Translations under genes and position numbers: made by a program
Shown here: positions 1-64,000 of the stretch, one piece after another
Numbering within the stretch: the stretch's first letter is position 1
Layout: each line of letters begins with the position of its first letter
Source: Patescibacteria group bacterium
GTDB taxonomy: Bacteria > Patescibacteriota > JABMPQ01 > JAQVVF01
Direction of reading: 5' to 3'
DNA length: 64,000 nt
Assembly: GCA_041662665.1 (NCBI GenBank)
Contig: JBAZSC010000001.1
Location: forward strand, 129,511 to 193,510
Notes under the pieces: generated by a model
What the model saw: only the letters and a program-made list of their open reading frames with translations
Database searches by the model: none
What the model was told of the DNA's origin: nothing

Positions 1-204
1 AACCGAAATGCCTCAAACTTTAGTTAGGAGATATAGATTTTCCAGAAAAGCTAGTGAAGTCGAAATAAATTCTTGCCATAGTATAAGGCATGAAGGTTGA
101 TTTGCGAGTTTTAAGGTTCAATAAAGAATTTCATATACTATCATATAGGTATATATAATTATAAACGAGTATATAACAATGCGTCAATATGAATGTGTGG
201 ATAA

Positions 205-969
205 TTATGAGTTGACAAAATTTATCAATTTATTATGTAATATTTTATTTGAACAAATCATTGTTTTCATATTTCGCGACCAATTTTTATTAGAAAAATC
301 AGTTACTTTTCCGCCGGCTTCTTCAATAATTAATGTTGATGCCGCATTCCCAAATGGATCTGTTTTGATTGAAATTTTTCCATCAAGTTTTCCGCAAGCA
401 ACATAGCAAGAAGTCAGAGCTCCGCTTTCAAAAGCTCTTAAGCCTCTAATTTTGGGAGCAATTTTTTTTATAATGTTGCAGTTATTATTAAATTGATTTT
501 TAGAATAATGCGCGCTAAATCCAATATTAATTAGCGATGAAGAAAGATTATTGTTTTTAGACACTTTTATTTTTTTGTTATTTAAATATGCTCCTTTATT
601 TTTTTGTGCAAAAAATAGTTCATTCAAACTCGGACAAAAAACTCCGCCAATTTCAATTTTATTTTTATAAATCAATGCAATTGAAACAGAATAGAGTGGA
701 ATTTTTGCTGCAAAGTTTATCGTTGCATCAAGTGGATCAATTATCCATAAATAATCATTTTTTAGTCCAACTGTCCCAATTTCTTCAGACAATATTTGAT
801 GTTTTGGAAAATTATCTTTAATAATTTTTATAATAATTTTTTCCGACAAAAAATCATTTTCAGTCACAATGTCATTCCTAGTTTTTAATTTGAAAGTTTG
901 ATTTTTTAAAAAATTTTCATTTAATTTTTTGCCAGCTGATTTTAAAGCCTTAAGTAATGTTTTTTTCAT
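205..969 (-). CDS. inositol monophosphatase family protein (IMPase/SuhB-like)
   Basis: 254 aa ORF. Motif WIIDPLDAT matches the IMPase metal-binding DPLDGT motif, within an Mg-dependent phosphatase-like sequence context. Confidence 0.65.
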   Translation of the reverse strand: MKKTLLKALKSAGKKLNENFLKNQTFKLKTRNDIVTENDFLSEKIIIKIIKDNFPKHQILSEEIGTVGLKNDYLWIIDPLDATINFAAKIPLYSVSIALIYKNKIEIGGVFCPSLNELFFAQKNKGAYLNNKKIKVSKNNNLSSSLINIGFSAHYSKNQFNNNCNIIKKIAPKIRGLRAFESGALTSCYVACGKLDGKISIKTDPFGNAASTLIIEEAGGKVTDFSNKNWSRNMKTMICSNKILHNKLINFVNS

Positions 970-1003
970 AACAATATTTTATTAGTAAAAAAAGCGATAA
1001 AAA

Positions 1004-2230
1004 TTATCGCTTTACCATTTTCGATGCCTCTTTTAATGCCATACCTAAAAGGTAAGGCCGAAAAGAAGAACGATCAGTACCGCTGACATCTCTACGTCGA
1101 TGAGCCCATTGCATTGCTCTTAAGAAAAACATCATTGAGAAAGCAGAAATAATTCGATGATCAATAGCAATTCCATTACTCCTTAAATAATCAAGCATAT
1201 ATTTTCTGCATTCTTTTACATAATCTCTCAATTCAAATCTCGTTTCAAAATCAATGATCAACTGTCCATTTTTAATCGTTGCATTAAATGATCCATCCCA
1301 TTTTGTTGGACTTGCCATAATTTCTGGAAACCAGTTCGTAAATTTTACGATTCCTTCTGGAAGCAACCGATAATCAACTTTTTCGTTGTCAATTGCATAA
1401 ATATTTTGTTCAGAAGTTACCAGAAAATTTCCAGCGCCTTCATCGCCATGCTGAAGACAAATCCAAGGATAGCTCAAAATATTTTCTTTCATAATCTCAA
1501 ACATTTCCTTTAAAGAAGGCAATTCCAAACCATTTAAAACTAAAGGCAGATCCAAAACTATTCCTAGTTTCATTTTTATAGCATTAATCATTATTGTTGC
1601 TTCTTGCAAAAGATTAAATGTGTCGTCTAGCTTTTCACCATAACCAGCAAATTTTCTAGAATCTTTCAATGCTTTTGTTGCGCACCACATTTTCAGATTC
1701 CGTTTCAAAACTTTCTTTGCAATTGTCCAAACTTTTGCTCTGCTGATAATCAATTCATGCAATGTCTTTGCATTTTCTACGAAAGCTGCTATATGCAGAT
1801 CAGGGTTTACAATTGGAAAAACAGTTGGTGTCAAAAGATGGGGCTTTAATAATTCTGATCCGATTCTCTCACGCCTGCCGACACCTGGTGCGAATTTTGC
1901 GATTGCTCTTCTAATTGCCCAACTATTGGTATCTAGTTCGATAGTACAAAGCAAAGCGCCACTGACACTGCCAGAAGAAAAATTTGAAATTCTTAACGGA
2001 TTCAAATGTTCTGCTCTTAAAACAGTTTCAATATTTCTTGTAACAGATGTAAACAAATCAGAAGAGACAAAGCAAGCACGTTCTTGTAACAATATTTCAA
2101 TTCTTTGCAAAACATCAAAAGTTTCTGCTGTTGGTTCACTTCCAGAAGCTTTGTCAATTGCTGACAGTAAATTCCTTAATGTTTCGTAAAGCGTTTGTAG
2201 AAGTACCAAGTCAACATTTTGCTGTTCCAT
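1004..2230 (-). CDS. kinase-fold phosphotransferase (APH/ChoK family; possibly an anomeric sugar kinase)
   Basis: ICLQHGDEGAGNFLV...IDNE matches the Brenner HxDxxxxN...D motif of the APH/choline-kinase fold. The internal Met (MEQQNVDL) at 2230 sits 5 nt after a GGGAGG SD, whereas the track ORF extends to 2257 without an SD. This gene is somewhat GC-richer than its neighbours. Confidence 0.5.
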   Translation of the reverse strand: MEQQNVDLVLLQTLYETLRNLLSAIDKASGSEPTAETFDVLQRIEILLQERACFVSSDLFTSVTRNIETVLRAEHLNPLRISNFSSGSVSGALLCTIELDTNSWAIRRAIAKFAPGVGRRERIGSELLKPHLLTPTVFPIVNPDLHIAAFVENAKTLHELIISRAKVWTIAKKVLKRNLKMWCATKALKDSRKFAGYGEKLDDTFNLLQEATIMINAIKMKLGIVLDLPLVLNGLELPSLKEMFEIMKENILSYPWICLQHGDEGAGNFLVTSEQNIYAIDNEKVDYRLLPEGIVKFTNWFPEIMASPTKWDGSFNATIKNGQLIIDFETRFELRDYVKECRKYMLDYLRSNGIAIDHRIISAFSMMFFLRAMQWAHRRRDVSGTDRSSFRPYLLGMALKEASKMVKR

Positions 2231-2485
2231 TTTTCCTCCCTCTTTTATTTGAGGCATACATTTTAAGGTACGATAATTTCATATAGTATCATACTTTTTA
2301 GCAACCTAATTATATTTTTTAAAAATTATTAAAGCAATGGTCAGGTTGTGGATAACTTTCTTTGTCCGCCATAGTCCAGCATTTTTCGCAAAAAGTGCTG
2401 GACGAAGGCGGATCAAAACAAAAAAGCCCAAATATTTAGGCTTAAGTAATTTTGTTATTTAGTTATTTTTAATTTAGTTATTTTT

Positions 2486-3322
2486 TTACGCCTGCCATTC
2501 TTTCAACACTCTTTCATAAATTTCAGGTGTAGAAATATCATACCATTCGCCATCAAAATGATAGCCGTACAGATTTCCTTCGCTTGCTAATTTTGGCAAA
2601 ACATCTTCTTCTAATTTTGAATATTCTTTTTTTGGAATTAATTTAATAATCTTTGGATCAATTACAAATATGCCAGCTGAAATTAATCTGGAAAGATTCG
2701 GTTTTTTTTCTGGCTTTTCCAAAAATCCTAATATTTTTGAACCTCTTAATTTCACAACTCCATAACCTTCTGGATTTGGGACAGATGTTAAAGCGATTGT
2801 TGCCAAGCCTCCTTCTTCTTTATGGAATGCCAGCATATCTTTCAAATCAACATTCGCTAAAGTATCGCCATATAACATCAAAAAAGATTCATCAGTCAAA
2901 TATTTTTTAGCTTTTAATAATGCTTTGGCAGTTCCAACTTTTTTCTTGCACATCACATAAGTAATGCTAACACCAAATTTTTTTCCATCGCCAAAATATT
3001 TTTTTATTTTTTCTGACATGTGCCCAACCAAAATAATAATATCTTTTATTTCATTATCTCTTAACTGTTCAATAATATGCTGTAAAATCGGTTTGCCTTT
3101 GACTGGCAACATTGATTTTGGCATTTCATAAGTGAATGGTCGCATCTTGACGCCTTGTCCAGCTGCCAGCAAATAAGCTTTTTTGACTCTTGATCGCAAA
3201 CTTTTCAAAACTAAATACTCGATCGCATGTGATCGATTTCTAATTTTTTCGCCATCAATAACTTTGTCAATTTGTGGCAAAATATCTTTTCGTAATGTTA
3301 TTGTTAATCTTGATCTTTCCAT
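2486..3322 (-). CDS. sugar-1-phosphate nucleotidyltransferase with an N-terminal ribbon-helix-helix (CopG-like) domain
   Basis: The N-terminus RLTITLRKDILPQIDKVIDG...RNRSHAIEYLVLKSL has an RHH beta-alpha-alpha pattern. It is followed by LLAAGQGVKMRPFTYEMPKSMLPV...GDG..FG, the signature of the NDP-sugar pyrophosphorylase (RmlA/MurU/GlmU N-domain) family. Confidence 0.65.
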   Translation of the reverse strand: MERSRLTITLRKDILPQIDKVIDGEKIRNRSHAIEYLVLKSLRSRVKKAYLLAAGQGVKMRPFTYEMPKSMLPVKGKPILQHIIEQLRDNEIKDIIILVGHMSEKIKKYFGDGKKFGVSITYVMCKKKVGTAKALLKAKKYLTDESFLMLYGDTLANVDLKDMLAFHKEEGGLATIALTSVPNPEGYGVVKLRGSKILGFLEKPEKKPNLSRLISAGIFVIDPKIIKLIPKKEYSKLEEDVLPKLASEGNLYGYHFDGEWYDISTPEIYERVLKEWQA

Positions 3323-3481
3323 GAATTTTTCATGAAGTTCATAATGTTATAAAGTTATAAAGTTCGTAAAGTCGGCAATGACTTTATAACTTTAAAAACT
3401 TTAAGAACTTTATAAACTTGTTTTATACTTTAAATTATACTATCATAAAGCTAGTTTTATTTCAACAGTAAAAATATAATT

Positions 3482-4492
3482 ATGCAAAACACAGTTGATA
3501 AATCAAATTTCAAAGACGTTGTAAAAAATTATCCAAAACAATTTGCCAAAGCTCTAGATTTTGCCAAGGATGTTAAAATCGAAGGTCAGTTTGAAAATGT
3601 CATTGTTTGTGGTTTGGGAGGATCTGCCTTGCCAGTTGATATGGTGATTTCATATTTAAAATCAAAAAATATTAATTTTCCGATTTCAGTTTGCCGAAAT
3701 TATACCTTGCCAGTAGAGGCCAATGAAAAAAGTTTGATCATTGCTTCATCTTTTTCAGGTTCAACTGAAGAAACAATTTCTTGTCTCAACGAAGCATTAG
3801 CAAAAAATTACAAAGTTGTTGGCATTGCTCGTGGTAAAGATATTTTAGAAATTTGTCAGTCAAAAAATATTCCATATATTCAATATCCAGATGATGGCCC
3901 AACATTCCAGCCTCGTTGTGCATCAGGCTATATTTTTACATCAATTGTAACGATTTTATCTAAAATAAAAGTTTTAGAAAATATTGAAAATGATTTAACA
4001 AATTTAGGTAAATTTTTAGAATCAATAAATATAGAACAAGAAAAAGCTGGTCAAGAATTAGCGCCTAAATTAAAAAATAATATTCCATTAATTTATACAA
4101 CAGAATTTTATCGCGATTCTATAGCTCGCATTTTTAAAATCAAATTAAATGAAAATGCAAAGACGCAAAGTTTTTTCAATTATTTTCCAGAATTGAATCA
4201 TAATGAAATGGTTGGTTTTACAAATTTAGTTGGCAAATATTTTATCATAATTCTGCAAGATCCAAATGATCATGACCGAAACAAAAAAAGAATGAATATT
4301 TTTAAAAATCTTTTAGAACAAAAAGGAATTAGTGTTGAAATTATCTTGATGAAAGGAAATTCTGTTTTAGAAAAAATATTTGCATCTTCACTTTTGGCAG
4401 ATTGGACTTCATATTATTTAGCTTTAGCTTATAATCAAGATCCAACGCCAGTAAATATGGTTGAAGAATTTAAAGAATTGATGAAAAAATAG
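3482..4492 (+). CDS. bifunctional phosphoglucose/phosphomannose isomerase-like SIS-domain protein
   Basis: 336 aa. VIVCGLGGSALP is a SIS-domain glycine-rich loop. Size and layout resemble archaeal-type PGI/PMI. Confidence 0.5.
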   Translation: MQNTVDKSNFKDVVKNYPKQFAKALDFAKDVKIEGQFENVIVCGLGGSALPVDMVISYLKSKNINFPISVCRNYTLPVEANEKSLIIASSFSGSTEETISCLNEALAKNYKVVGIARGKDILEICQSKNIPYIQYPDDGPTFQPRCASGYIFTSIVTILSKIKVLENIENDLTNLGKFLESINIEQEKAGQELAPKLKNNIPLIYTTEFYRDSIARIFKIKLNENAKTQSFFNYFPELNHNEMVGFTNLVGKYFIIILQDPNDHDRNKKRMNIFKNLLEQKGISVEIILMKGNSVLEKIFASSLLADWTSYYLALAYNQDPTPVNMVEEFKELMKK

Positions 4493-4521
4493 TTGACTGT
4501 TTAATCAAATTTTGTTTTAAT
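4493..4521 (+). promoter_or_regulatory. sigma70-like promoter (cassette A): TTGACT - 17 nt - TTTAAT
   Basis: Near-consensus -35, 17-nt spacer and -10, followed by a short leader with a GGAGGAG SD. One of three near-identical copies (approximate coordinates). Confidence 0.55.
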
Positions 4522-4549
4522 TTACGTAGCACCCTAACAGGAGGAGAGA

Positions 4550-4705
4550 ATGGATAGAGACAAAACTGCGATTGATCAAGAAGCTTTGCAATGGCTTCGG
4601 CAAAAAGAAAATAGTCGAAAAGTCATTATTGTAATTGACGATTTCAGCCTAAGAGTTTTACAGAAAGCTGTCAGTCCATTGTCAGTTCTGATCTCCGCAA
4701 ATTAG
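4550..4705 (+). CDS. small hypothetical protein (51 aa), first gene of cassette A
   Basis: ATG 8 nt after a GGAGGAG SD. Not in the ORF track because it is below the length cutoff. Sequence is MDRDKTAIDQEALQWLRQKENSRKVIIVIDDF... Confidence 0.4.
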   Translation: MDRDKTAIDQEALQWLRQKENSRKVIIVIDDFSLRVLQKAVSPLSVLISAN

Positions 4706-4732
4706 TTGTGATAGCAAAGAAGGAGGACAACG

Positions 4733-4921
4733 ATGGCCGATCAAAACAAAGAAAAGCAATTATCCGGATTTGAACAATTTGTTTTTGATCCCAAATCAAC
4801 TTTAAGCGCAACAGATCAAATGCTTGCCTGGCTAAAAAGACATGAAGAAGAAATTGCAGCAGCAGATAGAGAATCTGAAGCAGAATTTAGAAAAGCGCAA
4901 CCAATTTTTGATAAGTTCTGA
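4733..4921 (+). CDS. small hypothetical acidic protein (62 aa), second gene of cassette A
   Basis: ATG preceded by AAGGAGGA. Ends just before a hairpin + T-run terminator. Confidence 0.5.
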   Translation: MADQNKEKQLSGFEQFVFDPKSTLSATDQMLAWLKRHEEEIAAADRESEAEFRKAQPIFDKF

Positions 4922-4936
4922 TTCAGTCGAACTTTT

Positions 4937-4960
4937 TAGAGCTTAATTGCTCTTTTTTAT
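4937..4960 (+). terminator. rho-independent terminator AGAGC-ttaatt-GCTCT + T-run (cassette A)
   Basis: Stem-loop followed by TTTTTT. One of three near-identical copies (5388-5411 and 5870-5895 are the others). Confidence 0.55.
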
Positions 4961-4975
4961 ATTCAAAAATTAATA

Positions 4976-5004
4976 TTGACACATCGTTTAGATTTTGTTT
5001 TAAT
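4976..5004 (+). promoter_or_regulatory. sigma70-like promoter (cassette B): TTGACA - 17 nt - TTTAAT
   Basis: Consensus -35, 17-nt spacer, -10 TTTAAT, then the leader AGTACCTTGAGAGGAGG. Confidence 0.6.
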
Positions 5005-5032
5005 CTATACAGTACCTTGAGAGGAGGAAGCA

Positions 5033-5389
5033 GTGGATCAGACAATCAAGCAAATGCTCGAAAAGAAACTTCAACAAGCGCAAGAATCATCTGATTCAGT
5101 TCAAATTGCAATTGTTGAAAAAACTTTAGCAGCCTTAAGTCAAGAAATTTTATCAATTGTCATTCCAGAAGATTTACCATCTGGTCGTCATGGACTTATG
5201 AGCGAAAATAAACTGAGAACTGTTGTCAAGCTGGTTAGATTAATGCTAAGAAGTCATAATGATTCGGAATGGCAATTTTTCCTTGATTTCGTAAATAAAG
5301 TCAATCAATTGCAAACTGCATTTGATGTTGATTTAGACGAGCAAGAAAAGATTTTGGATCAAATCACTGGTAGAAATTGTACAGTTTAG
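5033..5389 (+). CDS. small hypothetical helical protein (118 aa, GTG start), cassette B
   Basis: GTG start 6-7 nt after a GAGGAGG SD. The stop codon overlaps a terminator hairpin. Confidence 0.5.
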   Translation: MDQTIKQMLEKKLQQAQESSDSVQIAIVEKTLAALSQEILSIVIPEDLPSGRHGLMSENKLRTVVKLVRLMLRSHNDSEWQFFLDFVNKVNQLQTAFDVDLDEQEKILDQITGRNCTV

Positions 5390-5411
5390 AGCAATTTATG
5401 CTCTTTTTTTA
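5388..5411 (+). terminator. rho-independent terminator AGAGCAatttaTGCTCT + T7 (cassette B)
   Basis: Near-identical to the terminators at 4937 and 5870. Confidence 0.6.
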
Positions 5412-5427
5412 TCCTCAAAAATTATTG

Positions 5428-5456
5428 TTGACAGTCAATTCAAAATTTGTTTTAAT
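5428..5456 (+). promoter_or_regulatory. sigma70-like promoter (cassette C): TTGACA - 17 nt - TTTAAT
   Basis: Third copy of the same promoter module, followed by the leader AGTACCTTGGGAGGAGAGGAGGG. Confidence 0.6.
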
Positions 5457-5488
5457 TTAACAGTACCTTGGGAGGAGAGGAGGGAAAG

Positions 5489-5851
5489 GTGACTGTTAGG
5501 GAAATGATCGAAGCTAGAATCAGAGAAGCAGAAAGATTGGAAATTGTACAAGAACAAATTGATTTCTTAAGAACAGTTGAAAACAAGCTTTCAGAAATTG
5601 ATCCAAACATTCTAAGCATTAGTATGCCAGATAGATCGATACCTCCAAGTTGGTTTAGCGAAGTTGAAAGGAATGTCTTGATCGATCTTGTCGAACTATT
5701 CATAAAAGCAAAAACAGTAACTGAGCGAGCAACTTTTCTTGATATGATTAGAAGAGTTCATACCGAAAAAGGAAATAGGAAATTTGATTTTAGCGTTTCT
5801 GATTATCATGCAGTTAGTCGCGCAATTTGCCCTCTACAATCTAGCACTTGA
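5489..5851 (+). CDS. small hypothetical helical protein (about 120 aa, probable GTG start), cassette C
   Basis: The track ORF starts at TTG 5468 inside the SD-like GGAGGAGAGGAGGG run, so GTG 5489 (MTVREMIEAR...) is the more plausible start. Shares a loose pattern with the cassette B protein. Confidence 0.45.
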   Translation: MTVREMIEARIREAERLEIVQEQIDFLRTVENKLSEIDPNILSISMPDRSIPPSWFSEVERNVLIDLVELFIKAKTVTERATFLDMIRRVHTEKGNRKFDFSVSDYHAVSRAICPLQSST

Positions 5852-5869
5852 ATGCACTTTTATCCTAAT

Positions 5870-5895
5870 AGAGCAGTTTATGCTCTTTTTTTATT
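5870..5895 (+). terminator. rho-independent terminator AGAGCAgtttaTGCTCT + T7 (cassette C)
   Basis: Third copy of the terminator module. Confidence 0.6.
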
Positions 5896-5944
5896 TTTAA
5901 AAATTTATTATAATAAAATTAATTTAAAAAATAAGGAGGGAAAA

Positions 5945-8212
5945 ATGTTAAAACAAAGAAACAGTTTTAGAATATTTTGTATTTGCCTTGCCATTTTTTT
6001 GGGAGGCTTTTTTATTTGGCCAAATATTAGTTTTGCGAGTTTTCAAGATGTTATTATTAACGAACTAATGTGGATGGGATCAAGCGAATTTGGCTCAACT
6101 GATGAATGGCTGGAATTAAAAAATTTAACAAATCAAGATATTGATTTTAGTCAGACAAATTTCGCAATCTTCAAAAATGACGCAATAATGTTATCCATTA
6201 ATAATGGCTTTCTTAAGGCAAATGATTATTTTTTAATTTCCAGAAAAGATAAAGATAATTCTATTTTAAATATTAATCCTGATTTAGTTGCATCTTTTAC
6301 ATTAAATAATACTGAAACAAATTATAAATTGTATGATTCTGGAAATAATTTAATTGATGAAATTAAAGCGCCATTAGCTGGTCTTAATAATGAAACAAAA
6401 GTTTCAATGGAAAGAAATCAAGAGCCAGACAATGGTTTGCTTGCAACGGACTGGCATAATGCGCAAACAAAAATTAATTTAGATGAAAATTCAACTGCAC
6501 TAGCAACTCCAAAATCAGAAAATAGCCAGACTCAACAACAGCCAGAAATTTTTCCAGATCAAATATTTATTAATGAAATTCTGCCAAATCCCAAAGATTC
6601 AGATGATGCTGAATTTATTGAGCTTTATAATAATAATTCATTTGAAGTTGATTTATTAAATTGGCAAATTGGCGATAGCACAACTTCTCGTTACATAATC
6701 AAAGCTTCTGATTTCGCAGACACAAAAATTAAATCTAAAAATTATTTTCTTTTGCCAAAATCAATTACTAATTTAACATTAAATAATGATTTAGATTCTG
6801 TAAAAATTTATCAGCCAAATCAAAATTTATTAAATCAAATTGATTATCAAAATTGTTTAGAAGGTCAAAGCTATAACAAACTTAGCGATAATAATTGGCA
6901 ATGGTCAACGACTTTAACGCCAAATTCAGCAAATATAATTACAACGCCAACTGAAATTATTGATGATCAAAATAATAATCCAGTTGAAATAAAAGAGGAA
7001 GAATTAACAATTCCAGCTGGTCCATATTCTAAAAAAATAATTATTACCGAATTTTTGCCAAATCCAAAAGGATCAGATTCAGAATTAAAAGGCGAATTTA
7101 TAGAAATAAAAAATGTTGATTCAAAAAATATAGATCTCTATGGCTGGTACATTGATGATCAAAAAGATGGTTCAACGCCTTATCAAATAAAAAATCATTT
7201 GCAATTAAAACCAAATCAATATTATGTTTTTTATAAAGGCGAAACAAAATTATCTTTAAATAATTCTAATGAATCTGCCAGAATTTTATTGCCAGACAAA
7301 AAAGTTCTGCAAGAAATAAAATTTACAGGCACTGCAAAAGAAGCCGAGTCTTACGCGCTCAAAGATAATAAATGGCAATGGACAACGACTTTAACGCCTG
7401 GCAAAGATAACATTATAAAACAACAAAACAACGAAACAACAAAACAAGACGAAAACACCGAAACACCAGAACAAAAAAACACCGAAACAAACGTCATGAC
7501 AATCAAAGAAGTTCGCGGTTTAAAACGTTATGACACTTTAAAAACAACTGGCATTGTTATTGTTCCTCCAAAAACAATTTCTCAAACTTCATTCTATATT
7601 CAAGACGAAACAGCTGGCATCCAAATTTATTTTTCCAAAAAAGATTTTCCAAATTTAAAATTAGGCGACAAAATTGAAGTTAGCGGAAAATTATCAGAAG
7701 CCTCAAATGAAAAAAGAATTTTAATTGCTAGCAAAGACGATTTTAAAATTTTAGCCAATAATCAAAATTTGAAGCCTGCGCAAATTGAAACTGGCAAAGT
7801 TTCTGAAGATTTGGAAGGAGAATTTGTCATAACTTCTGGCCAATTAGAAAAATCAGTTGGTGGAACATTCTATATCAATGATGGTTCAAAGACTCTCAAA
7901 GTTTATATTCCAACAGATTCGAAAATAGAAAAACCGAAATTAAAAAAAGGCGATTGGGTAACAGTTCAAGGCATTATCAGCGAGACATCAAGCGGTTATC
8001 GTTTAATTCCTCGTTTTACAAGCGACATCAAAGCTGGAAAATTTTCTTTAAATCCAAGTCTTGGTCTAACCCAAATTCCAAAAGCCGGAGCAGATTCCAA
8101 AATATTTCTAATTTTATCTTTTGCAATCATTTTAATTTATTTATCAAAAGTATATGCCAAAAGCATTAGAACGAAAATTAAAGAAACAAGCCAAGAAAAA
8201 AGGTCTAGGTAA
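5945..8212 (+). CDS. surface-anchored protein with lamin-tail-domain (LTD) repeats and a C-terminal OB-fold-like region; possible extracellular DNA-binding protein
   Basis: ATG at 5945 lies 5 nt after AAGGAGGG. Signal peptide LAIFLGGFFIWPNISFA. Three LTD-like segments (INELMWMGSSEFGSTDEWLELKN; INEILPNPKDSDDAEFIELYN; ITEFLPNPKGSDSELKGEFIEIKN). The C-terminal third (YIQDETAGIQIYF...WVTVQGII) looks like an OB fold, followed by a terminal TM anchor. No nuclease catalytic domain was seen. Confidence 0.6.
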   Translation: MLKQRNSFRIFCICLAIFLGGFFIWPNISFASFQDVIINELMWMGSSEFGSTDEWLELKNLTNQDIDFSQTNFAIFKNDAIMLSINNGFLKANDYFLISRKDKDNSILNINPDLVASFTLNNTETNYKLYDSGNNLIDEIKAPLAGLNNETKVSMERNQEPDNGLLATDWHNAQTKINLDENSTALATPKSENSQTQQQPEIFPDQIFINEILPNPKDSDDAEFIELYNNNSFEVDLLNWQIGDSTTSRYIIKASDFADTKIKSKNYFLLPKSITNLTLNNDLDSVKIYQPNQNLLNQIDYQNCLEGQSYNKLSDNNWQWSTTLTPNSANIITTPTEIIDDQNNNPVEIKEEELTIPAGPYSKKIIITEFLPNPKGSDSELKGEFIEIKNVDSKNIDLYGWYIDDQKDGSTPYQIKNHLQLKPNQYYVFYKGETKLSLNNSNESARILLPDKKVLQEIKFTGTAKEAESYALKDNKWQWTTTLTPGKDNIIKQQNNETTKQDENTETPEQKNTETNVMTIKEVRGLKRYDTLKTTGIVIVPPKTISQTSFYIQDETAGIQIYFSKKDFPNLKLGDKIEVSGKLSEASNEKRILIASKDDFKILANNQNLKPAQIETGKVSEDLEGEFVITSGQLEKSVGGTFYINDGSKTLKVYIPTDSKIEKPKLKKGDWVTVQGIISETSSGYRLIPRFTSDIKAGKFSLNPSLGLTQIPKAGADSKIFLILSFAIILIYLSKVYAKSIRTKIKETSQEKRSR

Positions 8213-8285
8213 AAAAAGAACAGCTGCTTACGTTTACGGAACTTTGCGCAAAACTGGTTGGTCACCAAAAAGAAAGAAGAAATAA
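8154..8285 (+). CDS. possible very basic 43-aa peptide overlapping the 3' end of the LTD gene in another frame
   Basis: MPKALERKLKKQAKKKGLGKKRTAAYVYGTLRKTGWSPKRKKK. No SD. Could be a chance ORF in an A-rich sequence. Confidence 0.2.
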   Translation: MPKALERKLKKQAKKKGLGKKRTAAYVYGTLRKTGWSPKRKKK

Positions 8286-8356
8286 TTGACAAAATTTGAT
8301 TCAAAGATTATATTTATTAATCAGCACTTTTTACAACCCAAGGAGGGAAAAGAAAA

Positions 8357-8704
8357 ATGAAAAACACAATCAACATTGTGCTTGGATATTTTGCAATGTT
8401 TCTTGTTGTTGTCATTTATATTCTTTGCTTCATTATTTTTTATCGGCTGATTAACGTAAATCTTTTTTCAGAAATATTGTTGTTTATCCCAATGCTTATT
8501 GTCTTCTCAATCCTTTTCATCATTTTTGTAATTATCATCGGAGTTCCTGTTATTCTATTCTATTACTACTTTGTCAAGAAATGTGATCTATGCAACAAAA
8601 GAGGTTTCGTTTTTGCCTTTGAAACATCAGATTCAGAAGTTCCATTCTCTGATCCTTATCTTTGTTATAGATGTCGAAGTTTGCGAAAACAATTGAGAGC
8701 CTAG
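8357..8704 (+). CDS. small polytopic membrane protein with a C-terminal CxxC...CxxC zinc ribbon
   Basis: SD AAGGAGGG upstream. Two hydrophobic helices, then CDLCNKRGFV...CYRCRSL. Confidence 0.5.
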   Translation: MKNTINIVLGYFAMFLVVVIYILCFIIFYRLINVNLFSEILLFIPMLIVFSILFIIFVIIIGVPVILFYYYFVKKCDLCNKRGFVFAFETSDSEVPFSDPYLCYRCRSLRKQLRA

Positions 8705-8717
8705 AGAGGAGGAGAAA

Positions 8718-9113
8718 ATGGGCAAGAGAGCAGAAATACTGTTTATTACATCTGTTTTCTCATTTTCAGCAGCTTACGCGGTTTGTCTGATCTGCAATCT
8801 CAAAGATTTGTTACTCATTCTCCATGACAAACCTAATCTATCAATCACAGTATTTTTTCTTTTTATGCTCTTCCTTGGAATTGGTTTACTTTATCTCTCG
8901 ATCTTAGTATTTACAAATACTTTTCTAAAAAGATGCAATTGTTGCAAAGGTCGCGGATTAGTAAAAAGAGTCATTCTTGCTAGTCAATGTTTAGAACATC
9001 ATGAAAGAGAATACAACCTTTGTTCTAAATGTCGTAATGAAGAATCCTGGCGTCATAATGAAGAGTTTATCTTTGTAAAAGATCATTCGGTCATTCATGT
9101 TTCTTTGATCTAA
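8718..9113 (+). CDS. paralog of the preceding membrane + zinc-ribbon protein
   Basis: SD AGAGGAGGAG upstream. Same architecture, ending in CNCCKGRGLV...CSKCRNE. Confidence 0.5.
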   Translation: MGKRAEILFITSVFSFSAAYAVCLICNLKDLLLILHDKPNLSITVFFLFMLFLGIGLLYLSILVFTNTFLKRCNCCKGRGLVKRVILASQCLEHHEREYNLCSKCRNEESWRHNEEFIFVKDHSVIHVSLI

Positions 9114-9146
9114 CCCAATTTTGTTGGGTTTTTTTATTGTTTAAAT
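9113..9146 (+). terminator. rho-independent terminator CCCAAttttgTTGGG + T7
   Basis: Hairpin immediately after the stop codon at 9113, followed by a T-run. Confidence 0.6.
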
Positions 9147-9221
9147 TATTTTTTTGTTTTATTGTTAAATTATAGAAATAAATTTAGCATTTAGTTATTT
9201 ATAATTTAAAATTTAGCAACT

Positions 9222-10376
9222 ATGCCAGACGTATTTAAAGAAGTGAGCCATCAAGGCTATGGATCAAGAGTCATGGGATCATTTGGTGGAATTTTAATCG
9301 GAATTATTTTATTCTTTGCCTCATTTATTGTCCTTTATTGGAATGAAGGAAGGGTAGATATTTCTCAAATTGCCAAAAAATCAGTTGAAGTCCAATCTAG
9401 CAAAGTTGATGCAAGTTTAGATCAAAAATTAATTTCAGTTACTGGTCCAATTACTTCTTCAGAAAAATTAAGCGACAAATTATTTTTAAATGAATCAGAT
9501 TACATTGCAATTTATCGAAAATCTGAAATGTATGCGTGGACCGAAAAAACAGATACAGACACAACAACCCAAACAGGCGGATCACAGACAACTGAAACAA
9601 CTTATACCTATGACACTGCTTGGACTTCAAGTCCAGAAAAATCTTCTAGCTTTAAACATCCAGAAGGCCATCAAAATCCAAACCAATCAATAACAAGTGA
9701 AACTTTCAAAGTTAATAATTCTAATTTAGAAGAATATAAATTAGACATGGCAAATTTAAAACTTGATACAAGTTTATTAGTTAGCGCCAAAAAATTGCAA
9801 TTAGATTCAGAAAATACAACTTTAACTGAAGCAAACAAAATAGTTGAAAATTATTATGTTTATCAGGGAGCTGGAAATATTTCTAATCCTCAAGTTGGCG
9901 ATCAAAAAATCAGCTATTATGTTTTACCGCAAAAAGAAATAATTACAGTATTTGGAAAATTAGACAGCGGAAAAATTACAACTTTCACTGATGAAAAAGA
10001 TAACACTTTATTCCGCATCTTTTTAGGCGATAGAGCAACTGCAATTTCCACAATGAAAACAGAATATACAGTCATGACTTGGATTTTAAGACTAGTTGGC
10101 TTCTTGATGATGTGGATCGGTCTATCAGCAATGTTTGGTCCAATCAGTGTTGTCTTAGATTTCTTGCCATTCTTAGGATCTGCTAGTCGAGGAATTATTG
10201 GCTTTATTACATTTATCGTTGCCTTAGCTTTATCAGTTTTGACAATTTTAATTTCCATGATCATTCATAATATTGTCGCCTTAATTATAATTTTAGCAAT
10301 TATCGTAATTTCTGCTATTATCATTACTGCAATATTTATGAAAAAGAAAAAAGGTGCAAAACCAGCAAGCGCATAA
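9222..10376 (+). CDS. hypothetical membrane protein (N-terminal TM, extracellular domain, C-terminal TM cluster)
   Basis: 384 aa with hydrophobic segments at both ends. No recognised catalytic motif. Confidence 0.5.
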   Translation: MPDVFKEVSHQGYGSRVMGSFGGILIGIILFFASFIVLYWNEGRVDISQIAKKSVEVQSSKVDASLDQKLISVTGPITSSEKLSDKLFLNESDYIAIYRKSEMYAWTEKTDTDTTTQTGGSQTTETTYTYDTAWTSSPEKSSSFKHPEGHQNPNQSITSETFKVNNSNLEEYKLDMANLKLDTSLLVSAKKLQLDSENTTLTEANKIVENYYVYQGAGNISNPQVGDQKISYYVLPQKEIITVFGKLDSGKITTFTDEKDNTLFRIFLGDRATAISTMKTEYTVMTWILRLVGFLMMWIGLSAMFGPISVVLDFLPFLGSASRGIIGFITFIVALALSVLTILISMIIHNIVALIIILAIIVISAIIITAIFMKKKKGAKPASA

Positions 10377-10488
10377 TAATCAATAAATTTTAACGAATTT
10401 TAAAACGGCCAGAAATGGTCGTTTTAATTTAATTAAAATTTTAAGCTACAAAAAAAATCCGTCAAAACGGATTACAAAGTACAAATAA

Positions 10489-10722
10489 TCAATGTGTTTT
10501 AGCGCGAATGAGTTTCGGATCAAAAGTGATTTCATCTTGACGCACATCATGATTGACATCGCCACTTGGCAAACGAACAGCATAATGCTTTTCGCGATTA
10601 GCATCCATCCAATCACTGACAATAGTCACAATCTTGCCAGCATACAAACCAACAATAGCATTACCAGACAATTCTCGATCAAGAAAGCGATCAAATGATT
10701 CAGGAATCAGGTGTCCACACAT
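10489..10722 (-). CDS. small hypothetical protein (77 aa)
   Basis: Minus-strand ORF with an upstream AGGAGGAA SD and a downstream hairpin terminator (10449-10478). Locally GC-richer. The overlapping plus-strand ORF was judged spurious. Confidence 0.45.
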   Translation of the reverse strand: MCGHLIPESFDRFLDRELSGNAIVGLYAGKIVTIVSDWMDANREKHYAVRLPSGDVNHDVRQDEITFDPKLIRAKTH

Positions 10723-10800
10723 TTCCTTTTCCTCCTTCTTCTTGGTCCTCTCGCTCGATACCTTATCAAGACTATAACACTAAAAACTAATAAGTCAAGA

Positions 10801-13410
10801 TTATTTTTTTTGTCTCAAATCAATCACATCAGCTCTATCATTAACATCTTTTGCAGGATTTGGTTTAACAACATTTTGTTCTTTTTTGACAGTTTCTTTA
10901 ACCTTTTTATGAATCTCTTTTTTCAATCCAGAAAATATAAAAATATTAATAATCACAATACTAAACATTACAAGATATGGCACAGCTTCAGTTGAAATCA
11001 ACCTCTTGCCAAAAATCATGCTTGCTGCTTTTATTTTTTCATGTGATTTATTAAAATTATCATTTAATCTTTGCCAAAGACTATTTGCTTTTGGCATCAC
11101 TTCAATTTCTTTTGTTCTAGCGCTTTCATTACCACTTAAATCAACAGCCGAAATTGATACAAAATATTTATAATTATTTTCCAAATTTTCTAATATATAA
11201 ACATTTTTTTCAGGCTTTATTTCAATTGCATTATAAAAACTTTTTTCTTGTTTGTAATATAATTTATAAAAAGCTAAATCTTTTTCGCTATTTTTTGTCC
11301 AGCTTATTTCAATTTTTGCATCGCTAGATAAAATAATAGGTTCGCTTGGAATTTTTGGCGGAATTGTATCAATTGTATTTGTTGAAACTGCATTAGAAAT
11401 TAATGACGGATTTTTTTCTTCATCAACTGCTTTTATTGCAAAATAATATTTAGTTCCAGGAGTTAAGGATTTTAATTGTATTTCTTGCAATGATGGAGGA
11501 ATTAAGGGTTCAGGATATAATTTGTATTGTGTTGCAGAATAAAAACTATCTTCATCAATTAAATTTTCAGAATATCTAATATCATAATAATTTGCCAAAC
11601 CTTGATCATAATCATCGCCAGAAGCAGTCCATTCTAGATTGATTGTTGTATCAGTTGGATTCAAAGCTTTCAAATCTTTTATTGTATTAGGAAATGAATA
11701 ATCATTTGGTGTTGCCACAACTTGCGGTTCTAAATTTTCTTCATCAACATCATCATTGATCAGAGCATCCCAAGTCAATGGCAAAATAGTTATATAATAT
11801 TCTTCATTATTTTCTAAATTTGGAATCAGCATTTCTGTTTTTCCAAAAACGCTCAAAAATCTTTGCTCTCCGCCTTGTTTTTTGAATAAAACTTTATAGC
11901 CTTTAAAATCTTTATTAATCGGCGCTTCCCAAGATAAATTTATTTCTGAATCTTTTGGCTCAACATTAATATTATAAACTGAATCAACTTCTAATCGTTT
12001 AATATTTTTTAGCGGCGTAAAATTTCCTTGATCTTCATTTCCTAATCTCCAAATTGCAACTCCGGCAATTCCCAATTTTTTAATCACATTTATTTTTTCA
12101 GTAATGCTTCTTTCATTTTCAAAATAAACAGTATGCGGATTGTCTTTGTCATCTGTGTAATAAAACCAAGGGCATTTTGCATCATCATCCCATTCTATTT
12201 CAATATTATTTTCATCTAAAATATTTTTTACTCCATCATAAACCAAGCCTCTATTTTCGCACATTCCTTCAGTGCACCAGTCATAAGCATAAAAAGGCAA
12301 ACCAGCAATTATCTTTGTAGAATCAACTTTGCTTTGCGCATAAGTCAAAGCCCTAACCATCCATTTGATCGGCGCAATAGGTCCAGGTTGAGTATTCGCT
12401 CTGGCATGATCATAAGTCATAATCCTAATTTGATCAGCATTTTTGCCTAATTCTTCAAAGTCATAGGCTTGCGTCCAAGATTCATCATCAGATTGTTTTG
12501 CTTGCAAAGTTACTGATAAAATTTTGTTAATTTGATGCAATTCTTTTGCCAAGACTTTAATATATTGGCTAAAATCTTCTCTTGCTTTGTTATCTAAATT
12601 TTCATAATCAATATCAATGCCATCGTAATTATTTTCTTTAACTTCCGAAATTATCATCTCAATATTCTTTTTTCTTTTTCGCCAATCCATTACAACATTT
12701 GTACCTTTGGAATTATCATCAAAATTATTCGTAATTGTTGGAATATTTTTTTTGCCTGAATCATTTAATTTATTTATCAAATCATCATCCAAAACATCGC
12801 CATGTTTTTTTATCGTTCCATCTGGTTCAAGAGAATAAATAAAAGGCGATAGAGAAGTGAAGACTTCAAAATTATTATTAACTGTATTTTTTTGATCTGG
12901 CACATCAATTAATGGCATCCAGCCAATGACTTCAAATCCACTGTTTTCAGAACTATTTGGCGCAATTCCAATTTCTTTTGTTGCCTTGCTTTTATTTCCT
13001 GACCGATCAATTGCTTCTATGCTTACAAAATAAAATGCATTTGTTAAATCCTTAATTTGATAAGATGTTACATCAGGATTTACAGCAACAGGATCGCTGT
13101 CTTGTTTTTCTACTGAAGTTCTTAGATTAATTAAATATTTATCAACCTCATCTTCTTTGACATTTTGTTTCCAATTTAATTCCAAAGTATTGTCCAAAGC
13201 TTTGACACTAAATCCTTGTGGAATATGGGGCGGGTTCGTGTCATTCTTATTTGCAGAACCTAAATCAGCAGTATTAGAGTTTTTATTCGTCGTATTAGAG
13301 CTAGTATTAGAGAAAGCATTAGTCTGCAACACGAAAAAGACCTGAAATATCATTAGGACTAATACAAAACTGCAGATTATTTTTTGGTTTTTGAATTTTT
13401 TCATCTGCAA
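10801..13410 (-). CDS. secreted, membrane-anchored glycoside hydrolase family 18 (chitinase-like) protein with fibronectin-III-like repeats
   Basis: N-terminal signal peptide. YDGIDIDYENL matches the GH18 catalytic DGxDxDxE motif. Several FN3-like segments and a C-terminal TM helix (LVMFSIVIINIFIFSGL). Confidence 0.7.
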   Translation of the reverse strand: MQMKKFKNQKIICSFVLVLMIFQVFFVLQTNAFSNTSSNTTNKNSNTADLGSANKNDTNPPHIPQGFSVKALDNTLELNWKQNVKEDEVDKYLINLRTSVEKQDSDPVAVNPDVTSYQIKDLTNAFYFVSIEAIDRSGNKSKATKEIGIAPNSSENSGFEVIGWMPLIDVPDQKNTVNNNFEVFTSLSPFIYSLEPDGTIKKHGDVLDDDLINKLNDSGKKNIPTITNNFDDNSKGTNVVMDWRKRKKNIEMIISEVKENNYDGIDIDYENLDNKAREDFSQYIKVLAKELHQINKILSVTLQAKQSDDESWTQAYDFEELGKNADQIRIMTYDHARANTQPGPIAPIKWMVRALTYAQSKVDSTKIIAGLPFYAYDWCTEGMCENRGLVYDGVKNILDENNIEIEWDDDAKCPWFYYTDDKDNPHTVYFENERSITEKINVIKKLGIAGVAIWRLGNEDQGNFTPLKNIKRLEVDSVYNINVEPKDSEINLSWEAPINKDFKGYKVLFKKQGGEQRFLSVFGKTEMLIPNLENNEEYYITILPLTWDALINDDVDEENLEPQVVATPNDYSFPNTIKDLKALNPTDTTINLEWTASGDDYDQGLANYYDIRYSENLIDEDSFYSATQYKLYPEPLIPPSLQEIQLKSLTPGTKYYFAIKAVDEEKNPSLISNAVSTNTIDTIPPKIPSEPIILSSDAKIEISWTKNSEKDLAFYKLYYKQEKSFYNAIEIKPEKNVYILENLENNYKYFVSISAVDLSGNESARTKEIEVMPKANSLWQRLNDNFNKSHEKIKAASMIFGKRLISTEAVPYLVMFSIVIINIFIFSGLKKEIHKKVKETVKKEQNVVKPNPAKDVNDRADVIDLRQKK

Positions 13411-13588
13411 TCTTAGTATAGCAGAAAACAGAAAATAGAAAAAGTTATCATTTAAAGTTAATAGTCAATTGTTAATTGTTAAATGTTAGAAAACAAGTTA
13501 TCAACTGTTCAAGTAATTGTTCAAATTAACATTTTTTGCTATACTATACTTAATTAGAAATATTTATAAAAACAAAAAACAATTTATC

Positions 13589-14347
13589 ATGAAAAACTTT
13601 AAACCATTAGGGGAAATTTTTAGTTCAGCTTGGAAACAATTTGAAAAAAATTGGGGTAATTATGTTGGTCTATCAGCAATTTTCACTGTTGCTCAATTTG
13701 TGATTATTTTTGTCGTTGTTTTTTCAATGGTCTTCTTGCAACTAGCCGGTATTTTCGGAAGTATTCCATTAATGATCAATCAAGATTCAACAACAGCTGG
13801 TTTTGGCGGAATGATAATGATCATAACAGTTATCACAACATCTCTGCTCTTATTCATTGCTGTCTTCGGCCTAAGTTTTCTTATCAATGCTTGGTTGATG
13901 AGAACAATGATTACCCTTATTGCTAAAAAACAATCTGGCAGTTTAGATTTTGTTCAATTCATTAAATCTTGCTGGCCAAAAGTTTGGCGAGTATTTTTTG
14001 CTATGATTTTAATGATGCTAATTATTTTTGTAGGTTTCATTTGTTTTATTATTCCAGGTATTATTTTTGGTCTCTGGCTTTCTCAAGTCTTATTCCTAAT
14101 AATTTTAGAAGATTTATCAATTAGCGATGCCTTCAAAAAATCTAAAGAATTAGTTTCAGGCCACATAGGTACAGTCTTTCTCTATAATTTCGTTTTTATG
14201 TTAGTAATGGAAGTTGGGCTAATGGCAATTAATATAATCCCATTTTTAGGAACTTTAGCCATGCCTGTATTGAGCATTGTCATGATTCCTTTAATGACAA
14301 TTTTTCAATATCATATATTTTTAGAACTTAAAAAACTTAATGGTTAA
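13589..14347 (+). CDS. hypothetical polytopic membrane protein
   Basis: The track ORF starts at 13517 over promoter-like sequence, so the internal Met at 13589 (MKNFKPLGEIF) is more plausible. Six or more hydrophobic helices. Confidence 0.45.
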   Translation: MKNFKPLGEIFSSAWKQFEKNWGNYVGLSAIFTVAQFVIIFVVVFSMVFLQLAGIFGSIPLMINQDSTTAGFGGMIMIITVITTSLLLFIAVFGLSFLINAWLMRTMITLIAKKQSGSLDFVQFIKSCWPKVWRVFFAMILMMLIIFVGFICFIIPGIIFGLWLSQVLFLIILEDLSISDAFKKSKELVSGHIGTVFLYNFVFMLVMEVGLMAINIIPFLGTLAMPVLSIVMIPLMTIFQYHIFLELKKLNG

Positions 14348-14458
14348 ATTGCTGAACTGTTAAATTGTTAACTGCCAAATTGTTTAACCATTAAGCAATT
14401 TAGCAATCGAACAATTTAGCAATTAAGCAATTTAGCAATAATTAATTTAATTTAAAAT

Positions 14459-17400
14459 ATGCCTCAAACGCAAAAAACTGAAGTAAAAACAAGAAGTCGA
14501 ACCAGTCAAATTACTGGTGTCGTTGCAGCTGTTGTTGCAGCAATTGGTATCGGCGCCCTTATCTATTTTGCCGTTGTCAACTACAACACAAAAATAACAA
14601 CACAAACAGAATTTTCTGTTTTTGAACAAGAGTATCAGCCAAATGTTGAGCCAGTTTCTGCAATTGTAACTGATCAAAATCAACTCGCTGATGCACAAAC
14701 AAAATTGGATGCAATTAAAGGTGTTGTTACTCCTGTAATTGAACAACAAGCTCAAGATACCGGCACAACTCCTGGACAGATAATTGATGTTACCCAAAAA
14801 GATGCAATGATTGAATCTCTTTCTGACCAAGTTGTTTCCGAAACCGCAACAGAAATTAAAGATGAAGTTAACATTTTAATCGGCAAAGACGAGCTCGATT
14901 TTTCTCAAGCACAGGCTGCTGAAGATTATACGATGATAAAAGTATTTGGTGATCTGACTAACGCAACAGGCGGTACAGATACAACTAGTTCAGGTGTAAC
15001 CTTAACAGATGCTCAAAAGAATACACTTGATACAATTGCTGAAAATACTTCAACTGATACAACTCAAAAAATTACGGAAGGTTCTACAAAAATTGCTCGA
15101 GAAACTAGTGGCAATGAAAGTGAAATCAATAGCGAACTTACTGCTGAAGTTATCAGTATTTTTGGACAGGCAACTGATTTCACGCTTACTGGAACAAAAG
15201 ATGAATTTGCTGCAGCAGAAGCTCCAGCACCAAACGAAGTAACTCCAGATATCTGGTTTTGTAATTCTGAAAATAATTGTCAGCAATCAGAATATGCTAC
15301 TTTAGATAAATGTAAACTAGAAAAAGGCATAGACAAATGTTTTGAAGGCAACACTTGCGGTGATTGCAAACAAGCAGCTCCAGTAGATGAAAGAGTCCAT
15401 ACTTGCTCTCCTGATAATATTTGTATGCCATCAACTTTGTATCCTACTTTAGCGGATTGTGTGACAGCTATAGGTGCTGACAAATGTTTTGAAGGCAATA
15501 CTTGTGTTTGTCAAGCTACACCAGCAAATGAACCAGCTGCCAGTCAATTTCAATTATATTTTTGTTTAAATGGAAATTGGACATCTGATAGTTTTGGAGG
15601 TAACTCTATAGATGAAGCAAAACAAGTTTGTAGTACTGCCATAGGCAACCAATGCTTTATTGATTCAAGTGATCCAGGTCATGATGCCGCAAAAGAAGCT
15701 TGCAAGCCAGCAGTTGATGAGCCAGTAATCGATGAATCAGCATTTTGTGTTGATAATGCCTGTGTACCTGGCCCAATTAATGTAAAGTGTACTCCTCCAA
15801 ATTGCCCTGAACGTTTTGATAATATGGAAGCATGCAATCTTTCAGATTGCGAGCCAAAGCAAGAATATGTATACTGTGCAGAAACTGGTTGTTTAGCTGA
15901 AAGTTTTAGCAGTCAAGGCGAATGTGAAGCACAGCATATCGGCGCTAATTGCAAATTATCAACACCTGAATCTATACAAGAGTGTAGTGATGCTTGCATC
16001 AAGATGGAGCAAGATCAACAATATTACACTTGCGATAGAGACGTAAATCAATGCAAGGCAGTTCAAAATCTTGATGAATGTGAAGTTAATGGCGGTACCA
16101 AATATTGCACAACGAATAATGATTGTTGCAAAGCAAATGTAATTCCAGTTCAAAAACAATATTACTATTGCGATAAAAATGATAAAACTAATGGTTGTAA
16201 ACAAACAGAACTACTTGACTCCTTAGAAGCCTGTCAAAATGCGCATCCAGATGGTGGCTGTATAGCTGATGTTAAAAAAGCTATTTGCGATGAAACATGC
16301 AAGCCCGATCCAGTTTTAGATGTAATTGAAGACGAATGTCATAATAATTTGCCAAATGATCCTAAATGCTCATTGCAAGTAATTGACAAAATAGAAAATA
16401 AACCAACAGGTGAAATTACAGAATACAAATTATCAGTCACATCTTCAATTATTTATCGAGGTTTAGGCAGAGTTATTATGAAATTCTGGGCCAATCCAAA
16501 CGATCCAGTTAACTTTGAATATACAAAGCAAAAATTAGCTAATGATTTTAAAGACAATAAATTAAGAGTCAGATTTGGCGATAAAAAAGAAGATTTGTCT
16601 GATGTCCTAAAAGTTTACAAAGATCCAAGAAATCCAAACAAATATTATGCTATTGCTTATAAATTAAATATTGATAATCTTTGGCAAAATGATGATGGAA
16701 AATATAATAGCAAAAAATATTTTTATCAAGTCAATGCCGACAATAAAAAATCAGATTTCTTTGATTTCCAATCTTTGCAAAGAGGCGGAGAAGTTCTTTA
16801 TGTCAAAAACAGATTATATAATGGACATTATGATTTAAAAAAATATGGAACTATTGAATTAAATCTAAAAAATAGTGGACAACTTGCCGGCAATATAAAA
16901 ACCTTGAACAACAAATTGAAAAATTTCGAAAATGGCGGTGTTAATTTCTGGACGCAAACTTCAAAAGTTTCTCCTTATGGCTTGAGAACTGCAATGGCTG
17001 GAGATCAAAGATTCAAACAATATTTTAGCATTTTGAAAAATCTGCAAAAGAAAAATGATATTACAAAAGCTGTTCAAGTTCTTTACAATTATCATGATCG
17101 TCTAAAACCTGAAGATATTTATCGTCGTTATGATCAAGGCGGTGTTAATTATTGGGTTAAGCAAGTTAACAATGATAAATTGTCGTTCAGCAGTATGGTT
17201 ACTTATGTCATGCTAGGTACAGATGAGCCAAAAACAAATCTTACACAATTCTGGGGCACAGGAAAATTAGCTACTAGAAAAGCAGAAATCGAATTAGGCT
17301 TTGTTAAATCTTTAAGCCGAGGCATTACTCAAATGTCAGATATTGATCGATTCATGAATTCTTCCAAATATATTTCTTCTGCAAGCATTAGAGCAGATTT

Positions 17401-17653
17401 AAGAAATTCAGATGAATTCAGAAGATTGTTGAATGATGTTTATAAACGTGGTGAAGCATCTGACGCCATATCATTGTTATATATTGCTGATTTAGGAAGA
17501 CCAGTTGATCCAGATGGCCAGCCATTCTATGTCAACAAATTTAATCAACTTAGAAAAGATGGTCTAAACGCTACAGATGCTTTGAATGAAATTGATAAAG
17601 AATTAACGAGTAGTAAAGAATACAAAGATGCAATTGCAAGACCAATAAAGTAA
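14459..17653 (+). CDS. giant membrane-anchored Cys-rich secreted protein with a C-terminal DUF4214-like domain
   Basis: 1064 aa. N-terminal TM. Repeated Cys-rich modules (CFEGNTCGDCKQA / CFEGNTCVCQATPA and others). The C-terminal LLYIADLGRPVDPDGQPFYVNKFNQLRKDGLNATDALNEIDKELTSSKEYKDAI fits the DUF4214 consensus (LY..LGR..D..G..YW..L..G......F..S.EY). Paralogous to the next gene. Confidence 0.6.
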   Translation: MPQTQKTEVKTRSRTSQITGVVAAVVAAIGIGALIYFAVVNYNTKITTQTEFSVFEQEYQPNVEPVSAIVTDQNQLADAQTKLDAIKGVVTPVIEQQAQDTGTTPGQIIDVTQKDAMIESLSDQVVSETATEIKDEVNILIGKDELDFSQAQAAEDYTMIKVFGDLTNATGGTDTTSSGVTLTDAQKNTLDTIAENTSTDTTQKITEGSTKIARETSGNESEINSELTAEVISIFGQATDFTLTGTKDEFAAAEAPAPNEVTPDIWFCNSENNCQQSEYATLDKCKLEKGIDKCFEGNTCGDCKQAAPVDERVHTCSPDNICMPSTLYPTLADCVTAIGADKCFEGNTCVCQATPANEPAASQFQLYFCLNGNWTSDSFGGNSIDEAKQVCSTAIGNQCFIDSSDPGHDAAKEACKPAVDEPVIDESAFCVDNACVPGPINVKCTPPNCPERFDNMEACNLSDCEPKQEYVYCAETGCLAESFSSQGECEAQHIGANCKLSTPESIQECSDACIKMEQDQQYYTCDRDVNQCKAVQNLDECEVNGGTKYCTTNNDCCKANVIPVQKQYYYCDKNDKTNGCKQTELLDSLEACQNAHPDGGCIADVKKAICDETCKPDPVLDVIEDECHNNLPNDPKCSLQVIDKIENKPTGEITEYKLSVTSSIIYRGLGRVIMKFWANPNDPVNFEYTKQKLANDFKDNKLRVRFGDKKEDLSDVLKVYKDPRNPNKYYAIAYKLNIDNLWQNDDGKYNSKKYFYQVNADNKKSDFFDFQSLQRGGEVLYVKNRLYNGHYDLKKYGTIELNLKNSGQLAGNIKTLNNKLKNFENGGVNFWTQTSKVSPYGLRTAMAGDQRFKQYFSILKNLQKKNDITKAVQVLYNYHDRLKPEDIYRRYDQGGVNYWVKQVNNDKLSFSSMVTYVMLGTDEPKTNLTQFWGTGKLATRKAEIELGFVKSLSRGITQMSDIDRFMNSSKYISSASIRADLRNSDEFRRLLNDVYKRGEASDAISLLYIADLGRPVDPDGQPFYVNKFNQLRKDGLNATDALNEIDKELTSSKEYKDAIARPIK

Positions 17654-17663
17654 ATTATAAAAA

Positions 17664-17690
17664 AGGCGAGATCGAAAAAGATCTCGCCTT
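17664..17690. terminator. hairpin AAGGCGAGATC-gaaaaa-GATCTCGCCTT between the two paralogs
   Basis: Perfect 11-bp stem. Weak T tract. Confidence 0.45.
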
Positions 17691-17704
17691 AATATTCCAA
17701 TTAT

Positions 17705-20700
17705 ATGGAGGCAAAAAACAAATTTTATAGATTAATTGGGATTATAATTATTTTTTTAAGCATTGGAGCAATCGCTTATCTTTCATTTTCTAATTATTTT
17801 GGAAAAACTAAAATTAATAATTTTGGTGAAGATTATCCAGTTGATGAAATAAAAGATGCCAATGAAGAAAAACTCGAAGAACTAGTAGTATCTGCCCAAA
17901 AAACATTAGACCAGCAGATTAAAAATCAAGCGCCAGATACTTCAAAATCAGATCAAGAGATGATCCGAGAGCAAATTATCAATAAAATTTATAGTGAGAA
18001 TGTTAATGCTGAAGTTTTAGCACAAGAAAAAAATATTGCTCAATCCATATCTAATCAGTCAATTGCTCAGCTTAATAGCGAGATTGCTAGTGGAGGAAAC
18101 GATAATAATCAAAATTTAAATAGTAAAATTTTAGATTTAGCTGACAAGCTTTTTATTAAACAAAAAGCTAAAAAAACAGCTCAAGAAACTGTTAACGAGA
18201 TCAATGATGAAGTTACATCAGCAATTAATAATAGCAATTTAGATAGTCGTAAGCAAAGCAGCAGTGCAGTTAATATTATGCATGCAATAATTTTTGATGA
18301 TCCAAACCTTGCTTTTTCAAATGCCAGCAATAGCAAAGAAAAAAGAGCTTTGCAAGATATCTACAAAAATGCTTTGAATGATTCAAATAATAAAATTGAT
18401 AATAATCTATTAACTTTGAATAACCAGAATAACAAAGATGAATTTAATTATCAATTTAAAGAAAGCTTGAAACAAGTAGTTACAGTCGTCAAGCAAGATA
18501 CAAAAGTTAGGATGTCCAGTGCGCTTAGTGATAATGCTAAAAAAACAATTGCTGATCAAGTAGTTGCTGATTCCAATCCGAATAATTCTGCTGATCAAAT
18601 AATTGATTGCGCAAACAATGCAAATATTGAACAATGTTTAACAAAAGGCAATCAAAAACCAATTGCCGAACAAGTTAAACAAGTAGAACAAGTGACCCAA
18701 ACCATCAATAATACTTATGATAATCTTGATAATGAAAACGGTAAGATAATGAATCAAGAAGATAAACAAGAAATTATTGATACAACAATCAAAAAAACAA
18801 AAGAAGAAATAAAAAATCAACCGCTTGTTGAATATATTTGTACTTGCAAAGCGCCAGAAAATGTTTGCCAGTCAACTGGAAAAAATTATACTGACAAAGA
18901 TCAATGCGCAAATGAACAAGGAGGAGAATGTTTCGAGAGCTTAGATGCCTGTTATGGTTATTGCAAGCAACCAGCAACAGTAGAAGAAGAAACTGTTGCT
19001 ACTTGCACAAAACTAATCATATGTCACATTCCATCAGACAATCCAGAAAATCAGCAAGAGATTTGTGTTGCAGAATCAGCAGCCAAAGCGCATTATGCTC
19101 ATGGTGATTATGAAGGCTATTGTAAGACAGCCCCAACTAACGAGCCAGTCAATGAAAATACGAATACATCAAATGAAACTAATGAAAATATTAATACCAA
19201 CACAAATGAAATAGCTAATGAAAATGCAAATCAGCCTTTGAATGAGAATACGAATATTAATGAATCAACAAATCAAGTAGCTAATGAAAATACGAATATC
19301 AACATTAACACAAATCAAAACGTTAATGTCAACGAAAATACAAACGTTGTTACTAATGCAAACCAGAATACTAATCAATCGACAGGAGGAGGAATAGATG
19401 TTCCTAATGTCCCTCCGACAGACAATCCAGACCCAAATCAAAAACCACCTCTTGATATCCAGCCAGTAGAAAATGGAAATTTTTTTGCTTATTGTGATCG
19501 TGAAGTTGGACAATGCAGGACAGCAGAAAATATGTTTAAGGATGAAAATTCTTGTCTTTCTTCATTACAAAGTCAATTTCCTAACAAAAATATTACTGCC
19601 TGCATTCCTTTCGATTCAACCACACAATCTTATCCATGTTTAGAAAGTTGTACTAAAACAACTCCAGAAAATCAACAAATAAATGATTTAGAGAAAAGCT
19701 TGCATGATTATGTTGTCGAAAATCCAGTTTTTCTAAAAGAAGAAATTAATAAAATAAAAGAAGACATCACTGAAAAGACAATCAGAGTCTTTAATGAAAA
19801 GGTAAAACCTACCCCAATAGATCAGCAAAAACAAGATCAGATAGTCAACGATCTTAAAAATGAAATAAACCAACAAATTCAAGCCTTGCCAGAAAATGCA
19901 AGACCAAGCTACGAAGAAGTAATTGACAAATTAGCTCATAATGAATCTGATGAAATTTCACTTAAGGCTTGGATAGTTTACAAGGGGTTAGGTAGAGTAA
20001 TCTTGAAATTTGAAGAAAATGAATTTGATGTTTATAAAAAACTATATAGTGAGAATGTAATCAAATCAGCTTTTGACGCCGGAAATCTAAAATTTAAATT
20101 TGGTGAAAAAGCAGATGATCTAAAGTATGACTTCAAAATTTATAAGGACCAGAAAAGCGATCGTTTTTATGCTGTTGTCTATAATTTAGGTGAGGATAAT
20201 TTGGTGAATAAAGATAATGATCAATATGGTTCAAAAGAATATTATTTTCAAGTTGCTACAGATGAAAAGTTTTCTGAAATTTTCACTTTTAAATCTTTAA
20301 ATAGGGTTGGCGAGGCTTTGTATGATCAAAATAAATTATTTGGACAGAACCATGATTTAAAACGCTACGGCACTATTGCTTATGATTTCAACAAAGGCAG
20401 TCAAGAAAATAATTATATTAAAAAATCTGGCTTATCGTCCTACATTGATTCAAATGCAAGTCCTTATGGTCTAAAAACTGCCATGGCCAAAAGCCCAAAT
20501 TTCATAAACGCGTTAAAAAAAATCAATAACATTGATTCAATCAAAAAAGTCTATACAGGGTATGTTGATCTATTAATTCCTCAAGATATTTATTACCAAT
20601 ATAGCGAACCAACTGTAAAATATTGGGCAAACACTATTGCAAAAAAAGATCTCAATTTTAATTCTGTGGTACAAAATTTATTTTTCACTACCAAAGAGCA

Positions 20701-21112
20701 AGATTTAAATTTAATTGATTTTTGGAATAAACCGCAATATGCAACGATTGAGGACAGCTATCTAAAAACATTGAGGCGTGGTATCATATCAAATGATGAA
20801 ATTAATCAATTCCTAAATCAAGCAGAATATTCTTCTAAAGCATTAATCAGAGAAAAATTAAGATCTCAAGAAGAATATAGTCTTATTAAAAAACAGATTA
20901 TTAAACAAAAAGACAGTTCAATCTTAGCTTTTATTTTCTCCGCAGTTCTCGGCCGAGAAATTACTCCAAGAGAAAATAGCCATTATCTTGCCCAATATCA
21001 AAAGCTCGAAAAAGAAAAAGGCATGAATAAAGAAAAAGCTGCTGATAGAATAGAATCTGAATTAATTAATAGTTCTGAATATAAAAAAGAATTACAACAA
21101 ACAATAAAATAA
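17705..21112 (+). CDS. giant membrane-anchored Cys-rich secreted protein with an Asn-rich low-complexity tract and a C-terminal DUF4214-like domain (paralog)
   Basis: 1135 aa. N-terminal TM. Cys-rich centre. A NENTNT...NQNVNVNENTN low-complexity tract at about 19140-19390. The C-terminal region is homologous to the previous gene (YKGLGRVILKF.../YRGLGRVIMKF...) and ends in a DUF4214-like segment AVLGREITPRENSHYLAQYQKLEKEKGMNKEKAADRIESELINSSEYKKEL. Confidence 0.6.
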   Translation: MEAKNKFYRLIGIIIIFLSIGAIAYLSFSNYFGKTKINNFGEDYPVDEIKDANEEKLEELVVSAQKTLDQQIKNQAPDTSKSDQEMIREQIINKIYSENVNAEVLAQEKNIAQSISNQSIAQLNSEIASGGNDNNQNLNSKILDLADKLFIKQKAKKTAQETVNEINDEVTSAINNSNLDSRKQSSSAVNIMHAIIFDDPNLAFSNASNSKEKRALQDIYKNALNDSNNKIDNNLLTLNNQNNKDEFNYQFKESLKQVVTVVKQDTKVRMSSALSDNAKKTIADQVVADSNPNNSADQIIDCANNANIEQCLTKGNQKPIAEQVKQVEQVTQTINNTYDNLDNENGKIMNQEDKQEIIDTTIKKTKEEIKNQPLVEYICTCKAPENVCQSTGKNYTDKDQCANEQGGECFESLDACYGYCKQPATVEEETVATCTKLIICHIPSDNPENQQEICVAESAAKAHYAHGDYEGYCKTAPTNEPVNENTNTSNETNENINTNTNEIANENANQPLNENTNINESTNQVANENTNININTNQNVNVNENTNVVTNANQNTNQSTGGGIDVPNVPPTDNPDPNQKPPLDIQPVENGNFFAYCDREVGQCRTAENMFKDENSCLSSLQSQFPNKNITACIPFDSTTQSYPCLESCTKTTPENQQINDLEKSLHDYVVENPVFLKEEINKIKEDITEKTIRVFNEKVKPTPIDQQKQDQIVNDLKNEINQQIQALPENARPSYEEVIDKLAHNESDEISLKAWIVYKGLGRVILKFEENEFDVYKKLYSENVIKSAFDAGNLKFKFGEKADDLKYDFKIYKDQKSDRFYAVVYNLGEDNLVNKDNDQYGSKEYYFQVATDEKFSEIFTFKSLNRVGEALYDQNKLFGQNHDLKRYGTIAYDFNKGSQENNYIKKSGLSSYIDSNASPYGLKTAMAKSPNFINALKKINNIDSIKKVYTGYVDLLIPQDIYYQYSEPTVKYWANTIAKKDLNFNSVVQNLFFTTKEQDLNLIDFWNKPQYATIEDSYLKTLRRGIISNDEINQFLNQAEYSSKALIREKLRSQEEYSLIKKQIIKQKDSSILAFIFSAVLGREITPRENSHYLAQYQKLEKEKGMNKEKAADRIESELINSSEYKKELQQTIK

Positions 21113-21119
21113 TCTTTTT

Positions 21120-21701
21120 ATGCCAACAAAAGTTTCAACAAAAATTAATGTTTCTGTTTTAACAGGCGTCATTCTAGCAGGAGCGATGATGTTCGCTCTT
21201 GCCGGATTTGGCTTTTTGAAAACAGAAATAGAGCCAACCATCAAAAATAATTTGCCTGGCTGGGCATGGAGTTTTCAGACTCCAGACAATTATAGTTTTG
21301 ATAACAGCAAGATTAAGATCGAAAATTCAGTTGTCGAATTACAACAAGGAATAGAGCAAGGAGAAATAAAAAATAATTATCCTTACTCTTACGGCTGTTT
21401 GCCAAATCCTGCTGTTGCATTTATTACTGATTCTGATGGCGAAATTTCATATCAAATCAGCAAAGACAATTTGAATTGGTATTACTGGAATTCTGGATCT
21501 TGGAAAAATGCGACTAATATTGACCAAGCAAATACTGCCACAGAAGTTAATCAGCATATTGTCGATTTTTATCCATTATCTTTGAATCAATTTTACTTTA
21601 ATGCTATCTTGAACAAAAAAGATAGTAGATTAAGAGGAATTCAAATTACTTGCGATGAATCAACACTGAAAAAAGTTGAACTTTATCCAAAAAGTCTCTA
21701 G
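21120..21701 (+). CDS. hypothetical membrane-anchored/secreted protein
   Basis: 193 aa with an N-terminal hydrophobic helix. Followed by a hairpin + T-run terminator at about 21715-21741. Confidence 0.45.
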   Translation: MPTKVSTKINVSVLTGVILAGAMMFALAGFGFLKTEIEPTIKNNLPGWAWSFQTPDNYSFDNSKIKIENSVVELQQGIEQGEIKNNYPYSYGCLPNPAVAFITDSDGEISYQISKDNLNWYYWNSGSWKNATNIDQANTATEVNQHIVDFYPLSLNQFYFNAILNKKDSRLRGIQITCDESTLKKVELYPKSL

Positions 21702-21860
21702 AATATTTTAAAAGCCAGCAAAATAAAATGCTGGTTTTTTTAATTTAGTAATGATAAAATAATTTGACAAGTTAAATAAGTTAGACTAGTTAGACTTGTT
21801 AGATTAGTTCGTTAACTTATTTAACCAGTCTAACAAATCTAACCAGTCTAACAAATATTC

Positions 21861-22973
21861 ATGTATCTTTCTTCTCTTCAACTTAAAAATTTTCGCAATT
21901 ACAAAGATTTTGAATCAAGTTTCACCAATGGCTTGATTATTTTGACTGGCCAGAATGCTTCCGGAAAAACTAATTTATTAGAAGCAGTTGAATTATTGTC
22001 ATTATCAAAATCTTTTCGTGCCAGGTCAGAATACGATTTAATTTTATTTGGTATGGATTTCGCCAAAATTTTAGGAACATCACAGAAAAATAATCACCAA
22101 ACAAAATTAGATATTACTATTGATTCATTAACTTCCAAAAATCAAAAAGTAATTAAAATTGATGGTTTAAAAAGTCGCGCTTTTGATTTGATCGGCGAAT
22201 TAGTTACTGTACTTTTTTCTCCAGAAGATTTGAATTTAGTTAATTCAGCGCCACAACTTCGCCGACGTTATTTAGATGTTGTCATTTGCCAGATTAATAA
22301 AGACTATTGCCGAAATTTGTCCGAATACAAAAAAGTTTTAATTAATCGAAATCAGCTTTTAGCTAATATCAAAGATGGTTATGCAAAAAAAGAGGAATTA
22401 AGTTTTTGGAATGAAAAATTAATTGATTTAGGAACAAGGATTATTATCGAACGCCAAAAAACTTTACAATTTTTTAATACTAAATTGTCAGAAATTTACA
22501 ATGATATCTGCGATACTAAAGATCAAAAACTTCGTATAATTTATCTACCAAATTTGCCTTTGTTAAAAGATTCAGACATCAAAAAATTATTTGAACAAGA
22601 ATTAAATAATAAATACGAAAGAGAAATTTATAAAACTTACACTTTAGTTGGTCCGCATCGAGATAATTTTGTTTTTGAACTTAATAAAAAGAGATTAGCC
22701 ATCTTTGGTTCGCGAGGTGAATATCGCAGCGCAATATTAGCTTTAAAATCTGCAGAATTAGATTTTATTGAACAAAGCTTGGGAGAACGACCGATTCTTT
22801 TGCTTGATGATGTTTTTTCTGAATTAGATGAAAAAAGACGCAATCACATGTTTGATTTAGTCAGACGCCAGCAAACTTTTATCACTTCTGCTGATTTTGT
22901 CGGACTTGAAGTTGGTTTTGTTAGAGATGCGCAAGTACTTCAAATCAAAAATGGAGAAATAACGAATAAATAA
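21861..22973 (+). CDS. recF: DNA replication and repair protein RecF
   Basis: LQLKNFRNYKDFESSF...GQNASGKTNLLEAVELL (Walker A). SMC-like ABC ATPase, 370 aa. Confidence 0.85.
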   Translation: MYLSSLQLKNFRNYKDFESSFTNGLIILTGQNASGKTNLLEAVELLSLSKSFRARSEYDLILFGMDFAKILGTSQKNNHQTKLDITIDSLTSKNQKVIKIDGLKSRAFDLIGELVTVLFSPEDLNLVNSAPQLRRRYLDVVICQINKDYCRNLSEYKKVLINRNQLLANIKDGYAKKEELSFWNEKLIDLGTRIIIERQKTLQFFNTKLSEIYNDICDTKDQKLRIIYLPNLPLLKDSDIKKLFEQELNNKYEREIYKTYTLVGPHRDNFVFELNKKRLAIFGSRGEYRSAILALKSAELDFIEQSLGERPILLLDDVFSELDEKRRNHMFDLVRRQQTFITSADFVGLEVGFVRDAQVLQIKNGEITNK

Positions 22974-22974
22974 C

Positions 22975-23075
22975 AAAATCCAAATTCCAAACAAATCACA
23001 AATAACAAACGACAAATCGTCGATTTTGTAATTTGGATTTTGTAATTTGTTTGGAATTTGGTATTTGTAATTTAT
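22975..23075. repeat. intergenic composite palindrome, 'caaatcccaaat' family (copy 1)
   Basis: ccaaattccaaacaaatcacaaataacaaacgacaaatcgtcgattttgtaatttggattttgtaatttgtttggaatttgg is a long imperfect inverted repeat. The same sequence family recurs at 26252-26360, 37489-37612, 48279-48330/48700-48762 and 50612-50715. Confidence 0.7.
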
Positions 23076-23081
23076 TTCGAG

Positions 23082-23381
23082 ATGTCTATTTTTTCTCTCA
23101 AAGATTTACTGCCAGTTGCAATTAACAATGCTGGCATTAAAACACAGCTTGAAGCTTCTCAAGTTTGTTTGACTTGTGAAAAATTAATTAAAGAATTAAA
23201 TCACAAAGCTTTTAAGCTCGCAAAACCAATTAGTCTAAAAAATAAAACGCTAACCATTCAAGTTCCATCTTCATCTCATGCTCAAGAATTATTAATGCAC
23301 CAACATATCATCAAGCAAAAAATCAACCAGCATTTTAGAAAACAGCTGGTTGATCGGATAAGTTATAAAATAGAATTTTAG
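23082..23381 (+). CDS. DUF721/DciA-like protein (recF-adjacent small protein)
   Basis: The internal Met (MSIFSLKDLLP) is the likelier start. The position after recF and the pattern TLTIQVPSSSHAQELLMHQHIIKQKIN are typical of DUF721. Confidence 0.5.
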   Translation: MSIFSLKDLLPVAINNAGIKTQLEASQVCLTCEKLIKELNHKAFKLAKPISLKNKTLTIQVPSSSHAQELLMHQHIIKQKINQHFRKQLVDRISYKIEF

Positions 23382-23394
23382 TTAGATTATAGTA

Positions 23395-23775
23395 TTATAC
23401 AAGAACAGAAATTTTTCTTTCTATACCGGAAATCAATTCATCACTATTTGAATATTCAAGAAAATAATTTGTTATTGCGTGCAAAGATCCTGACAATTTT
23501 ACATTTTTCCTATATATACAAATTATAGGAATATTATAGAAATTAGCCCAACCTAATTCGATACCTAAACCTGTAGATGGATAGGAAACCTCAGCAAGAA
23601 TAACATCACATTCTTTTTTAAAAAAATCTTTAGAATAAAATGGCTTTTCGTTATTTTCATGAGGTAAAACAAAATTATATTTACTATTTAGATTACTTTT
23701 ACGAATAGGTCCATACAAATCTCTTTTGTAATCAAAATCTCTTGAATGAGCAACATATATATTCATAAAATACAA
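23395..23775 (-). CDS. nucleoside 2-deoxyribosyltransferase-like protein
   Basis: CDVILAEVSYPSTGLGIELGWANFYNIPIICI resembles the NDT-family D...DG.D.D.GTAFE.G.A.A.GKPVI region. Confidence 0.45.
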   Translation of the reverse strand: MYFMNIYVAHSRDFDYKRDLYGPIRKSNLNSKYNFVLPHENNEKPFYSKDFFKKECDVILAEVSYPSTGLGIELGWANFYNIPIICIYRKNVKLSGSLHAITNYFLEYSNSDELISGIERKISVLV

Positions 23776-23779
23776 AAAG

Positions 23780-24115
23780 TTATATTTTCATCATTTTCTC
23801 AACATTCACAATAAAAACAGTTGCTCCTCCAATTCTAATCTTCGTTGCTTCTTCAACATTCATCCCACTTTCCATACCATGAGTCATATATGCTGGAGCA
23901 GAAATAACCTTTTCTTTAACTTCGCAATTCTTTTTTATAATTTCTAAAACCTTTTCAATTTTTTCATCCTCAACACCAACTAAAAAAGTGGTGTTTTTTT
24001 TCTCTAAAAATCCGCCTTCAGATGTTAATTTCGTTAAACTAAATCTACCAGCAACAAGTTCTGCCTTCAATTTTTTCGTATTTTCTTTAGGTGTAATAAT
24101 AACTAGTAATTTCAT
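23780..24115 (-). CDS. DarA/PstA-like PII-fold c-di-AMP receptor (DUF970/YaaQ family)
   Basis: MKLLVIITPKENTKKLKAELVAGRFSLTKLTSEGGFLEKKNTTFLVGVEDEKIEKVLEIIKKNC...GGATVFIVNVE closely follows the B. subtilis YaaQ/DarA pattern. Confidence 0.55.
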   Translation of the reverse strand: MKLLVIITPKENTKKLKAELVAGRFSLTKLTSEGGFLEKKNTTFLVGVEDEKIEKVLEIIKKNCEVKEKVISAPAYMTHGMESGMNVEEATKIRIGGATVFIVNVEKMMKI

Positions 24116-24293
24116 ATATTAAAATTATAGCATAAATTTAGAAAATAGAAAACAGGAAACAGAAAAATAATCAAATTATTTGCTTTTGTTTTGACTTTAT
24201 TTAAAAAATATAGTAAAATCAGTAATTAGTAACTAGTAATTAGCAAACTTTCATCGTCTCTAGTTACTAGTTCCTAGTTACTAATTACTTTTA

Positions 24294-26252
24294 ATGAACA
24301 TATCAACTTTAGCAAAAAAATTAGGTTACCATAGCCAAGAAATGCGCAAGATGATTGAGGCAATGGGATATCGACTTCGACCAACAGCGTCGAAGATTTC
24401 TGATAAAAAAGCAAAAGAAATTACCAAAAAAGTAGAAAAGCTAGAAAAGGAAAAAACTCTAGAAATGAAAGAAGAACAGAAAAAAGTTGAAAAAGCCAAA
24501 GAACCAAAAAAACTTTATGTCGCCCAAACTATTACAGTTAAGGATTTCGCACAAGTTTTAGAAATGGAAGTTACTGATGTCATTAGACAATTGATCCAGG
24601 AAGGCATCATGGCAACAATCAATGAAGAAATTGATTTTGAAACAGCGAGTATTATTGCTGAAGAATTAGGCCATAAAATTGAATTAAAAAAAGAAGAAAA
24701 AGATTTGATTAAGGAAAAAGGAGTTCGCAAACAGATTCTCGAAGATTTATCTCATGAAGAAGAAAAGAATTTAAAGCCTCGTCCTCCAGTTGTTGTTGTC
24801 ATGGGTCACGTTGATCATGGCAAGACAAAATTATTGGATGTCATTCGCGAAACAAATATTATTGCTACTGAAGCAGGAGGTATTACTCAAAAAATCGGTG
24901 CTTATCAAGCAAAATGCAATGGCAAAGTCATTACGTTTTTAGATACTCCTGGTCACGAAGCTTTCAAAGCAATGCGCGAAAGAGGTGCAAAAGTTACTGA
25001 TATGGCAATTCTTGTTGTTGCAGCTGATGACGGTGTTATGCCTCAAACAGAAGAAGCAATTGCGCATGCCAAAAATGCTGGCGTGCCAATTATTGTTGCT
25101 ATCAACAAAATAGATAAAGAAGGTGCTGATCCAGAAAAAGTAAAAAGACAGCTCGCTGATTTAGGTTTGCAACCAGAAGATTGGGGAGGCGATACAATTA
25201 TGGTTGAAATATCTGCCAAAATGAATAAAAATATCGATAAGCTTTTAGAAATGGTTTTATTGCAAGCGGAAATTTTAGAATTAAAAGCCAACCAAGAATC
25301 AAAAGCCATAGGCACAATCATTGAAGCAAACAAAGATCCCAAAAAAGGTCCAGTTGCTACAGTTTTGATTCAAAATGGAACTTTGAATTTGGGCGATTAT
25401 GTTACTTGTGGCAGTATCTATGGAAAAATCAAGGCAATGGAAAATTTCTTAGGCAAAAGAATAAATCATGCTAAGCCATCAACTCCAGTTCAAATTTTAG
25501 GTCTTACAGCAGTTCCAGATTCTGGCGATATTTTGCAAGAAGAAAAATCCAAAGAAGCAGCTCGAGAAAAAATTGCCAAAATCGCAAAAGCAGAAATCAA
25601 GATTAAACGCAATTTGACTCCAGAAGAAGAAAGAAAAATTAAAAAATTAAATATAATTTTAATTGCTGATTTTTATGGATCTCTTGAAGCAATTATTGAT
25701 GAGCTAAACAAAATCAATTCCAAGCAAGTTATGCCTCAAATCATTGATTATTCTGCTGGCAAGATTACTGAATCAAATGTCATGAATGCTCAATCTTCAA
25801 ATGCAATTATTTTTGGTTTTAATTCTAAGCCAACAACTGTTGCATCTCGTCTTGCCGAAGATAAGCATGTCAAAATATTTTCCTACGATATTATTTACGA
25901 ATTAATTGACGAAATCAAAAAACAATTGAGTTCTTTGATCGAGCCAGAAGTCATTAAGACAAAATTAGGCAAACTTAATGTTTTAGCAATTTTCAGATCT
26001 GAAAAGAAAAGAAAAATTATTGGCGGCAGAGTCTTGTCTGGCTTCCTAGCAAAAGATTCAATTGTAAAAATAATCAGAGAAGATGTAGAAATTGGCCAAG
26101 GAAAAATTACTACTGTTCAAAAAAATATGGCTGATGTACAAAAGGTAGAAGCAGGTTCAGAATGTGGAATGTCAATTGATACGACTGTCAAAGTTAAAGA
26201 AGGTGACGTGATTGAAGCTTGGAAAGAAGAAATCAAAAAAATCACTTTATAA
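24294..26252 (+). CDS. infB: translation initiation factor IF-2
   Basis: G-domain VVVVMGHVDHGKTKLLD, DTPGHEAF and NKIDK motifs. 652 aa with a short N-terminal region. Confidence 0.9.
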   Translation: MNISTLAKKLGYHSQEMRKMIEAMGYRLRPTASKISDKKAKEITKKVEKLEKEKTLEMKEEQKKVEKAKEPKKLYVAQTITVKDFAQVLEMEVTDVIRQLIQEGIMATINEEIDFETASIIAEELGHKIELKKEEKDLIKEKGVRKQILEDLSHEEEKNLKPRPPVVVVMGHVDHGKTKLLDVIRETNIIATEAGGITQKIGAYQAKCNGKVITFLDTPGHEAFKAMRERGAKVTDMAILVVAADDGVMPQTEEAIAHAKNAGVPIIVAINKIDKEGADPEKVKRQLADLGLQPEDWGGDTIMVEISAKMNKNIDKLLEMVLLQAEILELKANQESKAIGTIIEANKDPKKGPVATVLIQNGTLNLGDYVTCGSIYGKIKAMENFLGKRINHAKPSTPVQILGLTAVPDSGDILQEEKSKEAAREKIAKIAKAEIKIKRNLTPEEERKIKKLNIILIADFYGSLEAIIDELNKINSKQVMPQIIDYSAGKITESNVMNAQSSNAIIFGFNSKPTTVASRLAEDKHVKIFSYDIIYELIDEIKKQLSSLIEPEVIKTKLGKLNVLAIFRSEKKRKIIGGRVLSGFLAKDSIVKIIREDVEIGQGKITTVQKNMADVQKVEAGSECGMSIDTTVKVKEGDVIEAWKEEIKKITL

Positions 26253-26360
26253 ATCCCAAATCCCAAAAAACAAACAAATAACAAATTACAAATCACAATC
26301 CGTCGACTTTGTAATTTGTTATTTGGGATTTGTTTGGAGTTTAGAATTTGTAATTTTACG
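26252..26360. repeat. intergenic composite palindrome, 'caaatcccaaat' family (copy 2)
   Basis: aaatcccaaatcccaaaaaacaaacaaataacaaattacaaatcacaatccgtcgactttgtaatttgttatttgggatttgtttgg, lying between infB and rbfA. Confidence 0.7.
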
Positions 26361-26363
26361 ATT

Positions 26364-26693
26364 ATGTCACATCGTTTAGAAAAACTTAACAGCCTAATTC
26401 AGCAAGAATTAGGTTTCATTATCAAAGAGGAAGTAGAGATTCCGATTGATTCTTTGATTACTGTTTCAAAAGTAGATACTTCTGTTGACATTAAACACAC
26501 AAACGTGTATATTTCTGTGATCCCAAAAAACAAAGCTGTTAGCGTTATCAAAAAGCTTAATCACAATGTTTATCATTTGCAAAAAGCTTTAAATAAAAAA
26601 TTGGTAATGCACTTTGTTCCAAAGATCCGATTTGTCTTAGACCATTCTGAAGAGCATGCTGAGAAAATCGAAAAGATTTTAGCAAAAATATAA
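26364..26693 (+). CDS. rbfA: ribosome-binding factor A
   Basis: MSHRLEKLNSLIQQELGFII... immediately downstream of infB, which is the conserved arrangement. About 110 aa. Confidence 0.7.
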   Translation: MSHRLEKLNSLIQQELGFIIKEEVEIPIDSLITVSKVDTSVDIKHTNVYISVIPKNKAVSVIKKLNHNVYHLQKALNKKLVMHFVPKIRFVLDHSEEHAEKIEKILAKI

Positions 26694-26811
26694 GAGAATC
26701 TAGAATCTTGAATTTAGAATCTAGAATAGAATAATGAATTCAGAATTTAAGAATTCTATATTCCTTATTCTATATTCATTCCAGATTCCAGATTCTAAAT
26801 TCCAGATTCTC

Positions 26812-27795
26812 ATGTTTAAATTTATCGACATTCAAATAAATCGCGCATTATATTTAATCAAAAAAGCAGAAAATATCCTGATTATTTGCCATCGCAAGCC
26901 GGATGCTGATACTATTGGATCTGCATTAGCTTTGGGTGATATTTTAGAAAAACAAAATAAAAAAATTGAATACGCTTGCCAGGATCAAATCCCTAGCAAG
27001 TTTTTTTTCCTAAAAAATGCCGACAAAATAAAAAAGATTGATGAAATTTTAAAGAATTTTATTAATTACAAGTTACTAATTACTTTGGATTGTGGAAGTT
27101 TCGAACAGACAGGTCTACACAACTTTTTTAGCATCAATGAATTTAAAACGCCTATCATAAATATTGATCATCATCATGATAATCCGCATTACGGAAAACT
27201 CAATATTATTGAAGCTAATGCCTCTTCAACTTCAGAAATTGTCCACAATTTTTTGCTAAAAATGAATGTTGATTTAGATAAAAATATTTCAACAAGTTTA
27301 TTAAATGGAATTTTTGGCGATACTGATAGTTTCAAAAATCCAAATACATCTCATGACACTTTAAAAACAACATCAGACCTTTTGGCATCAGGTGCAAATT
27401 TAAAAGAAATTACCAAAAATACTTTGCAAGACAAATCTTTGTCAACTTTAAGACTTTGGGGTAAGATATTGTCAGATATAAAAAAGAACAAAAAACTTGG
27501 CATAGTTTATGCTGTCATTACTAAAAAAGATTTGCAAGAATGCAACGCCAAATCAGAAGATTTAGAAGGCATTGCCAACTTTTTAAATTCAATTCCAGAT
27601 GTTAAGGCCTCATTAGTTTTATCAGAAAATGAAAAAGGCGAGATCAAAGGTTCATTTCGAACTTTGCATGATCATATTGATGTCTCAAAGTTAGCTCGCA
27701 GTTTAGGTGGCGGAGGACATAAAAAAGCTGCTGGATTTACATTGCCTGGCAGATTAATAAAAGAAGATAATGAAATCAAAATAAATCTCGAGTAA
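26812..27795 (+). CDS. nrnA: DHH/DHHA1 phosphoesterase NrnA-like (nanoRNase / pAp phosphatase)
   Basis: ILIICHRKPDADTIGSALAL, IDHHHDNP (DHH motif) and GGGGHKKAAGF (DHHA1 GGGH motif). The internal Met at 26812 (MFKFIDIQ) was chosen because the track start lies inside an intergenic palindrome. Confidence 0.7.
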   Translation: MFKFIDIQINRALYLIKKAENILIICHRKPDADTIGSALALGDILEKQNKKIEYACQDQIPSKFFFLKNADKIKKIDEILKNFINYKLLITLDCGSFEQTGLHNFFSINEFKTPIINIDHHHDNPHYGKLNIIEANASSTSEIVHNFLLKMNVDLDKNISTSLLNGIFGDTDSFKNPNTSHDTLKTTSDLLASGANLKEITKNTLQDKSLSTLRLWGKILSDIKKNKKLGIVYAVITKKDLQECNAKSEDLEGIANFLNSIPDVKASLVLSENEKGEIKGSFRTLHDHIDVSKLARSLGGGGHKKAAGFTLPGRLIKEDNEIKINLE

Positions 27796-28276
27796 AATTA
27801 ATAAAATAAGTAAAATTAATAAAACGACGAAATAAAAACAAAAAAATGGCAAAAATAAATCGAATAGAAGATTTAGATGCATGGCAAGAGGCAAGAAAAC
27901 TTTGTCAAGGAATATATCTTATTACAAATCATTTTCCAAAATATGAACTTTATAATATTATGAAGCATTTGAGAGAAAATGGTCGAGGAGTACCTGCTAA
28001 TATTGCAGAAGGATTTGGCAGATATTTTTTCAAGGAAAAATTAAGATTTTATGGAATAGCTAAGGGTTGTTTAGAAGAGATGAGAAATGATATTTATTTA
28101 TCTTATGACAGTAAATATATTAACAAAGAAATATTCAACAAATTTATCAATCAGATTAATAAAGTTTGCAAACAAATTAATGGACTGATTTCTATTACCC
28201 TTCAATTTATGAAAAAGCATTAAAAATTTCTATTAATTTTATTTCTTATTAATTTTACTAATCTTACTTATTTTAC
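27793..28276 (+). mobile_element. IVS-like element: four-helix-bundle gene carried inside an intergenic inverted repeat
   Basis: Left arm gtaaaattaataaaataagtaaaattaataaaa (about 27793-27825) and right arm ttctattaattttatttcttattaattttactaatcttacttatttta (about 28228-28276) are mutually inverted. They flank the CDS 27846..28223. Confidence 0.45.
27846..28223 (+). CDS. four-helix-bundle protein (family typically encoded in 23S rRNA intervening sequences)
   Basis: LDAWQEARKLCQGIYLITNHFPKYELYNIMKHLRENGRGVPANIAEGFGRYFFKEKLRFYGIAKGCLEEM carries the family hallmarks FP..E.Y.L..Q.RR...S...NIAEG.GR......FL.IA.GS..E. Confidence 0.65.
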   Translation: MAKINRIEDLDAWQEARKLCQGIYLITNHFPKYELYNIMKHLRENGRGVPANIAEGFGRYFFKEKLRFYGIAKGCLEEMRNDIYLSYDSKYINKEIFNKFINQINKVCKQINGLISITLQFMKKH

Positions 28277-28281
28277 AGTTT

Positions 28282-29043
28282 ATGTTCAGCAGCATTTCTG
28301 CATATTTTTCCACATTTACATTAATAGATTATATTACAACAATTTTAGACATTGGAATTGTTGCTGTTTTGATTTACTTTGCTTTCGCATTTGTCAAAGG
28401 TACTAAAGCTACAAGAATAATTTATGGCATAATAATTTTAAGTGTTGTTGTAGTTATTGGCAGATTACTAAATTTGCAAACTTTGAATTGGGTCTTGTCG
28501 CATTTAACATTATTAATTTTAGTCGCTATACCAGTTGTCTTTCAGCCAGAATTAAGAAGAGCTCTAGAGAGATTAGGCCGTGCCAATATTTTTGGCAAAA
28601 CAAAAAAAGAGTCAACAAAAATCAACGATATTATTGAAGCAATTGAAATTTTAAAGAAAAACAGAATTGGCGCATTAATAGTAATTCAAAGAAAAACTGG
28701 CTTATTAGAATATGTTGAATCAGGAACAGAGCTAAATGCTAATTTATCAATTGCATTATTGCTAAATATTTTCTTTCCAAATTCTCCATTGCATGACGGT
28801 GCAGTCATAATTTTAGGCAACAAGATTCTAGCTGCTGGCTGTATGTTGCCACTTACAGAAGGCGAATATTCAATGACCTACGGCACTCGCCACAAAGCAG
28901 CAATTGGCGTTACCGAAAATACAGATGCCATTGCCTTAGTTGTTTCTGAAGAAAGAGGCGAGGTCTCGATTGCCATTGACGGACATTTGGAGGAAAAAGT
29001 TGGAACGGAAAAATTAGCGAATAAGCTTGAACAGCTTGTTTAG
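28282..29043 (+). CDS. cdaA: diadenylate cyclase CdaA (c-di-AMP synthase)
   Basis: N-terminal TM helices. DAC-domain motifs HDGAVIILGNKI and GTRHKAAIGVTE (cf. DGA / RHRAA). Confidence 0.85.
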   Translation: MFSSISAYFSTFTLIDYITTILDIGIVAVLIYFAFAFVKGTKATRIIYGIIILSVVVVIGRLLNLQTLNWVLSHLTLLILVAIPVVFQPELRRALERLGRANIFGKTKKESTKINDIIEAIEILKKNRIGALIVIQRKTGLLEYVESGTELNANLSIALLLNIFFPNSPLHDGAVIILGNKILAAGCMLPLTEGEYSMTYGTRHKAAIGVTENTDAIALVVSEERGEVSIAIDGHLEEKVGTEKLANKLEQLV

Positions 29044-29157
29044 AATTTTCAATTACCAATTTCCAATTTTCAAATAATATTCAATGGACAATTTTCATTG
29101 GAAATTGATCATTGGTAATTGATTGTAAATTGATAATTGGAAATTGAAAATTATTTT

Positions 29158-30357
29158 ATGTCTAACAACTTTTATCTCAAAATTTTGGCCATAATCTCTG
29201 CAATTTGTTTGTGGTTTTTTGTCATTAACGAAGGCTTTAGAGTTGATAATTTAGATACTGAATTGACAATTAAAGCACAGAATCTTTCTGAAGATTTGAT
29301 AATTACTAATAATTTGCCAAACGTTAAAGTAAAATTGCGCGCTCCAAATGACGTCTGGCAAAAAAAAGATATTGCCACCAAAATAGATGCCTCAATTAAT
29401 TTGCAATATTATAGCCAAGGTGAATATGATATTGAAGTAAAAGTAGAAGCTTTAGACAAGAATATTCAAATCATAGAACAAGAGCCAAAATCAGTTCACG
29501 TAATTTTATCGCCAATTATTTCAATTGAAAAACAAGTTGAATTAGAAACATCTGGAAATTTGGGCAAAGATTATCAAGCATCCAAACCAAAATTTTCACA
29601 AAGCGAAGTTAATGTTGAAAGCGCTCAAGTCATTTTAGATAAAATTGTTAAAGTTGTTGCGCCAATAAAATATAATGGCGAAATGTCAGAAATTAAAAAG
29701 ACTGTAGAATTAGAAGCCAGAGATAAAGATAATAAAAAAATTGATAAAGTAAATATTCTGCCAAAAACAGTTGAAGTTATTATTCCTGTTAATAAAGAAA
29801 ATGGCGAAAAAACAGTTGGTGTTAAAGCAAATATTATTGGCAATTTGCCTGCTGGCGCTACGATTGAAAAAATAGAAACCAATCCGTCAACTGTTACGAT
29901 CAAAGGCAAGAATGAAAAGATTAAGGATATTGACACAGTCGAAACGGAAATCATAGATTTAAGTGAAATGACAGAAGATGTTAATGAAAAAAAAGTTAAT
30001 TTAAATTTGCCAGATGGAATTGAAATCTTAGGCAATCCGCAAATTACAGTCAAAATTTATTTAAACCAGCAAACAATTTCCAAACAATTTTCAGGCATTA
30101 TAAAATACAAAAATCTTAACGATCAATTTAAAGTTGGTGGTATTATGCCAAGTCGCATCCAATTGACAATTGAAGGCCCATCTGCTAAAATCAATAGCTT
30201 AAATGAGGATGATGTTTTTATAGAAATTGATTTAGCAAATAAAACAGAAGGAACTCCAGAATTTAGTATTTCGCCTGAAAGCATTTCAGTCCCATCAGGC
30301 ATCACTGTTAAGAGCGTTGAAACAAGATCAATCAAAGTTATTATTGTCAAGAAATAA
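29158..30357 (+). CDS. cdaR: YbbR-like domain protein CdaR (regulator of CdaA)
   Basis: Immediately downstream of cdaA. N-terminal TM (LKILAIISAICLWFFV) and repeated YbbR-like beta-rich segments. The track start 29137 lies in an intergenic palindrome, so Met 29158 is preferred. Confidence 0.65.
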   Translation: MSNNFYLKILAIISAICLWFFVINEGFRVDNLDTELTIKAQNLSEDLIITNNLPNVKVKLRAPNDVWQKKDIATKIDASINLQYYSQGEYDIEVKVEALDKNIQIIEQEPKSVHVILSPIISIEKQVELETSGNLGKDYQASKPKFSQSEVNVESAQVILDKIVKVVAPIKYNGEMSEIKKTVELEARDKDNKKIDKVNILPKTVEVIIPVNKENGEKTVGVKANIIGNLPAGATIEKIETNPSTVTIKGKNEKIKDIDTVETEIIDLSEMTEDVNEKKVNLNLPDGIEILGNPQITVKIYLNQQTISKQFSGIIKYKNLNDQFKVGGIMPSRIQLTIEGPSAKINSLNEDDVFIEIDLANKTEGTPEFSISPESISVPSGITVKSVETRSIKVIIVKK

Positions 30358-30398
30358 CTTTATAAACTTTATAACTTTAAGAACTTTATAACTCGTTT

Positions 30399-30971
30399 AT
30401 GTTAATTCCCACAGTCATCGAAAAATCAAATTATGGCGAACGTGCTTATGATATTTATTCCAGACTATTAAAAGATAGAATCGTTTTTTTAGGCGGAGAA
30501 ATTGATGATAATTTAGCTAATACAGTTATTGCTCAATTATTATTTCTTGAATCCGAAGACAAAACAAAAGATATTAAATTATACATTAATTCAAATGGCG
30601 GATCAGTTAGCGCTGGACTAGCAATCTATGATACAATGCAATATATCAAGCCAGATGTGTCAACAATTTGTGTTGGCTTGGCTGCATCAATGGGAGCAAC
30701 TCTTCTTTTAGCTGGTGCTAAAAATAAAAGAATGGCTTTGCCAAATGCTGAAATAATGTTGCATCAAATTATGGGTGGAGTACAAGGCCAGGCATCTGAT
30801 ATTGAAATTACAGCCAAACAAATTTTAAAGCTAAAAGAAAGATTAAATAAAATTATTGCTAAACATACCAATCAGAAATTAACTCAAATTGAACAAGATA
30901 CAGATCGTGATTATTATATGACTTCTGATGAAGCTAAAAAATATGGAATCGTTGATCAAATTATAAAATAA
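30399..30971 (+). CDS. clpP: ATP-dependent Clp protease proteolytic subunit
   Basis: [24 protein letters not shown]...[38 protein letters not shown], with Ser/His catalytic context. Confidence 0.9.
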
Positions 30972-31063
30972 TACAAATATACAAATCTACGCAAATGATG
31001 CGAATATGCAAATTCGTATATTTGTATCATTTGCATAAATTCGTAAATTAGTATTATAATTTT

Positions 31064-31192
31064 ATGAAAAAAATCACTAGCATTTTAAAATCAATTCCAG
31101 CAGTAATTATTGGATTCATTTCCGGAATATTTTTGTTCGGAGTCTTAGGAATTCTCTGGAGAAGAAAAAAGAAAAAAGAAATTAAAAAATAA
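31064..31192 (+). CDS. possible 42-aa single-TM peptide
   Basis: MKKITSILKSIPAVIIGFISGIFLFGVLGILWRRKKKKEIKK. No strong SD. Below the track cutoff. Confidence 0.25.
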   Translation: MKKITSILKSIPAVIIGFISGIFLFGVLGILWRRKKKKEIKK

Positions 31193-31244
31193 TATTTTTC
31201 ATTTAATAAAATTTTGTTAAAATAAAAATAAGGAGGAACAAATT

Positions 31245-31370
31245 ATGAAAAAGAAAAATAATAAAGTTTTAATTGTTTCTAATCAAGAAAGATTAATGAT
31301 TTTAATCGAATTATTATTCAAAAAGAAAATTTTAAGTAAAAAAGAATTTAATTTGTTGCAAGAAGTTTAA
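31245..31370 (+). CDS. possible 41-aa small protein
   Basis: ATG 8 nt after an AAGGAGG SD. MKKKNNKVLIVSNQERLMILIELLFKKKILSKKEFNLLQEV. Confidence 0.4.
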   Translation: MKKKNNKVLIVSNQERLMILIELLFKKKILSKKEFNLLQEV

Positions 31371-31379
31371 ATTAAAAAA

Positions 31380-31601
31380 ATGGAAAAAAAATATCAAAGC
31401 AAAACATTTGGATTATTTAAATCAATGCCATCTTTTTCAAGAGGAATAAGCAGAGCTTTTGATTTGACAGGAATTATCAATGAAAATAATTACAATACTT
31501 CAAAAACAGATAAAGAAGCAGATTTTAATGCTTTAAAAGGTGATTGGGAAGTTGTTGGAAATGATTTAAAAACAGCAATAAAAAATTATGACAAAGAATA
31601 A
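31380..31601 (+). CDS. small hypothetical protein (73 aa)
   Basis: ORF followed by a hairpin terminator (CTCACCAagctaaTGGTGAG + T-run at about 31640-31670). Confidence 0.4.
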   Translation: MEKKYQSKTFGLFKSMPSFSRGISRAFDLTGIINENNYNTSKTDKEADFNALKGDWEVVGNDLKTAIKNYDKE

Positions 31602-31700
31602 TTATAAAGAAAAAATCAGAAAAAACCAAAAAAAATCTCACCAAGCTAATGGTGAGTTTTTTGTTTTTTATATAAATAAAAAAAAGACCATCAGGTCTTA

Positions 31701-32201
31701 TTAAAAAGTGCTTTTTCCATGCAAAGCCAGAATCAAAGCCAGGAAAGAATTAAAACAGAAATGAGCTATTGTACAGATCATCAATGCTTTAAAACCTTTT
31801 TTATTGATTCCGCCAGTTTTCAAAAAAAGAATGCAAAGCGTAAATCCAGACACACCTTGAACCAAAATATTTGATGACCCTCCATGAAGATACCCAAAGG
31901 CAGCAGATAGCATGATTGCCATTATTAAAGCATAACGAAATTTTTTATCATCAGGAAAATAATTCATTAATAGTAATGGAGCGCGAAAAAAAAGTTCTTC
32001 ACGTAGTGCAAAAGTAAACAATATGATGAACGTTTTATAATTGCATATTGGCATTTCTAGTTCTATTTTTGGTAATTTTATATTACTGAAATGAATTAAT
32101 ATATCAGCAGCAATCAATGAGTAAACCAAATTGAAGAGAAGGGCTGTCAATATTAGCATTGGAATTTCCGAATTTTTGGCTTCATTTTTTAGCCAATCCA
32201 T
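31701..32201 (-). CDS. CPBP-family intramembrane metalloprotease (CAAX protease-like)
   Basis: Polytopic. EELFFRAPLL (EExxxR motif) and FGYLHGG (conserved His). A terminator hairpin overlaps the stop at about 31684-31706. Confidence 0.6.
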   Translation of the reverse strand: MDWLKNEAKNSEIPMLILTALLFNLVYSLIAADILIHFSNIKLPKIELEMPICNYKTFIILFTFALREELFFRAPLLLMNYFPDDKKFRYALIMAIMLSAAFGYLHGGSSNILVQGVSGFTLCILFLKTGGINKKGFKALMICTIAHFCFNSFLALILALHGKSTF

Positions 32202-32301
32202 TTCTTCCTCCTTGTCTAGTTTTAAAGTGCAATAATTTGCTTATCGCAAAGAATAGCATAATAAAACAAAAATTGTCAAGTCTATAAATTTCCTTTTTTC
32301 C

Positions 32302-32330
32302 TTGCCAAATCGTTTTATTTTTGCTATACT
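32302..32330 (+). promoter_or_regulatory. sigma70-like promoter TTGCCA - 17 nt - TATACT upstream of rny
   Basis: Near-consensus hexamers with 17-nt spacing, about 240 nt upstream of the rny start. Implies a long 5' leader (approximate coordinates). Confidence 0.45.
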
Positions 32331-32570
32331 CAAAGGTGCTAAAAAGTAAAAATTTTAGCATGAATTTTATAAATAAATTGGTCGCATACCGTAATTTGTT
32401 GTATTTTCATTAAACTTGAATTATTTTTGAAAAAAATTATGTTTGACTTTTGTAAAAAACTTTATTTAAGCCAAAATTTATCAAAAATCACCAAGATTCT
32501 TTCTTAAAGAATAGTTTTTTAAAACCAAAAAAATCCAAGTTTTCCACTTTTTACGGATGTGAATATTGAA

Positions 32571-34103
32571 ATGAACAGTATCTTATTAGTACTTATTAGC
32601 GCAATTATTGCTTTAATCGTTGGTTTAGCAGCTGGTTACGTATTAAGAAAATTTATTGCCAAAAGCAGGCAAGATTCAATTGAAGCAAAAACTGAAGCGT
32701 TAGTTGAAACAGCAAAAGCAAAACAAAAAGAAATCTTATTAGAAACAAAGACACAGGCTCTAGAAATCAAAGAAAACGCTGAAAAAGATCAGCGAGAAGG
32801 AAGAGCTAAGCTTTTAGATTTTCAATCGAAATTATCTCAAAGAGAAGGAATTCTTAATCAAAAATTAGATTCAATTTCTCAAAAAGAAGAACAATTAGAA
32901 AAAGGCAATCGAACAATTCAAAGAAAAACTCAAGAATTAGGCGAGATCCGAAAAAAACAAATGGCAACATTAGAAAAAGTTGCTTCATTATCACGAGAAA
33001 AAGCCAAAGAAGTTTTGTTAGAAATGGTTGAAAAAGATCAGCAAGAAAGAGTTTTAGGTATTATCAAAAAAGCTGAAAATCGCGCTAAAGACGAAGCTGA
33101 CACAAAAGCAAAAAATATTATTTCTCAAGCAATTGAACGTTATGCTCGTCCTCAAGCTTCTGAATCAACAGCAACAACTGTTTCTTTACCTTCAGACGAA
33201 ATGAAAGGCAGAATTATTGGACGCGAAGGACGAAATATCAAAAGAATTGAAGAATTATGCGGTATTGAAATTGTTGTCGATGATACTCCAGAAGCAATTG
33301 TTATTTCAGGATTTAATCCAATCAGACGCCATGTTGCCAAAAGAACATTGGAAAGATTAATCCAAGATGGCAGAATTCATCCAGCAAAAATCGAAGAAAC
33401 AGTTAATATGGTTAAAAAAGAAATCGCTCATGAAATCAAAGAAGCTGGCGAGCAAGCAGCATATGAATTAGGTATTGCTGATTTAGATTCAAAATTAGTT
33501 CAAGTTTTAGGCAGATTGAGATTCAGATCATCTTATGGACAAAATGTTTTAAGGCACTCCATCGAAGTTGCAAATTTTGCCAAAATCATGGCCGAAGAAT
33601 TGGGAGCTGATGTTAACATCGCTAAAAAAGCTGGTCTTTTGCATGATATTGGAAAAGCAGTTGATCATGAAATTGAAGGAACACACATTGAAATTGGTAG
33701 AAATATTTTGAAAAAATTTGGTGTCTCCGAAGAAATTATTCATGCAGTAGAATGCCATCATGAAGATGTTGAACCGCATACAGTTGAAGCAGTTATCGTC
33801 AAAGCAGCTGATGGAATTTCAGGTGCCAGACCAGGTGCTCGAAAAGATACTTATGAAAATTATATTAAACGTTTAACAGATCTTGAAAATATTGCTTTGA
33901 GCTTCGAAGGTGCAGAAAAAGCTTATGCTATTCAAGCTGGTCGCGAAGTTCGTATTTTCGTTACTCCAGAAGAAGTTGATGACTTGGGAGCAAAGAAATT
34001 AGCTCAAGCTATTGCTGACAAAATTGAAAAAGAACTGCGATATCCAGGTGAAATTAAGGTTAACGTGATTCGCGAGACTCGTGCAGTTGATTTTGCGAGA
34101 TAA
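32571..34103 (+). CDS. rny: ribonuclease Y
   Basis: N-terminal TM (MNSILLVLISAIIALIVG). KH domain GRIIGREGRNIKRIEELCGIEIVVDD. HD domain HSIEVANFAKIMAEELGADVNIAKKAGLLHDIGKAVDHE. Confidence 0.9.
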   Translation: MNSILLVLISAIIALIVGLAAGYVLRKFIAKSRQDSIEAKTEALVETAKAKQKEILLETKTQALEIKENAEKDQREGRAKLLDFQSKLSQREGILNQKLDSISQKEEQLEKGNRTIQRKTQELGEIRKKQMATLEKVASLSREKAKEVLLEMVEKDQQERVLGIIKKAENRAKDEADTKAKNIISQAIERYARPQASESTATTVSLPSDEMKGRIIGREGRNIKRIEELCGIEIVVDDTPEAIVISGFNPIRRHVAKRTLERLIQDGRIHPAKIEETVNMVKKEIAHEIKEAGEQAAYELGIADLDSKLVQVLGRLRFRSSYGQNVLRHSIEVANFAKIMAEELGADVNIAKKAGLLHDIGKAVDHEIEGTHIEIGRNILKKFGVSEEIIHAVECHHEDVEPHTVEAVIVKAADGISGARPGARKDTYENYIKRLTDLENIALSFEGAEKAYAIQAGREVRIFVTPEEVDDLGAKKLAQAIADKIEKELRYPGEIKVNVIRETRAVDFAR

Positions 34104-34233
34104 ATATAAACATGAAGATATTACGGAAATTATTGATCAAAAACAATATCCTAATATCTTAATATCCGAATATCTAACAAGTTTGTACTGAAAAAACGAT
34201 TTTGATATTACGGATATTAATAAAATTTATAAT

Positions 34234-34869
34234 ATGGAACCAGGATCACCAGAAGGACAAGTTGTAGAAGAACAAGGACCATTGCCTAAAGAAACACAGA
34301 AAGCATTAGATTTTGTCAATGATATTGAAATGTCTTTGACAACTCCGAAAGAAAAAGAAGAATTTTTTCGTGATTTACAATCACAATTATTTAGTTTTAT
34401 GCTGAATATTAGACCTTCTGTTCTTGCCATTGGCTTTAAAGACCCAGATGCCATCCAAAAATTAGTAGACCAATATAAGAAAAATGCTTTTGTCTATAAT
34501 GGAAAAATGATAGTTGATCGAGATTTAGTTCAGCAAAGAATTTCTGAAGAAACTGATTTTGCTAAAGCATTAGGATGGAAAGACGGAATGAGTATTGATG
34601 CCTGGTTAAAACAAGGGAGTCCAAAGAAAATGGGTAGACAAAGTGGGATAATTGGTTTTTTTCTTGGATATCCTAAAAGTGCAGTTATAGCATATTCATT
34701 TAGACGTATAAAAAAAAGTGTTACTGTAAATATTGAGGGACCTTATGAAAGTGATGCATTAATTTTTGCAACTGACAAAAGTCTTGTCGATTCCGAAGAT
34801 GTTAAAGCTCTAAAAGAAAAATATAAAACAGCTTTTGAAAAAGCTGGATTAGGAAGAGACTTAAAATAA
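34234..34869 (+). CDS. hypothetical protein (211 aa) inserted between rny and ymdB
   Basis: ORF with no recognised motif. Confidence 0.4.
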   Translation: MEPGSPEGQVVEEQGPLPKETQKALDFVNDIEMSLTTPKEKEEFFRDLQSQLFSFMLNIRPSVLAIGFKDPDAIQKLVDQYKKNAFVYNGKMIVDRDLVQQRISEETDFAKALGWKDGMSIDAWLKQGSPKKMGRQSGIIGFFLGYPKSAVIAYSFRRIKKSVTVNIEGPYESDALIFATDKSLVDSEDVKALKEKYKTAFEKAGLGRDLK

Positions 34870-34873
34870 ATTT

Positions 34874-35662
34874 ATGATAATTTTATTCTTCGGTGATATC
34901 GTTGGCAGAGCTGGTCGTTCTGCAATTAAAAAAATATTACCAGAACTAAAAACTAAATATAATCCAGATTTAATAATTGCTAATGGCGAAAATCTTGCCC
35001 ATGGTCTTGGTATTACAAAAAAAACAGTTCAAGAAGTTTTAGATTCAGGTGTTGATGTTTTAACATCTGGAAATCATATTTATGACAAGACAGAAGGCAT
35101 TGAAATGTTACAGCAAGATAGTAATTTGCCAATTATCAGACCAGCAAACTACCCATTAGATAATCCAGGCAAAAGATATATCATTAAACAAGTTCGGACT
35201 AAAAAAGTTTTGATCACAAATGTTTTAGGCCGAGTTTTTATCAAAGAAGATTTAGATTGTCCATTTAAGACAATTGATAAAATTTTAGAAGAAAATAAAA
35301 ATGAAAAAATAGATTTCAGTATCGTTGATTTTCACAAAGAAGCAACTTCAGAAGTCAAAGCTTTAGGTTTTTATTTAGATGGCAAAGTCTCGGTAGTACT
35401 AGGCACTCATACTCATGTTCAAACTTCTGATGAACAAATTTTAGAAAAAGGAACTGCTTATATTTCTGATGTTGGCATGGTTGGACTAAAGGATTCTGTT
35501 TTAGGCGTTCAAAAAGAAAAAGTTATTGATCAATTCTTGACTCAAATGCCTCATCGATGGGAAGTTGATGAAAGCGGAAAATGCATAATCAATGCTGTTG
35601 TCCTTAATTTTGAAAACGACAAAAAAACAATCACAAGAATTAATGAAGAAGTAGAGATCTAA
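34874..35662 (+). CDS. ymdB: YmdB-like metallophosphoesterase (TIGR00282 family; 2',3'-cyclic-nucleotide phosphodiesterase)
   Basis: MIILFFGDIVGRAGRSAIKKILPELKTKYNPDLIIANGENLAHGLGIT...GNH...GTHTHVQTSDEQILEKGTAYISDVGMVG closely parallels B. subtilis YmdB. Located in the rny neighbourhood. Confidence 0.85.
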   Translation: MIILFFGDIVGRAGRSAIKKILPELKTKYNPDLIIANGENLAHGLGITKKTVQEVLDSGVDVLTSGNHIYDKTEGIEMLQQDSNLPIIRPANYPLDNPGKRYIIKQVRTKKVLITNVLGRVFIKEDLDCPFKTIDKILEENKNEKIDFSIVDFHKEATSEVKALGFYLDGKVSVVLGTHTHVQTSDEQILEKGTAYISDVGMVGLKDSVLGVQKEKVIDQFLTQMPHRWEVDESGKCIINAVVLNFENDKKTITRINEEVEI

Positions 35663-35829
35663 TTTCTAATTTCTATTAAATTTTCAATGAATAATTTCTA
35701 AACGCAGAGCTAATTGCTCTGTTTTAAATTGTTCTTTGCGCTAAAATAAGTTAAAATAACACTAAGGTTTTAAAATTTATAATTAGAAATTTAATAAAAA
35801 TTGAAAATTGAAAATTGTAATACAAATTT

Positions 35830-36897
35830 ATGTCAAATAAAAATCAAAATGTCTCTGAATTGAGACAAGATATCGTCTCCAAAAACTGGGTCGTTATTGC
35901 GTCAGGCAGATCAAAAAGACCAAAAACCTATCAAGGAATAAAAGTTGCTGTTTTAGAACAGCCAAAAAAAGATTGTCCATTTTGCAATTTTGATAAACAG
36001 CCTGACACTCATGTCACTTTAATTCATCCTTTAATTCCAAATGATCCATATATTGCTGAATTAAAAAAAGAAGGCAACCCTTTGCCTACCTGGAAAAAAG
36101 AGCCATATAGCATCATTGATGTCCAAAACAAATTTCCAGCTTTTGTGTCAGATCAAAAATTTACCGAAAAACAAGTTGGACCTTACAAGGTATTGCCTGG
36201 CTTTGGCTATCATGAAGTCATAATTCCAGCTTCACATAACAAAACTTATGGTCAGTTAGCAGATTCAAGAGTCAAAGAAATAATTGATGTTTTTCAAGCT
36301 CGCTATTTAGCTTTAGCCAAAGAACCTCATATCGATTACATTTCTATAATTCATAATCACAGACCAGAAGCAGGCGCATCAGTTGCTCATCCTCATTCTC
36401 AGCTTTTTGCAATTCCAGTTATTCCAAAAGATATTAGAAATTCTTTGCATGGCTCAAAAAAATATTTTGCCGAACATGGAAAATGTCCACATTGTGAAAT
36501 TTTAGAATGGGAGAGAGAAAAAAAAGTTCGCGTGATTTTTGAAAATGATGATTTTATTGCCATCTGTCCATTTACATCTGTTGTTGCTTTTGAAGTCAGA
36601 ATTTATCCAAAGCTTCACTCGCCATATTTTGAAAGAATCGAAGATACAGAAAAAATAAATCTCGCCAAAGCATTAAAATTTTCTTTAAACAAACTTTATA
36701 AGGCTTTAAATGATCCGCCATTTAATTTTTTTATCCATACCGCACCAGCTGATGAGCAGAATCATGATCATTATCATTGGCATATTGAAATTTTGCCAAA
36801 AGTCACAATCTGGGCTGGCTTTGAATTATCAACAGGTATTGAAATTTCAACAGTCGAACCAGAAGAAGCTGCAAAGCTACTTCGAGATACTAAGTAA
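35830..36897 (+). CDS. GalT-family (HIT-like) hexose-1-phosphate uridylyltransferase-like protein
   Basis: CPFCNFDKQPD (zinc site) and SVAHPHSQLFAIP (HPH.Q active-site motif of galactose-1-phosphate uridylyltransferase). Confidence 0.6.
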   Translation: MSNKNQNVSELRQDIVSKNWVVIASGRSKRPKTYQGIKVAVLEQPKKDCPFCNFDKQPDTHVTLIHPLIPNDPYIAELKKEGNPLPTWKKEPYSIIDVQNKFPAFVSDQKFTEKQVGPYKVLPGFGYHEVIIPASHNKTYGQLADSRVKEIIDVFQARYLALAKEPHIDYISIIHNHRPEAGASVAHPHSQLFAIPVIPKDIRNSLHGSKKYFAEHGKCPHCEILEWEREKKVRVIFENDDFIAICPFTSVVAFEVRIYPKLHSPYFERIEDTEKINLAKALKFSLNKLYKALNDPPFNFFIHTAPADEQNHDHYHWHIEILPKVTIWAGFELSTGIEISTVEPEEAAKLLRDTK

Positions 36898-36965
36898 GAA
36901 AGTTATTAACAAGTTATCATTTGCTATTATCTTTTGGCTTACTTATAATAAAAACATACAAATCT

Positions 36966-37085
36966 AAAAACAAATGTCATCCTGAGCCAAAGCTTCGGAT
37001 CCCGAGAATAAGAAAATAATTACGGGATTCTTCCTGCCCGCAGTGCTACAGCGTTGCAGGCGGGCGGCTTTGGCCTCAGAATGAC
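36966..37085. repeat. GC-rich nested hairpin element (copy 1 of 2)
   Basis: The outer stem is gtcatcctgagccaaagc...gctttggcctcagaatgac and the inner stem ggatcccg...cgggattc. It also contains cctgcccgc..gcgggcgg. A second copy with the same outer and inner stems lies at 60553-60630. Confidence 0.55.
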
Positions 37086-37142
37086 GCGAAATTTTTCATT
37101 TTGCATTTATAATTTTTAATTTTTTGAGAGGTGGTGATAATT

Positions 37143-37424
37143 ATGACTAAGATGGCTTTAATTGAAAAACTATCTGCCAAATTAGGTATTTCAAAAAGAG
37201 AAACTGATAAATACATTTCAACATTTGTTGAAATCGTCACTGAAGAGTTAAAACAGAATAATAAAGTTGCTGTTACTGGTTTTGGTACTTTTTCTGTTTC
37301 AGATCGAAAAGCAAGAGAAGGTGTCAATCCACAAAATCCAAAACAAAGAATTACAATTCCAGCGATGAAATTACCAAAATTTACTGCAGGAAAAACACTT
37401 AAAGATAAATTACGTGCTGTTTAA
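37143..37424 (+). CDS. hup: HU/IHF-family DNA-binding protein
   Basis: MTKMALIEKLSAKLGISKRETDKYISTFVEIV...VAVTGFGTFSVSDRKAREGVNPQNPKQRITIPAMKLPKFTAGKTLKDKL. Followed by a hairpin + T-run terminator (37446-37476). Confidence 0.85.
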   Translation: MTKMALIEKLSAKLGISKRETDKYISTFVEIVTEELKQNNKVAVTGFGTFSVSDRKAREGVNPQNPKQRITIPAMKLPKFTAGKTLKDKLRAV

Positions 37425-37488
37425 GATTTTATTTTTATATATTTAAAAAGGCGAGAATCAATTCTCGTCTTTTTTAAAAAACCAAAAA

Positions 37489-37612
37489 AAATCCCAAATA
37501 CCAAATCCCAAACAAATTACAATAACCAAATTACAAAATTTTAAGAATAAGTTTTGTGATTTGTAATTTGTTAATTGTTTGGAATTTGGGATTTGTAATT
37601 TCGACGTTTAAT
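37489..37612. repeat. intergenic composite palindrome, 'caaatcccaaat' family (copy 3)
   Basis: atcccaaataccaaatcccaaacaaattacaataaccaaattacaaaatttt...gttttgtgatttgtaatttgttaattgtttggaatttgggatttgtaattt. Confidence 0.7.
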
Positions 37613-37627
37613 TGTTAAAATCATTTC

Positions 37628-39763
37628 ATGCATCAAATTTTAGATCAACTTAACGATATCCAAAAACAAGCAGTTCTTCATCAGCAAGGACCTCTTTTAA
37701 TTTTGGCTGGTGCAGGTTCAGGCAAAACAAAAACATTGACTCATCGCATTGCTTATTTAGTTGCTAATGGTGTTTCGCCATTCAACATCTTGGCAGTTAC
37801 ATTTACCAACAAAGCAGCTCAAGAGATGAAAGAGCGTGTTGGTAAATTAATCAAAAGCCTTAATTTGCCAAAATATTCTTCTAGTCAAAAACGGATTGAT
37901 TATAGATTGCCTTTTCTTGGCACTTTTCATGCAATTTGTGTTCGGATCTTAAAAATAGAAATTGAACATTTAGGTTACAGTAAAAATTTTAATATTTATG
38001 ATTCTGAAGATCAGTTATCCGCAATCAAGCAGTCAATGCGAAAATTAAATTATAATACCAACGAAATAAATCCAAGAATTATCCATTCTATTATTTCTAG
38101 CGCTAAAAATGATTTATTAGAACCAAATGATTTAAAAAATAAATCTAATGAATTTATCGAAGAGGTGGCAGGAGAAACTTATGAAGTCTATCAATCTTTT
38201 TTGAAAGAAAATAATGCTCTTGATTTTGATGATCTAATCATGATGACCATTAAAATTTTTCAAAAATTTCCACAAATTTTAGCAAAATATCAAAATCAAT
38301 TTCAATATGTTTTAGTCGATGAATATCAAGATACAAACAAGGCTCAATATTTATTAGTAAATTTATTATCAAAACGTTATCAAAATATTACTGTTGTTGG
38401 TGATGATTGGCAATCAATTTATTCTTGGCGCGGTGCAGATATTTCCAATATTTTGAATTTTGAAAAGGATTTTAAAAAAGCCAAGACTTTGAAATTAGAA
38501 CAAAATTATCGTTCAACTCAAAATATCTTAGATGTTGCCCATTGTATTATCGAAAAAAATAAAAATAAAAAAGATAAAAAATTATGGACTGATAATGAAA
38601 AAGGCGACAAACCAGTTTTGTTCGAAGCCGAAGATGAGCAAGAAGAAGCAAGATTTATAATTGATGAAATAAATAATTCCAAGCAACCATACAATCGATT
38701 TGTTGTTTTATATCGCACGAATGCCCAATCTCGATCTTTAGAAGAAAATTTTTTAAAGCACGATATTCCATATAAAATTATTGGTGGCTTAAAATTTTAT
38801 GAACGAAAAGAAATTAAGGATATCATTGCTTATCTTAGAGTCATAAATTCTTTCAAAGACACAGTTGGTTTAAGCAGAATTATCAATACTCCGCCAAGAA
38901 GAATTGGCGCCAAGACTTTGGGAGCTTTAGAAAAATATGCCAAACAAAATAAAATTGATTATATCAAAGCAGCAATTGCTTCAGAAAAATTAACTGGTGT
39001 TTCAAGTCAAACAAAAAATAATCTCAATCAATTTGGTTTAATTATGGAATATTTAAATGCTAAATCAAAAGAAATAAATCTGACTTCTTTAATTGATTTA
39101 TTATTACTAAAAATAGGTTTTAAAGAATTTATTTTAGATGGTTCTGAAGAAGGCGAGTACCGTTGGGAAAATATTCAAGAAATCAAAACAGTTGCTTCAA
39201 AATTTGATGATAATAAAGATGGTTTAGCAAAATTTTTGGAAGAAATTGCTTTAGTTTCAGATACCGATGAAGTTGATGATAAAAATAATTCTGTGACGTT
39301 AATGACAATGCATTCTGCCAAAGGTCTAGAATTTAGCAATGTTTTTATTGTTGGTTTGGAAGAAAATCTTTTTCCTCATTCAAGAGCGCTTGTATCGCAA
39401 GAGGAGCTTGAAGAAGAGAGAAGATTGTGCTATGTTGCTATGACTAGAGCTAAAGAAAAACTCTATTTAATTTTTGCCAAAACCAGAGAAATCTTTGGTC
39501 AAATGCAAGCCAATCCAGTCTCTCGTTTCATCGAAGATATTCCCAAGAAAAATCTTGATTCCTATTCCAAATCTTTCAATCAAAATGTTGTTTATCAAGA
39601 TAATAAAAAAGATTGTGAATTTAAGTCAGGCGATAAAGTAAAACATGCCGAATTTGGCAAAGGTATGGTTATTGGTTTTAACGAAGATTTAATCACTGTT
39701 ATTTTTGAGAAAATCGGAATAAAAAAATTGTCTTTAGAATACGCAAAGCTGAAGAAGATTTGA
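37628..39763 (+). CDS. pcrA: ATP-dependent DNA helicase UvrD/PcrA family
   Basis: LNDIQKQAVLHQQGPLLILAGAGSGKTKTLTHRIAYL (motif I), DEYQDTN (motif II) and later helicase motifs. 711 aa. Confidence 0.9.
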   Translation: MHQILDQLNDIQKQAVLHQQGPLLILAGAGSGKTKTLTHRIAYLVANGVSPFNILAVTFTNKAAQEMKERVGKLIKSLNLPKYSSSQKRIDYRLPFLGTFHAICVRILKIEIEHLGYSKNFNIYDSEDQLSAIKQSMRKLNYNTNEINPRIIHSIISSAKNDLLEPNDLKNKSNEFIEEVAGETYEVYQSFLKENNALDFDDLIMMTIKIFQKFPQILAKYQNQFQYVLVDEYQDTNKAQYLLVNLLSKRYQNITVVGDDWQSIYSWRGADISNILNFEKDFKKAKTLKLEQNYRSTQNILDVAHCIIEKNKNKKDKKLWTDNEKGDKPVLFEAEDEQEEARFIIDEINNSKQPYNRFVVLYRTNAQSRSLEENFLKHDIPYKIIGGLKFYERKEIKDIIAYLRVINSFKDTVGLSRIINTPPRRIGAKTLGALEKYAKQNKIDYIKAAIASEKLTGVSSQTKNNLNQFGLIMEYLNAKSKEINLTSLIDLLLLKIGFKEFILDGSEEGEYRWENIQEIKTVASKFDDNKDGLAKFLEEIALVSDTDEVDDKNNSVTLMTMHSAKGLEFSNVFIVGLEENLFPHSRALVSQEELEEERRLCYVAMTRAKEKLYLIFAKTREIFGQMQANPVSRFIEDIPKKNLDSYSKSFNQNVVYQDNKKDCEFKSGDKVKHAEFGKGMVIGFNEDLITVIFEKIGIKKLSLEYAKLKKI

Positions 39764-39769
39764 GGTTCT

Positions 39770-39950
39770 ACCCAGCTTTAGCTGGGGTTCGAAAAACTTT
39801 AGTTTTCGTCGGCGTTCTACTGCAACTTTAGTTGCACAAACCCCAGCTGAAGCTGGGTCATAAACGAGTTACTACCCAGCTTTTAGCTGGGGATTAAAAA
39901 TTTTGGATTGCAAAATTTTTACTGCAACTTTAGTTGCAGTAGTAGAAATT
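39770..39950. repeat. cluster of five short hairpins sharing a cTTTAg loop
   Basis: cccagctttagctgggg occurs three times and tgcaactttagttgca twice, arranged A-B-A-A-B between pcrA and rsmA. Confidence 0.6.
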
Positions 39951-39955
39951 ATATT

Positions 39956-40741
39956 ATGTTTCCAAACAAAGTCCTTGGCCAAAATTTTTTAGAAAATGAA
40001 GCAATAGTTGACAAAATGTTAAAGTCAGCTGAATTAAGTTTGCAAGATATAGTTCTAGAAGTTGGTCCAGGTCAAGGCGCCATAACTTCCAAATTATATC
40101 CAAAAGTTAAACAAGTCATTGCCGTAGAAAAAGATGGAGAGTTAGTCAAATATTTAGAAAACAAATTTAAAAATGCCAAAAATTTAAAAATTTTAGAAGG
40201 CGATATTTTAAAATCCCAATATTCAATATTTAATATTCAATCTTACAAAATAGTTTCTAATCTACCATTTTATCTTACCTCACGTTTCTTAAGAGTTTTT
40301 CTAGAATTACAAAACAAGCCGTCGTTGATGGTTTTAATAATTCAAAAAGAAGTTGCAGAAAGGATTTGCGATCAACCTCCTCAAGCAAGTCTTCTTTCAA
40401 ATTCTGTTCAATTCTATGGCAAGCCAGAAATTATTGATATTGTCCCAAAAGAAAATTTTAATCCGATTCCAGAAGTTGATGCTGCAATTATAAAGATAAA
40501 TGTTTTTAAAGAACCAAAAATAAAAGTTGATAATGTTGATGAATTTTTCAAAATTTTAAAAATTGGTTTTTCTCAAAAAAGAAAACAACTTCATAATAAT
40601 TTTTCATCAGGTTTGCATATTAGCAAAGAAGAAGCTAAAAAATTATTGCAAAATTGCGGCATTAATCCAGAAAGACGAGCACAGACTTTGAGTTTAGAAG
40701 AGTGGGAAAAGCTGTATAAGTTACTAGTAACTAGTGACTAG
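39956..40741 (+). CDS. rsmA: 16S rRNA (adenine1518/1519-N6)-dimethyltransferase RsmA/KsgA
   Basis: VLGQNFLENEAIVDKML...VLEVGPGQGAITSKL (SAM-binding site) ...VSNLPFYLTS. The internal Met (MFPNKVLGQNFL) was chosen because the track start (TTG 39908) lies inside the hairpin cluster. Confidence 0.8.
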   Translation: MFPNKVLGQNFLENEAIVDKMLKSAELSLQDIVLEVGPGQGAITSKLYPKVKQVIAVEKDGELVKYLENKFKNAKNLKILEGDILKSQYSIFNIQSYKIVSNLPFYLTSRFLRVFLELQNKPSLMVLIIQKEVAERICDQPPQASLLSNSVQFYGKPEIIDIVPKENFNPIPEVDAAIIKINVFKEPKIKVDNVDEFFKILKIGFSQKRKQLHNNFSSGLHISKEEAKKLLQNCGINPERRAQTLSLEEWEKLYKLLVTSD

Positions 40742-41000
40742 TAACTAGTTACTCGAATAAGTTATACACAAGCAACAAAAATCAGAGAAATAATTATTTT
40801 ATTTAGGCTTAAACAAGGTTATTATTCTTATAACTTACAACTTATAACTTATTTCTTCGTTTTGACACAAATTCATAAAATTGTTATTATTAAGCTAATA
40901 GAAAAAGTCCGCAATTTCTGCGTTAGCTTCTGCGTTAGCTTCTGCGTTAGCTTCTGCGTAGTTTAGCGAGTATTTACAAAACAAAATCAAATTAATCAAA

Positions 41001-42041
41001 ATGGCGAAACGAAAGCTCAAGCTATTTTTGCTTGTTATTTCCGGCCTCTTTATCTTTGGTGTAGGCTATATTTTCGCACAAAAATACCAAGACGATAATC
41101 AAAGTTCAACGAGTTCTTTTTTTCAATCAAGTCTTGATTCAGATAATGATGGCATAGTTGATGATCAGGAAAGAAAACTTAGTACAAATCCATATTTAGC
41201 AGATTCAGATTCTGATGGTTTTACTGACAAGCAAGAGGTTGATACAAAACACAATCCAAATGTTGCCGAATCTAAAGATAATCTAGATCAAGACAATGAT
41301 GGTTTAATTGGTTCAGATGAGAAAAAATTCGGTACTGACCTAAATAATGCTGATTCAGATTTTGATGGTTATCAAGATGGTGAGGAAATTGCTAATGGTT
41401 TTGATCCAACAAAAGCCAATTTAGGAAATATTAAGGCTCTGCTTAGCCAAATTCCAGATGAAAAAAAGCAAGAAGCAAAAGATATAACTGGAGTTGATCT
41501 AACTACTGGTTCATCAATTGATTCTTTGCAAGGAGTTCTAAATTCTGATCAATCTGAAGATTTGCAAAAAAATATTGATCAAATAGTAAGTGGCGCAAAT
41601 CAGGAATTAACTTTAGTTGAAGTAAAAGATAATGAAATAATTATTTCAGGTGATTCAAATTCTGAAACAAAAGATCAATATTTTGAATCATTTAACAATA
41701 TCGTAAAACAAAATCTAAATTTTTTGCTAGATCCAAATATTCAAGGCGAAATGATTAGCAAATATGGTGAAACAGAAACAACAATCAAAATTTCTCAAGC
41801 CTTCAGTAAATCAGCTGATGAATTTGAAAAAATAGCAGTTCCAAATGATTCAGATCTTATTAGTACACATCGAAAAATGATTTCTGTTTTCAGAACTTTA
41901 TCGCAAAAATATGATCTTATAGCCAATTCTCAAAGCAATAATTTGCCAACATTATCTCAAGCTCTAAAAGATATTTTGTCTTTAAATAAAATATTATACG
42001 AAGATATATTTGTTAAAATAAAAGAATTATCAATTTATTAA
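41001..42041 (+). CDS. secreted protein with thrombospondin-type-3-like Ca-binding Asp-rich repeats
   Basis: N-terminal TM/signal. DSDNDGIVDDQE, DSDSDGFTDKQE, DQDNDGLIGSDE and DSDFDGYQDGEE are DxDxDG-type repeats. Confidence 0.5.
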   Translation: MAKRKLKLFLLVISGLFIFGVGYIFAQKYQDDNQSSTSSFFQSSLDSDNDGIVDDQERKLSTNPYLADSDSDGFTDKQEVDTKHNPNVAESKDNLDQDNDGLIGSDEKKFGTDLNNADSDFDGYQDGEEIANGFDPTKANLGNIKALLSQIPDEKKQEAKDITGVDLTTGSSIDSLQGVLNSDQSEDLQKNIDQIVSGANQELTLVEVKDNEIIISGDSNSETKDQYFESFNNIVKQNLNFLLDPNIQGEMISKYGETETTIKISQAFSKSADEFEKIAVPNDSDLISTHRKMISVFRTLSQKYDLIANSQSNNLPTLSQALKDILSLNKILYEDIFVKIKELSIY

Positions 42042-42153
42042 ACGAGCAAATTCCGCGTTTTCTGCGATTAAAAATTTATTTCAAAATTTTTAATTTCCGC
42101 GTAATTCTGCGTTAAAAACTAATTAAATAGACTAGTAGCAATTAAATTTATAA

Positions 42154-42990
42154 ATGCTTAAAAAAATATCACTATTACTGTTAATCTTAACTCTATTCAT
42201 TACTTATAATGCTACTATTTTAACTGTCAAAAAAGCAGATGCCATTCCAGTAACAATCGATCTTCCAAGAGATACTGCAGATCGTGTTGGCATCACAATT
42301 TGGAAAGCTGCAATTTATCCATTAGTTCGCGATATGGTTTTATCTTTTGTTTCAACTGGCGATTTCAAGCTTAGCTGGAATAATGTTAAAGATTGGTTAA
42401 TTCACGATTTAGCTTTTCAAACCGCTAATGCTATTTTGCAAGAATATGTTGGTTTTAATTTGTGCACCACAATTGGAGCAGATGTCAGGATTGCTCTACT
42501 TCAAATGTACGATGACACTGGCTTTGCGCCAGATTGTACCTTTGATCAGAGTCAGCTTGCTCAAGTGACGGAAAAGCTCTTTTCGGATGATAGCACTTCC
42601 GCTTGGCAAGATGTAAGAAATTATTATTATGCCAATTTTCATTTAAGTCTTTTAGGCGAGGCAAATCAATTTGGCACTTGGTTCAAACTGCGAGATAATA
42701 TCAATGCTCAAGCGAATCAACGCCAACAAAATATCCGATTTGAAATGCTAATAAATGAGGGATTTTTAGGCAATTATGATTGTGCCGGTGTTCCAGAAAG
42801 CCGTCGTCCAGATGATTGTCGAGTTTTATCTCCTGGCATGATTACTGCAGAATTAATAAAAAGTAGCATAAGAGATCCAATGGATTCAGCTCTCAAGGCC
42901 CAAATGATAAATGATGTCGCAGCTCTTGGTGGAGTTGTTACTGATATGTTGAAAAATAAATTTATATATTCTATTTACGATAAATTATAA
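42154..42990 (+). CDS. secreted hypothetical protein
   Basis: Signal peptide MLKKISLLLLILTLFITYNA. No recognised domain. Confidence 0.45.
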   Translation: MLKKISLLLLILTLFITYNATILTVKKADAIPVTIDLPRDTADRVGITIWKAAIYPLVRDMVLSFVSTGDFKLSWNNVKDWLIHDLAFQTANAILQEYVGFNLCTTIGADVRIALLQMYDDTGFAPDCTFDQSQLAQVTEKLFSDDSTSAWQDVRNYYYANFHLSLLGEANQFGTWFKLRDNINAQANQRQQNIRFEMLINEGFLGNYDCAGVPESRRPDDCRVLSPGMITAELIKSSIRDPMDSALKAQMINDVAALGGVVTDMLKNKFIYSIYDKL

Positions 42991-43148
42991 AATTAATAAA
43001 ATAGTTTTAGTCAGTTTCTGTGTTTTCTGCGTTAGATTCTGCGTCATTCTGCGAAAACGTTTTAAGCGCAGAAAAACGCAGAATCTAACGCAGAGTCAAA
43101 AATTTTTATAACAAAATTTTTGACGCAGAAAAAATAGCCACAATCAAC

Positions 43149-45395
43149 TTGTTCAAAAATAAATCAAAATTAAAAAAAATATTAATAATTGCAATTTCCC
43201 TTGCTCTGTTTTTGATACCAACAGTTTTTGTTTTCGCGGACACAGGAGCAACTACAGCTCAGGCTAGTACTGGAACTAATGTCATAGATAAAACACTTTT
43301 GGGAGCAGTTACTTTGATTGTCGGTGGACTTTGCTATATTGCTGTTACAGTAATCACATTAGGCTTATGGATTATTGGTACAATTTTTGATTGGGTTATT
43401 GGTGGAACAACAATCAATGCTAGCTCAATGAATGAAATTGTTACAGCTGGTTGGGTATTGGTACGAGATATCTTAAATATTATTTTCGTTCTTGCATTAT
43501 TAGGCATTGCTTTTGCGACAATCTTAAGAATCGAAGCCTATCAATTTAAAACTTTATTGCCAAAATTATTAGTTGGCGCTTTGCTAGTTAATTTCAGCAA
43601 AACAATTGCATTAACATTAGTAGATTTTTCAAATGCTATTATGAGCGGAATAATGGGCACTCAAAATGGCGCAACAGCTTCTGCTTCTCTTTTAGCTTTA
43701 TTTAATGTTTCCAGTTTCTTGGATTTAAGTATGAATTTAGGAACACAGCTAAAAGTTGCAAGCACTGAACCTGCAGTATTAGGAACGAACATATTAGTTG
43801 TTGTGTTTTTAGGAATGTTTACGATGGCTTTAGCTGGATTAGCAGTTTTGTTAGTTATTCGTACTGTTGTTTTAATGATTTTAGTAGTTTTTTCTCCAAT
43901 TGCTTTTGTTTTAAATGTTTTACCAGTAACTCAAAAATATGCCAGCAAATGGTGGGAAGAATTTACAAAATATTTATTTGTTGGTCCAGTTGTTTGTATT
44001 TGTTATCTATTAGCTCTTCTTTTTGCTGTTAAATTTTCTCAAGGTGGAGGAATTACTGGTCTTACGGGTAATGTTGCTACGCAATTCAAAACCAATGTCG
44101 GCATGTCATCAGGCACAATTGGTCAATTCTTCGGCATGGCAATCGCTTGTGGAATTATGTTTGTTGGATTTACTTTTTCAAAAGAAGCAGCTGAAGGTTT
44201 AGCTGGTTCGGCGATGGGATTAGTTAAAAAAGGATTAATGGGAACAGCTGCATTGGCTGGCGGATTTGGAGCTAGAAAATTAAATGAATCATTAATGTCT
44301 GGTAAAAAGGGAAATATTGGCAAATTAATTTCAAAAGGATTGCAACTTGCTCGAGTTAGTCCGGGAACAGCAGACAAAGCTGGTGATCTTACTAAATTCC
44401 TAAGTCCGACTTTAGTTGCCGAAGGCTGGAAAGAAAGACAAGCTAAAAGAACAGCTGAAGCAATGTCCGGTGGCGCTGGTTTTATTCATGGCAGGATCAA
44501 TGCAGTTACAAATAAAATGCCATGGCTATTTGGCAAGGATGAAACTGATTTTGAACGACGTGGTCAAATGGAAAGTGTTGATAAACATATGTCAGAAATG
44601 AAAAAATATGGCAAAGGCAGTCATGAATATTATCGAAAAGAATTACGTGATTCTTTGGTCAAAAAAGATATGAGTCGGGCAGAAGCAGCTGTTATGTTGC
44701 TAGAAGGAGATGTGAATTTCAATGAAATTATGCGTGATGGAGTCTTGGGAAAAATGGTTGGTAATAAGTCGTATGATAAAGAAGGAAATGTTACAGGTTC
44801 TACGAAAACAGATTCAGTTACCGGCGCAGTAACTCCGATAGACAATACTCATAGCACCTCTTATGAAGCCTGGCAAGATTTCTTAATCCATAATTTCGGC
44901 AATCAGCGCGCAAAGTATATTGCTGGTAATTCCAATGATCTCTTGAAAGGTAAAGGAGAATGGGATAAAGCCGAATCTGTTAGAATTAATGAGCAAGGTC
45001 AAATGTTTTGGAATCCTGATCATGCTAAAGATGCAGCTGTCGAATGGTCAAAAGTTGGTTCTAGAAGTTCTGCTGCAGTTCCTAGATTTGCTGTCTCTAA
45101 TGAGAGGTATCAAAATGGTAGTGCTGTTGAACTCGCAATATCTCCAGTTCTACAAGAATATTTAAAAATTGGTGGTGTCAAAGGTTATTCTAAAGGTACT
45201 TTGGAGCAATTTATGCCGGATGCAACCAAAAAAGTTGTTCAACAACTCGAGACTCAGGTACGTGGAGTAATATCTGCTACGACTGTTTCAGCCCCAGCAC
45301 AAGCAGCAGGTACTGACTTTTTGACAATAGTGAGAGATCAGACCGGTGGAGAAGGTTTTTATCCAGGCACTACTAGAATTGTCGACAAAATTTAA
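43149..45395 (+). CDS. large polytopic membrane protein, VirB6/TrbL-like candidate
   Basis: 748 aa. Signal-like N-terminus, then 6 or more TM helices (residues about 55-340) and a long soluble C-terminal domain. The assignment rests on architecture and its position upstream of VirB3/VirB4-like genes, not on a motif. Confidence 0.4.
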   Translation: MFKNKSKLKKILIIAISLALFLIPTVFVFADTGATTAQASTGTNVIDKTLLGAVTLIVGGLCYIAVTVITLGLWIIGTIFDWVIGGTTINASSMNEIVTAGWVLVRDILNIIFVLALLGIAFATILRIEAYQFKTLLPKLLVGALLVNFSKTIALTLVDFSNAIMSGIMGTQNGATASASLLALFNVSSFLDLSMNLGTQLKVASTEPAVLGTNILVVVFLGMFTMALAGLAVLLVIRTVVLMILVVFSPIAFVLNVLPVTQKYASKWWEEFTKYLFVGPVVCICYLLALLFAVKFSQGGGITGLTGNVATQFKTNVGMSSGTIGQFFGMAIACGIMFVGFTFSKEAAEGLAGSAMGLVKKGLMGTAALAGGFGARKLNESLMSGKKGNIGKLISKGLQLARVSPGTADKAGDLTKFLSPTLVAEGWKERQAKRTAEAMSGGAGFIHGRINAVTNKMPWLFGKDETDFERRGQMESVDKHMSEMKKYGKGSHEYYRKELRDSLVKKDMSRAEAAVMLLEGDVNFNEIMRDGVLGKMVGNKSYDKEGNVTGSTKTDSVTGAVTPIDNTHSTSYEAWQDFLIHNFGNQRAKYIAGNSNDLLKGKGEWDKAESVRINEQGQMFWNPDHAKDAAVEWSKVGSRSSAAVPRFAVSNERYQNGSAVELAISPVLQEYLKIGGVKGYSKGTLEQFMPDATKKVVQQLETQVRGVISATTVSAPAQAAGTDFLTIVRDQTGGEGFYPGTTRIVDKI

Positions 45396-45413
45396 AAGTA
45401 TTATCAATAAGAC

Positions 45414-46835
45414 ATGCAAAGATTAAGTTTAACACAATTAGTCGATCAAAATATTTTTGACAAGATTTTCAAACAAGCACAAGACTGTGAGCGTTTTAGT
45501 TTTCAAGGAGAATATGGTCCAATAGCTTATCAGATTATTTTGACAATTGATAATGCGTTGCAAAAATTCCCTCAATTGAAATCAGAAAATCCAGAAATTT
45601 ACAAAAAATATAATGATCTAAATATTCATCTAAAATTCCATTGCCAAGAATATCTGCCAGATGATAATGATGTTTTAGATCTCTATGAAAAACATTTAGC
45701 TGATGCTTTGAAAAGAAATATGAATTTAGAAAGATGGCTTCGAAACAAGCTTATCTCAATGCGGATGACTTATCGCGATGAATACGTGAACAAAATAAAG
45801 GCAATAATCAAAAAAAACCAGCAAAAAATTGGTGAAAAAGAAATCATAATTTCTAATAAAAAATATCAGCCAACAATTGAAAATTGGATCAAAGATTATG
45901 AATATGAAGCTAATCCCGGCATCCATTCTTTAGTTGAAAGAAATAATTATTTTTTCCAATCCAAAAATCCTAGAAATTTGAATGAGCAAGAAAAGAAAGA
46001 ATTAAAAAAACTTTTGCAGCTTTTTGATCGAATGCAATTAAAAATAACTGACGCTGGAAGTTTAACTGGTTATTCAGCATCAATGTATGGCATTGAACTC
46101 AAAAAAACAGTTGATTTAGGCGCTTTTACAACCAAAGAGCAAGAGCATATTGATAAGGGAATCAAACAGCCTGCATCAAGTGTCAAGCCAATCCCATTCC
46201 CAACTAAAAAAACAGAACAGCGAGAAAAATTATTAGCAGAAAACAAAAAACTTGCCGAAAGAGAAATGCTTGGTGTAGTAGATATTAAAAAACTTCAGGC
46301 AGCTGAACCAAGCAATAGATTTATTGCATCTATAAAGAGAATCGGCAAACCAATAAAAAAAACAGAACCAAAAATTGAAGAAACAAAAGTAATAAAAGCA
46401 GTTCCAGAAAAAGAAGTTGTCAAAGAAATTGCAAAGCCAAAAACAGAAGAATTACCAAATCCTCCAAAAAAAGTTTTTCACAAAGAACACAAAATTTTAA
46501 CCCCAGCAAAGCCAGTCATTGTTTCCAAACAAATCAACAGAATTCAAAATCTTACTATTTTAGAATTCAGAGATCTAGGTACTGATGCAAAACAATCCGC
46601 GCAGAAATTATTAAATAATCTTCGCGATATTGCCAAGACTCATGAAGAGAGAAAAATTGCTCAAGAAAATTTCATGAAAAGTCCGCTTTACAAATTATAT
46701 GAGGCAATGACAAATCAAAGCGAAACAGAAAAAAAATCAATCAGCCAAGTTTCAAAAGATAGGCAAGATCAGAAAATGGAATATTTGTCGGAAGATGAAT
46801 ACATCGCGGTGAAAAGTATAAGCAAGCTTATCTAA
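45414..46835 (+). CDS. hypothetical Lys/Glu-rich soluble protein (473 aa)
   Basis: ORF inside the T4SS-like locus. No recognised motif. Confidence 0.45.
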   Translation: MQRLSLTQLVDQNIFDKIFKQAQDCERFSFQGEYGPIAYQIILTIDNALQKFPQLKSENPEIYKKYNDLNIHLKFHCQEYLPDDNDVLDLYEKHLADALKRNMNLERWLRNKLISMRMTYRDEYVNKIKAIIKKNQQKIGEKEIIISNKKYQPTIENWIKDYEYEANPGIHSLVERNNYFFQSKNPRNLNEQEKKELKKLLQLFDRMQLKITDAGSLTGYSASMYGIELKKTVDLGAFTTKEQEHIDKGIKQPASSVKPIPFPTKKTEQREKLLAENKKLAEREMLGVVDIKKLQAAEPSNRFIASIKRIGKPIKKTEPKIEETKVIKAVPEKEVVKEIAKPKTEELPNPPKKVFHKEHKILTPAKPVIVSKQINRIQNLTILEFRDLGTDAKQSAQKLLNNLRDIAKTHEERKIAQENFMKSPLYKLYEAMTNQSETEKKSISQVSKDRQDQKMEYLSEDEYIAVKSISKLI

Positions 46836-46949
46836 TTTCCAATTAACAATTTCCAATTTTCAATAAATTACCAATTTTCAATTTACAATGAATTCTCGCA
46901 GTTTTGAAAATTGGTTATTGGAAATTTATTGTAAATTGGTCATTGAAAA

Positions 46950-47393
46950 TTGAAAACTAATTTTATGCAGTATCCCATTCCTCAATTTGTCGAAATAGAA
47001 GACCAGATTATCGGCCCTCTGACTTTAAAACAATTTTTTTATTTATTAGGTGGCGGAATATTTTTACTGATTGCTTGGTCATTTGTTGATCTGACATTAT
47101 TCATTTTTCTAGCAATAATTGTTGCTGGAATAACAATGCCATTAGCTTTTGTCAAACCTTATGGCAGACCATTGACTGATTATCTTTCTGCAGTTTTCAA
47201 ATACATTTTAGGTCCAAAAATATTAGTCTGGCATAAAAGTGGAAGAGCTCCGAGAGTAAAAGCCTATGATCTTAATAAGAAAAAATCTGGTCCAGAAAAA
47301 ATCACCATTGGCGAAAAAAAATATACACCAAGCTCTATTCATCGTCTTGCAAGACAACTTGATTTTAAGACGGTCATGAGCGAAAAAAAATAA
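46950..47393 (+). CDS. small two-TM membrane protein, VirB3/PrgI-like candidate
   Basis: 147 aa. Two adjacent hydrophobic helices (LLGGGIFLLIAWSFVDLTLFIFLAIIVAGITMPLAF). Lies immediately upstream of the VirB4-like gene, as VirB3/PrgI does. Confidence 0.4.
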   Translation: MKTNFMQYPIPQFVEIEDQIIGPLTLKQFFYLLGGGIFLLIAWSFVDLTLFIFLAIIVAGITMPLAFVKPYGRPLTDYLSAVFKYILGPKILVWHKSGRAPRVKAYDLNKKKSGPEKITIGEKKYTPSSIHRLARQLDFKTVMSEKK

Positions 47394-47533
47394 TCATAAA
47401 TGATCAATTTCCAATTCTCAATTTTCAATAAGTTGCCAATGAACAATTTTCAATGGCTACTTCGTAAGTTTTGAAAATTGGTTAATTGATAATTTATTGG
47501 AAATTGTAAATTGATAATTGAAAATTAAAACTG

Positions 47534-48277
47534 ATGTCCAAAAAACAAGACAAGAAAAAAAATAGTGCTGAAACAAAGCAACAAGAAGAAACAATGCTTT
47601 CAAGCAAAGCAGTCAAGAAAGAAGAAGAGACTACTCAGAAGTTTTTAAAATTGTCTGGAATTAGAGATGGAATAGTAATTTTAAATAATAAAGCTCTACG
47701 AGCAATTGTAATGTGTTCATCAATTAATTTTGCTTTAATGTCTGAAGATGAACAAAAAGCAAAAGTTTTTGGCTATCAAGATTTTTTAAATTCATTAAAT
47801 TTTCCAGTTGAGATTGTCATTCAGACCAGAAAATTAAATATTGGAAGTTACTTAGAAAAAGTCAAAGAAGCAGAAAGAATGCAGGAAAACGAATTATTGA
47901 GAATCCAGACAGCAGAATATGCTGAATTTATCAAATCTTTAGTTGAACTAGCAAATATCACAACTTCTCATTATTATGTTGTTGTCCCATATTCTCCTCC
48001 TGGCATTGAAGCAACAGAAGGAATTTTAGATAAACTAAAAGGCATAATTTCACCAGCTTCAAAAATAAAAGAAGAGCAAGTTGGTTTTCAAAAGCAACAA
48101 GAAGAGCTTTTGCTTCGTGTTAATTCAGTTATCAGTGGTTTAGGCGGAGTTGGAATTCAATCAGCACAGCTAAATACTCAGGAAGTAGTTGAGCTATTAT
48201 ATTCATGGTATAATCCAGATGAGAGCACCACTGAGATTTTAGGAGAATTAGAGAAGCTCAAGATAGAGCAGGCATAA
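47534..48277 (+). CDS. VirB4/TrsE-like ATPase, N-terminal domain encoded as a separate ORF
   Basis: FLKLSGIRDGIVILNNKALRAIVMCSSINFALMSEDEQKAKVFGYQDFLNSLNFPVEIVIQTRKL matches the N-terminal region of Gram-positive VirB4 homologs (pattern I..DG.I......F.K.Y.L.DINF.....EEQ...F..F..FLNS....V.FQI). In homologs this region is contiguous with the segment that opens the next ORF. Confidence 0.55.
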   Translation: MSKKQDKKKNSAETKQQEETMLSSKAVKKEEETTQKFLKLSGIRDGIVILNNKALRAIVMCSSINFALMSEDEQKAKVFGYQDFLNSLNFPVEIVIQTRKLNIGSYLEKVKEAERMQENELLRIQTAEYAEFIKSLVELANITTSHYYVVVPYSPPGIEATEGILDKLKGIISPASKIKEEQVGFQKQQEELLLRVNSVISGLGGVGIQSAQLNTQEVVELLYSWYNPDESTTEILGELEKLKIEQA

Positions 48278-48278
48278 A

Positions 48279-48762
48279 AAAAATCCCAAATCCCAAATTC
48301 CAAACAAATTACAAATCACAAAAAACAAAATTGCCCGAACAAAATAAAACTAACAAATTATATAATCTCGAAGACCGAACTTTAGAATTTAGTAAAAGAG
48401 TTGCCAATATGTGCAACGCTTTGCCTAAAAATTATATTAATATTGTTTATATAAATCAGATTTTAAGATCAGGGAGTTCGATAGGTGCTAATTACATAGA
48501 AGCAAATGAATCATTAGGAAAAAAAGATTTTAAAATGAAAGTAAGAATTGCTAGAAAAGAAGCAAAAGAAACAACTTATTGGCTGAATTTAATAATAGAT
48601 GCTAATCCAGAATTTAGAAAAAGAATTGAACCATTATTACAAGAATCAATCGAAATAAGAAATATTTTATCAACAATAATAAACAAATCTAATTAATTTT
48701 TTTTGTAATTTGTATTTTGTATATTGTAATTTGTTTGGAATTTGGGATTTGTAATTTATAAT
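48279..48762 (+). mobile_element. IVS-like element: four-helix-bundle gene carried inside a 'caaatcccaaat'-family inverted repeat, inserted at the junction of the split VirB4 gene
   Basis: Left arm aaaatcccaaatcccaaattccaaacaaattacaaatcacaa (about 48279-48330). Right arm ttgtaatttgtattttgtatattgtaatttgtttggaatttgggatttgtaattt (about 48700-48762). Both flank CDS 48331..48696. Confidence 0.45.
48331..48696 (+). CDS. four-helix-bundle protein (23S rRNA IVS-type family), second copy
   Basis: LEFSKRVANMCNALPKNYINIVYINQILRSGSSIGANYIEANESLGKKDFKMKVRIARKEAKETTYWLNLI. Shares the family pattern with the 27846 gene. Non-ATG (TTG) start per the track. Confidence 0.55.
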   Translation: MPEQNKTNKLYNLEDRTLEFSKRVANMCNALPKNYINIVYINQILRSGSSIGANYIEANESLGKKDFKMKVRIARKEAKETTYWLNLIIDANPEFRKRIEPLLQESIEIRNILSTIINKSN

Positions 48763-50313
48763 AACGTTATGCAGGACAAAGATTTGCCAGTTGGCAAAAA
48801 AAATATCGAAAATTTGACTGAAGATGAGCAACAAGAAATCCTTAAGGCTGAAGAAATTTACAGAAAGGGTCTGGTTTCGATTCGCGATATTATTGCGCCA
48901 AGTGCATTGCAGGTTAATCCAAATTTTCTTAAATTAGGCGACAAGTTTGTCAGAACTTTGTTTATTTTTACATATCCTCGTTTTGTAAATACTGGCTGGT
49001 TTGCTCCAGTTATCAACATGAACATCGAAGCTGATATGGCGATGTATATTAATCCAGTTAGCTCCGAAAAAATCCTAAAAACTTTAAAAAATAAAGTTGG
49101 ACAAATCCAATCCACAATGGCAGGCAAGCAAGAAAAAGGCGAAGTTAGAGATCCAATGCTAGAAACAGCACTCAATGATGTTGAAGAACTTCGCGATCGT
49201 TTGATACAAGGCACAGAAAGATTTTTTCATTTTGCATTATATATCACAATTTACGAGAATTCTGAAAAAAAATTAGAGCAAACAACCAAAGAAATTGAAG
49301 ATTTACTTGGTCAAAGATTAATTTATTCCAAGCGAGCTTTTTTTCAAGCTGAACAAGGATTCAATACTACAACTCCGCTAGGTTTAGATGAACTAGGAGT
49401 CCTCAACAATTTTAATACATCTCCATTATCAACTAGTTTTCCATTTGTTTCTTCAGAATTAACTTCCGATGAAGGTGTTCTTTATGGAATTAATCGTCAT
49501 AATAATAGTCTAATTTTATTCGATCGTTTTACTTTGCCAAATGCTAATTCAGTTGTATTTGCAACTTCTGGTGCTGGAAAAAGTTATGCTGTAAAATTAG
49601 AAATTTTAAGATCTTTAATGTTTGGAACAGAAGTTATCGTCATTGATCCAGAAAATGAATATAAATATTTATGTGAATCAGTTGGAGGAACATTTTTAAA
49701 AATGTCTCTAGAATCAGAATACAGATTAAATCCATTTGATTTGCCAGTAGCAATTTCCGGCATGAAAACAAAAGACATTATTAGATCTGCAGTTATCAAT
49801 ATCAAAGGCTTATTAAGAATCATGTTGGGCCGTCTTACTAAAGAAGAAGATGCTTTGTTAGATAGAGGAATTATTGAGACATATGCTAAAAAAGATATTA
49901 CTGCTGAATCAGATTTGTCAAAAATAGAAGTTCCGACAATGAAAGATCTGCAAGAAATTCTAGAAGGCATGCAAGGAGCAGAGGATATAGTTCCAAGAAT
50001 TAAAAAATATACTGAAGGCACTTTTGCTGGATTATTAAATCAAGCCACAAATGTCAGAATTGATAATCCATTTGTCGTTTTTAGCATCAGAGATCTAGAA
50101 GATGAGTTACGTCCAATCGCAATGTATGTTATTCTTAATCATATCTGGAATATTGTTAGAGCAGAGATGAGAAAAAGAATTTTGGTAGTTGATGAAGCTT
50201 GGTGGATGATGCAATACGAAGAATCTGCCAGATTTATGTACAGTATTGCCAAAAGAGGCCGAAAATATTATCTTGGCACAACCACAATTTCTCAGATGTT
50301 AATGATTTTCTAA
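48742..50313 (+). CDS. VirB4/TrsE-like ATPase, central ATPase portion (frame changes near 50300)
   Basis: DIIAPSALQVNPNFLKLGDKFVRTLFIFTYPRFVNTGWFAPVIN (conserved VirB4 segment). Walker A VVFATSGAGKSYAVKLE. Walker B/arginine region ILVVDEAWWMM...AKRGRKYYLGTTTISQ. The likely start is the Met at about 48769, which has no SD. The ORF terminates 2 codons after the conserved TQ. Confidence 0.7.
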   Translation: MGFVIYNNVMQDKDLPVGKKNIENLTEDEQQEILKAEEIYRKGLVSIRDIIAPSALQVNPNFLKLGDKFVRTLFIFTYPRFVNTGWFAPVINMNIEADMAMYINPVSSEKILKTLKNKVGQIQSTMAGKQEKGEVRDPMLETALNDVEELRDRLIQGTERFFHFALYITIYENSEKKLEQTTKEIEDLLGQRLIYSKRAFFQAEQGFNTTTPLGLDELGVLNNFNTSPLSTSFPFVSSELTSDEGVLYGINRHNNSLILFDRFTLPNANSVVFATSGAGKSYAVKLEILRSLMFGTEVIVIDPENEYKYLCESVGGTFLKMSLESEYRLNPFDLPVAISGMKTKDIIRSAVINIKGLLRIMLGRLTKEEDALLDRGIIETYAKKDITAESDLSKIEVPTMKDLQEILEGMQGAEDIVPRIKKYTEGTFAGLLNQATNVRIDNPFVVFSIRDLEDELRPIAMYVILNHIWNIVRAEMRKRILVVDEAWWMMQYEESARFMYSIAKRGRKYYLGTTTISQMLMIF

Positions 50314-50603
50314 CATCAGATTATGGTAAAGCAATTGTTACTAATTCCGCTTTGCAATTATTATTAAAACAATCTCCAGCCTCAATTGATTTATTGAAAA
50401 AAACTTTTTATCTAACAGAAGAAGAAAAATATTTACTTTTAGAATCAGATGTTGGTGAAGGTATTTTCTTTGCAGGTAGCAAACATGTTGCAATTAAAAT
50501 AGTCGCTTCATATTCAGAAGACCAAATCATTACCACAGATCCAAAACAATTATTAGAATTAGAACAAGCCAAGAAGAATTATGAACAAGAACAAAATGTT
50601 TAA
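50199..50603 (+). CDS. VirB4/TrsE-like ATPase, C-terminal portion in the -1 frame
   Basis: From ...DVNDFLTSDYGKAIVTNSALQLLLKQ onward this frame continues the VirB4 C-terminus. It overlaps the previous ORF by 115 nt. This means a frameshift, an authentic pseudogene, or a sequencing indel near 50300-50315. Confidence 0.55.
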   Translation: MVDDAIRRICQIYVQYCQKRPKILSWHNHNFSDVNDFLTSDYGKAIVTNSALQLLLKQSPASIDLLKKTFYLTEEEKYLLLESDVGEGIFFAGSKHVAIKIVASYSEDQIITTDPKQLLELEQAKKNYEQEQNV

Positions 50604-50611
50604 AAACAAAA

Positions 50612-50715
50612 GCCACAAATCCCAAATTCCAAACAAATTTCAAATTACAAATCACAAAATTGCAAGTTTGTTTATTGTGATTTGTGATTTGTTTGGATTT
50701 TGGAATTTGTAATTT
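50612..50715. repeat. intergenic composite palindrome, 'caaatcccaaat' family (copy 6)
   Basis: ccacaaatcccaaattccaaacaaatttcaaattacaaatcacaaaattgcaagtttgtttattgtgatttgtgatttgtttggattttggaatttgtaattt. Confidence 0.7.
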
Positions 50716-50741
50716 ATTTCTATATTTAATAAAATAAAAAT

Positions 50742-51410
50742 ATGTTTAAAAAATCTTACATCATTTTAGCTCTAACATTAATTGCACTTGCAACAACTGC
50801 CTTCGGTTGTAAAAAAGCCGACACAAATACTAATCAGCCAGCCAATCAAAATGCAAATGTTGTTGCCAACAATACAAACGTGGTTGCAACAAATGATAAT
50901 GAGTTTCCGATTGTAAATGCCAATGAAGCATTAAATGCAAATGAAAATGTTACACTTAATGTCAATGAAACAGAAAATGCAGTTACAGAAAATTTAAATG
51001 CCATCGAAAATCAAGGCGAAATAAAAGTTGAGCAAGACCAAGAAAAAACAGTTTTAGCTTTAGCTTCAAAAATTGCTGAAATTTACGGCACTTTTACTAA
51101 CAAGGACAAAGAAGCCTACAAAAATCTAAAAACAATCAAAACTTACTCAACAGAAAAAATGAGCGCTTTTCTTGATGAACAAATTGCCAAACCGATAGAT
51201 CCAAAAGCATCATTTTATGGTGTAACCACAAAAACAATCAGTTCTGGAATTTCTGATACAACTGATAAAGAAATGACTGCCATTGTTACAACCAAGAGAG
51301 AAGAAATCACAGCTCAAAATAACAAGCCAACTGTCAAATATCAAATTTTAAAACTTGAATTTACAAAAGTCGGTGAAGAATGGAAATTAAGCGGGGCTTT
51401 CTGGTTGTAA
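50742..51410 (+). CDS. lipoprotein (Asn/Val-rich N-terminal region)
   Basis: Signal peptide + lipobox LATTAFGC. Confidence 0.5.
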   Translation: MFKKSYIILALTLIALATTAFGCKKADTNTNQPANQNANVVANNTNVVATNDNEFPIVNANEALNANENVTLNVNETENAVTENLNAIENQGEIKVEQDQEKTVLALASKIAEIYGTFTNKDKEAYKNLKTIKTYSTEKMSAFLDEQIAKPIDPKASFYGVTTKTISSGISDTTDKEMTAIVTTKREEITAQNNKPTVKYQILKLEFTKVGEEWKLSGAFWL

Positions 51411-51600
51411 TAATACAAATATGCAAATTTATGCAAATGATACGAATATACGAATTCGCAAATTATAATTAGTTCTAAAAAGTGATTTACAATCAAAAAT
51501 AAAATATTCGCTCGATTCGCATATTTGCAACATTTGCATTATTCGTATATTCGTATTATATTTTCACGTTTCTACTCGATAATTTTTTTAAATAATCAGT

Positions 51601-52266
51601 ATGAGAAATACTGTTAGTGATATAAATATAAATAAAGAATTATTTTATTATGAAAAACTAAAGGAGATTAAACACAAAAAAAAATCATCTCCAGATTTTG
51701 ATAATTATAAAAAAAATTTTTCTTCAAACTATGGTGCGCATTTAGCAAATCAAAAAAGTATCTCTGCTTTTGATGGAGCAGAAGGAGCAGAAGCAGAACA
51801 ATCTGCTGAAGAAATGCCAGATACTGTTGCAAGAGGTGAAGAAGGCGGTAACTATGAACAATTTAACCGTCTAAAAAGTGAAGCATTAGAAAGAGCCAAA
51901 AAAACAAAAGGCGGAGCAGAAAGAGCAGCTAAAGTTGCGAAAGCAGCTCAACAGCTTAAAAATATAAAAAACATAAAAAATTTATTAACGTTGGTAAAAG
52001 CTTTTGCCGCTTTTGATCCTATTACATTGTTGGTCACTTGGGTAATTATGAATGTTCAGTTTATCGGTGGCAATATCTTTAAATCAAAAAAAATTCCTCC
52101 ACTTGGAGGGATCGAATTACTTATCTATATTCCAGTCGCAATTTTCGTTTTTACCTTTAGTCTTCCTATGATTATGCTACCTCTCATTACAACCGGATTA
52201 GTTGGTGGCGCCCTTGCAGGCATTGCAAATATTGCGAGTTCAATTGGCACAAACATAGGTATATAA
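51601..52266 (+). CDS. hypothetical protein with two C-terminal TM helices (a pilin/VirB2-like role is speculative)
   Basis: Soluble Ala/Glu-rich N-terminal half, then LLTLVKAFAAFDPITLLVTWVIM and IYIPVAIFVFTFSLPMIMLPLITTGLVGGALAGIANIASSIG. Confidence 0.35.
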   Translation: MRNTVSDININKELFYYEKLKEIKHKKKSSPDFDNYKKNFSSNYGAHLANQKSISAFDGAEGAEAEQSAEEMPDTVARGEEGGNYEQFNRLKSEALERAKKTKGGAERAAKVAKAAQQLKNIKNIKNLLTLVKAFAAFDPITLLVTWVIMNVQFIGGNIFKSKKIPPLGGIELLIYIPVAIFVFTFSLPMIMLPLITTGLVGGALAGIANIASSIGTNIGI

Positions 52267-52271
52267 AATAT

Positions 52272-53750
52272 ATGAACAAAAACAAAATAATCATTTTCTT
52301 TGGGTTAATAACATTGCTTTTAGGTTTTAATCAAGTTTTTGCGCAAGACGAGGTTCAATTCCCAAGCGATCTGCAAAGCTTTATTAATGCTAACCCAAAC
52401 AATATTACTTCGAATGATCTTAAAAACATGCTTCCATTAAGCGTTACTTTAGATTATTCTCCAAAGCCAGTTTCAGCAACAAGTCCAGTCAAAGTGACAG
52501 CTAATGCGATTAGCAGTACTCAATCAAATGGCGTAACTTATCGCTGGTTTTTGGATGGCCAAGAAAAAAAGGTCAGCAATTCTGTTTTTGAATTTAATAT
52601 GAATGAAGGATTAATTCGCCAAGATTTGCGTTGCGGAGATTCTCGAGAAATAAAAGTTGAAGCCTCAAATTCTAATACTAAAGAAAAAGCAATTTCCACA
52701 TTAAAAATTCCGATTGGCTTAGATTTGTCATTTAACAAAAGATCAATTGGTGTTGCTGATCAAAATAATGCTGCTACAACAGATTATAATTTGAATAAAG
52801 CAGATATTGATCCAAATAGCATTATTTTGCAGGCTCCAGATATTTTCTTAAAGCCAACTCCTTCGCAAAATGAATTTCGTTTTGGAGATATTGTTCAAGT
52901 TGAAGCTGTAGATTTAAGGAATACTTATAACAATCAAGCTTGTACTTCCGCTTCCAATTTCACAAGTTTAGACAGCTATTTAGATAGCCTAAATTATCAA
53001 TGGACATATAATGGAACAGTTCAACAAGGAAAAAGCGGCAAAGGACAAAAATTTAAAACTGCTTCTTTCGTTATCAACACTTTGCCTGCACAAGTAATCC
53101 AAAATGATTTAGGATCATGCAACGCTACACAATCCCAAAATATCAATGTTGTTGGTTTAACAATTGCAGATTCTTCTGGAAAAACTTTAGCAACAAAGCA
53201 AGAATCATTAAATGTCATCGCTCCTCAAATTAATATCAAGCCAATTTGCGGCGCTTTCGGCAAAGATGTTAATTGCGCAAATATTAATTCCACAAATTTA
53301 AAATCAACTTATGGCGTTGCTCAAAGTTATCAATTAAATTCTGGCCAAACAATTAATTTTCAAGCAAATTTAAATAATTTTCAGCCATCACAACAATTAA
53401 ATTTAATTTGGAAAGTTAATGGCACAGAAGTTGATAACAAAACTATCGTTGATCCAAATACTCCATATTTCACTTCTCCAAATCTTACAATGACTAGCCA
53501 AATTCAGATTGTCGAAGTTAGCGCAATTAACACTGTCTATAATTCCAATCAAACAGAAAATGCCACTCAAAAAATTATTTTAACTCCAACTCAAGTTAAT
53601 GCCCAAATTTCTACATCTGGCACTCTAGGATCATTGCAAAAATTCTTGCCTAAAAATTTCCGAAATTTATATAATTTTATTGCAGCAGCCGGATTATTAG
53701 GTATTATAATTTTATTAATAACTATAAAAGAGAAGAAAAAAAATGGATAG
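52272..53750 (+). CDS. secreted protein with a C-terminal TM anchor
   Basis: Signal peptide IIIFFGLITLLLGFNQVFA. Beta-rich body. C-terminal AAAGLLGIIILLITI + KEKKKNG. Confidence 0.45.
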   Translation: MNKNKIIIFFGLITLLLGFNQVFAQDEVQFPSDLQSFINANPNNITSNDLKNMLPLSVTLDYSPKPVSATSPVKVTANAISSTQSNGVTYRWFLDGQEKKVSNSVFEFNMNEGLIRQDLRCGDSREIKVEASNSNTKEKAISTLKIPIGLDLSFNKRSIGVADQNNAATTDYNLNKADIDPNSIILQAPDIFLKPTPSQNEFRFGDIVQVEAVDLRNTYNNQACTSASNFTSLDSYLDSLNYQWTYNGTVQQGKSGKGQKFKTASFVINTLPAQVIQNDLGSCNATQSQNINVVGLTIADSSGKTLATKQESLNVIAPQINIKPICGAFGKDVNCANINSTNLKSTYGVAQSYQLNSGQTINFQANLNNFQPSQQLNLIWKVNGTEVDNKTIVDPNTPYFTSPNLTMTSQIQIVEVSAINTVYNSNQTENATQKIILTPTQVNAQISTSGTLGSLQKFLPKNFRNLYNFIAAAGLLGIIILLITIKEKKKNG

Positions 53751-54984
53751 AAAAAGAATATTAATTATCATTGGTATCGTCGCGTTGATTATTGCTTTCG
53801 CTGCAACAATCTATTTTGTGATTTTCCGAAAGCAAACAAAAGTTGCTTCAGATCTTCCAGCTTTAAATGAATCAGAACAACAAAGATTGCAATTAACAAA
53901 TGAAGAAAGAGCTGCCGGCGTTACTGAAGACCAAAAAATCCAGCAATATGTTGCTGAAAAAAGGAAAGAAATTGCCTTACAAGCAGAAACAGCAGTTACA
54001 AATAAATATCGAGTCATTCCAGTCTTAAACCAAAAATCAATTAGCCCAACATTATCAGCTGATTTTAGTAAACTTATTTTTTACAGCCCAGAAAATAAAG
54101 AATTTTATGTTGCCAATTTAGATGGCAGTCAGCCTTCGCCAATAACTTCATCTGCAATTGACAAAGTTTATGATATTTCATGGTCCAAGAAAAAAGATCG
54201 AGCAGTCATGACATTGTCAGACAATCAAGGATTGACCAGAAATTATTTAATTTTTGATATTAACAATCAAAAACAAACTCCAGTTGATCCAAATTTCAAA
54301 TCTCCAACATTATCTCCAGATGGTGAAAAAATCGCATATTTATTTAAAGACAAAGCATCAGGCACTTCCAATATTTCTGTTTCTAATTTAGATGGCACGA
54401 ATTGGAATAGCGTTTCTCCTTTTGAAGGCGAGTTTCCAATTATCAATTGGAATCTAGAATCAAAGCTTCTTTATTACAGCGAGCCAAGCACTCAAACAAA
54501 TGCCACTGCTTTTTCCGCCAATATTATTGGCAAAAGTTTCAATCAATTAGTTAGTGATTTTGGTCTTAATGTTAATATTTCAAATGACGGCAACAAAATT
54601 GTTTATTCAGGACAAAATGTTTCAAGCGCCACTACAACAAATTTGCAATTCTATGATGTTTTAGCAAATAAAAATGTTGATTTAGGCGTTCAAACATTTG
54701 CTGATAAATGTACTTGGCTTCCAGATAATCAAAATTTAATTTGCGCAATTCCAGAGAATCTAAGCAAATGTATGATTTTGCCAGATGCCTATAATAATTA
54801 TAATTTTGTTTCCAAAGATTCTTTCTTCAAAGTTGATACTCAAAATAACAAGACAACAAAATTAGCAGATACAAGTTTATTCGCTCAAGATTATGATGTC
54901 TTCAAGCCATTCATGCTTGGCGAAAAAATAATGTATTTTACAAGAAGACAGGATGGATTGCTTTATGCGTTTGTTATTCCTTGA
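53743..54984 (+). CDS. membrane-anchored TolB-like beta-propeller (PD40 repeat) protein
   Basis: N-terminal TM. PD40-like repeats LSPDGEKIAYLFKD and ISNDGNKIVYSGQN. Confidence 0.45.
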   Translation: MDRKRILIIIGIVALIIAFAATIYFVIFRKQTKVASDLPALNESEQQRLQLTNEERAAGVTEDQKIQQYVAEKRKEIALQAETAVTNKYRVIPVLNQKSISPTLSADFSKLIFYSPENKEFYVANLDGSQPSPITSSAIDKVYDISWSKKKDRAVMTLSDNQGLTRNYLIFDINNQKQTPVDPNFKSPTLSPDGEKIAYLFKDKASGTSNISVSNLDGTNWNSVSPFEGEFPIINWNLESKLLYYSEPSTQTNATAFSANIIGKSFNQLVSDFGLNVNISNDGNKIVYSGQNVSSATTTNLQFYDVLANKNVDLGVQTFADKCTWLPDNQNLICAIPENLSKCMILPDAYNNYNFVSKDSFFKVDTQNNKTTKLADTSLFAQDYDVFKPFMLGEKIMYFTRRQDGLLYAFVIP

Positions 54985-55123
54985 CGAATTTTCAATTTAT
55001 AATTTCTAATTTCTATTAAATTTTAAATAACTAATTTCTAAAGCTATCGTAGAGAAGGTTTGAAAATTTTAGCATTGAAAATTTAATAGAAATTAGGAAT
55101 TAGAAATTAGAAATTTTCTCTTT

Positions 55124-57031
55124 ATGAATTCTAAAATAAAAAAAATAATCTATTCCTTCATAATATTCCTGAATATTCTTTTTTTTGCGTCTCCAATTTT
55201 GCCAACTTATGCTGCCGGTTGTCCTGAAGGTAAAGTTGCAGTAATCGGCGATTCGTTGACAGTAGGATATGGCCCAAGGTTAAAGGCCAAATGTCCGAAA
55301 GTTGATGTTTTTGCCAAAAGTGGTGCCGAAACTTCTTTTATTAAAGGCCTTCTTGAACAAAATGTTTTAAATGGGGGATATAACCAGGTTATAATTTTCG
55401 CAGGAGTAAATGATGCAAACAATCTTAAATCTCCAGCAAATATCGAAAAAAATCTTGCTGACATGTACAAAGAAGCCAAAGATAAAAATATTGCAGTTAC
55501 AGCTATTACTATTCCATATTGGACTGAGCTCGCAACAGATAGAAAAGGTCAGCAAAAAAAACAGATTATATCTGAAGTAAATACATGGATTCAACAAAAT
55601 GCGCCAAATACTATAACTGCTCCAACATGGGTTGAAAAGCTGCACAGTGGAACAAATTATACCAATCTGATTGCCAAAATCATGAGTGCATCATTGCCAG
55701 CAACACAGACGACGACTACTCCAACTCCTACTCCAATAGCTCCTACGACTCCAACTACAAATGATGTCAAAGCAACTTGCAAAGGAACTGATTCGCTAGA
55801 TCAAAGTCAAACAAAAGATATAACTTTTTCAACCACAGAAACCGATCAAAGTAAAATCGCCACTGGAGCTTCTGATCAATGCTATAAAGAATGTGATACT
55901 GAAGGATGGACGAATTGCTCAGCTACAGTTAATAGCGTTACTGCTCAAGCACCAACTCAAACTCCAATTCCAGGAAGTGACGGTTCAACTCCAGCTACAG
56001 GTGTTGATACTACAGCTCAAGCTCCAACATTTGAGCCTAATCCATCATCATTAGTTTCTGGCAGTACTGCCTGTGAAATTTGGAAAAATGCTTTTAATTT
56101 AGGAATTTCATTTATCGGTGTCGCTGCATTGGCTGGAGTAATCTGGGGCGGATTCGGATATATCACATCTTATGGTAATCAAGAAAAAATAAAATCTGCC
56201 AAAGAAACAATTTGGGGATCAGTTGGTGGAATGTTTATCGGTCTTTTTGCTTATGTTTTATTTTCTTTAGTAAATCCTTATGTTTTGCAATGTAAAATAG
56301 ATGCGCCGTTTAAATTAAGTATTAGCGGTGCAACTGGGCAAAATCCAAGTGGGACTGGAACACAAGGACAAGGACAAGGACAAGGAGGTACTCTTCTTTC
56401 AGGCAGTGCAAGCGATTTAGGAAAATGCGCCAAGACCTACGATACAAATAATAAGAGCAATCGTTATACACAGATAGTAGAAAATGCTGCAAGGACATAC
56501 AATGTTGATCCATTCTTCCTTGAATCAACACTCGATCATGAAAGTTCATTTGACAATGGTGCTGTAAACAAAAATAGCGGTACTCTTAGTATGGGGCAAT
56601 TTATGCCTGGTACCTTTGATGCAGCTGCCTCAGAATGGTCAAAATCTACTGGCAAAAGCGTTGAGCAATCTTGCCTTAATGAAATTAGCTCAGGACCTGT
56701 TGACCCCAATGCAGGCTACTGTTCAAAAAAGAGAAATCCTAATTGCCCAGCATACATCAGTTATTCTCCAAGATGTAAGCAATGGGTCAAAGATCATTCG
56801 AATGAAATGGTAGAAATCGTTGCTGTTCATCTAAAACAATTATTAAGAAATATCCCAACCGACAATTATGCTTGTGTTGCTGCTGGATATTTTTCTGGAG
56901 CCGGTGGTGGAAGGACTTGGTGCAAAGATCCTAATATGCCTGGGTGGAAAGAAGAAGACAGAGCAGAAGTTAATAAATATGTGAATAAAGCAGCAACCCT
57001 ATATAATAAAGCCTGCCAGAGAGGAAAATAA
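55124..57031 (+). CDS. fusion protein: SGNH/GDSL hydrolase + Thr/Pro linker + TM hairpin + lytic transglycosylase (SLT) domain; VirB1/PrgK-like candidate
   Basis: VAVIGDSLTVGYG (GDSL block I). TTTPTPTPIAPTTPTT linker. Hydrophobic hairpin ISFIGVAALAGVIWGGFGYI / MFIGLFAYVLFSLV. LESTLDHESSFDNGAVNKNSGTLSMGQFMPGTF matches SLT-domain motifs ES.F....S.AGA.GLMQ..P.T. Confidence 0.55.
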   Translation: MNSKIKKIIYSFIIFLNILFFASPILPTYAAGCPEGKVAVIGDSLTVGYGPRLKAKCPKVDVFAKSGAETSFIKGLLEQNVLNGGYNQVIIFAGVNDANNLKSPANIEKNLADMYKEAKDKNIAVTAITIPYWTELATDRKGQQKKQIISEVNTWIQQNAPNTITAPTWVEKLHSGTNYTNLIAKIMSASLPATQTTTTPTPTPIAPTTPTTNDVKATCKGTDSLDQSQTKDITFSTTETDQSKIATGASDQCYKECDTEGWTNCSATVNSVTAQAPTQTPIPGSDGSTPATGVDTTAQAPTFEPNPSSLVSGSTACEIWKNAFNLGISFIGVAALAGVIWGGFGYITSYGNQEKIKSAKETIWGSVGGMFIGLFAYVLFSLVNPYVLQCKIDAPFKLSISGATGQNPSGTGTQGQGQGQGGTLLSGSASDLGKCAKTYDTNNKSNRYTQIVENAARTYNVDPFFLESTLDHESSFDNGAVNKNSGTLSMGQFMPGTFDAAASEWSKSTGKSVEQSCLNEISSGPVDPNAGYCSKKRNPNCPAYISYSPRCKQWVKDHSNEMVEIVAVHLKQLLRNIPTDNYACVAAGYFSGAGGGRTWCKDPNMPGWKEEDRAEVNKYVNKAATLYNKACQRGK

Positions 57032-57043
57032 TTTTTAAAGAAT

Positions 57044-58132
57044 ATGAAAACTCGTTCAAAATTAATTATTGGAAGTTTAATCTTTTTAATCCTAATTATT
57101 GTTGGTGCGCTTTTGGTTCAATATTTTTTTAAGAATAAAAATGAAACACAATTGCAGACTTCCCTAGAATCAGTTACTGCTTTTTCGGCAAATGAAACAA
57201 ATCAAATCAAAACAGAAATTAGCGAAACCATCCAATTTCCGAGTCATATTCTAAGTAACGGAGAGATCTATTCTTATAATTTAGATAATAGCAAATTTTA
57301 TAAGACCAATTTAAGCACAAAAAAAAGTTTAGCTATTATACCTTTTGCCAATACAGATAATATTATTAACGCCCAATGGGATCAAAGTAATGATAAGGTT
57401 CTTGCTATTCAAGATAATTCTTACAAGATATTTAGTTTAAATGATAGCAAAGTATATCCGCTTGATAATAATTTATCCAATCTTTTTTGGCTTGATGGCA
57501 ACAGATTAATTGGAAATTATTATAAACCTGAGGATAGTACAAATAGAATTTTAATTATCAATAGTCAAGGAGAGCTTCAAGAAACTATTTTAGATTTAGA
57601 AACTTCAATTGATGCTTTGCCAGTAAATATAATTGGCGCAAGCAATAATAATGTTTATTATCTTTTGAATGGCTATTTATATGAACTGAATCTATTAACA
57701 AAAGAGAATAATAAAATTATTGAACAGCAAATTACATCTGCCAAAATTTCACCTAGATCTGATAAAATAATATATAGTACTTTCATTGATGAAAAATTTT
57801 CTGATTTTGTTTTTGATTTAAATACAAGAGCGACTGCTCAATTACAAAATATTGATATTGATGCCAGCAATATTCTTTGGAGCAGTGATGAAAGTACTCT
57901 CTATTTAATAAAAAACAGCCTTGAAATAAGTGAAGGCTCCAGTGCATCTAGCTATTATCTTTTAGACAAAATAGAAAAATACAATTTAAATAATCAGCAA
58001 GTAGAATCAACAATAGACATTGCAGGTCAAGGTAAATATGGAGCAGACGATTTTTTCTTATCTAGCGATGAATCAAAAATCTATTTTGTAAATTCAGCCA
58101 ATTCTTTTCTCTACTCAATCAACTTAAAATAA
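57044..58132 (+). CDS. hypothetical N-terminally anchored protein
   Basis: N-terminal TM. Beta-rich body. No recognised motif. Confidence 0.4.
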   Translation: MKTRSKLIIGSLIFLILIIVGALLVQYFFKNKNETQLQTSLESVTAFSANETNQIKTEISETIQFPSHILSNGEIYSYNLDNSKFYKTNLSTKKSLAIIPFANTDNIINAQWDQSNDKVLAIQDNSYKIFSLNDSKVYPLDNNLSNLFWLDGNRLIGNYYKPEDSTNRILIINSQGELQETILDLETSIDALPVNIIGASNNNVYYLLNGYLYELNLLTKENNKIIEQQITSAKISPRSDKIIYSTFIDEKFSDFVFDLNTRATAQLQNIDIDASNILWSSDESTLYLIKNSLEISEGSSASSYYLLDKIEKYNLNNQQVESTIDIAGQGKYGADDFFLSSDESKIYFVNSANSFLYSINLK

Positions 58133-58166
58133 TAAATTCATCTAATAATTAAAGTAATAATCAACT

Positions 58167-58850
58167 ATGGCAAATGAAATGCAAACGCCTCAAGAAGTTA
58201 TAGACGCAGCAGAATCAGAAATTCCGACACAACAGGAGGCAGTAGAAGCGCAAGGAGAATCAAAAACATATGGAGCAGTAGATCTTGATGCCAAGCTCAT
58301 AACATACCAAGACAAGAATGCTCAAGAATATACGAAAGAAGAAGGTTATCGTAGTGAGGATGTCAGCAATTATAGTGAAGGAGATATGATTGGTGCTCTA
58401 CAAGATGGAAGAAAAATGTCCAAAGATGATACTAGATCAGCATTGGCCTCTTTAGATTCCTCTGGCATCAAAAGACTGCAAGAGATGGCTGCCGATAGTA
58501 GAGTAAGAAATCGAGAAAGAAATAAAAACGTAGAACAAGAATATACTAATGCAGGACGATTAGAAAAACTTGCACAGCAAGCTGAGCAACTGACATCTTT
58601 GAGGAGCGAAGAAGGACAGCGAAAATTTATCCAAGAAATTGCTCAATCATTAAATTTTGGCACATATTTAAATCGTAAAACTACAAATAAACTTAACTCA
58701 ACTCTTTCTTTACTTCAAACGCATGATCCTGAAGCAAAAAAGATAATTTTTAATGAAATAAAACCTGCGCTTCAAGATGCAGTTAAAGACAGCAATTTGC
58801 CATCAGACAAAGACACTGTAGATAAGATTATTGCAGAATATCAAGGTTAA
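58167..58850 (+). CDS. hypothetical acidic protein
   Basis: 227 aa. Followed by the terminator GCCTGCcaaaattaaGCAGG + T-run (about 58867-58892). Confidence 0.4.
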   Translation: MANEMQTPQEVIDAAESEIPTQQEAVEAQGESKTYGAVDLDAKLITYQDKNAQEYTKEEGYRSEDVSNYSEGDMIGALQDGRKMSKDDTRSALASLDSSGIKRLQEMAADSRVRNRERNKNVEQEYTNAGRLEKLAQQAEQLTSLRSEEGQRKFIQEIAQSLNFGTYLNRKTTNKLNSTLSLLQTHDPEAKKIIFNEIKPALQDAVKDSNLPSDKDTVDKIIAEYQG

Positions 58851-58940
58851 AATAAAAAATTTAAAAGCCTGCCAAAATTAAGCAGGTTTTTTGTTTGCCA
58901 AAAACAAAGTTTAAAGATAAACTATATTAAGACTCAAGCA

Positions 58941-59160
58941 ACGTCATAAGGTTCGGCCTTTTACTTGAAGAAATAAAATATTTTTTATATAAAGAACTTA
59001 GCTAGCAATATGAGCGTGGATTTTTGATAAGGCCGAACCTTTTACGTCTAGTTCATAGATTTAAAAGGTTCGGCTTTGTACATGTTTCCAAATTAGTTTT
59101 GCTTGCCAAGATAACAAAAAAATATTATCCATCCTTTAAGTAAAAAGCCGAACCTTGTGG
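58941..59160. repeat. two tandem MITE-like units with 13-20-bp GC-rich terminal inverted repeats (core aaggttcggcYtt)
   Basis: Core copies at about 58949-58962 (+), 59029-59042 (-), 59065-59077 (+) and 59145-59156 (-). Each +/- pair is about 80 nt apart. The first pair has extended arms acgtcataaggttcggcctt / aaggccgaaccttttacgt. Confidence 0.5.
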
Positions 59161-59178
59161 AAAAGAAATTAAAAAAAC

Positions 59179-60528
59179 ATGCCCAAATCAACAACAATTT
59201 ATTCCTGCCAAAGTTGCGGCGCTGAATTTGTACGCTGGGCAGGAAAATGCGAAAAATGCGGAGAATGGAATTCTTTGTCTCAAATAACAAAACAGCCAAC
59301 TATCTCAATGGGTAGGTCTTTGAATTTAGCTCAAGCTCTGAAACCACAAATATTTTCTCAAGTTTCAGCTCAAAATTTTAAAAGACTAGAAACAAAAATA
59401 TCTGAATTCGATCGAGTTCTTGGTGGTGGTTTTGTCCCAGGATCCGTTATTCTTATAGGTGGAGATCCAGGCATTGGCAAATCAACTCTTGCTTTACAAA
59501 TTTGTTGTATTTTACAAAGCTTAGGCAAAAAAATATTATACGCATCTGGCGAGGAATCAGCACAACAAGTCAAAATGAGAGCAGAGAGACTATCTCATAA
59601 ATCAGATAATATTCAATTTTTAGGCACTAATAATGTTGATAGCATTCTTCAAACAATTGAACAAATCAAACCAGATCTAACGATCATTGATTCTATCCAG
59701 ACCATGCAAACCGAAAATATTCAAACTGTCATGGGAAGTGTTAGCCAAGTCAAAACTTGTGCTATTATGTTGACTGAAGTTGCCAAAAGGAATAATTTAC
59801 CAGTAATACTTATTGGTCATGTTACAAAAGAGGGTACAGTTGCAGGACCAAAAACATTAGAACATTTAGTTGATACAGTATTATATTTAGAAGGCGATCG
59901 TTATCATTCTCTTCGCGTTTTGCGTTCAATAAAAAATCGTTTTGGATCAACAAATGAATCAGGAATTTTTGAAATGAAAGAATCTGGTTTAGTTGAAGTC
60001 AAAAATCCATCTGGCATATTTTTGGAAGAAAGATTAAAAGGCGCTGAAGGTACTTGTGTTACAGCAACAATTGAGGGTTCGCGTTCATTTTTGATTGAAG
60101 TGCAAGCATTAGTTTCTAAAACAAATCTCGCTTTTCCAAGACGAACAGCATCAGGATTCAGTTTGAATCGTTTGCAGATGTTGATTGCTGCAATATCTAA
60201 CAAAGTAGGTTTAAGATTAGATTCTCAAGATGTTTATGTCAATATCGTTGGCGGTATCAAAACAACAGAACCAGCAGTTGATCTGGCAGTTTGTTTATCA
60301 ATTGTCTCTGCCTTTCAGCGAAGACCAATTGATGCAGAAACAATTGTCTTGGGAGAAGTCGGTCTGACAGGTGAAGTCCGCTCTGTTCCGCAGATTGAAA
60401 AAAGACTTTCTGAAGCTGAAAAATTAGGTTTCAAAAAAATTATAATGCCAAGAAGTGAAGTCAAAACAAGTCTACAAATAATTCGTGTTAATAGTTTGCG
60501 TGATGCAATTACGAAAATACTATTTTAA
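59179..60528 (+). CDS. radA: DNA repair protein RadA/Sms
   Basis: N-terminal zinc ribbon CQSCGAEFVRWAGKCEKCGEW. Walker A GGDPGIGKSTLALQ. C-terminal Lon-protease-like domain. Confidence 0.9.
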   Translation: MPKSTTIYSCQSCGAEFVRWAGKCEKCGEWNSLSQITKQPTISMGRSLNLAQALKPQIFSQVSAQNFKRLETKISEFDRVLGGGFVPGSVILIGGDPGIGKSTLALQICCILQSLGKKILYASGEESAQQVKMRAERLSHKSDNIQFLGTNNVDSILQTIEQIKPDLTIIDSIQTMQTENIQTVMGSVSQVKTCAIMLTEVAKRNNLPVILIGHVTKEGTVAGPKTLEHLVDTVLYLEGDRYHSLRVLRSIKNRFGSTNESGIFEMKESGLVEVKNPSGIFLEERLKGAEGTCVTATIEGSRSFLIEVQALVSKTNLAFPRRTASGFSLNRLQMLIAAISNKVGLRLDSQDVYVNIVGGIKTTEPAVDLAVCLSIVSAFQRRPIDAETIVLGEVGLTGEVRSVPQIEKRLSEAEKLGFKKIIMPRSEVKTSLQIIRVNSLRDAITKILF

Positions 60529-60552
60529 AAAACAAAAAACAAAAAATAAAAA

Positions 60553-60630
60553 TTGTCATCCTGAGCGAAGCGAAGGATCCCATGACTAAACAAAAAAATC
60601 ATGGGATTCTTCGCTGCGGCTCAGAATGAC
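60553..60630. repeat. GC-rich nested hairpin element (copy 2 of 2)
   Basis: gtcatcctgagcgaagcgaaggatcccatgac...gtcatgggattcttcgctgcggctcagaatgac. Same outer and inner stems as 36966-37085. Lies between the convergent radA and 60694 genes. Confidence 0.55.
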
Positions 60631-60640
60631 GATGCAAAAA

Positions 60641-60670
60641 TAAAAAAACTAGCAAATGCTAGTTAAAACG
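60641..60670 (-). terminator. rho-independent terminator for the minus-strand small gene (AACTAGCAaatGCTAGTT + T-run on the minus strand)
   Basis: 8-bp stem with an A-run on the plus strand, which reads as a T-run on the minus strand. Confidence 0.55.
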
Positions 60671-60693
60671 AAAGTGCAAAAAATAAAAATGTG

Positions 60694-60921
60694 CTAGAGG
60701 AGACCTTTCTGATTCAAGATTGCGAGATGATTGTGATCCCATTTCATACGAGGTACCATCTTCATTGCTTCGCGAACACGACTCAGCTCTTCAGGAGTGC
60801 TAGCAGATCTGACATGAGCGAACAACTTTTCACGAAACATGATACCTGGAAAAGAAATTTCACCCTTTACATACGACTGAGTCAAAGCAACAGGATCTTC
60901 ATTCTGAAACTTGAGTGCCAT
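60694..60921 (-). CDS. small hypothetical protein (75 aa) in a GC-rich island
   Basis: Start MALKFQNEDPV lies 9 nt after a GGAGG SD. Has its own terminator. The overlapping plus-strand 112-aa ORF was judged spurious. The track ORF extends upstream to 61005. Confidence 0.4.
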   Translation of the reverse strand: MALKFQNEDPVALTQSYVKGEISFPGIMFREKLFAHVRSASTPEELSRVREAMKMVPRMKWDHNHLAILNQKGLL

Positions 60922-61060
60922 TTCCCTTTTCCTCCGAAGCCCGCCAAAGTTTGTAAAGGCGGGGAAAAGGCCTTCCGCTGTTTCTCGCGGAAAGCCGGAA
61001 ACCATGAGAAAAACAACTTGTTAATATAATATAACAAAATCAATATAAAGCAAGTCCTTT

Positions 61061-63196
61061 TTACTCAAAATGAGTAATTTGGTCAAAATCAGCCATTTTT
61101 TCCCTTAATAGAGGGAATTTTTTTATGTCATTTTTCGCCACAAAATTTTCTGCTTCTGCTTTTGCCAGTTTTAACAAATTTACATCCATTAAAGAAGCCA
61201 TTTTTAAATCAGGCAAACCAGATTGCCTAATTCCATAAACTTCACCAGGACCGCGCAATTCCAGATCTTTTTCTGCTAAAACAAATCCATCATCGCAATC
61301 AACCAAAGCCATTAGTCTATCATAAGATTTTTGTGACATAGAATCAGAAAACAGAAAGCAAAAAGACTGTTTTTCACTTCTGCCAACACGTCCTCTGAAT
61401 TGATGAAGTTGTGACAATCCAAAACGTTCTGCTCCTTCAATCATCATGATTGTTGCATTTGGAAAATCAATTCCAACTTCAATTACAGATGTTGAAACTA
61501 ATATCTTGACTTCATTATTTTTAAATTTTAATAGTGTTTTTTCTTTTTCTTCTTTTTTTAATTTGCCGTGCATCATTGCGATTTCAAATTCCGGAAAAAT
61601 TTCTTTGCTTAATTTTTCATATTCTTCTTCAACTGCTTTCACATCATCCCATTGATTATTTTGAGGACTAAATTCTTTTTCATCATTTTTTTCTTCGCCT
61701 GCCTTAATTCTTGGACAAACAACAAAAACCTGCCTGCCTAATTTTATTTTTTCTCTAATAAATTCATAAGCTTTATCTCGATTATATGGTGCCACTAATT
61801 TAGTTAGAATTTTTTTTCGTCCAAATGGTTTTTCTTTCAAAATGGAAATATCCAAATCACCATAAAGTCCTAATGCTAAAGTTCTTGGAATTGGTGTTGC
61901 TGTCATTGATAACAGATGCGGCGTTTTTTTCGTAGAAACGTTGCAATGCAACGTCGCTACGGCGTTCAATTTTTTTAATTTCGCTCTTTGCTCAACACCA
62001 AAACGATGCTGTTCATCAATTACAGTTAAAGCCAAATTTTTAAATTTTACATCTTCTTGAATAACTGCGTGCGTGCCGATCAAAATGTCAACATCGCCAT
62101 TTTTAATTTTATTCAACAAAATCTTTTTACTGACAGTCTTGTCATTGAATTTACGATCAACGCGAGTCAACAATGCCAGCGTAGCGACAGGGCAGTGCCC
62201 TGTCGCTACGAGTTTTTGTATTGTTTCAAAGTGTTGTTTAGCCAAAATTTCTGTTGGCGCCATTAAAATTGATTGTTTTTTCTGATTCGCAATCAAATAC
62301 ATTGCCATCAATGCGACAACAGTTTTGCCAGATCCAACATCACCTTCCAACAATCTATTCATTGGCTTATTTTTTTCTAAATCTAAGAAAATTTCCCAAG
62401 CTGATATCTTTTGATCTTTTGTTAATTTGAAGGGTAGGGAATCAACAAATTTTTTAATTAAATCTTTATTAAATTTAATTTTAAATGCTTTATTTTCCTG
62501 CCATTTTTTCTTTTTTAATAAATTATTTAATTGTAATAAAAATAATTCATCAAAAGCTAATCTTAACCTTGCTTTTTTCAAAATTTCTAAATTATCTGGA
62601 AAATGAATTTGTTTTAATGCCTCGCCTAAATTTATCAAGCTTAATTTTTCTTTAATTTCTTCTGGCAAAAAGTCATCAAATTTATCCGACAATTTTAGCA
62701 ATGGTCTTAGAATAAATCTTAAATATTTTGAAGACATGCCATTTGTTTCAGAATAAACTGGCAAAATTTTTCCTGACCCATCGTTAAATTTTTCAAAAGC
62801 AGGGGAATTCATTGATACCGAATTATAATTCAATTCAACTTTGCCATTCAATGTTACAAATGTCCCAACGCGAAAATATTTTTCTAAATATGGCTGATTA
62901 AACCAAACAATTTTAAGATCGCCAGATTCATCAGAAATTTTCGCTTCAGTCAAAGTCAGCCATCTTTTTGAAGTCGGCTTGTTTTTTATTGATTTGATCA
63001 TTCCTCTGATTGTCTGTTTCTCATTTATTTTTAAATTTTTGATTAAAGTAATATTGCTAAAATCATCATAGCGAAAAGGAAAATAAAAAAATAGATCAGA
63101 AACAGTTTTCAATTCTAATCTTTCTAAAGCACGTTTATGCTTCAGATCAAATTTCCGCAAACTATTCAATTTTGTTGATAATCTAACATTTTTCAT
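61061..63196 (-). CDS. recG: ATP-dependent DNA helicase RecG
   Basis: LLEGDVGSGKTVVALMAMYLIA...MAPTEILAKQH (motif I/Ia), VIDEQHRFGV (motif II), LSMTATPIPRTLAL (motif III). N-terminal wedge domain. Carries two in-frame 10-aa palindromic insertions (see findings). Confidence 0.85.
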   Translation of the reverse strand: MKNVRLSTKLNSLRKFDLKHKRALERLELKTVSDLFFYFPFRYDDFSNITLIKNLKINEKQTIRGMIKSIKNKPTSKRWLTLTEAKISDESGDLKIVWFNQPYLEKYFRVGTFVTLNGKVELNYNSVSMNSPAFEKFNDGSGKILPVYSETNGMSSKYLRFILRPLLKLSDKFDDFLPEEIKEKLSLINLGEALKQIHFPDNLEILKKARLRLAFDELFLLQLNNLLKKKKWQENKAFKIKFNKDLIKKFVDSLPFKLTKDQKISAWEIFLDLEKNKPMNRLLEGDVGSGKTVVALMAMYLIANQKKQSILMAPTEILAKQHFETIQKLVATGHCPVATLALLTRVDRKFNDKTVSKKILLNKIKNGDVDILIGTHAVIQEDVKFKNLALTVIDEQHRFGVEQRAKLKKLNAVATLHCNVSTKKTPHLLSMTATPIPRTLALGLYGDLDISILKEKPFGRKKILTKLVAPYNRDKAYEFIREKIKLGRQVFVVCPRIKAGEEKNDEKEFSPQNNQWDDVKAVEEEYEKLSKEIFPEFEIAMMHGKLKKEEKEKTLLKFKNNEVKILVSTSVIEVGIDFPNATIMMIEGAERFGLSQLHQFRGRVGRSEKQSFCFLFSDSMSQKSYDRLMALVDCDDGFVLAEKDLELRGPGEVYGIRQSGLPDLKMASLMDVNLLKLAKAEAENFVAKNDIKKFPLLREKMADFDQITHFE
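61931..61961. repeat. 31-nt GC-rich palindrome inside recG (cgtagaaacgttgca-a-tgcaacgtcgctacg)
   Basis: Imperfect inverted repeat with GTAG...CTAC termini. On the minus strand it encodes VATLHCNVST in frame. Confidence 0.6.
62180..62210. repeat. 31-nt GC-rich perfect palindrome inside recG (cgtagcgacagggca-g-tgccctgtcgctacg)
   Basis: 15-bp perfect arms with GTAG...CTAC termini. On the minus strand it encodes VATGHCPVAT in frame. Confidence 0.65.
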
Positions 63197-63258
63197 CTTA
63201 TCTTATTATCTCTAGAAAATAAAAAAAGAGCAATATCATGCTCTAAAAGATCAATAAA

Positions 63259-64000: not shown

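Follow-up and report, generated by a model that had tools for sequence, protein, structure and literature searches.

The adjacent genes A and B, found in a 64,000-nt stretch of Patescibacteria DNA (the window), encode paralogous proteins from a family with two constant ends and a variable middle. The constant ends are a basic K-x-K-x-K N-terminus followed by a long transmembrane (TM) helix and a C-terminal module of ~370-400 aa. The reading that we favor, at slightly better than even odds (roughly 0.55), takes A and B to be type-II (N-in, C-out) anchored modular envelope proteins whose module docks on a surface polymer, with A carrying a strain-variable array. Features of the locus are listed in Table 1.

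A tandem pair within a modular family

An earlier note on this DNA had given the coordinates and lengths of both open reading frames exactly. It had also called the proteins giant, which is overstated for ~1,100 aa. The product of gene A is an exact match to P0001, encoded on a 645-kb contig. As the note had proposed, A and B are a tandem paralogue pair, with BLASTP aligning A residues 525-1064 to B residues 597-1135 (E = 1e-76). Residues 658-1064 of A and 751-1135 of B form a solid homology block at 36-37% identity. Thus, the homology claimed for the C-terminal region stands, but the common region is about 385-410 aa (~400 aa) rather than about 300 aa.

Table 1. Coordinates of genes A and B, their segments, and adjacent features in the window
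Feature	Coordinates	Strand	Description
Gene A	14459..17653	+	1064 aa; ORF list; NCBI locus WC663_00805, annotated hypothetical protein, Patescibacteria group bacterium MAG
A residues 1-41	14459..14581	+	Basic K/T/R-rich N-terminus and 23-residue TM helix (ITGVVAAVVAAIGIGALIYFAVV); hydropathy
A residues 42-262	14582..15244	+	Acidic Thr/Glu/Ala-rich stalk without Cys, pI 4.05
Hypervariable segment of A	14770..16163	+	1.4 kb; blastn
A residues 263-640	15245..16378	+	Seven tandem ~40-aa Cys modules (six with six Cys, one with four), then a terminal Cys pair
A residues 658-775	16430..16783	+	Fn3/Ig-like beta-sandwich, first part of the family-defining module
A residues 776-1064	16784..17650	+	Four degenerate DUF4214-like helical repeats, each with a Y...R..D..G..(Y/F)(W/Y) signature
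Stem-loop between A and B	17663..17690	.	11-bp, GC-rich (AAGGCGAGATC-GAAAAA-GATCTCGCCTT)
Gene B	17705..21112	+	1135 aa; paralogue of A; ORF list and BLASTP
B residues 1-375	17705..18829	+	N-terminal anchor (TM about residues 10-30), then Asn/Lys/Gln-rich stalk; one Cys pair (C302, C311)
B residues 376-478	18830..19138	+	Cys-rich block, 11 Cys
B residues 479-562	19139..19390	+	Asn-rich low-complexity tract, NENxNxN-type
B residues 563-750	19391..19954	+	Pro-rich linker, one six-Cys module, acidic helical linker
B residues 751-1135	19955..21109	+	C-terminal Fn3-like domain and four DUF4214-like repeats (A2 HMM E = 2e-96)
p193	21120..21701	+	193 aa; basic and TM N-terminus akin to A/B; two conserved Cys; starts 7 nt past the B stop codon
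Intrinsic-terminator-like hairpin	21710..21739	+	11 pairs, then a T-run; closes the A-B-p193 unit before recF

The family is rare: an exhaustive profile search of 1.84 billion representative proteins yielded 43 matches. All named sources are Patescibacteria, to which the family appears to be restricted. About 25 of the 43 are 900-1,300 aa long with the module at the C-terminus, and these share a common N-terminal anchor motif while having unrelated middles (PKD, LVIVD propeller, LamG/GH123-N). The module looks more like a common docking or anchoring unit for many different passenger domains. Tandem pairs recur in L004 and L005, and the locus tags of P0009 and P0013, both from one MAG, are four apart. 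P0007 probably has a neighbour of the same family, judging from L004 and L005; together with A, B, and P0007, all seen directly, this neighbour would give about four members in the ~650-kb genome.

A TM helix had been predicted at each N-terminus, and hydropathy agrees, with best 19-residue Kyte-Doolittle windows of 2.62 in A (residue 21) and 2.55 in B (residue 10). Basic residues precede a hydrophobic helix of 21-23 residues in A and B alike, the net charge ahead of the helix in A being +3. The signal-anchor motif of A residues 1-41 is kept across the family and is the same in P0005-P0038. A search of A for an LPXTG motif found none. The long hydrophobic segment could instead be a cleaved signal peptide. 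Beyond the anchor, the stalk of A had no match in Pfam and is only 16-52% identical to that of its orthologues. Alignment of B residues 1-375 with A was limited to the anchor and juxtamembrane stretch (hhalign probability 46%).

Passenger regions and their variation between strains

The central regions contain Cys modules as first described. All 42 Cys of A fall within residues 268-637, where they make up 11% of the sequence, with two occurrences of CFEGNTC; the 19 Cys of B, an odd total, lie within residues 302-649. The modules of A follow the pattern [YFW]-x-C-x4-9-C-x8-13-C-x5-8-C-x4-12-C-x0-3-C. At a threshold of at least 8 bits, A-type proteins gave 16 modules versus 0.02 in shuffles. Cys count and spacing suggest that the modules of both proteins are disulfide bonded. 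Like EGF-like and other eukaryote-type disulfide-rich repeats, those of A are tandem, putatively extracellular units of ~40 aa with six Cys. However, with only 0-3 residues between their last two Cys and an aromatic residue ahead of Cys1, they depart from the EGF consensus spacing. No Pfam model, EGF included, and no PDB sequence matched them even at E <= 10, so the modules are not EGF-like.

The single six-Cys module of B (residues 593-652) is homologous to an A module. The Cys-rich block at B residues 376-478 had no match in a Pfam scan and carries the motif C-H-I-P-x2-N-P-x-N-x3-I-C-x7-A-H-Y-A-H-G-D-Y-x-G-Y-C, kept in the orthologues from L002 and L007. The Asn-rich tract noted previously is 84 aa long (39% N, 15% T, 12% E) and is built of imperfect 42-45-nt DNA repeats; its length among B orthologues is 84, 121, or about 95 aa.

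Hypervariability was compared across four syntenic genomes, which are ~80% identical in DNA and whose neighbouring proteins are 75-95% identical. When A was compared by blastn with the syntenic gene in L002, no DNA similarity was detected over 14770-16163, and the comparison with L001 left a gap at about 14804-16441; the flanks of the hypervariable segment are ~70-82% identical. The segment has a GC content of 36-39% and a GC3 of 0.19, the native value. Sliding protein identity between syntenic genomes was 16-40% over A residues ~100-600. In contrast, B is 76-96% identical throughout between strains, the main difference being an indel in the Asn tract. The divergence, and the putative diversifying selection, that had been attributed to both central regions therefore hold for A and not for B. 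A metagenome scan found no match.

The number of Cys modules in A differs between syntenic genomes. Module duplications are visible in the orthologues and in the DNA, where modules 1 and 2 of A have 65 nt in common at 72% identity. AT-rich genomes often contain Asn low-complexity tracts and indels within repeats, and B has such a tract. B is also unevenly retained: the L002 orthologue is 84% identical over its whole length, the L007 orthologue (55%) is split by a frameshift, and B is absent from L001. These observations would suit an account in which A and B are nothing more than fast-evolving, low-constraint ORFs of an AT-rich reduced genome, with neutral drift and repeat slippage producing the hypervariability of A. 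We consider this account improbable. Cys residues of A aligned to Cys in 81-83% of cases, compared with 28-29% identity at other residues (P0002 and P0005), long ORFs stay intact in several genomes, both constant ends are kept in distant family members, and the C-terminal module yields a confident structural model (see below).

A variable repeat region in a predicted extracellular protein has been reported before in this radiation. In a Gracilibacterium, a predicted extracellular protein has an extremely variable repeat region, read as pressure on an attachment protein (PMC6851277). Both organisms belong to the CPR, and A is likewise predicted to be extracellular with a very variable repeat region. 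However, the two proteins have no sequence relationship: the Gracilibacterium repeat is a PTD tripeptide (a 9-mer in nucleotides) varying within one population, whereas A varies in 40-aa six-Cys modules between related genomes.

The Fn3-like and DUF4214-like C-terminal module

An AF2 model built from a 22-sequence alignment of the C-terminal module (pLDDT 89, pTM 0.86) consists of a beta-sandwich, with strands at model residues 3-114 (pLDDT >90), packed against a helical repeat bundle, with helices at 118-403. In Foldseek, the sandwich matched FnIII domains with a probability of 0.94-1.0 but an E-value of about 0.06. The best solved-structure match of the helical part was a phycobilisome linker REP domain (PF00427; PDB 3osj; probability 1.0, TM-score 0.51 on the target, 22% identity, E = 0.02). 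This resemblance is at the superfamily level only, and the context of the linker, cyanobacterial antenna assembly, is unrelated to A and B. The helical part also matched a phage DUF4214 protein (E = 9.8e-4).

The affinity to DUF4214 put forward in the earlier note is upheld, but the proteins do not end in one terminal segment of this type; they end in an Fn3-like domain and four degenerate repeats. Pfam DUF4214 scored A at 22.8 bits, just under the cut-off of 23.2, over an internal repeat (residues 889-914), and a Pfam scan of B gave no match, DUF4214 included. The cut-off was passed by the orthologues P0002 (25.7 bits) and P0005 (23.5 bits) and by each of the nine distant members of the family that were scanned (23.5-46.1 bits). 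The final 60 aa of B aligned with Pfam-validated DUF4214 repeats at an hhalign probability of 96.6% (E = 6.5e-10). Secreted or surface DUF4214 (PF13946) proteins have diverse passengers and C-terminal helical repeats of the phycobilisome-linker-like superfamily, as does this family with its predicted surface location. The A/B family differs in fusing four highly degenerate repeats to an Fn3-like domain as one ~400-aa module, in pairing this module with an N-terminal TM anchor and not with T1SS/RTX export, in the near or complete invisibility of A and B, respectively, to the Pfam HMM, and in its seeming confinement to Patescibacteria.

SLH triplets, the CWB2 triplets of Clostridioides difficile Cwp proteins, and choline-binding repeats all place constant docking repeats at one end and variable domains at the other, and a genome holds several such paralogues, often in clusters. 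The A/B family shares this design logic without a sequence or fold relationship, and Pfam scans of the family contained no SLH or CWB2. It also has a TM anchor in addition; a second anchor is not obviously needed by a protein already fixed in the membrane at its N-terminus. DUF4214 itself has been proposed as a surface-anchoring domain in predicted surface proteins of segmented filamentous bacteria (SFB) (PMC12780176). The module has a pI of 9-9.5 in A and B, but the family median is 5.9 and the basicity is not kept, so binding to an anionic polymer finds no family-wide support.

The module could instead be a distal functional tip. A and B would then be host-binding adhesins in which Fn3 plus DUF4214 forms a lectin-like tip for a glycan of the host bacterium, the stalk and Cys modules act as spacers, and paralogues broaden or tune host range. 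The topology does make the C-terminus the end most remote from the membrane anchor, and the RTX-DUF4214 protein Psh of Pseudomonas putida is reported to bind O-antigen (preprint, bioRxiv 10.64898/2026.09.02.748959). Cultivated Patescibacteria are described as obligate episymbionts (PMC11623550), and a GH18/Fn3 enzyme is among the further surface proteins encoded at the locus. However, no part of the protein is better conserved than the module (76-88% identity between strains), and the module is common to paralogues with unrelated passengers, which fits a common self-directed function better than variable target recognition. The strain-variable part, moreover, is the middle of A and not the tip. 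We therefore regard a host-binding tip as unlikely, though the strongest of the alternatives. Judged by the protein architecture and by the lifestyle of the organism, an adhesin or host-interaction role is a plausible candidate.

Less probable still is a structural, S-layer-like lattice, a layer or fibre in which paralogues would associate by way of their C-terminal modules and gain covalent rigidity from the Cys modules. The recurring tandem pairs and the roughly four members inferred in the ~650-kb genome are consistent with co-assembly, as is the pTM of 0.86, a value pointing to a compact module that would suit contacts between proteins. Foldseek also returned fold matches to domains of the S-layer protein SbsC, but these are weak (E > 0.1). 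A, with its Cys-rich middle region and TM helix, is unlike classical S-layer proteins, which as a rule contain little Cys and have no TM anchor.

Locus organization and proposed arrangement at the envelope

Gene order is conserved as GH18/Fn3 - multi-TM - A - (B) - p193 - recF, and neighbouring genes encode envelope proteins too (LTD, TMEM43-like, and GH18+Fn3). The gene for p193 lies downstream of A or A+B in 4/4 syntenic genomes; searches of Pfam, NCBIfam, PHROGs, and PADLOC assigned the protein to no family. It is a probable co-transcribed partner. The stem-loop between A and B has no T-run on the + strand and may act in stabilising the mRNA or in partial termination. The genes for A, B, and p193 probably form one expression unit.

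In the anchored, polymer-docking arrangement that we favor, the TM helix would tether A and B in the cytoplasmic membrane, and surface location is predicted for both. The passenger, an acidic stalk followed by rigid six-Cys modules, would cross the envelope and project outward, with B adding a slippage-prone Asn-rich spacer. The DUF4214 module would dock non-covalently on a surface polymer (own wall, glycan, or S-layer) or on the partner paralogue, by analogy with the SLH or CWB2 triplets of Gram-positive surface proteins. B would be the conserved partner of A. In A, the exposed array may change through duplication and loss of tandem modules and through rapid substitution, with the cysteine scaffold retained. 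Such remodelling would give strain-specific surfaces, consistent with host recognition or phage pressure as the possible selective agent.

Two paralogues with a predicted anchor and a C-terminal module

The ORF listing contains the two same-strand genes described in the earlier note, A and its neighbouring paralogue B, separated by 51 nt in a window of ~31% GC. A is identical to the deposited "hypothetical protein WC663_00805", encoded on a 645-kb contig of a Patescibacteria group bacterium MAG. Three antisense ORFs inside A and B were taken as spurious from their position alone. The proposed tandem paralogy was borne out by BLASTP (E = 1e-76, spanning A525-1064 and B597-1135). The well-conserved, unbroken part of the alignment covers A658-1064 and B751-1135 at 36-37% identity; the C-terminal homology stood, at a length of ~385-410 aa rather than the ~300 aa first claimed. 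Homology between the A and B stalks is unsupported past the anchor.

Both proteins open with the expected transmembrane (TM) segment, a brief basic stretch followed by a hydrophobic helix of 21-23 residues. Under the positive-inside rule, the basic stretch before the helix predicts an N-in/C-out signal anchor in A and B. The Cys-rich middle was also found, with all 42 Cys of A in residues 268-637 and the 19 Cys of B in residues 302-649, as was the Asn-rich tract of B (39% Asn, 15% Thr and 12% Glu), whose coding DNA consists of imperfect repeats of 42-45 nt. The final DUF4214 helix forms the end of both proteins (...SKEYKDAIARPIK in A and ...SSEYKKELQQTIK in B).

Coordinates of genes, protein segments and repeats in the window
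Feature	Position	Strand	Extent or product
LTD-domain protein	5852-8212		786 aa
TMEM43-family membrane protein	9222-10376		384 aa
GH18 protein	10801-13410	-	869 aa
Repeats in the multi-TM/A spacer	14343-14439		8/15/16-nt tandem repeats
Antisense ORFs within A and B	14447-14830, 15959-16204, 19265-19513	-	
Gene A	14459-17653	+	1064 aa
Variable segment of A	14770-16163		
A-B intergenic stem-loop	17663-17690		11 bp
Gene B	17705-21112	+	1135 aa
Cys/His motif of B	19022-19123		residues 440-473
Asn-rich tract of B	19139-19390		residues 479-562, 84 aa
p193	21120-21701	+	193 aa
Terminator-like hairpin	21710-21739		
AT-rich dispersed repeat, CCAAAT...ACAAAT type	22963-23083, 26246-26368, 37484-37613, 48276-48334, 48657-48767, 50605-50725		
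AT-rich dispersed repeat, periodic CAATT/AATTG type	29044-29157, 35769-35828, 46834-46963, 47399-47538, 54987-55120		
ORF with family-like N-terminus	57044-58132		362 aa

Direct annotation of A and B by Pfam, NCBIfam, PHROGs, PADLOC and PDB-sequence searches yielded only a marginal match to DUF4214 (PF13946). A scored 22.8 bits against a Pfam gathering threshold of 23.2 bits, at an internal position (residues 889-914), and B had no match. By Pfam scores alone, the DUF4214 claim is ambiguous for A and B. Two A orthologues score above the threshold (P0002, 25.7 bits; P0005, 23.5 bits) and a third below it (P0003, 17.9 bits). All nine distant family members scanned lie above it (23.5-46.1 bits), most of them matching DUF4214 full-length at the extreme C-terminus. 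When the terminal 70 aa of the B type (B and its two orthologues) were compared by hhalign with the Pfam-positive repeats of family members P0011, P0029 and P0031, they aligned with a probability of 96.6% (E = 6.5e-10, 57 columns).

Modeled with AlphaFold2 from a 22-sequence family alignment, the C-terminal module reached a pLDDT of 89 and a pTM of 0.86 (pLDDT 47 with only four sequences). The model consists of a beta-sandwich (residues 3-114) and a helical bundle (residues 118-403), in which each of four helical repeats retains a Y...R..D..G..(Y/F)(W/Y) signature. The best Foldseek match of the helical part in the PDB was 3osj, a phycobilisome core-membrane linker domain (probability 1.0, E = 0.02), and the best match in a viral library was a phage "DUF4214 domain-containing protein" (E = 9.8e-4). 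The beta part matched FnIII domains with probabilities of 0.94-1.0, yet with E values of about 0.06 and target TM scores of 0.47-0.65; Pfam fn3 has no match in A or B. Foldseek returned no solved structure matching the whole module. Collectively, the HMM search described below, the Pfam-positive members, hhalign and AlphaFold2/Foldseek settle the membership of the module in DUF4214.

A rare family with constant ends

Using an alignment of A- and B-type C-termini as query, we searched 1.84 billion representative proteins exhaustively with an HMM of the C-terminal module. Only 43 proteins were found at E <= 1e-3, about 25 of which are 900-1300 aa long with the whole module at the C-terminus. The family came out of this exhaustive profile search alone: word-indexed homologue searches gave only 3, 1 and 4 matches, and a genome-collection scan with a narrower alignment gave 3 loci. 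A metagenome scan with the A1 alignment returned no matches.

Every full-length member inspected has the same two ends. At the N-terminus, an alternating basic/hydroxyl stretch (K-T-K-T-R-like) precedes a TM helix with an "AIGIGxxIxYFA"-type core, and at the C-terminus lies the Fn3-like domain with four DUF4214 repeats. The middles are mutually unrelated, consisting of PKD domains, an LVIVD beta-propeller, LamG/GH123-N or no known family. All named sources are Patescibacteria, including one Candidatus Andersenbacteria and one assembly labelled Saccharibacteria.

The A+B pair is present in the window and in two syntenic loci, L002 and L007. Two family members are also adjacent in each of two loci from other genomes, L004 and L005, and in one MAG the locus tags of members P0009 and P0013 differ by four. 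A third, distant paralogue, P0007 (WC663_01700), is encoded in the window's own MAG, outside the window. The L004 (1404-7107) and L005 (885-7098) pairs, each a P0007-type protein of ~965 aa followed by a member of 936-1098 aa, constitute a second tandem pair and sit directly upstream of dnaE-like genes; L004 belongs to the same assembly as the syntenic locus L001. In the window, the 362-aa ORF has a similar basic and TM N-terminus (MKTRSKLIIGSLIFLILIIVGALLV...) without the C-terminal family module, and from this ORF the anchor motif may be used more widely in the organism.

Cysteine modules and the divergence of A from B

The middle of A comprises seven tandem modules of ~40 aa, six with six Cys and one with four, followed by a terminal Cys pair. 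The modules follow the pattern aromatic-x-C, x4-9, C, x8-13, C, x5-8, C, x4-12, C, x0-3, C. In four A-type proteins, a Cys-module HMM found 16 modules of at least 8 bits, compared with a mean of 0.02 in composition-preserving shuffles, a partly circular test in that the HMM was trained on the same sequences. Recent duplication is visible in A, where modules 1 and 2 share 65 nt at 72% identity; near-duplicate adjacent modules also occur in P0002 and in P0005. The suggestion of EGF-like repeats was not sustained: searched on their own, the Cys-rich parts of A and B matched no Pfam family and no PDB sequence at E <= 10, which leaves "EGF-like" unsupported and the module unclassified. NCBIfam likewise gave nothing relevant for known Cys-repeat families.

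Residues 593-652 of B form a six-Cys module related to those of A, within the BLAST alignment of the two proteins. B further contains a block of 11 Cys, in which a C-H-I-P...A-H-Y-A-H-G-D-Y-x-G-Y-C motif is conserved; this motif in the window reads C-H-I-P-S-D-N-P-E-N-Q-Q-E-I-C-V-...-A-H-Y-A-H-G-D-Y-E-G-Y-C and is kept in the L002 and L007 orthologues. No Pfam model matches this motif, which resembles a short Cys/His-rich motif of other secreted bacterial proteins and may bind metal. The Cys count of B is odd, with the extra residue in the "Y-I-C-T-C" that opens the first Cys block ("Y-I-C-Y-C" in L007). The odd number points to either an unpaired thiol or a disulfide to another molecule, such as A or p193, the small protein encoded just after B.

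We recovered three syntenic loci (L001, L002 and L007), with a common gene order of TMEM43-like, GH18+Fn3 (opposite strand), multi-TM, A, (B), p193, recF, dciA and infB. Between the window and L002, neighbouring proteins are 75-95% identical. A divergent central region had been attributed to both paralogues; this proved right for A and wrong for B, which is 84% identical to its L002 orthologue over the full length, with a 37-aa indel in the Asn tract as the sole large difference. For A, the first 50 residues are 68% and the C-terminal module 76-88% identical to L002, whereas residues ~100-600 are only 16-40% identical. The DNA of the two loci is ~80% identical throughout, except in the variable segment, which has no blastn match. 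Module count differs as well, and P0002 has 54 Cys compared with 42 in A.

GC content in the variable segment is 36-39%, compared with about 30%. Third-position GC is 0.19 there and 0.21 in the rest of the gene; the raised GC therefore reflects amino-acid content, and a foreign origin of the segment was ruled out. Diversity-generating retroelements (DGRs) have a template and a variable repeat (TR/VR) of at least ~100 nt that differ specifically at adenines, together with a reverse transcriptase gene close by, and their variable region is usually C-terminal. A repeat search of the 64-kb window found no DGR template/variable repeat pair, and the repeats that involve A are limited to module 1 versus module 2 and the A-versus-B paralogy. 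DGR-driven variation of A was ruled out on two grounds: the window has no such repeat pair, and the variability sits in the middle of the protein, with a conserved C-terminus.

In the Cys region, 81-83% of A cysteines align to Cys in P0002 and P0005, compared with 28-29% identity at other residues, and 55% compared with 19% in P0003; these values are to be read with the preference of aligners for Cys-Cys pairing in mind. B is absent in L001 and frameshift-split in L007, and is thus conserved where present and dispensable or recently lost in some lineages. Neutral decay is a very unlikely account of the A/B pattern. The B orthologue in L007 (4612-7997, a Logan contig) is called as ORFs of 196 aa and 925 aa in different reading frames, either through a genuine frameshift (pseudogene or programmed) or through an assembly error.

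Gene neighbourhood and possible roles

The p193 gene, probably expressed as one unit with A and B, starts 7 nt after the B stop codon and is followed by a terminator-like hairpin with a T-run, and the GC-rich A-B intergenic stem-loop has no T-run downstream. p193 has a comparable basic and TM N-terminus and two conserved Cys. It lies downstream of A or A+B in four of four genomes; no p193-like partner was found beside the other tandem pairs. PHROGs and PADLOC gave no families for A, B, p193 or the multi-TM neighbour, setting A and B apart from phage or anti-phage defence proteins.

Divergently upstream of A, the 869-aa protein combines a signal peptide with GH18 (E = 5e-34), four copies of Fn3 and, at the C-terminus, a TM segment, and it is syntenic with A in L001 and L002 (82-83% identity). 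By its domains, it is predicted to be a surface chitinase or endo-N-acetylglucosaminidase-like enzyme, and it may act on host or self glycans. Further upstream are a protein with three LTD domains and an OB-fold/DUF5689 and a TMEM43-family membrane protein. With these envelope-type genes nearby, the DNA upstream of recF resembles a cluster of cell-surface genes.

The 111-nt spacer between the multi-TM gene and A contains tandem repeats with an AAATTG-type half followed by a CAATTT-type half, which are reverse-complementary motifs. In L002, as read from the sequence, the two genes are called overlapping, without a repeat spacer, and in L001 they likewise overlap by gene calls. The spacer looks like an inserted copy of dispersed intergenic repeat elements. 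Most copies of the two AT-rich repeat families are intergenic by a general comparison with ORF coordinates rather than copy by copy, and they may be REP-like or terminator/promoter-associated elements. No Rfam families, tRNA or tmRNA were detected in the 64-kb window.

The observed features of A and B fit membrane-anchored, extracellular, modular envelope proteins. LPXTG adhesins have a C-terminal LPXTG, then a hydrophobic stretch and lastly a basic tail; A, in contrast to such sortase-anchored proteins, lacks LPXTG, and both A and B end in the DUF4214 helix. Paralogues whose passengers are unrelated have the C-terminal module in common, and no other part is as well conserved between strains, which argues for a common, self-directed role: the module would dock to an envelope polymer or partner. 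Docking agrees with the only proposals published on DUF4214: in segmented filamentous bacteria the domain is a likely anchor to the surface (PMC12780176), and O-antigen is reported to be bound by an RTX-DUF4214 protein (bioRxiv 10.64898/2026.09.02.748959). Set against this conservation and beside the predicted C-out topology, the alternative that the module is the distal host-binding tip is possible but doubtful. Basic charge of the module as a sign of anionic-polymer binding was ruled out as a family trait. The module is alike SLH and CWB2 in design, not in ancestry, with no SLH/CWB2 Pfam match in A, B or the nine members. That A and B are lattice or S-layer-like components is improbable.

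The middle of A would be the exposed, strain-specific face, in which the Cys scaffold is kept while inter-Cys residues and module number change. The most far-reaching interpretation, at a probability of about 0.2, is that the family is a Patescibacteria-specific surface display in which the N-terminal anchor and the Fn3-(DUF4214)x4 "dock" present interchangeable passengers. The remodelled six-Cys array of A, whose module has not been described before, would be a host-bacterium recognition determinant, setting episymbiosis host range or acting as a phage decoy or variable target. Tandem partners such as B and p193 would make up the unvarying portion of the complex.

Surface proteins of modular build that carry variable repeats are already familiar, and DUF4214 is a known domain. 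What is new is the fixed module of Fn3 and four degenerate DUF4214 repeats, which a rare family restricted to Patescibacteria combines with a conserved anchor at the N-terminus. Also new are the six-Cys module, as yet unclassified, and the sharp contrast between two tandem genes, of which A is hypervariable and B conserved. To our knowledge, host recognition and attachment in CPR/Patescibacteria are largely unknown beyond type IV pili. The locus offers large, predicted envelope proteins of a lineage-specific family, whose ends are constant and whose middles can be exchanged, along with a strain-variable, putatively disulfide-rich repeat outside all current domain libraries. The confidently modeled module could help to find the ligand of DUF4214, which is widespread yet uncharacterised. 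Should the A array turn out to determine specificity towards host or phage, uncultivated lineages would gain a marker of host range; if not, the annotation still gives a new domain architecture and a Cys-repeat family to proteins labelled "hypothetical".

Follow-up and report, generated by a model that had tools for sequence, protein, structure and literature searches.

Heptamer-repeat palindromes at gene junctions of a Patescibacteria genome look like widespread relatives of rRNA intervening sequences

Introduction

The Correia (NEMIS) elements of Neisseria, ERIC/IRU, RUP and the Rickettsia RPE are palindromes of ~100-150 nt that share transcripts with adjacent genes and vary between strains. 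RNase III cuts the hairpins of Correia elements, which can also terminate transcription or provide promoters. The cyanobacterial STRR are runs of degenerate 7-nt units between genes and have no known function; we know of no report that links them to the protein family PF05635. To our knowledge, the four-helix-bundle proteins of PF05635 are described either as of "function unknown" or as Avd, the accessory factor of diversity-generating retroelements (DGRs), and have no known catalytic activity. The REPIN-RAYT system, said to go back to Bertels and Rainey in 2011, reportedly joins REP doublets to a domesticated IS200-like transposase.

The closest described system is the rRNA intervening sequence (IVS). 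The 23S IVS of Coxiella forms a stem of terminal inverted repeats that is cut by RNase III, carries an S23p ORF in its loop, and has tandem heptamers ahead of that ORF (PMC4990558). Insertions in the 16S and 23S rRNA of CPR bacteria can likewise contain ORFs of the 23S_rRNA_IVP type (PMC11270868). Here we analyse a family of long palindromes, family A, that lies between protein-coding genes of a Patescibacteria contig, and compare it with these systems.

Results

Five palindromes nearly fill their gene spacers

The window is a 64,000-nt stretch of the contig with a G+C content of 31 %. A first-pass annotation, made by reading the sequence, had placed nearly the same arm and its inverted copy at six loci. 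Palindromes built on this arm are present at all of these positions, but they amount to five elements, because 48279-48330 pairs with 48700-48762 in a single hairpin. An inverted-repeat search of the window returned five family-A arm pairs, with arms of 48-56 nt and a complementarity of 71-88 % (Table 1). The likeness of the copies goes well beyond A/T bias. A 35-mer quoted from the arm has 5 matches at three or fewer mismatches in the window (0.00 expected), the 17-mer core of this 35-mer has 13 (1.5 expected), and an arm profile built from the copies of other genomes recovers exactly ten window arms (E 3e-10 to 0.017), the rest being noise. These ten arms are 77-90 % identical to one another, a conservation far above that of terminators, as the annotation had noted. 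Across the infB-rbfA copy the window agrees base for base with an independent JGI assembly (L151), which rules out an assembly artefact for this palindrome.

All five elements lie between + strand genes, which agrees with the codirectional placement first described, and they nearly fill the spacers. The left arm sits on or just after the upstream stop codon in 4 of the 5 copies, and the next start codon follows 5-27 nt beyond the right arm. The left arm of palindrome 1 overlaps the recF stop codon (22971-22973), and palindrome 2 starts on the infB TAA (26250-26252); the ATG of dciA (23082) and that of rbfA (26364) each stand 5 nt past the element. The exception is the hup / uvrD copy, where a G+C-rich T-tract terminator stands between the hup stop and the palindrome. 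This is also the most degenerate family-A copy (71 %).

The long imperfect hairpins of the first-pass description are borne out by folding. The four compact copies, which carry no ORF and measure 104-132 nt each, fold as RNA at -31.5 to -46.6 kcal/mol (z -5.1 to -10.2), with none of 200 shuffles as stable. Element 4 has 379 nt between its arms and closes a large loop that contains a gene. The stretch 48270-48770 folds with both arms paired, and its flank duplex reaches -56.3 kcal/mol.

Table 1. Coordinates of palindromic elements and associated genes in the window
Feature	Position	Strand	Arms	dG (kcal/mol)	z	Details
Family-A palindrome 1, recF / dciA	22965-23076	+	22965-23016, 23025-23076	-43.4	-9.4	loop 8 nt
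Family-A palindrome 2, infB / rbfA	26250-26358	+	26251-26298, 26309-26356	-31.5	-5.1	
Family-A palindrome 3, hup / uvrD/pcrA	37483-37614	+	37483-37537, 37560-37614	-39.6	-6.6	
Element 4, left arm, A/C-rich	48278-48330	+	48281-48329 (inverted-repeat pair)			directly after TAA of TraC-like/VirB4-N ORF (47534-48277)
Element 4, right arm, G/T-rich	48701-48760	+	48709-48757 (inverted-repeat pair)			VirB4 ATPase ORF ATG at 48769, 8 nt downstream
Element 4, loop gene	48331-48696	+				121 aa; PF05635 E 4.7e-17; TIGR02436 E 2.7e-23; PDB 2RLD E 2e-18
Family-A palindrome 5, VirB4 C-terminal ORF / 222-aa ORF	50611-50714	+	50615-50662, 50663-50710	-39.7	-6.8	
Second IVP element, other arm family	27792-28276	+	27792-27822, 28246-28276			arms 31 nt, 87 %
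Second PF05635 gene	27846-28223	+				E 2.2e-29; PDB 2GSC, the Xanthomonas XCC0516 pentamer
Family-B heptamer palindrome	29044-29152	+				CAATTTC units; between cdaA and ybbR; no ORF
Further family-B copies	46833-46959, 47404-47520					either side of prgI gene
Family-C heptamer palindrome	54987-55115	+				AATTTCT units; second copy 35661-35809

The arms are heptamer arrays

The 5′ arm is A/C-rich and nearly without G, and the other arm is its G/T-rich complement. Compared with itself, the arm reaches an identity of 0.56-0.76 at a shift of 7 nt (z 3-5) and of ~0.4 at a shift of 8 nt, and the arm can thus be described as an array of about seven degenerate heptamers. The unit is CCAAAYY, with one 11-nt unit, CCAAACAAATY, per array. 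An outer AAATTAC unit is common to the right arms, and left arms are without it.

The family-A hairpin potential is real, but comparison of the arms does not support pairing as a selected feature. Arms within one hairpin are 77-88 % alike, no more than arms of different copies, which reach 90 %. No covariation between arms was found in a wider set of 43 hairpins, where variable heptamer positions are mostly mismatched, and the + and - strand RNAs of the family-A copies fold equally well. Pairing thus does not seem to be under selection.

In many hairpins, including those of L048, L052, L059, L074, L088 and L092, one arm has AAGCACC where its partner has AAATTCC or AAATCCC. Where AAGCACC faces AAATYCC in this way, the stem has an internal mismatch, which is conserved across phyla and keeps a fixed distance from the stem base. 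The polarity of the AAGCACC arm relative to gene direction followed no consistent pattern in other phyla, as judged from rough gene calls.

A promoter reading of the arms was rejected as a general role: only two right arms have a sigma-70-like match of 9-10/12, and the background of such matches is high (110 found, 74 expected).

A four-helix-bundle gene occupies one loop

One copy had been said to carry a gene in its loop, and it does. The product of 48331-48696 is a four-helix-bundle protein of PF05635/TIGR02436, a "23S rRNA intervening sequence protein" (IVP). The gene starts with TTG, lacks a Shine-Dalgarno sequence and is oriented like the genes that flank it. Its closest structure, PDB 2RLD, is pentameric, with five chains in the entry, and a database protein annotated as "four helix bundle protein" (P0001) is 100 % identical to it. 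The remaining four family-A copies carry no ORF.

The window holds a second IVP element, with arms of another family, between the stop of a DHH-family gene (27795) and the cdaA ATG (28282). BLASTP found no detectable similarity between the two IVPs. The nearest homologues of the element 4 IVP (P0005, P0008 and P0010, 68-73 % identity) are encoded at unrelated junctions (uppS / NTP-transferase, glyS / M16 peptidase), where the profile again finds family-A arms. IVP lineages move together with their arm families.

Inverted repeat arms on both sides are a general feature of IVP genes. Among 15 IVP genes from Patescibacteria, Bacteroidota and WOR-3, the duplex between the two 90-nt flanks has a median of -36.4 kcal/mol, compared with -17.7 for 53 control genes (Mann-Whitney p = 1.7e-7). 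The arms of most IVP genes examined have a period of 7 or 14. The IVP genes of Bacteroidota and WOR-3 have inverted arms of unrelated sequence, built on GGAGAGA and CATTGTC units in two cases.

Two further loci are arranged differently. L121 (4711-5843) encodes a 317-aa ORF with an N-terminal PF05635/bAvd domain and has its arms in reverse order, the G/T-rich arm first and CCAAACT-repeat arms after the ORF. In Bacteroidetes RA.bin148 (L118, 503-659 and 1133-1301), a complete palindrome stands on each side of an IVP gene whose two 148-nt flanks are 91 % mutually complementary.

Element 4 was first described as lying within VirB4. Its flanking ORFs do match VirB4: 47534-48277 matches the N-terminal part of CD1110/Mbov_0397-type VirB4, and the downstream ORFs match the ATPase part. 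The N-terminal piece, however, ends in its own stop codon and is a gene in its own right (PF26593 "TraC-like", typically 200-450 aa), found in thousands of genomes and ~2,100 cluster representatives, so the element is intergenic and interrupts no reading frame. We accordingly rejected an insertion into VirB4, notwithstanding the homology of the upstream ORF to the VirB4 N-terminal domain. Element 4 sits between two genes of an anciently split VirB4. The ATPase gene is frameshifted in this genome only (48769-50313 and 50199-50603, split at ~50199-50313), and is intact in L154 and L156 (611-612 aa); it is either a pseudogene or the product of a sequencing error.

Other repeat families in the window

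The six-copy family of the first-pass annotation is real, but it is not alone in the window, and its arm also occurs far outside the lineage. Long palindromes occupy ~20 of the ~55 gene junctions. Families B and C have period 7, D and G period 8, and F period 9; several G+C-rich palindromes are non-periodic.

Among the latter, those at 36975-37100 and 60550-60640 have the common core TGTCATCCTGAGC...GGATCCC...GGATTCTTC and form a separate non-periodic family. A G+C-rich palindrome on ACCCAGCTTTAGCTGGGG lies at 39770-39907 (uvrD / ksgA); L156 has a variant of it (2046-2147), and the L154 junction is 6 nt. Units of TTCTGCG(TTAGC) at 40900-40990, 42042-42153 and 43026-43094 make up a repeat family with units of ~10-12 nt. 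They occur as four direct repeats at ~40900-40990; others lie in a 112-nt insert that both relatives lack, and others again form the two arms of a palindrome. Finally, a promoter-like block (TTGAC, N17, TTTTAAT, short leader) occurs three times ahead of small ORFs, at ~4493-4535, ~4975-5032 and ~5423-5467. Two of these blocks are followed by a GGAGG ribosome-binding site, and the arrangement resembles a duplicated promoter and leader cassette.

Junction occupants are replaced between close relatives

Two genomes, L154 (GCA_028699085.1) and L156 (GCA_964574655.1), share the T4SS operon of the window, with flanking proteins 77-96 % identical. Their orthologous junctions show both presence or absence and replacement (Table 2), in keeping with the dispersed REP/MITE-like family proposed at first pass. 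The same junctions hold different arm families, have or lack an IVP gene, or hold nothing, and the elements thus turn over quickly. IVPs at the same junction are ~41 % identical across relatives, so occupants were replaced and not inherited. At several junctions L154 is empty, with 0-28 nt, against palindromes of 112-190 nt in the window. No empty site for the window's own family-A copies was found among the relatives compared. Palindromes or IVP elements have repeatedly settled at the junction between the VirB4 N-domain and ATPase genes (47534-48277, 48769-50603).

Table 2. Occupants or spacer lengths of orthologous junctions in the window and two relatives
Junction	Window	L154	L156
PrgI / TraC	family-B hairpin	IVP gene, A-like arms	IVP gene, another arm family
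TraC / VirB4	A arms + IVP	B-type arms + IVP	123-nt ORF-less spacer
VirB4 / 222aa	A hairpin	C-type arms + IVP	B hairpin
347aa / 280aa	112 nt	ATG directly after TAA	ATG directly after TAA
280aa / TrbL	158 nt	2 nt	
222aa / 217aa	190 nt	28 nt	
uvrD / ksgA	144 nt	6 nt	

A third relative, L158 (InfB 85 % identical), keeps a diverged A-like hairpin at infB / rbfA and has an extra one after rbfA, where the window spacer is 40 nt. At the start of its contig, just upstream of the ORF in the dciA position, it carries a GAATCTA heptamer family in place of the recF / dciA family-A copy. A metagenome scan with the InfB C-terminus found the same organism and two distant loci only.

The arms also differ in detail between genomes. 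CCAAA and CTAAA are counted 24:1 in window arms and 3:13 in those of L154, and such genome-specific variants point to spread or homogenisation within each genome after divergence. Four filled-versus-empty junctions, all of other families than A, revealed no clear target-site duplication; one has an imperfect AATTTAT(T)AA repeat, possibly by chance in this A+T-rich DNA.

The arm recurs in more than ten phyla

The 17-mer core occurs in at least 120 genome contigs, against a chance expectation that we estimate at ~70 matches in 596 Gb. In at least 109 of the contigs the arm continues into the flanks, with a sharp 5′ boundary, and the extended consensus is AAATtCCAAATtcCAAgcaCCAAATTCCAAACAAATtCCAAAttCCAAtgaCCaAAAC. 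Among the matches listed, the hosts belong to more than 10 phyla and their contigs have a G+C content of 30-68 %. They include many Patescibacteria classes, Bacteroidota, Planctomycetota, Verrucomicrobiota, Acidobacteriota/Aminicenantes, Desulfobacterota, Nitrospirota, Chloroflexota, WOR-3, Omnitrophota and one Nanoarchaeota bin. Flavobacterium proteolyticum 1Y8A, with an arm at 6238-6305 of L111, is a cultured host.

About 40 arm pairs form hairpins among the matches listed. Of 96 testable arms from other phyla for which nhmmer detects no partner arm, at least 42 also have no complementary stretch within 130 nt; since solo arms are common, the arm sequence may matter on its own. Among the matches listed, 40 of 168 arm boundaries have a same-strand stop codon within 40 nt. 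At L056 the palindrome fits tightly between convergent genes, 4 nt from each stop.

In one planctomycete contig (L062, 65 % GC), a solo A/C-rich arm (2220-2287) lies between paralogous genes, 32 nt past one stop and directly upstream of the next start, and a full hairpin follows the second gene. In the MAG "bacterium AUK056" (L086, 826-2290), three same-strand arms are spaced ~700 nt apart on a contig in which table 11 yields hardly any long ORFs. This array may reflect an alternative genetic code or be non-coding.

We also asked what accompanies these arms. An IVP gene lies within 8 kb of a cross-phylum arm at 4 of the 120 loci listed, and those IVP genes carry other arm families; cross-phylum arms as IVP neighbours were accordingly rejected. 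Among viral contigs the 17-mer was found in 5 only, and phage carriage was rejected. The blastn search of plasmids gave no match, with a low-complexity filter that may mask the query. Rfam 15 had no match in the window at gathering thresholds. In E-value mode, the window and L062 gave only far sub-threshold hits to generic miRNA-precursor hairpins, and 15 loci from other phyla gave tRNAs only. The family is thus absent from Rfam 15, and a literature search of incomplete coverage found no published description of such heptamer palindromes.

Discussion

We consider it probable that the family-A palindromes are mobile hairpin elements, MITE- or REPIN-like derivatives of IVS-type elements, that colonise the spacers between genes. 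The IVS-like architecture in many copies, combined with rapid turnover, leads us to read the five elements as one IVP-bearing and four ORF-less members of a single mobile family. The full form would carry a PF05635 gene, encoding the Avd-like four-helix bundle protein of 23S rRNA intervening sequences, in its loop. The four short copies would be ORF-less forms, related to it as MITEs are to transposons or REPINs to RAYT genes. The elements are probably co-transcribed with neighbouring genes. By analogy with rRNA intervening sequences, RNase III may cut the 45-55 bp stem, which would set the loop (IVP) RNA free and split the transcript of the operon. Spread of the elements would need a means of its own, in which the IVP protein may take part.

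RAYTs are thought to maintain or spread REPINs. A wider proposal, which we make tentatively as a genuine possibility, gives PF05635 proteins a similar place: they may be dedicated partners of heptamer-repeat palindromes, each IVP lineage maintaining or spreading its own arm family. The classical 23S rRNA IVS might then be one landing site of a pan-bacterial class of elements that invade hairpins and junctions, and the CCAAAYY arms a widely dispersed ORF-less member of that class.

The palindromes could instead be terminators or 3′-end mRNA stabilisers that are selected by the host and evolve in place, with their likeness due to constraint or gene conversion. Their hairpins are very stable, they begin at or just after stop codons, and in other phyla they can sit as tightly between convergent genes as at L056. 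A role as terminator or processing site, which the first-pass annotation had added to its mobile-element reading, nevertheless finds little in the stems themselves. A terminator consensus scan flags none of the five; the one site that it places within family A, on the - strand, is the 5-bp hairpin in the loop of copy 1. The stem base consists of A-U pairs where a G+C-rich base would be canonical, and only ~3 U follow it. Ordinary G+C-rich T-tract terminators occur separately, at ~37445-37475 adjoining copy 3 and at ~21711-21742 with a family-F palindrome. Copies also lie inside likely operons, the conserved infB-rbfA pair and, for family B, cdaA-ybbR. The two strands fold equally and the arms have no compensatory changes. 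Orthologous junctions in ~90 % identical relatives hold unrelated arm families, IVP genes or nothing, and the same irregular arm sequence recurs in more than 10 phyla. Host-selected terminators are therefore an unlikely explanation.

It is also improbable, in our estimation, that a DDE (or HUH) transposase from another part of the genome moves the palindromes in trans as classical MITEs, with the IVP gene as passenger cargo. Much of what defines a MITE is present: terminal inverted repeats, small size (104-132 nt), short ORF-less copies, TAAAT...ATTTA ends compatible with a TA target, genome-specific subfamilies, and insertion polymorphism with filled, empty or replaced junctions (L154, L156, L158). 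An autonomous element with the same ends and a transposase was not found in the window: transposase, RT and RAYT (Y1_Tnp) domains are absent from all 56 of its ORFs, and ORF-bearing versions encode PF05635 only. Against trans-mobilisation also stand the four comparisons without a clear target-site duplication and the common solo arms of other phyla. Several unrelated arm families share one heptamer architecture, so several transposases would be needed in a ~0.65 Mb genome. The solo arms would also fit a functional unit that is the single A/C-rich, G-poor heptamer array, acting as an RNA or DNA binding platform; candidate partners are Rho, loading onto an array exposed past the stop codon, or some other conserved protein, and the palindrome would merely show the array on both strands. 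A palindrome places the A/C-rich arm first on either strand, the sequence is conserved more than the pairing and as far as genomes of 60-68 % GC, and many boundaries are close to same-strand stops (40 of the 168 listed). Yet all ten window arms are paired, the heptamer period fits no binding register known to us, and the GGAGAGA, CATTGTC and GAATCTA families have the same architecture with a different composition. A binding platform would also leave the IVP genes in hairpin loops unexplained, and we regard it as very unlikely.

If the mobile-element reading is true, it gives the first functional context, that of a gene in the loop of a repeat hairpin, for PF05635/TIGR02436, a very large family without a known role outside DGRs. 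rRNA intervening sequences would become one niche of a general gene-junction element. A non-coding sequence of ~60 nt that Rfam lacks would be conserved from Patescibacteria of 30 % GC to Planctomycetota of 65 % GC. The spacers of streamlined CPR genomes, with ~20 palindromes in 64 kb, would be a fast-moving compartment, which would matter for operon-level expression, for breaks in MAG assemblies and for strain typing.

Among known systems, STRR resemble family A in being degenerate heptanucleotide arrays between genes, but STRR are tandem arrays, whereas here inverted arm pairs surround a loop. Correia/NEMIS and other MITEs are likewise palindromic and of similar size. They have no sequence similarity to family A, however. 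The comparisons made here gave no clear duplication of a TA or other target, and the elements have no known IS-type parent; their arms have an internal period, and what the loop carries is an IVP gene.

REPIN-RAYT offers a further parallel. In both, intergenic hairpins of ~100 nt made of two inverted units are dispersed after genes, subfamilies are genome-specific, and the repeats also flank a small protein gene. The flanked gene here is PF05635 and not a Y1/HUH transposase, so family A is analogous to that system and not a member of it. Each genome here has several arm families and several IVP genes, one and the same arm is found in many phyla, and the A+T-rich heptamer arrays contrast with the G+C-rich stems of REP.

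It is the rRNA intervening sequences of Coxiella burnetii, Leptospira, Xanthomonas and CPR bacteria that come nearest. They too have a long stem made from terminal inverted repeats, an optional loop ORF of PF05635/S23p with a poor or absent ribosome-binding site, and tandem heptamers in the 5′ part (GACAGAT in Coxiella). They also exist in short ORF-less versions and are sporadically distributed, as if spread horizontally. Family A differs in lying between protein-coding genes and not in an rRNA helix, the window being without rRNA. Its stems are 45-55 bp long, compared with 28 bp, and consist almost wholly of heptamer arrays, and a genome has many copies, in several arm families. With these differences, the family looks like an undescribed and very widespread relative of the rRNA intervening sequences.

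Follow-up and report, generated by a model that had tools for sequence, protein, structure and literature searches.

Four-helix-bundle genes enclosed by inverted tandem repeats in a Patescibacteria group bacterium point to a movable cassette resembling rRNA intervening sequences

The two genes and the repeats that enclose them

The window (viz. the whole 64-kb stretch of DNA that was analysed, with a G+C content of 31%) contains two genes for proteins of the four-helix-bundle (4HB) family. The protein encoded at 27846..28223 (+ strand, 125 aa) matches the Pfam profile PF05635 with an E-value of 2e-29 (102.2 bits) and TIGR02436 with 90.2 bits, and for that encoded at 48331..48696 (+ strand, 121 aa) the corresponding values are 5e-17 (62.6 bits) and 82.3 bits. 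Both matches cover the whole domain and lie above the curated cut-offs of the two profiles (33.8 bits for PF05635 and 24 for TIGR02436), and tblastn searches with 104 members of the family revealed no further 4HB copy or remnant within the 64-kb window. The nearest solved relative of the second protein by sequence is PDB 2rld (E-value 2e-18), an entry with five chains.

The first gene lies between an nrnA-like DHH/DHHA1 gene (26734..27795, + strand) and cdaA (DAC domain; 28282..29043, + strand). Its 5' arm (27791..27824, + strand) is a repeat composed of only A, G and T with a period of about 9 nt, in which GTAAAATTAATAAAATAA occurs twice, and it begins where the nrnA-like gene has its stop codon. 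The 3' arm (28228..28276, + strand), its reverse complement, has its last base 5 nt ahead of the cdaA start. The best ungapped pair of arm segments (27792-27822 and 28246-28276) extends over 31 nt with 87% complementarity, and the inverted-repeat (IR) score of this copy has a z value of 6.7-8.6 in comparison with shuffled flanks. The whole cassette folds at -83.8 kcal/mol (z -2.8), and its arms are paired in the MFE structure as well as in the centroid.

The second gene is located between the gene for a TraC-like protein (PF26593; 47534..48277, + strand) and that for a VirB4-type ATPase (48769..50603, + strand). In this case, heptamers without any G (AAATCCC AAATCCC AAATTCC AAACAAA TTACAAA TCACAAA ...) make up the 5' arm (48278..48330, + strand), which spans without a gap the distance from the stop codon of the TraC-like gene to the start of the ORF. 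Its reverse complement, the 3' arm (48697..48757, + strand), stops 11 nt short of the VirB4 start (ATG 48769). The loop holds almost nothing besides the ORF. The paired arm segments (48281-48329 and 48709-48757) extend over 49 nt with 88% complementarity, the IR score has a z value of 24 against shuffled flanks, and the whole cassette folds at -92.1 kcal/mol (z -5.6), again with the arms paired in the MFE and centroid structures. A promoter scan, which is uninformative in DNA of 31% G+C, picked out a -35/-10-like pair at 48735-48762 in the region of the 3' arm.

The first-pass annotation had suggested that the two genes ride in a mobile or processed unit that can insert between genes and even into the VirB4 gene. 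While the movable character of the unit finds support in the turnover described below, the insertion into VirB4 does not, as the 247-aa TraC-like ORF is a conserved separate gene (it is found as such, with a length of 210-270 aa, in 120 of the 120 homologs listed, and these include relatives without a cassette at that spacer). VirB4 proper aligns from residue 1 with intact orthologues of 611-612 aa, and its gene has a 1-nt deletion frameshift at about position 50295.

Both PF05635 genes of the window are enclosed by inverted repeats, as had been stated earlier. The stems are AT-rich and 30-50 bp long, and they enclose 380-420 nt. Single flanks are unstructured (MFE of 0, -0.7, 0 and -1.3 kcal/mol), and the arms, each unable to fold by itself, pair with one another. 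When 51 window genes are ranked by the complementarity of their upstream and downstream sequences, the 4HB genes take the first and third places, and the gene in second place (PrgI) is bordered by two complete self-folding hairpins rather than by one split hairpin. The identical stretch is present in an independent JGI assembly, and hence it is not an assembly artefact. On the + strand, no intrinsic terminator (a stem that is short and rich in G+C, with a run of T after it) was found at either cassette, and no Rfam family, rRNA included, was detected in the window or the cassette. The 4HB gene is the only ORF in each loop, where no transposase or recombinase gene is present, and the 64-kb window contains no RNase III gene.

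Hairpins lacking an ORF, and the cassettes of relatives

Both cassettes fill the spacer between co-directional genes, and hairpins of the same repeat families which lack an ORF are found in the same kind of spacer and sometimes in the very same spacer. Nearly every spacer of the window has a long periodic hairpin. One ORF-less hairpin (50615..50710, + strand), located between VirB4 and the next gene 1.9 kb downstream of cassette 2, belongs to the family of the cassette 2 arms and has a 24-nt stretch identical to the 5' arm of that cassette; in the relative L081 the same spacer is occupied by a 4HB cassette encoding 129 aa. Three others, all on the + strand, are of the AAATCCC family (22965..23076, 26247..26353 in the infB|rbfA spacer, and 37483..37614), and two are of the AATTTCC family (46833..46959, + strand, between a gene for a 473-aa protein and PrgI, and 47404..47521, + strand, between PrgI and the TraC-like gene), the last of these spacers containing 4HB cassettes in the relatives L081 and L083. 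The core CAAATYCCAAACAAAT has 11 matches against 0.81 expected, of which 9 are in the arms of copy 2 and in four ORF-less hairpins, and the arms of cassette 2 are part of a five-member hairpin family in the window. The three exact copies of GTAAAATTAATAA, on the other hand, are all located in the arms of copy 1, and the motif names originally assigned to the two sets of arms are therefore correct. No 4HB remnants were detectable in the loops of the ORF-less hairpins. Such hairpins are dense in this lineage only, with 17 in 64 kb compared with 22 in 758 kb elsewhere.

A further ORF-less hairpin (21778..21852, + strand) is of the GTTAGAC family, to which also belong the arms of a cassette in the relative L108. 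This cassette is located at the same nrnA|cdaA spacer and carries an orthologue of copy 1 with 67% identity, and the neighbouring CdaA and NrnA proteins are 85% and 77% identical, respectively; its arms differ in repeat unit and length, and they are still able to pair. A scan of metagenomes with CdaA for orthologous nrnA|cdaA sites yielded only the same organism, with an identical sequence, and one distant locus; the site in L108 was reached through a homologue of copy 1.

The generality of the arrangement was assessed at 77 loci from GTDB species representatives (Patescibacteria, Bacteroidota, Planctomycetota, Omnitrophota, Chloroflexota, Deltaproteobacteria and others), for which 568 neighbouring ORFs served as controls. 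An IR score of at least 30 is seen for 58% of the 77 4HB genes as against 3.3% of the 568 neighbouring ORFs (Mann-Whitney p 7e-27), and 10 of the 20 best-scoring controls turned out to be PF05635 genes as well, from other subfamilies. In about 40% of the relatives the arms are weak or one-sided. All six members of the copy-1 subfamily have IR flanks. Among the finished plasmids of cyanobacteria and Chlorohelix, 12 of the 16 copies are IR-flanked (z at least 10), often with perfect arrays of (AATTCGC)4, (AATTCGT)4 or (AAGTCGG)n; perfect inverted heptamer arrays surround 4HB genes in plasmids of Nostoc, Anabaena, Dolichospermum and Planktothrix.

The arms in these loci are tandem repeats, mainly of 7-nt units (imperfect heptamers in the window), and their autocorrelation at a lag of 7 nt is 0.44-0.48 compared with 0.28 in coding sequence. 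Each arm uses a three-letter alphabet, with the G-poor arm located upstream; A makes up 47% and G 12% of the upstream arm, and T 46% and C 8% of the downstream one. Median lengths are 35 nt for the arm, 401 nt for the loop and 120 aa for the ORF, and the distance from the end of the 5' arm to the start codon has a median of 6 nt; the stem formed by the two arms, 30-50 bp and in relatives up to 80 bp, closes the ORF in a loop of about 400 nt. The 4HB gene is co-oriented with its upstream neighbour at 66 of 72 loci and with both neighbours at 51 of 66, against a same-strand background of 70%. However, in some cyanobacterial plasmids the gene is antisense between cas2 and cas1, where it is not expressible by read-through from its neighbours. 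The ORF, with dN/dS values of 0.06-0.11, is under strong purifying selection. Of 271 stem mismatches, 35 are of the sense type and 52 of the antisense type, and this test for G.U wobble pairs showing no excess on the sense strand gives no support for selection at the RNA level; the pairing may therefore be maintained at the DNA level, by arm-to-arm copying or recent duplication. No relatives were found in the viral contigs of IMG/VR, and GenBank has only two phage records, both unannotated. In the literature searched, which did not cover most subscription journals, no description was found of IR-flanked 4HB cassettes outside rRNA.

The turnover of the cassettes was examined in orthologous type-IV-secretion-like operons of relatives. 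Although the flanking proteins in these operons are 86-96% identical, the same spacers contain unrelated cassettes, ORF-less hairpins or nothing. Close relatives have non-orthologous cassettes at orthologous spacers, with only 40-47% protein identity, and the site-A protein of L083 is closer to the site-B protein of L081 (64%) than to the site-A protein of L081; these observations indicate replacement, not divergence in situ. Unrelated gene contexts were found for 12 of the 15 closest protein pairs, and the 4HB gene of three syntenic pairs is at least as conserved as its neighbours. For 104 cassettes, the similarity of the arms increases with protein identity (Spearman 0.51, a value reached in 0 of 500 Mantel permutations) and is not tied to the G+C content of the host, AT-rich heptamer arms being retained even in genomes of 55-61% G+C (L080, L068, L059). 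The arms thus track the protein and persist in G+C-rich and hairpin-poor genomes, which argues that they travel with the gene. Together, these comparisons of sequences support the view that the cassette behaves as a movable unit, and an incoming cassette may replace a resident hairpin, because ORF-less hairpins occupy the same spacers in relatives.

Likeness to known elements

An S23p/PF05635 ORF is present in intervening sequences (IVSs) of 23S (and 16S) rRNA in Leptospira, Coxiella, Brucella and Xanthomonas, and is reported in rRNA insertions of CPR bacteria (PMC4990558; PMC11270868), and these IVSs, which show a sporadic distribution, are regarded as selfish or horizontally acquired (PMC4990558; PMC11270868). 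In the 23S IVS of Coxiella, its terminal inverted repeats make up a 28-bp stem within which RNase III cleaves, and three or four tandem GACAGAT heptamers, their number varying with the strain, precede the S23p start (PMC4990558). The topology of the window cassettes is thus that of the rRNA IVSs, as had been proposed from the sequence: a protein of the same family is encoded in the loop, a stem of terminal inverted repeats encloses the ORF, and tandem repeats precede it (period 7 nt in copy 2 and about 9 nt in copy 1). However, the window cassettes are located between protein-coding genes (nrnA|cdaA and TraC-like|VirB4) and not in an rRNA helix, and RNase III cleavage is known for the rRNA cases only. 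Further, whereas the Coxiella ORF is decaying and probably untranslated, dN/dS is about 0.1 for the cassette ORFs described here.

Intergenic heptamers, viz. the short tandemly repeated repetitive (STRR) sequences of cyanobacteria and those of Beggiatoaceae, Nostoc and Bacteroidetes, are variable among strains and found near start codons (PMC4679880; bioRxiv 10.1101/2022.06.06.494920). With the cassette arms they share the head-to-tail arrangement of 7-nt units in intergenic DNA, which is imperfect in the window and perfect in the cyanobacterial plasmids, but the literature searched describes them as direct repeats, without connecting them to PF05635 or long-range pairing. CCCCAGT, TTGGTCA and CAACAGT, the canonical STRR units, also differ from the units of the cassette arms.

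Dispersed hairpins are likewise known as the Correia/NEMIS elements of Neisseria and the ERIC sequences of enterobacteria, which are palindromic and MITE-like, are co-transcribed with their neighbours and are cut by RNase III or RNase E. The likeness to these elements lies in the dispersal of imperfect palindromes of about 100-150 nt through transcribed spacers, in their presence or absence between strains, and in what may be a common fate as processed mRNA hairpins. However, the sequence of the known elements is conserved, their termini are defined, they have target duplications, and a form that carries a 4HB ORF is not known among them, whereas the cassette arms are tandem repeats that vary from site to site. 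The REPIN-RAYT systems resemble the cassettes in having a single 'master' gene flanked by hairpin repeats that are also scattered without an ORF through the genome. RAYT is an HUH/Y1 transposase with known chemistry on single-stranded DNA hairpins, whereas the 4HB protein is an Avd-like helical bundle without a catalytic motif, and REPs are conserved and are not tandem heptamers.

The PF05635 family resembles Avd, the accessory protein of diversity-generating retroelements (DGRs) (PMC10053308). The two are homologous in fold and family, Avd being pentameric, basic and able to bind nucleic acid and reverse transcriptase (RT), and some relatives also match the bAvd profile PF22296, below which the window proteins remain. 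A DGR context was rejected, as no RT and no template/variable repeat lies beside either gene or in the 64-kb window, and a Pfam scan of 42 window proteins, which take in almost every ORF from about 190 aa upwards, gave no RT domain. TIGR arrays, which are composed of tandem 36-nt dual-spacer units by a gene with a Nop domain, Tas (PMC12045711), were rejected as well; the period here is 7-9 nt, and no Nop/Tas domain is present among the scanned window ORFs.

Explanations and significance

We consider it somewhat more probable than not that both genes are carried as cargo by cassettes of the IVS type, which hitchhike in operons and the stems of which are probably processed. Such a cassette would consist of a 5' arm of tandem repeats, a promoterless 4HB ORF of about 120 aa and a reverse-complement 3' arm. 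It would be transcribed by read-through from the host operon, translation of the ORF would be possible only until the 3' arm is made, and RNase III would then cut the finished duplex, as it does with the IVSs in the 23S rRNA of Coxiella, Leptospira and Salmonella; cutting of this kind would make the insert tolerable in rRNA and in polycistronic mRNA alike. The arms and the ORF would move or be exchanged between genomes as one unit, with the 4HB protein serving the element and not the neighbouring genes, and the ORF-less hairpins would be either cargo-less derivatives or the resident form that is replaced by the cassette.

Alternatively, the hairpins could be resident features of the host (processing sites, stabilisers or terminators), found in most spacers of this genome, with a naked 4HB gene inserting at the apex; the arms would then be part of the host and not of the gene. 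The hairpins in nearly every window spacer and at the same sites in relatives, the five-member family with its 24-nt identity to the arms of cassette 2, and the cassette 2 loop, which holds little beyond the ORF, are consistent with this possibility. However, hairpins at orthologous spacers are non-homologous in spite of flanks that are 86-96% identical, and they should not be regarded as stable features of the host. The arms follow the similarity of the proteins, not the composition of the host, they stay AT-rich in G+C-rich genomes, and they are present where ORF-less hairpins are ten times rarer. Further, the same type of arm is always upstream of the ORF, whereas random entry into a symmetric hairpin would give a different result. 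We therefore regard this explanation as unlikely, and the related suggestion in the first-pass annotation, viz. that the different motif families of the two copies indicate recruitment of pre-existing palindromes, is contradicted by the co-divergence of arms and protein, as the arms are not merely resident palindromes.

A DNA transposon has a small chance of being the correct explanation. In this case, the arms would act as terminal inverted repeats that are recognised in the DNA, the 4HB protein would be needed for mobility or would assist it, and the ORF-less hairpins would be non-autonomous, MITE-like copies mobilised in trans. It would account for the presence/absence and replacement at orthologous sites, for similar proteins in unrelated contexts and phyla, for a family of near-identical ORF-less copies in one genome, for purifying selection on an ORF without a functional link to its neighbours, and for the absence of the G.U signature; a mobility role for the IVS ORF was also proposed by Ralph and McClelland, as cited in PMC4990558. 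However, no nuclease or recombinase fold is known for a helical bundle of 120 aa such as this protein, the relatives with solved structures form toroidal pentamers, and no enzyme able to move the cassette was found. Across three orthologous spacers no target-site duplication is visible, and although there is a shared core within a genome, the arm termini are not conserved across loci, the arms range from 20 to 80 nt, and the repeat unit differs even between the 75%-identical paralogues L101 and L102. An identical cassette at two different sites was not seen (the protein P0105, on 24 contigs, has the same neighbours at all 10 places listed), and the strong co-orientation with host transcription is unexpected for an element acting at the DNA level only.

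It is quite improbable, too, that nothing here is mobile and that the hairpins, whether or not they carry the ORF, form a regulatory module beneficial to the host, setting the processing or stability of mRNA between cistrons, with the 4HB protein acting in trans on all of them; the hairpins would then evolve rapidly in situ by heptamer slippage and arm-to-arm correction. The retention of the copy-1 cassette at nrnA|cdaA in L108, with arms that have changed and yet pair, the three syntenic pairs, the many copies kept by these genomes of 0.6 Mb, the variation in heptamer number among Coxiella strains and the effect of heptamer repeats in Nostoc on the expression of downstream genes (bioRxiv 10.1101/2022.06.06.494920) are all in keeping with such a module, but the low protein identity at the same spacer despite nearly identical neighbours, and the unrelated contexts of most of the closest pairs, are not. 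Lastly, that the complementarity arose by chance in low-complexity, AT-rich flanks, as the low G+C content of the window and the very AT-rich arms of copy 1, with their modest z values, might suggest, is rejected by the shuffle controls, the ranking within the window, the 58% against 3% contrast with neighbouring ORFs and the replication in finished genomes of cultured cyanobacteria, which leave this explanation with practically no likelihood.

For the hitchhiking cassette, the role of the 4HB protein may be considered by analogy. The protein TRAP binds to GAG repeats, and it is conceivable, though doubtful, that a ring-shaped 4HB pentamer similarly binds about five consecutive repeat units of a single-stranded 5' or 3' arm, one per subunit. 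Formation of the long stem would then depend on binding, and would in turn control processing by RNase III, translation from the cassette and the expression of adjacent cistrons. If this is the case, the partner long sought for the STRR and other intergenic heptamers of cyanobacteria, Beggiatoaceae and Bacteroidota would be PF05635 proteins, which would also be the partner of the ORF-less hairpins that fill CPR spacers, and rRNA IVSs would represent a single, special landing site within a general system of protein plus repeat.

PF05635 genes also occur within defence, CRISPR-adaptation and secretion operons, where they are probably hitchhiking cassettes, and calls based on guilt by association which list PF05635 as a component of such systems accordingly need caution. 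Overall, these results point to a widespread movable IVS-like cassette between ordinary genes, which joins three old puzzles so far handled apart, viz. the nature and spread of the ORF-bearing rRNA IVSs, the function of the very abundant genes annotated as 'four helix bundle protein' (relatives of DGR Avd) and the purpose of the intergenic heptamers of cyanobacteria and other bacteria. One architecture extends from CPR genomes of 0.6 Mb to the plasmids of Nostoc, and culturable, genetically tractable carriers of it exist.

Split hairpins around the two four-helix-bundle genes

The first-pass annotation recognized two genes of the four-helix-bundle (4HB) family in the window, and both unambiguously belong to the protein family PF05635 / TIGR02436 (named "four helix bundle" or 23S-rRNA-IVS). 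Copy 1 (27846-28223, 125 aa) is flanked by an nrnA-like DHH gene and cdaA, and copy 2 (48331-48696, 121 aa) lies in a PrgI/TraC/VirB4 cluster, where its neighbours are the genes for a TraC-like protein and a VirB4-type ATPase. The two proteins are only ~26% identical, and tblastn with 104 family members as queries revealed no third copy or remnant within the window (31% G+C).

The inverted repeats reported around these genes are real and represent split hairpins. The arms of copy 2 (48281-48329 and 48709-48757) are 49 nt long and 88% complementary, with z = 24 relative to shuffled flanks, while copy 1, whose arms are at 27791-27824 and 28228-28276, reaches 87% complementarity over 31 nt in its best ungapped pairing (z 6.7-8.6). 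Taken singly, the flanks form no structure (MFE 0 to -1.3 kcal/mol); when each full cassette (viz. 5' arm of tandem repeats, ORF and reverse-complement 3' arm) is folded, the arms are paired in the MFE and centroid structures alike, and the loop contains the ORF and essentially nothing else. When 51 window genes were ranked by upstream/downstream complementarity, the 4HB genes were first and third; the second, PrgI, unlike the split-hairpin case, lies between two complete hairpins of one family. No intrinsic terminator was found at the window cassettes. The stem mismatches show no excess of sense-strand G.U (35 vs 52), and therefore the complementarity may be kept at the DNA level. Within the 3' arm of cassette 2, just 5' of VirB4 (48735-48762), a sigma-70-like pair is present (TTGGAA, 16 nt, TATAAT; 10/12 matches); such arms could provide promoters for downstream genes, but promoter-like matches are frequent in this AT-rich DNA.

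Copy 2 should not be interpreted as an insertion into VirB4, as was earlier suggested, because no gene is split. The 247-aa ORF on its 5' side is a TraC-like protein (PF26593) whose homologs are all stand-alone genes of 210-270 aa, and alignment of VirB4 (start at 48769) with intact orthologues begins at residue 1. A separate feature of VirB4 (48769-50603) is a single-base deletion at 50290-50300 (...ATTTCTCAGATGTT...), which shifts the frame where intact orthologues encode ISQDVNDF; the orthologues in relatives are unbroken (611-612 aa, 95-96% identical), and the frameshift reflects either a pseudogene or an assembly consensus error. Near copy 1, a hairpin of GAATCTA units (26694-26811) overlaps the first ~25 codons of the longest nrnA-like ORF (26734-27795); since the true start is probably a downstream Met (MFKFIDIQ...), the N-terminus of the mechanically called ORF is likely hairpin sequence. 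Elsewhere, two very large adjoining ORFs (1064 and 1135 aa; 14459-21112) match no Pfam family at an E-value of 1e-5 or below.

Packaging of the gene family between genes and in rRNA

Relatives of copy 2 (46-66% identity) were examined in 80 loci fetched from GTDB species representatives of many phyla, scoring 150 nt upstream against 150 nt downstream. Among 77 usable 4HB genes, 58% reached an inverted-repeat score of 30 or more, a figure for a sample chosen by two peptide patterns of one subfamily and not a whole-family census; the 568 other ORFs of these loci did so in 3.3% of cases (p 7e-27), and 10 of the best 20 of these "controls" proved to be further PF05635 genes, of other subfamilies and with other arm motifs. 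The 4HB flanks exhibit a 7-nt periodicity (autocorrelation 0.44-0.48 vs 0.28 for coding DNA), with a best lag of 7 or 14 in 55/77 loci, and a fixed strand asymmetry (upstream arm 47% A and 12% G, downstream arm 46% T and 8% C), and this arm pattern persists in planctomycete and Dehalococcoidia genomes of 55-61% G+C. Median arm and loop lengths are 35 and 401 nt, with a median of 6 nt from the end of the 5' arm to the start codon. The copy-1 subfamily is likewise flanked in 6/6 cases (GTTA-type units, 8-9 nt). In finished plasmids of cultured cyanobacteria and Chlorohelix, z was at least 10 for 12/16 4HB copies, many of which have perfect upstream arrays, e.g. (AATTCGC)4, (AATTCGT)4 or (AAGTCGG)n, whose reverse complement begins right after the stop codon. 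These arrays are tandem heptamers of the STRR-like kind, for which the searchable literature treats the function and binding partner as unidentified.

The suggested topological analogy with rRNA intervening sequences (IVSs) is well founded, because the cassettes share the architecture of these elements, differing in their location between protein-coding genes. In the Coxiella 23S IVS, terminal inverted repeats pair into a 28-bp stem, 3 or 4 tandem GACAGAT heptamers (the number varying by strain) directly precede the start of its PF05635 ORF, S23p, and RNase III cuts within the stem, at the first of these heptamers (PMC4990558). CPR rRNA insertions are also reported to carry PF05635 ORFs (PMC11270868).

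The upstream neighbour is co-oriented with the 4HB gene in 66/72 loci, and both neighbours in 51/66 (same-strand background 70%), and a median of only 56 nt separates the 4HB start from the stop codon of the preceding gene. This arrangement suggests that the cassette would be expressed by read-through from upstream, and once the 3' arm is transcribed the stem would bury the 4HB start region. 4HB genes also occur within defence loci of Anabaena cylindrica pANACY.01 (L100), Nostoc sp. TCL26-01 (L124), Pseudanabaena (L127), Planktothrix (L103), Chlorohelix (L105/L128) and Dolichospermum (L120), where they are located between cas2 and cas1 and antisense to both, adjoining cas1, or between the genes of each of the pairs DISARM drmD / MmeI-type enzyme, DUF1156 / Swt1 HEPN and helicase / methylase. 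One screen lists "23S rRNA IVP" as an associate of CRISPR adaptation modules (PMC10910872), an association that may reflect hitchhiking cassettes. In a Parcubacteria population (L109-L117, ~4265-5218), a type-IV-pilus-like cluster encodes a 317-aa protein with PF05635 and bAvd matches, perhaps a tandem or fused version, two genes 3' of a standard 121-aa 4HB gene.

Turnover at orthologous spacers

Two relatives, L081 and L083, are very similar to the window in PrgI (86-88% identity), TraC-like protein (87-94%) and VirB4 (95-96%). If the spacers PrgI|TraC-like (site A), TraC-like|VirB4 and VirB4|next-gene are taken in this order, the window has an ORF-less hairpin (viz. a repeat-armed hairpin lacking the 4HB gene), a cassette and an ORF-less hairpin; L081 has cassettes at all three; and L083 has a cassette followed by two ORF-less hairpins. 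In the more distant L086, the first spacer is short with only a small hairpin, the second short and unstructured, and the third short. Between the window, L081 and L083, no orthologous spacer keeps the same arm family, and same-spacer cassette proteins are only 40-47% identical; the nearest relative of the L083 site-A protein is the L081 site-B protein (64%). No cassette was observed to recur in identical form at a second site, and no target duplication was visible at the orthologous spacers compared.

Across 104 cassettes, arm 6-mer similarity increases with protein identity (Spearman 0.51, reached by 0/500 permutations) and shows no rise with G+C difference. Among the 15 most similar protein pairs (73-85% identity), 3 are syntenic and the other 12 have unrelated gene neighbourhoods, in some cases in different phyla. 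The dN/dS of the 4HB genes is 0.06-0.11. Copy 1 follows another regime, having an orthologue at the same nrnA|cdaA spacer in L108 (CdaA 85%, NrnA 77% and 4HB protein 67% identical). The arms of this orthologue are 80 nt long and of the GTTAGAC family; the window retains this family as an ORF-less hairpin at 21778-21852.

ORF-less hairpins and the nature of the cassette

Long hairpins occupy almost every window spacer, with arms of 30-55 nt made up of short-period units (7 nt in 12/17 catalogued cases) that mostly lack G or lack C. ORF-less hairpins at 22965, 26247, 37483 and 50615 are members of the copy 2 arm family, sharing with the arms the core CAAATYCCAAACAAAT (11 matches vs 0.81 expected). 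Further spacer hairpins are located at 3329-3416, 14342-14440, 24221-24289, 29044-29152, 34160-34225, 35661-35809, 43026-43094, 51410-51559 and 54987-55115, and the periodic arms comprise many unit families of 7, 8, 9 or 12 nt. The CG-containing words TCGTCGA, CGTCGAC, CGACG and TCGACG appear repeatedly in hairpin loops or at the ends of arms (23014-23024, 26296-26307, 27826-27832, 37605-37612) in this CG-poor genome, for which signal and chance are alike possible. A second, G+C-rich palindromic element (36960-37090 and 60552-60633), unrelated to the heptamer hairpins, shares GTCATCCTGAGC...GGATCCC / GGGATTCTTC...GCTCAGAATGAC between its copies. Strong inverted repeats also surround other small ORFs, viz. 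a DUF559 endonuclease-like gene (L024:2100-2660), a 95-aa GIY-YIG gene (L077:9326-9613) and gatC (L043:10007-10315; a 93-nt G+C-rich repeat ending ...GCGGGATGACAA), and their arms lack the heptamer-array look.

It is possible that an incoming cassette replaces a resident hairpin, e.g. by recombination via similar repeat arms. No RNase III, reverse transcriptase or recombinase genes are present within the window. The earlier proposal that the 4HB gene recruits pre-existing palindromes is contradicted, because the arms co-diverge with the protein and are also present where ORF-less hairpins are few (22 in 758 kb elsewhere versus at least 17 in the 64-kb window, a density ~10x that of the other 80 loci). 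The 35-nt median arm is as long as five heptamers, and the solved 4HB relatives are pentamers, a coincidence only suggestive of the protein binding its own repeats.

S23p-bearing IVSs, stand-alone 4HB genes and heptamer repeats between genes are all separately known. In the part of the literature searched, we found no description of 4HB genes packaged by inverted and tandem repeats outside rRNA, of the phylum-wide conservation of this packaging, of its connection with STRR-like repeats, or of cassette/hairpin polymorphism at orthologous spacers; the TIGR02436 curators may have noted part of this packaging. The best-supported reading is that arms and ORF constitute one inherited, exchangeable unit residing in transcribed spacers or rRNA, that a long stem, probably an RNase III substrate, makes this unit tolerable, and that the ORF-less hairpins are relatives of this cassette.

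Follow-up and report, generated by a model that had tools for sequence, protein, structure and literature searches.

Two GC-rich nested hairpins in a Patescibacteria genome as putative inverted pairs of Ssn-related motifs

The closest described system is that of the Ssn nucleases and their repeats (Chenal et al. 2025). The dRS3 palindrome of Neisseria forms part of the repeat NTS (CGTCATTCCCGCGMAVGCGGGAATCYRG), and Neisseria SsnA is a 94-aa single-domain GIY-YIG nuclease of the cd10448 group (PMC11893778). SsnA binds NTS as single-stranded DNA only, and on one strand only (the strand reading GTCAT); its nick falls a few nucleotides 5' of NTS (PMC11893778). Cleavage depends mostly on the three bases that precede the palindrome and binding on the C that directly follows it, and the enzyme is inactive on RNA and on double-stranded DNA, RNA not being bound (PMC11893778). 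Homologues of ssn are found in many phyla, flanked by "Ssn-related motifs" (SRM), and the authors likened the arrangement NTS-ssnA-NTS to an insertion sequence and to REP/RAYT (PMC11893778). The Neisseria system restricts incoming single-stranded transforming DNA, and the characterised Ssn enzymes are those of Neisseria and Wolbachia (PMC11893778). Our literature search found no later paper on SRM or Ssn elements beyond Chenal et al. 2025.

Two other systems share part of the architecture described below. REP/REPIN/BIME repeats also consist of palindromes with an oriented leader, arranged as inverted doublets, which proliferate in intergenic DNA and flank a single nuclease gene; the enzyme of REP/RAYT is a Y1 HUH transposase, whereas here it is a GIY-YIG nuclease. 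The ends of IS200/IS605 are likewise imperfect hairpins that are recognised on one strand of single-stranded DNA and cut a few nucleotides 5'. However, both IS200/IS605 hairpins lie on the same strand and the enzyme is TnpA, whereas the arms studied here are inverted, with their cleavable forms on opposite strands.

The window, that is, the whole stretch of 64,000 nucleotides of Patescibacteria DNA that was analysed, contains two elements that we interpret as inverted doublets of SRM-type hairpin repeats (no strand assigned to either). Copy 1 (36976-37085, 110 nt) is located between a galT-like gene, with its stop at 36897, and hup, with its start at 37131 or 37143, and begins 79 nt past galT. 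Copy 2 (60555-60630, 76 nt) follows radA and starts 26 nt past its stop codon. A sequence-only reading had described two elements with common outer and inner stems and differing loops, and both the sequence and shuffling bore this out; its coordinates were right apart from padding, as the start at 36966 takes in 10 nt of flank and copy 2 had been started at 60553. Both copies have an identical left outer arm, GTCATCCTGAGC, whereas their right outer arms differ: copy 2 reads GCTCAGAATGAC, and copy 1 reads CCTCAGAATGAC, with an extra G that makes a one-base bulge. The inner stem GGATCCC/GGGATTC is common to the two copies and the loop contents are unlike, copy 1 being longer through a 33-nt GC-rich hairpin (~37033-37067) within its right arm. 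The predicted RNA folds were far more stable than those of shuffled sequence, with -54.1 kcal/mol (z = -6.0) for copy 1 and -48.8 kcal/mol (z = -10.8) for copy 2. The string GTCATYCTGAG occurs four times in the window, once in each of the four arms, compared with 0.04 occurrences predicted from dinucleotide shuffles. The elements had been called strikingly GC-rich for this genome, and indeed the arms have a G+C content of 53-57% compared to ~31% across the window.

Each arm is its own hairpin of ~25 nt, GTC-ATCCT-GA-GC-GAA-GC-GA-AGGAT-C, with two tandem G.A pairs. Mini-hairpins of the GC-GAA-GC kind that carry such pairs are well known as stable motifs of single-stranded DNA. Arm 2L (60555..60579, + strand) is the canonical 25-mer, GTCATCCTGAGCGAAGCGAAGGATC, and shows the leader GTC, the stem ATCCT/AGGAT, the tandem G.A pairs, the GC-GAA-GC mini-hairpin and the trailing C; it scored 45.6 bits (E = 3e-9) with the covariance model R1. 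Arm 2R (60605..60630, GTCATTCTGAGCCGCAGCGAAGAATC in the - strand reading) has the stem ATTCT/AGAAT and scored 39.4 bits (E = 1e-7) with R1. It differs from arm 2L by C6-to-T and G22-to-A, two changes that compensate each other inside the arm. Arm 1L (36976..37001, + strand, GTCATCCTGAGCCAAAGCTTCGGATC) is a degenerate SRM with an R1 score of 15.9 bits (E = 0.08). It retains the leader GTCAT, the stem ATCC/GGAT and the trailing C, but the near-invariant CGAAG has become CTTCG, the apex is GC-CAAA-GC, and the nested hairpin of arm 1R is missing. Arm 1R (37026..37085) reads on the - strand as GTCATTCTGAGGCCAAAGCC, a 33-nt insert and AAGAATC, giving a stem ATTCT/AGAAT with an expanded apex that forms two apical sub-hairpins when folded as DNA. 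The folds place the insert, a nested GC-rich hairpin (CCTGCCCGC...GCGGGCGG, 37033..37067, no strand assigned), in the apical part of the arm. Because of this insert, R1 gave no match to arm 1R; expanded apical stem-loops are common across related arms in other genomes. Copy 2 thus looks intact by its two R1 scores, and copy 1 looks decayed, with the CGAAG of arm 1L lost and arm 1R interrupted, and may be inert.

The arm hairpin is supported by sequence covariation. We compared two-armed units from other genomes (98 units): within an arm, a change at positions 4-8 was always matched by one at positions 20-24, and the types seen were ATCCT/AGGAT, ATTCT/AGAAT, ATTCC/GGAAT, ATGCT/AGCAT, ATCCC/GGGAT and ACCCT/AGGGT. 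The exact reverse complement of an arm's own positions 4-8 was found downstream in 209 of 260 distinct arms, all from loci whose retrieval had made no use of the motif, as opposed to 13 on average when the 5-mer of another arm type was used as a control. Two inner pairs that had no part in arm selection also covaried in an alignment of 112 arms, one as GC (88) and AU (21), the other as CG (71), GC (16) and UA (13). In the arm alignment, 98.3% of the cells were paired, and covariation was observed at five of the seven pairs, including the two unused for selection. Single-sequence DNA folds of the arms showed no significant stability under nearest-neighbour parameters, and the evidence for the arm hairpin is therefore the covariation. 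A check for covariation had been suggested for the two copies; it was found within each arm, and on opposite strands for the two arms. These data indicate that selection acts on the arm and not on the long hairpin.

The two copies had also been said to share the same non-Watson-Crick positions. The positions are indeed common to both copies, but their reading changes, since the pairs are compensated inside each arm. In both copies, the left arm is of the ATCCT/AGGAT type and the right arm of the ATTCT/AGAAT type, each perfectly paired in itself, and the difference between the two types accounts for the one C.A mismatch and the one G.T wobble seen in the long hairpin. The combination of ATCCT with ATTCT is the commonest in the family, yet it showed no excess over random pairing.

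The highly stable RNA folds and the covarying stems are also features expected of a structured non-coding RNA, such as a small RNA, a cis-regulatory element or a ribozyme, and a "structured RNA element" had been one of the identities proposed. We ran the Rfam comparison that had been suggested, and it showed nothing meaningful in the window or at the two loci: there were 0 matches at the gathering threshold in the whole window, and permissive scans of both loci yielded nothing but spurious hits to miRNA and snoRNA families, the miRNA-type ones reaching at most 35.8 bits against a threshold of 99. In addition, the arms are sense on opposite strands, and no single transcript therefore has both in the G/A-rich form, the covariation being that of one hairpin per arm. 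The loops are unconserved between the elements, and the characterised SsnA does not bind RNA (PMC11893778). An RNA identity was therefore not borne out, and we regard it as highly improbable. A hammerhead-like reading of CUGAGGA...GAA was also considered and dropped, as it had neither a three-way junction nor support from Rfam.

Comparison with the SRM/NTS repeats showed the same overall plan. Both have an H-GTC-A-T leader, an imperfect palindrome and a C-Y tail; both are intergenic, multi-copy and found in many phyla; and both occur as inverted repeats on the two sides of a single-domain GIY-YIG gene of ~94 aa. All four window arms read (T/C)GTCAT, then the palindrome, then a C-C tail (GGATC-C or GAATC-C). 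Across the family, the base before GTC is T in 71%, C in 17% and G in 6% of 633 arms, and the base 3' of the palindrome is C in 98% of 330 arms, the next being nearly always T or C. The bases before and after the palindrome are the ones described as critical for cleavage and binding by the characterised enzyme (PMC11893778). The window arms thus have the SRM leader (H-GTC-W-Y), an imperfect palindrome of 20-50 nt, and a 3' cytosine followed by a pyrimidine. A single SRM measures roughly 25-60 nt. Association with a nuclease gene, which also belongs to the definition of SRM, is seen at the level of the family, and the window itself is without an ssn gene.

The palindromes themselves differ. The SRM/NTS core is TCCCGCG-MAV-GCGGGA, whereas here it is CCTGAGC-GAA-GCGAAGG, with tandem G.A pairs and a GNA triloop. 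The dRS3 of Neisseria, ATTCCC-N8-GGGAAT, forms the NTS core, and the equivalent role is played here by ATCCT-N11-AGGAT, which differs in core sequence and in taxon. Furthermore, as opposed to the published SRM, the identical 25-mer recurs across ~14 phyla among the matches listed and in viral contigs, and the host is a Patescibacteria genome of 31% G+C. The published string, HGTCWYN(0-2)YYVSBRHN(0-5)WNVSBRGN(0-2)RNCYNB, was built by hand from 29 genomes. It matched the Neisseria NTS and the Azospirillum repeats, but neither the four window arms nor the 25-mer, because it encodes a CCCGCG-type palindrome. As judged from these sequence features, the window elements are SRM of a variant sequence class and not new in kind. 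Both are very probably gene-less inverted SRM pairs with a short spacer between the arms, the full unit carrying an Ssn-type gene. A hitherto unexplained GC-rich palindrome in an AT-rich genome of the candidate phyla would thus become identifiable as a putative binding and cleavage site of Ssn nucleases. The nuclease acting on the window arms is itself putative, its enzymology being carried over from the Neisseria and Wolbachia enzymes.

We searched for the exact 25-mer of arm 2L in other genomes and found it at a minimum of 120 loci (at least 120, with ~0.001 expected by chance) in GTDB representative genomes and in 24 IMG/VR viral contigs. These two copies are clearly not the only ones: the description "two-copy" holds within the window and fails elsewhere, the motif being extremely widespread. 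About 14 phyla carry the exact 25-mer among the matches listed. The hosts listed are Acidobacteriota, Chloroflexota, Gemmatimonadota, Nitrospirota, Verrucomicrobiota, Planctomycetota, Bacteroidota, Bacillota, Alpha-, Beta- and Gammaproteobacteria, Bdellovibrionales, Omnitrophica, Patescibacteria and Eisenbacteria, and the cultured ones among them include Mucilaginibacter sp. SG564, Hymenobacter piscis, Paracnuella aquatica and Tunturiibacter gelidiferens. The motif-bearing contigs have a G+C content of 36-75%, and convergent pairs hold about half of the full arms in the motif-bearing genome loci. A literature search with the sequence strings returned only unrelated primer sequences.

Several loci showed a further pattern, in which the 5' half-motif GTCATYCTGAG followed by 8-12 variable bases forms tandem "stutter" arrays of 2-6 copies, with a period of 19-23 nt, before full arms. 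Such arrays were observed at L036 270-730, L057 5060-5180, L041 7070-7130, L078 3655-3720, L123 1690-1770 and L227 1198-1260 and 1839-1900, and the array in L036 is mirrored on the far side of the pair. We know of no mechanism that would produce them; repeated cycles of nicking and repair may have left them as footprints.

An all-against-all clustering of the ORFs from 144 motif-bearing loci revealed no enriched neighbour gene and no common transposase, and the largest cluster consisted of spurious ORFs reading through the repeats. Translations such as VILSEAKDL and SLRSAQDD are, we assume, common, and the motif presumably accounts for many spurious "hypothetical proteins". The link with a GIY-YIG gene was found through arm pairs that lie 300-1100 nt apart. 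Between the left and right arms of one Patescibacteria locus (L076) is a 93-aa GIY-YIG protein, and a 116-aa homologue of it lies between two arms in an Acidobacteriaceae locus (L081). The family comprises 1607 proteins at E < 1e-5, mostly of 92-95 aa. We then took 80 metagenome loci that had been fetched by GIY-YIG peptide patterns derived from the protein alignment alone. An arm core was present within 150 nt of the gene upstream in 73 of the 80, downstream in 73, and on both sides in 67, compared with fewer than one locus expected by chance by our estimate. In 62 delimited units, the distance from the end of the left arm to the start codon is usually between a few and a few tens of nucleotides, the right arm usually starts at the stop codon or shortly beyond it, and the whole unit (SRM, ~280-bp gene, inverted SRM) typically measures ~350-400 bp.

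The associated protein is a single PF01541 domain of 92-95 aa (~93). Its invariant residues Y7, Y18 and E65 have the same spacing as Y6, Y17 and E64, the residues mutated in Neisseria SsnA. A homologue in Azospirillum lipoferum shows 47% identity to it (E = 7e-32), and the Azospirillum gene has on each side an inverted pair of CGTCATCCCCGCGAAGGCGGGGATCCAG, a repeat that matches the published SRM string. The nearest relatives in the PDB are UPF0213 proteins (E = 1e-7), and neither NCBIfam nor the PDB contained a specific family or an Ssn structure. Within the 64-kb window there is no ssn gene or gene fragment, and a peptide-pattern search of IMG/VR returned no Ssn homologues, though 24 of its viral contigs carry arms. 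At 6037-6500 of the Acidobacteriaceae locus, the arms beside the GIY-YIG gene are direct, not inverted, and have seven further bases, TGCGGTT, in common. A GIY-YIG homologue of Sinorhizobium meliloti (L226 1300-1990) lies between hflX and mazG and is flanked by CTCATCCCTGTGCTCGTCACAGGGATC repeats, which we take to resemble the rhizobial intergenic mosaic elements (RIME). If that likeness holds, RIMEs may be SRM-type repeats.

The identity of this gene bears on a reading of the elements as REP doublets (REPINs or BIMEs) mobilised by RAYT, a tyrosine HUH transposase related to IS200/IS605. The layout is certainly REP-like, with a palindromic unit of ~25 nt, a short conserved 5' leader, and inverted doublets that form a long hairpin and occur in many intergenic copies. 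However, the gene between the arms encodes GIY-YIG (PF01541) and not Y1_Tnp, and the clustering of the 144 loci yielded no common transposase. The leader is GTC(A), as opposed to GTAG or GGAG in REP. Furthermore, REP/RAYT pairs are lineage-specific, whereas the 25-mer is identical across phyla. A RAYT-mobilised origin is therefore hardly credible for these elements, and the reading as SRM pairs is preferred.

The RadA sequence places the window in a Patescibacteria MAG, and we compared the orthologous sites of close relatives. Copy 2 is absent from the orthologous site in four relatives with a RadA identity of 82-94%, which keep the order radA, small ORF, recG; the 3' end of radA and a small terminator align, and the filler at the site differs from lineage to lineage. 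One relative, whose GalT is 71% identical, lacks copy 1 between galT and hup. For relatives with 86% identity, two contigs reach only ~10 nt beyond the point at which copy 1 begins in the window; no arm was seen in them, and they are uninformative. Conversely, a pair precedes the radA start codon by 9 nt in a relative with 92% identity (L229), a position that is unoccupied in the window. An analogous pattern was observed for the Azospirillum module (pair, ssn, pair), which is an insertion of ~560 nt between sufB and sufC and is missing in three species with 95-97% identical flanks. In an independent (Logan) assembly, contigs of the same strain end within arm 2L and within copy 1, where a repeat would be expected to interrupt assembly. 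We also compared all fetched loci with one another by blastn to find filled and empty pairs; the single candidate obtained had nothing to do with the repeat. The spacers flanking the pairs are hypervariable intergenic DNA. On this comparison, pairs are evidently gained and lost among close relatives. The alternative proposal of a "miniature mobile palindrome" was therefore essentially right, with the additions that it is an ORF-less inverted pair, present in some relatives and absent in others, and that the unit is a pair of arm hairpins. The hairpins are a recognisable repeat and probably mobile.

The radA 3' spacer also contained other sequences in place of copy 2. In L230 (4350-4517), it holds another AT-rich palindromic repeat (TTCGCTAATCATTTGCGAATATTTGCAAAT...), and in L229 (4350-4484) and L232 a third sequence occupies the position. 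The radA 3' spacer is a hotspot for palindromic insertions.

Conserved inverted termini around a variable interior, together with presence and absence among relatives, would also fit classical MITEs, in which deletion derivatives of an insertion sequence are moved by a DDE transposase that reads 25-bp inverted repeats as double-stranded DNA. However, no target-site duplication was visible in the flanks of 62 full-length units. The compensatory changes within an arm are unexpected for a double-stranded binding site, and the only gene between arms encodes a 93-aa GIY-YIG nuclease and no transposase. We consider a MITE origin very unlikely.

The sequence-only reading had placed both elements at "terminator positions". 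They are indeed both intergenic and just past gene ends (the distance is 79 nt for galT and 26 nt for radA), their stem-loops are very stable, and AATTTTTATTTTTT follows on the - strand of copy 2; the hairpins might therefore act as Rho-independent, possibly bidirectional, terminators or as stabilisers of mRNA 3' ends for galT, radA and the convergent genes. However, a consensus scan called no terminator at copy 1 or copy 2, and on the sense strand no U-tract comes right after the stem in either copy. The elements are absent from orthologous gene ends in relatives, where a separate small hairpin of the AT type with a T-run (60647-60664, - strand) is conserved without copy 2. Termination also explains neither the 25-mer in ~14 phyla among the matches listed nor the association with a nuclease gene. 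Termination as the basis of the elements is thus unlikely, and such a role would be at most incidental to the SRM pairs. The small hairpin itself, AACTAGCATTTGCTAGTT followed by TTTTTATTTT (AACTAGC...GCTAGTT and a T-run), lies at a distance of 17 nt from copy 2. It is retained in every relative examined, and transcription of the - strand small ORF and recG probably ends at it. That small ORF (60694-61005, - strand, 103 aa) lies between copy 2 and recG, and its counterparts in relatives are predicted as genes of 74-148 aa; no Pfam match is recorded for it, and the G+C content of the region is comparatively high.

If the Neisseria enzymology carries over, single-stranded DNA arising in replication, repair or DNA uptake would expose one cleavable SRM on each strand of a pair, at the 5' side, and nicks would fall just outside the pair, on opposite strands. 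Nicking by Ssn, followed by repair, could then cause pairs to multiply or vanish, in a dependence like that of REP doublets on RAYT. Gene-less pairs might be deletion derivatives of the full unit or landing sites for it, and any effect of the long hairpin on termination or on mRNA ends would be a by-product. It is conceivable, and we propose it tentatively, that SRM-ssn-SRM units and gene-less pairs are compact (~350-400 bp) selfish mobile elements, driven by a GIY-YIG nuclease of single-stranded DNA in place of a transposase, that form a class of their own and spread horizontally among at least 14 bacterial phyla and into phage genomes with a near-invariant 25-nt end. Episymbiotic Patescibacteria are thought to depend on DNA uptake, and the pairs in these hosts might be self-marking restriction sites for incoming single-stranded DNA.

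To the published account these data add an abundant SRM variant, with a 25-nt core identical in ~14 phyla among the matches listed, that the published string misses. They also add within-arm covariation with the arm as the selected unit, the stutter arrays, and gene-less pairs and pair-ssn-pair modules that behave as insertions in comparison with close relatives. If the elements are mobile through the nuclease, they would represent a new mechanistic class of bacterial mobile DNA, and also a source of matched pairs of enzyme and site for single-stranded DNA tools. The motif also accounts for contig breaks in metagenome assemblies.

Other repeats were observed in the window. An inverted repeat of 20 nt, TTCTGCGTTAGATTCTGCGT / ACGCAGAATCTAACGCAGAA, with the centre GCGTCATTCTGCG...CGCAGAATC, is located at 43027-43095 and matched the SRM arm model weakly (18.7 bits, E = 0.017); this may be either a decayed SRM or an operator or terminator with no relation to SRM. 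Upstream of radA (58940-59160), four exact copies of AAGGTTCGGC form two inverted pairs in a spacer that differs in relatives, and they look like another small repeat family. The recG gene (61061-63196, - strand) contains two GC-rich palindromes that start with GTAGCGAC and are in frame, at 61935-61960 and 62177-62209. One of them, CGTAGCGACAGGGCA-C-TGCCCTGTCGCTACG, lies in a hypervariable linker, and the other adds eight residues, NAVATLHC, that are absent in the RecG of four relatives. The string GTAGCGAC occurs three times, compared with 0.16 expected occurrences, and the recG palindromes may belong to a second, REP-like family with a GTAG leader that inserts into coding sequence.
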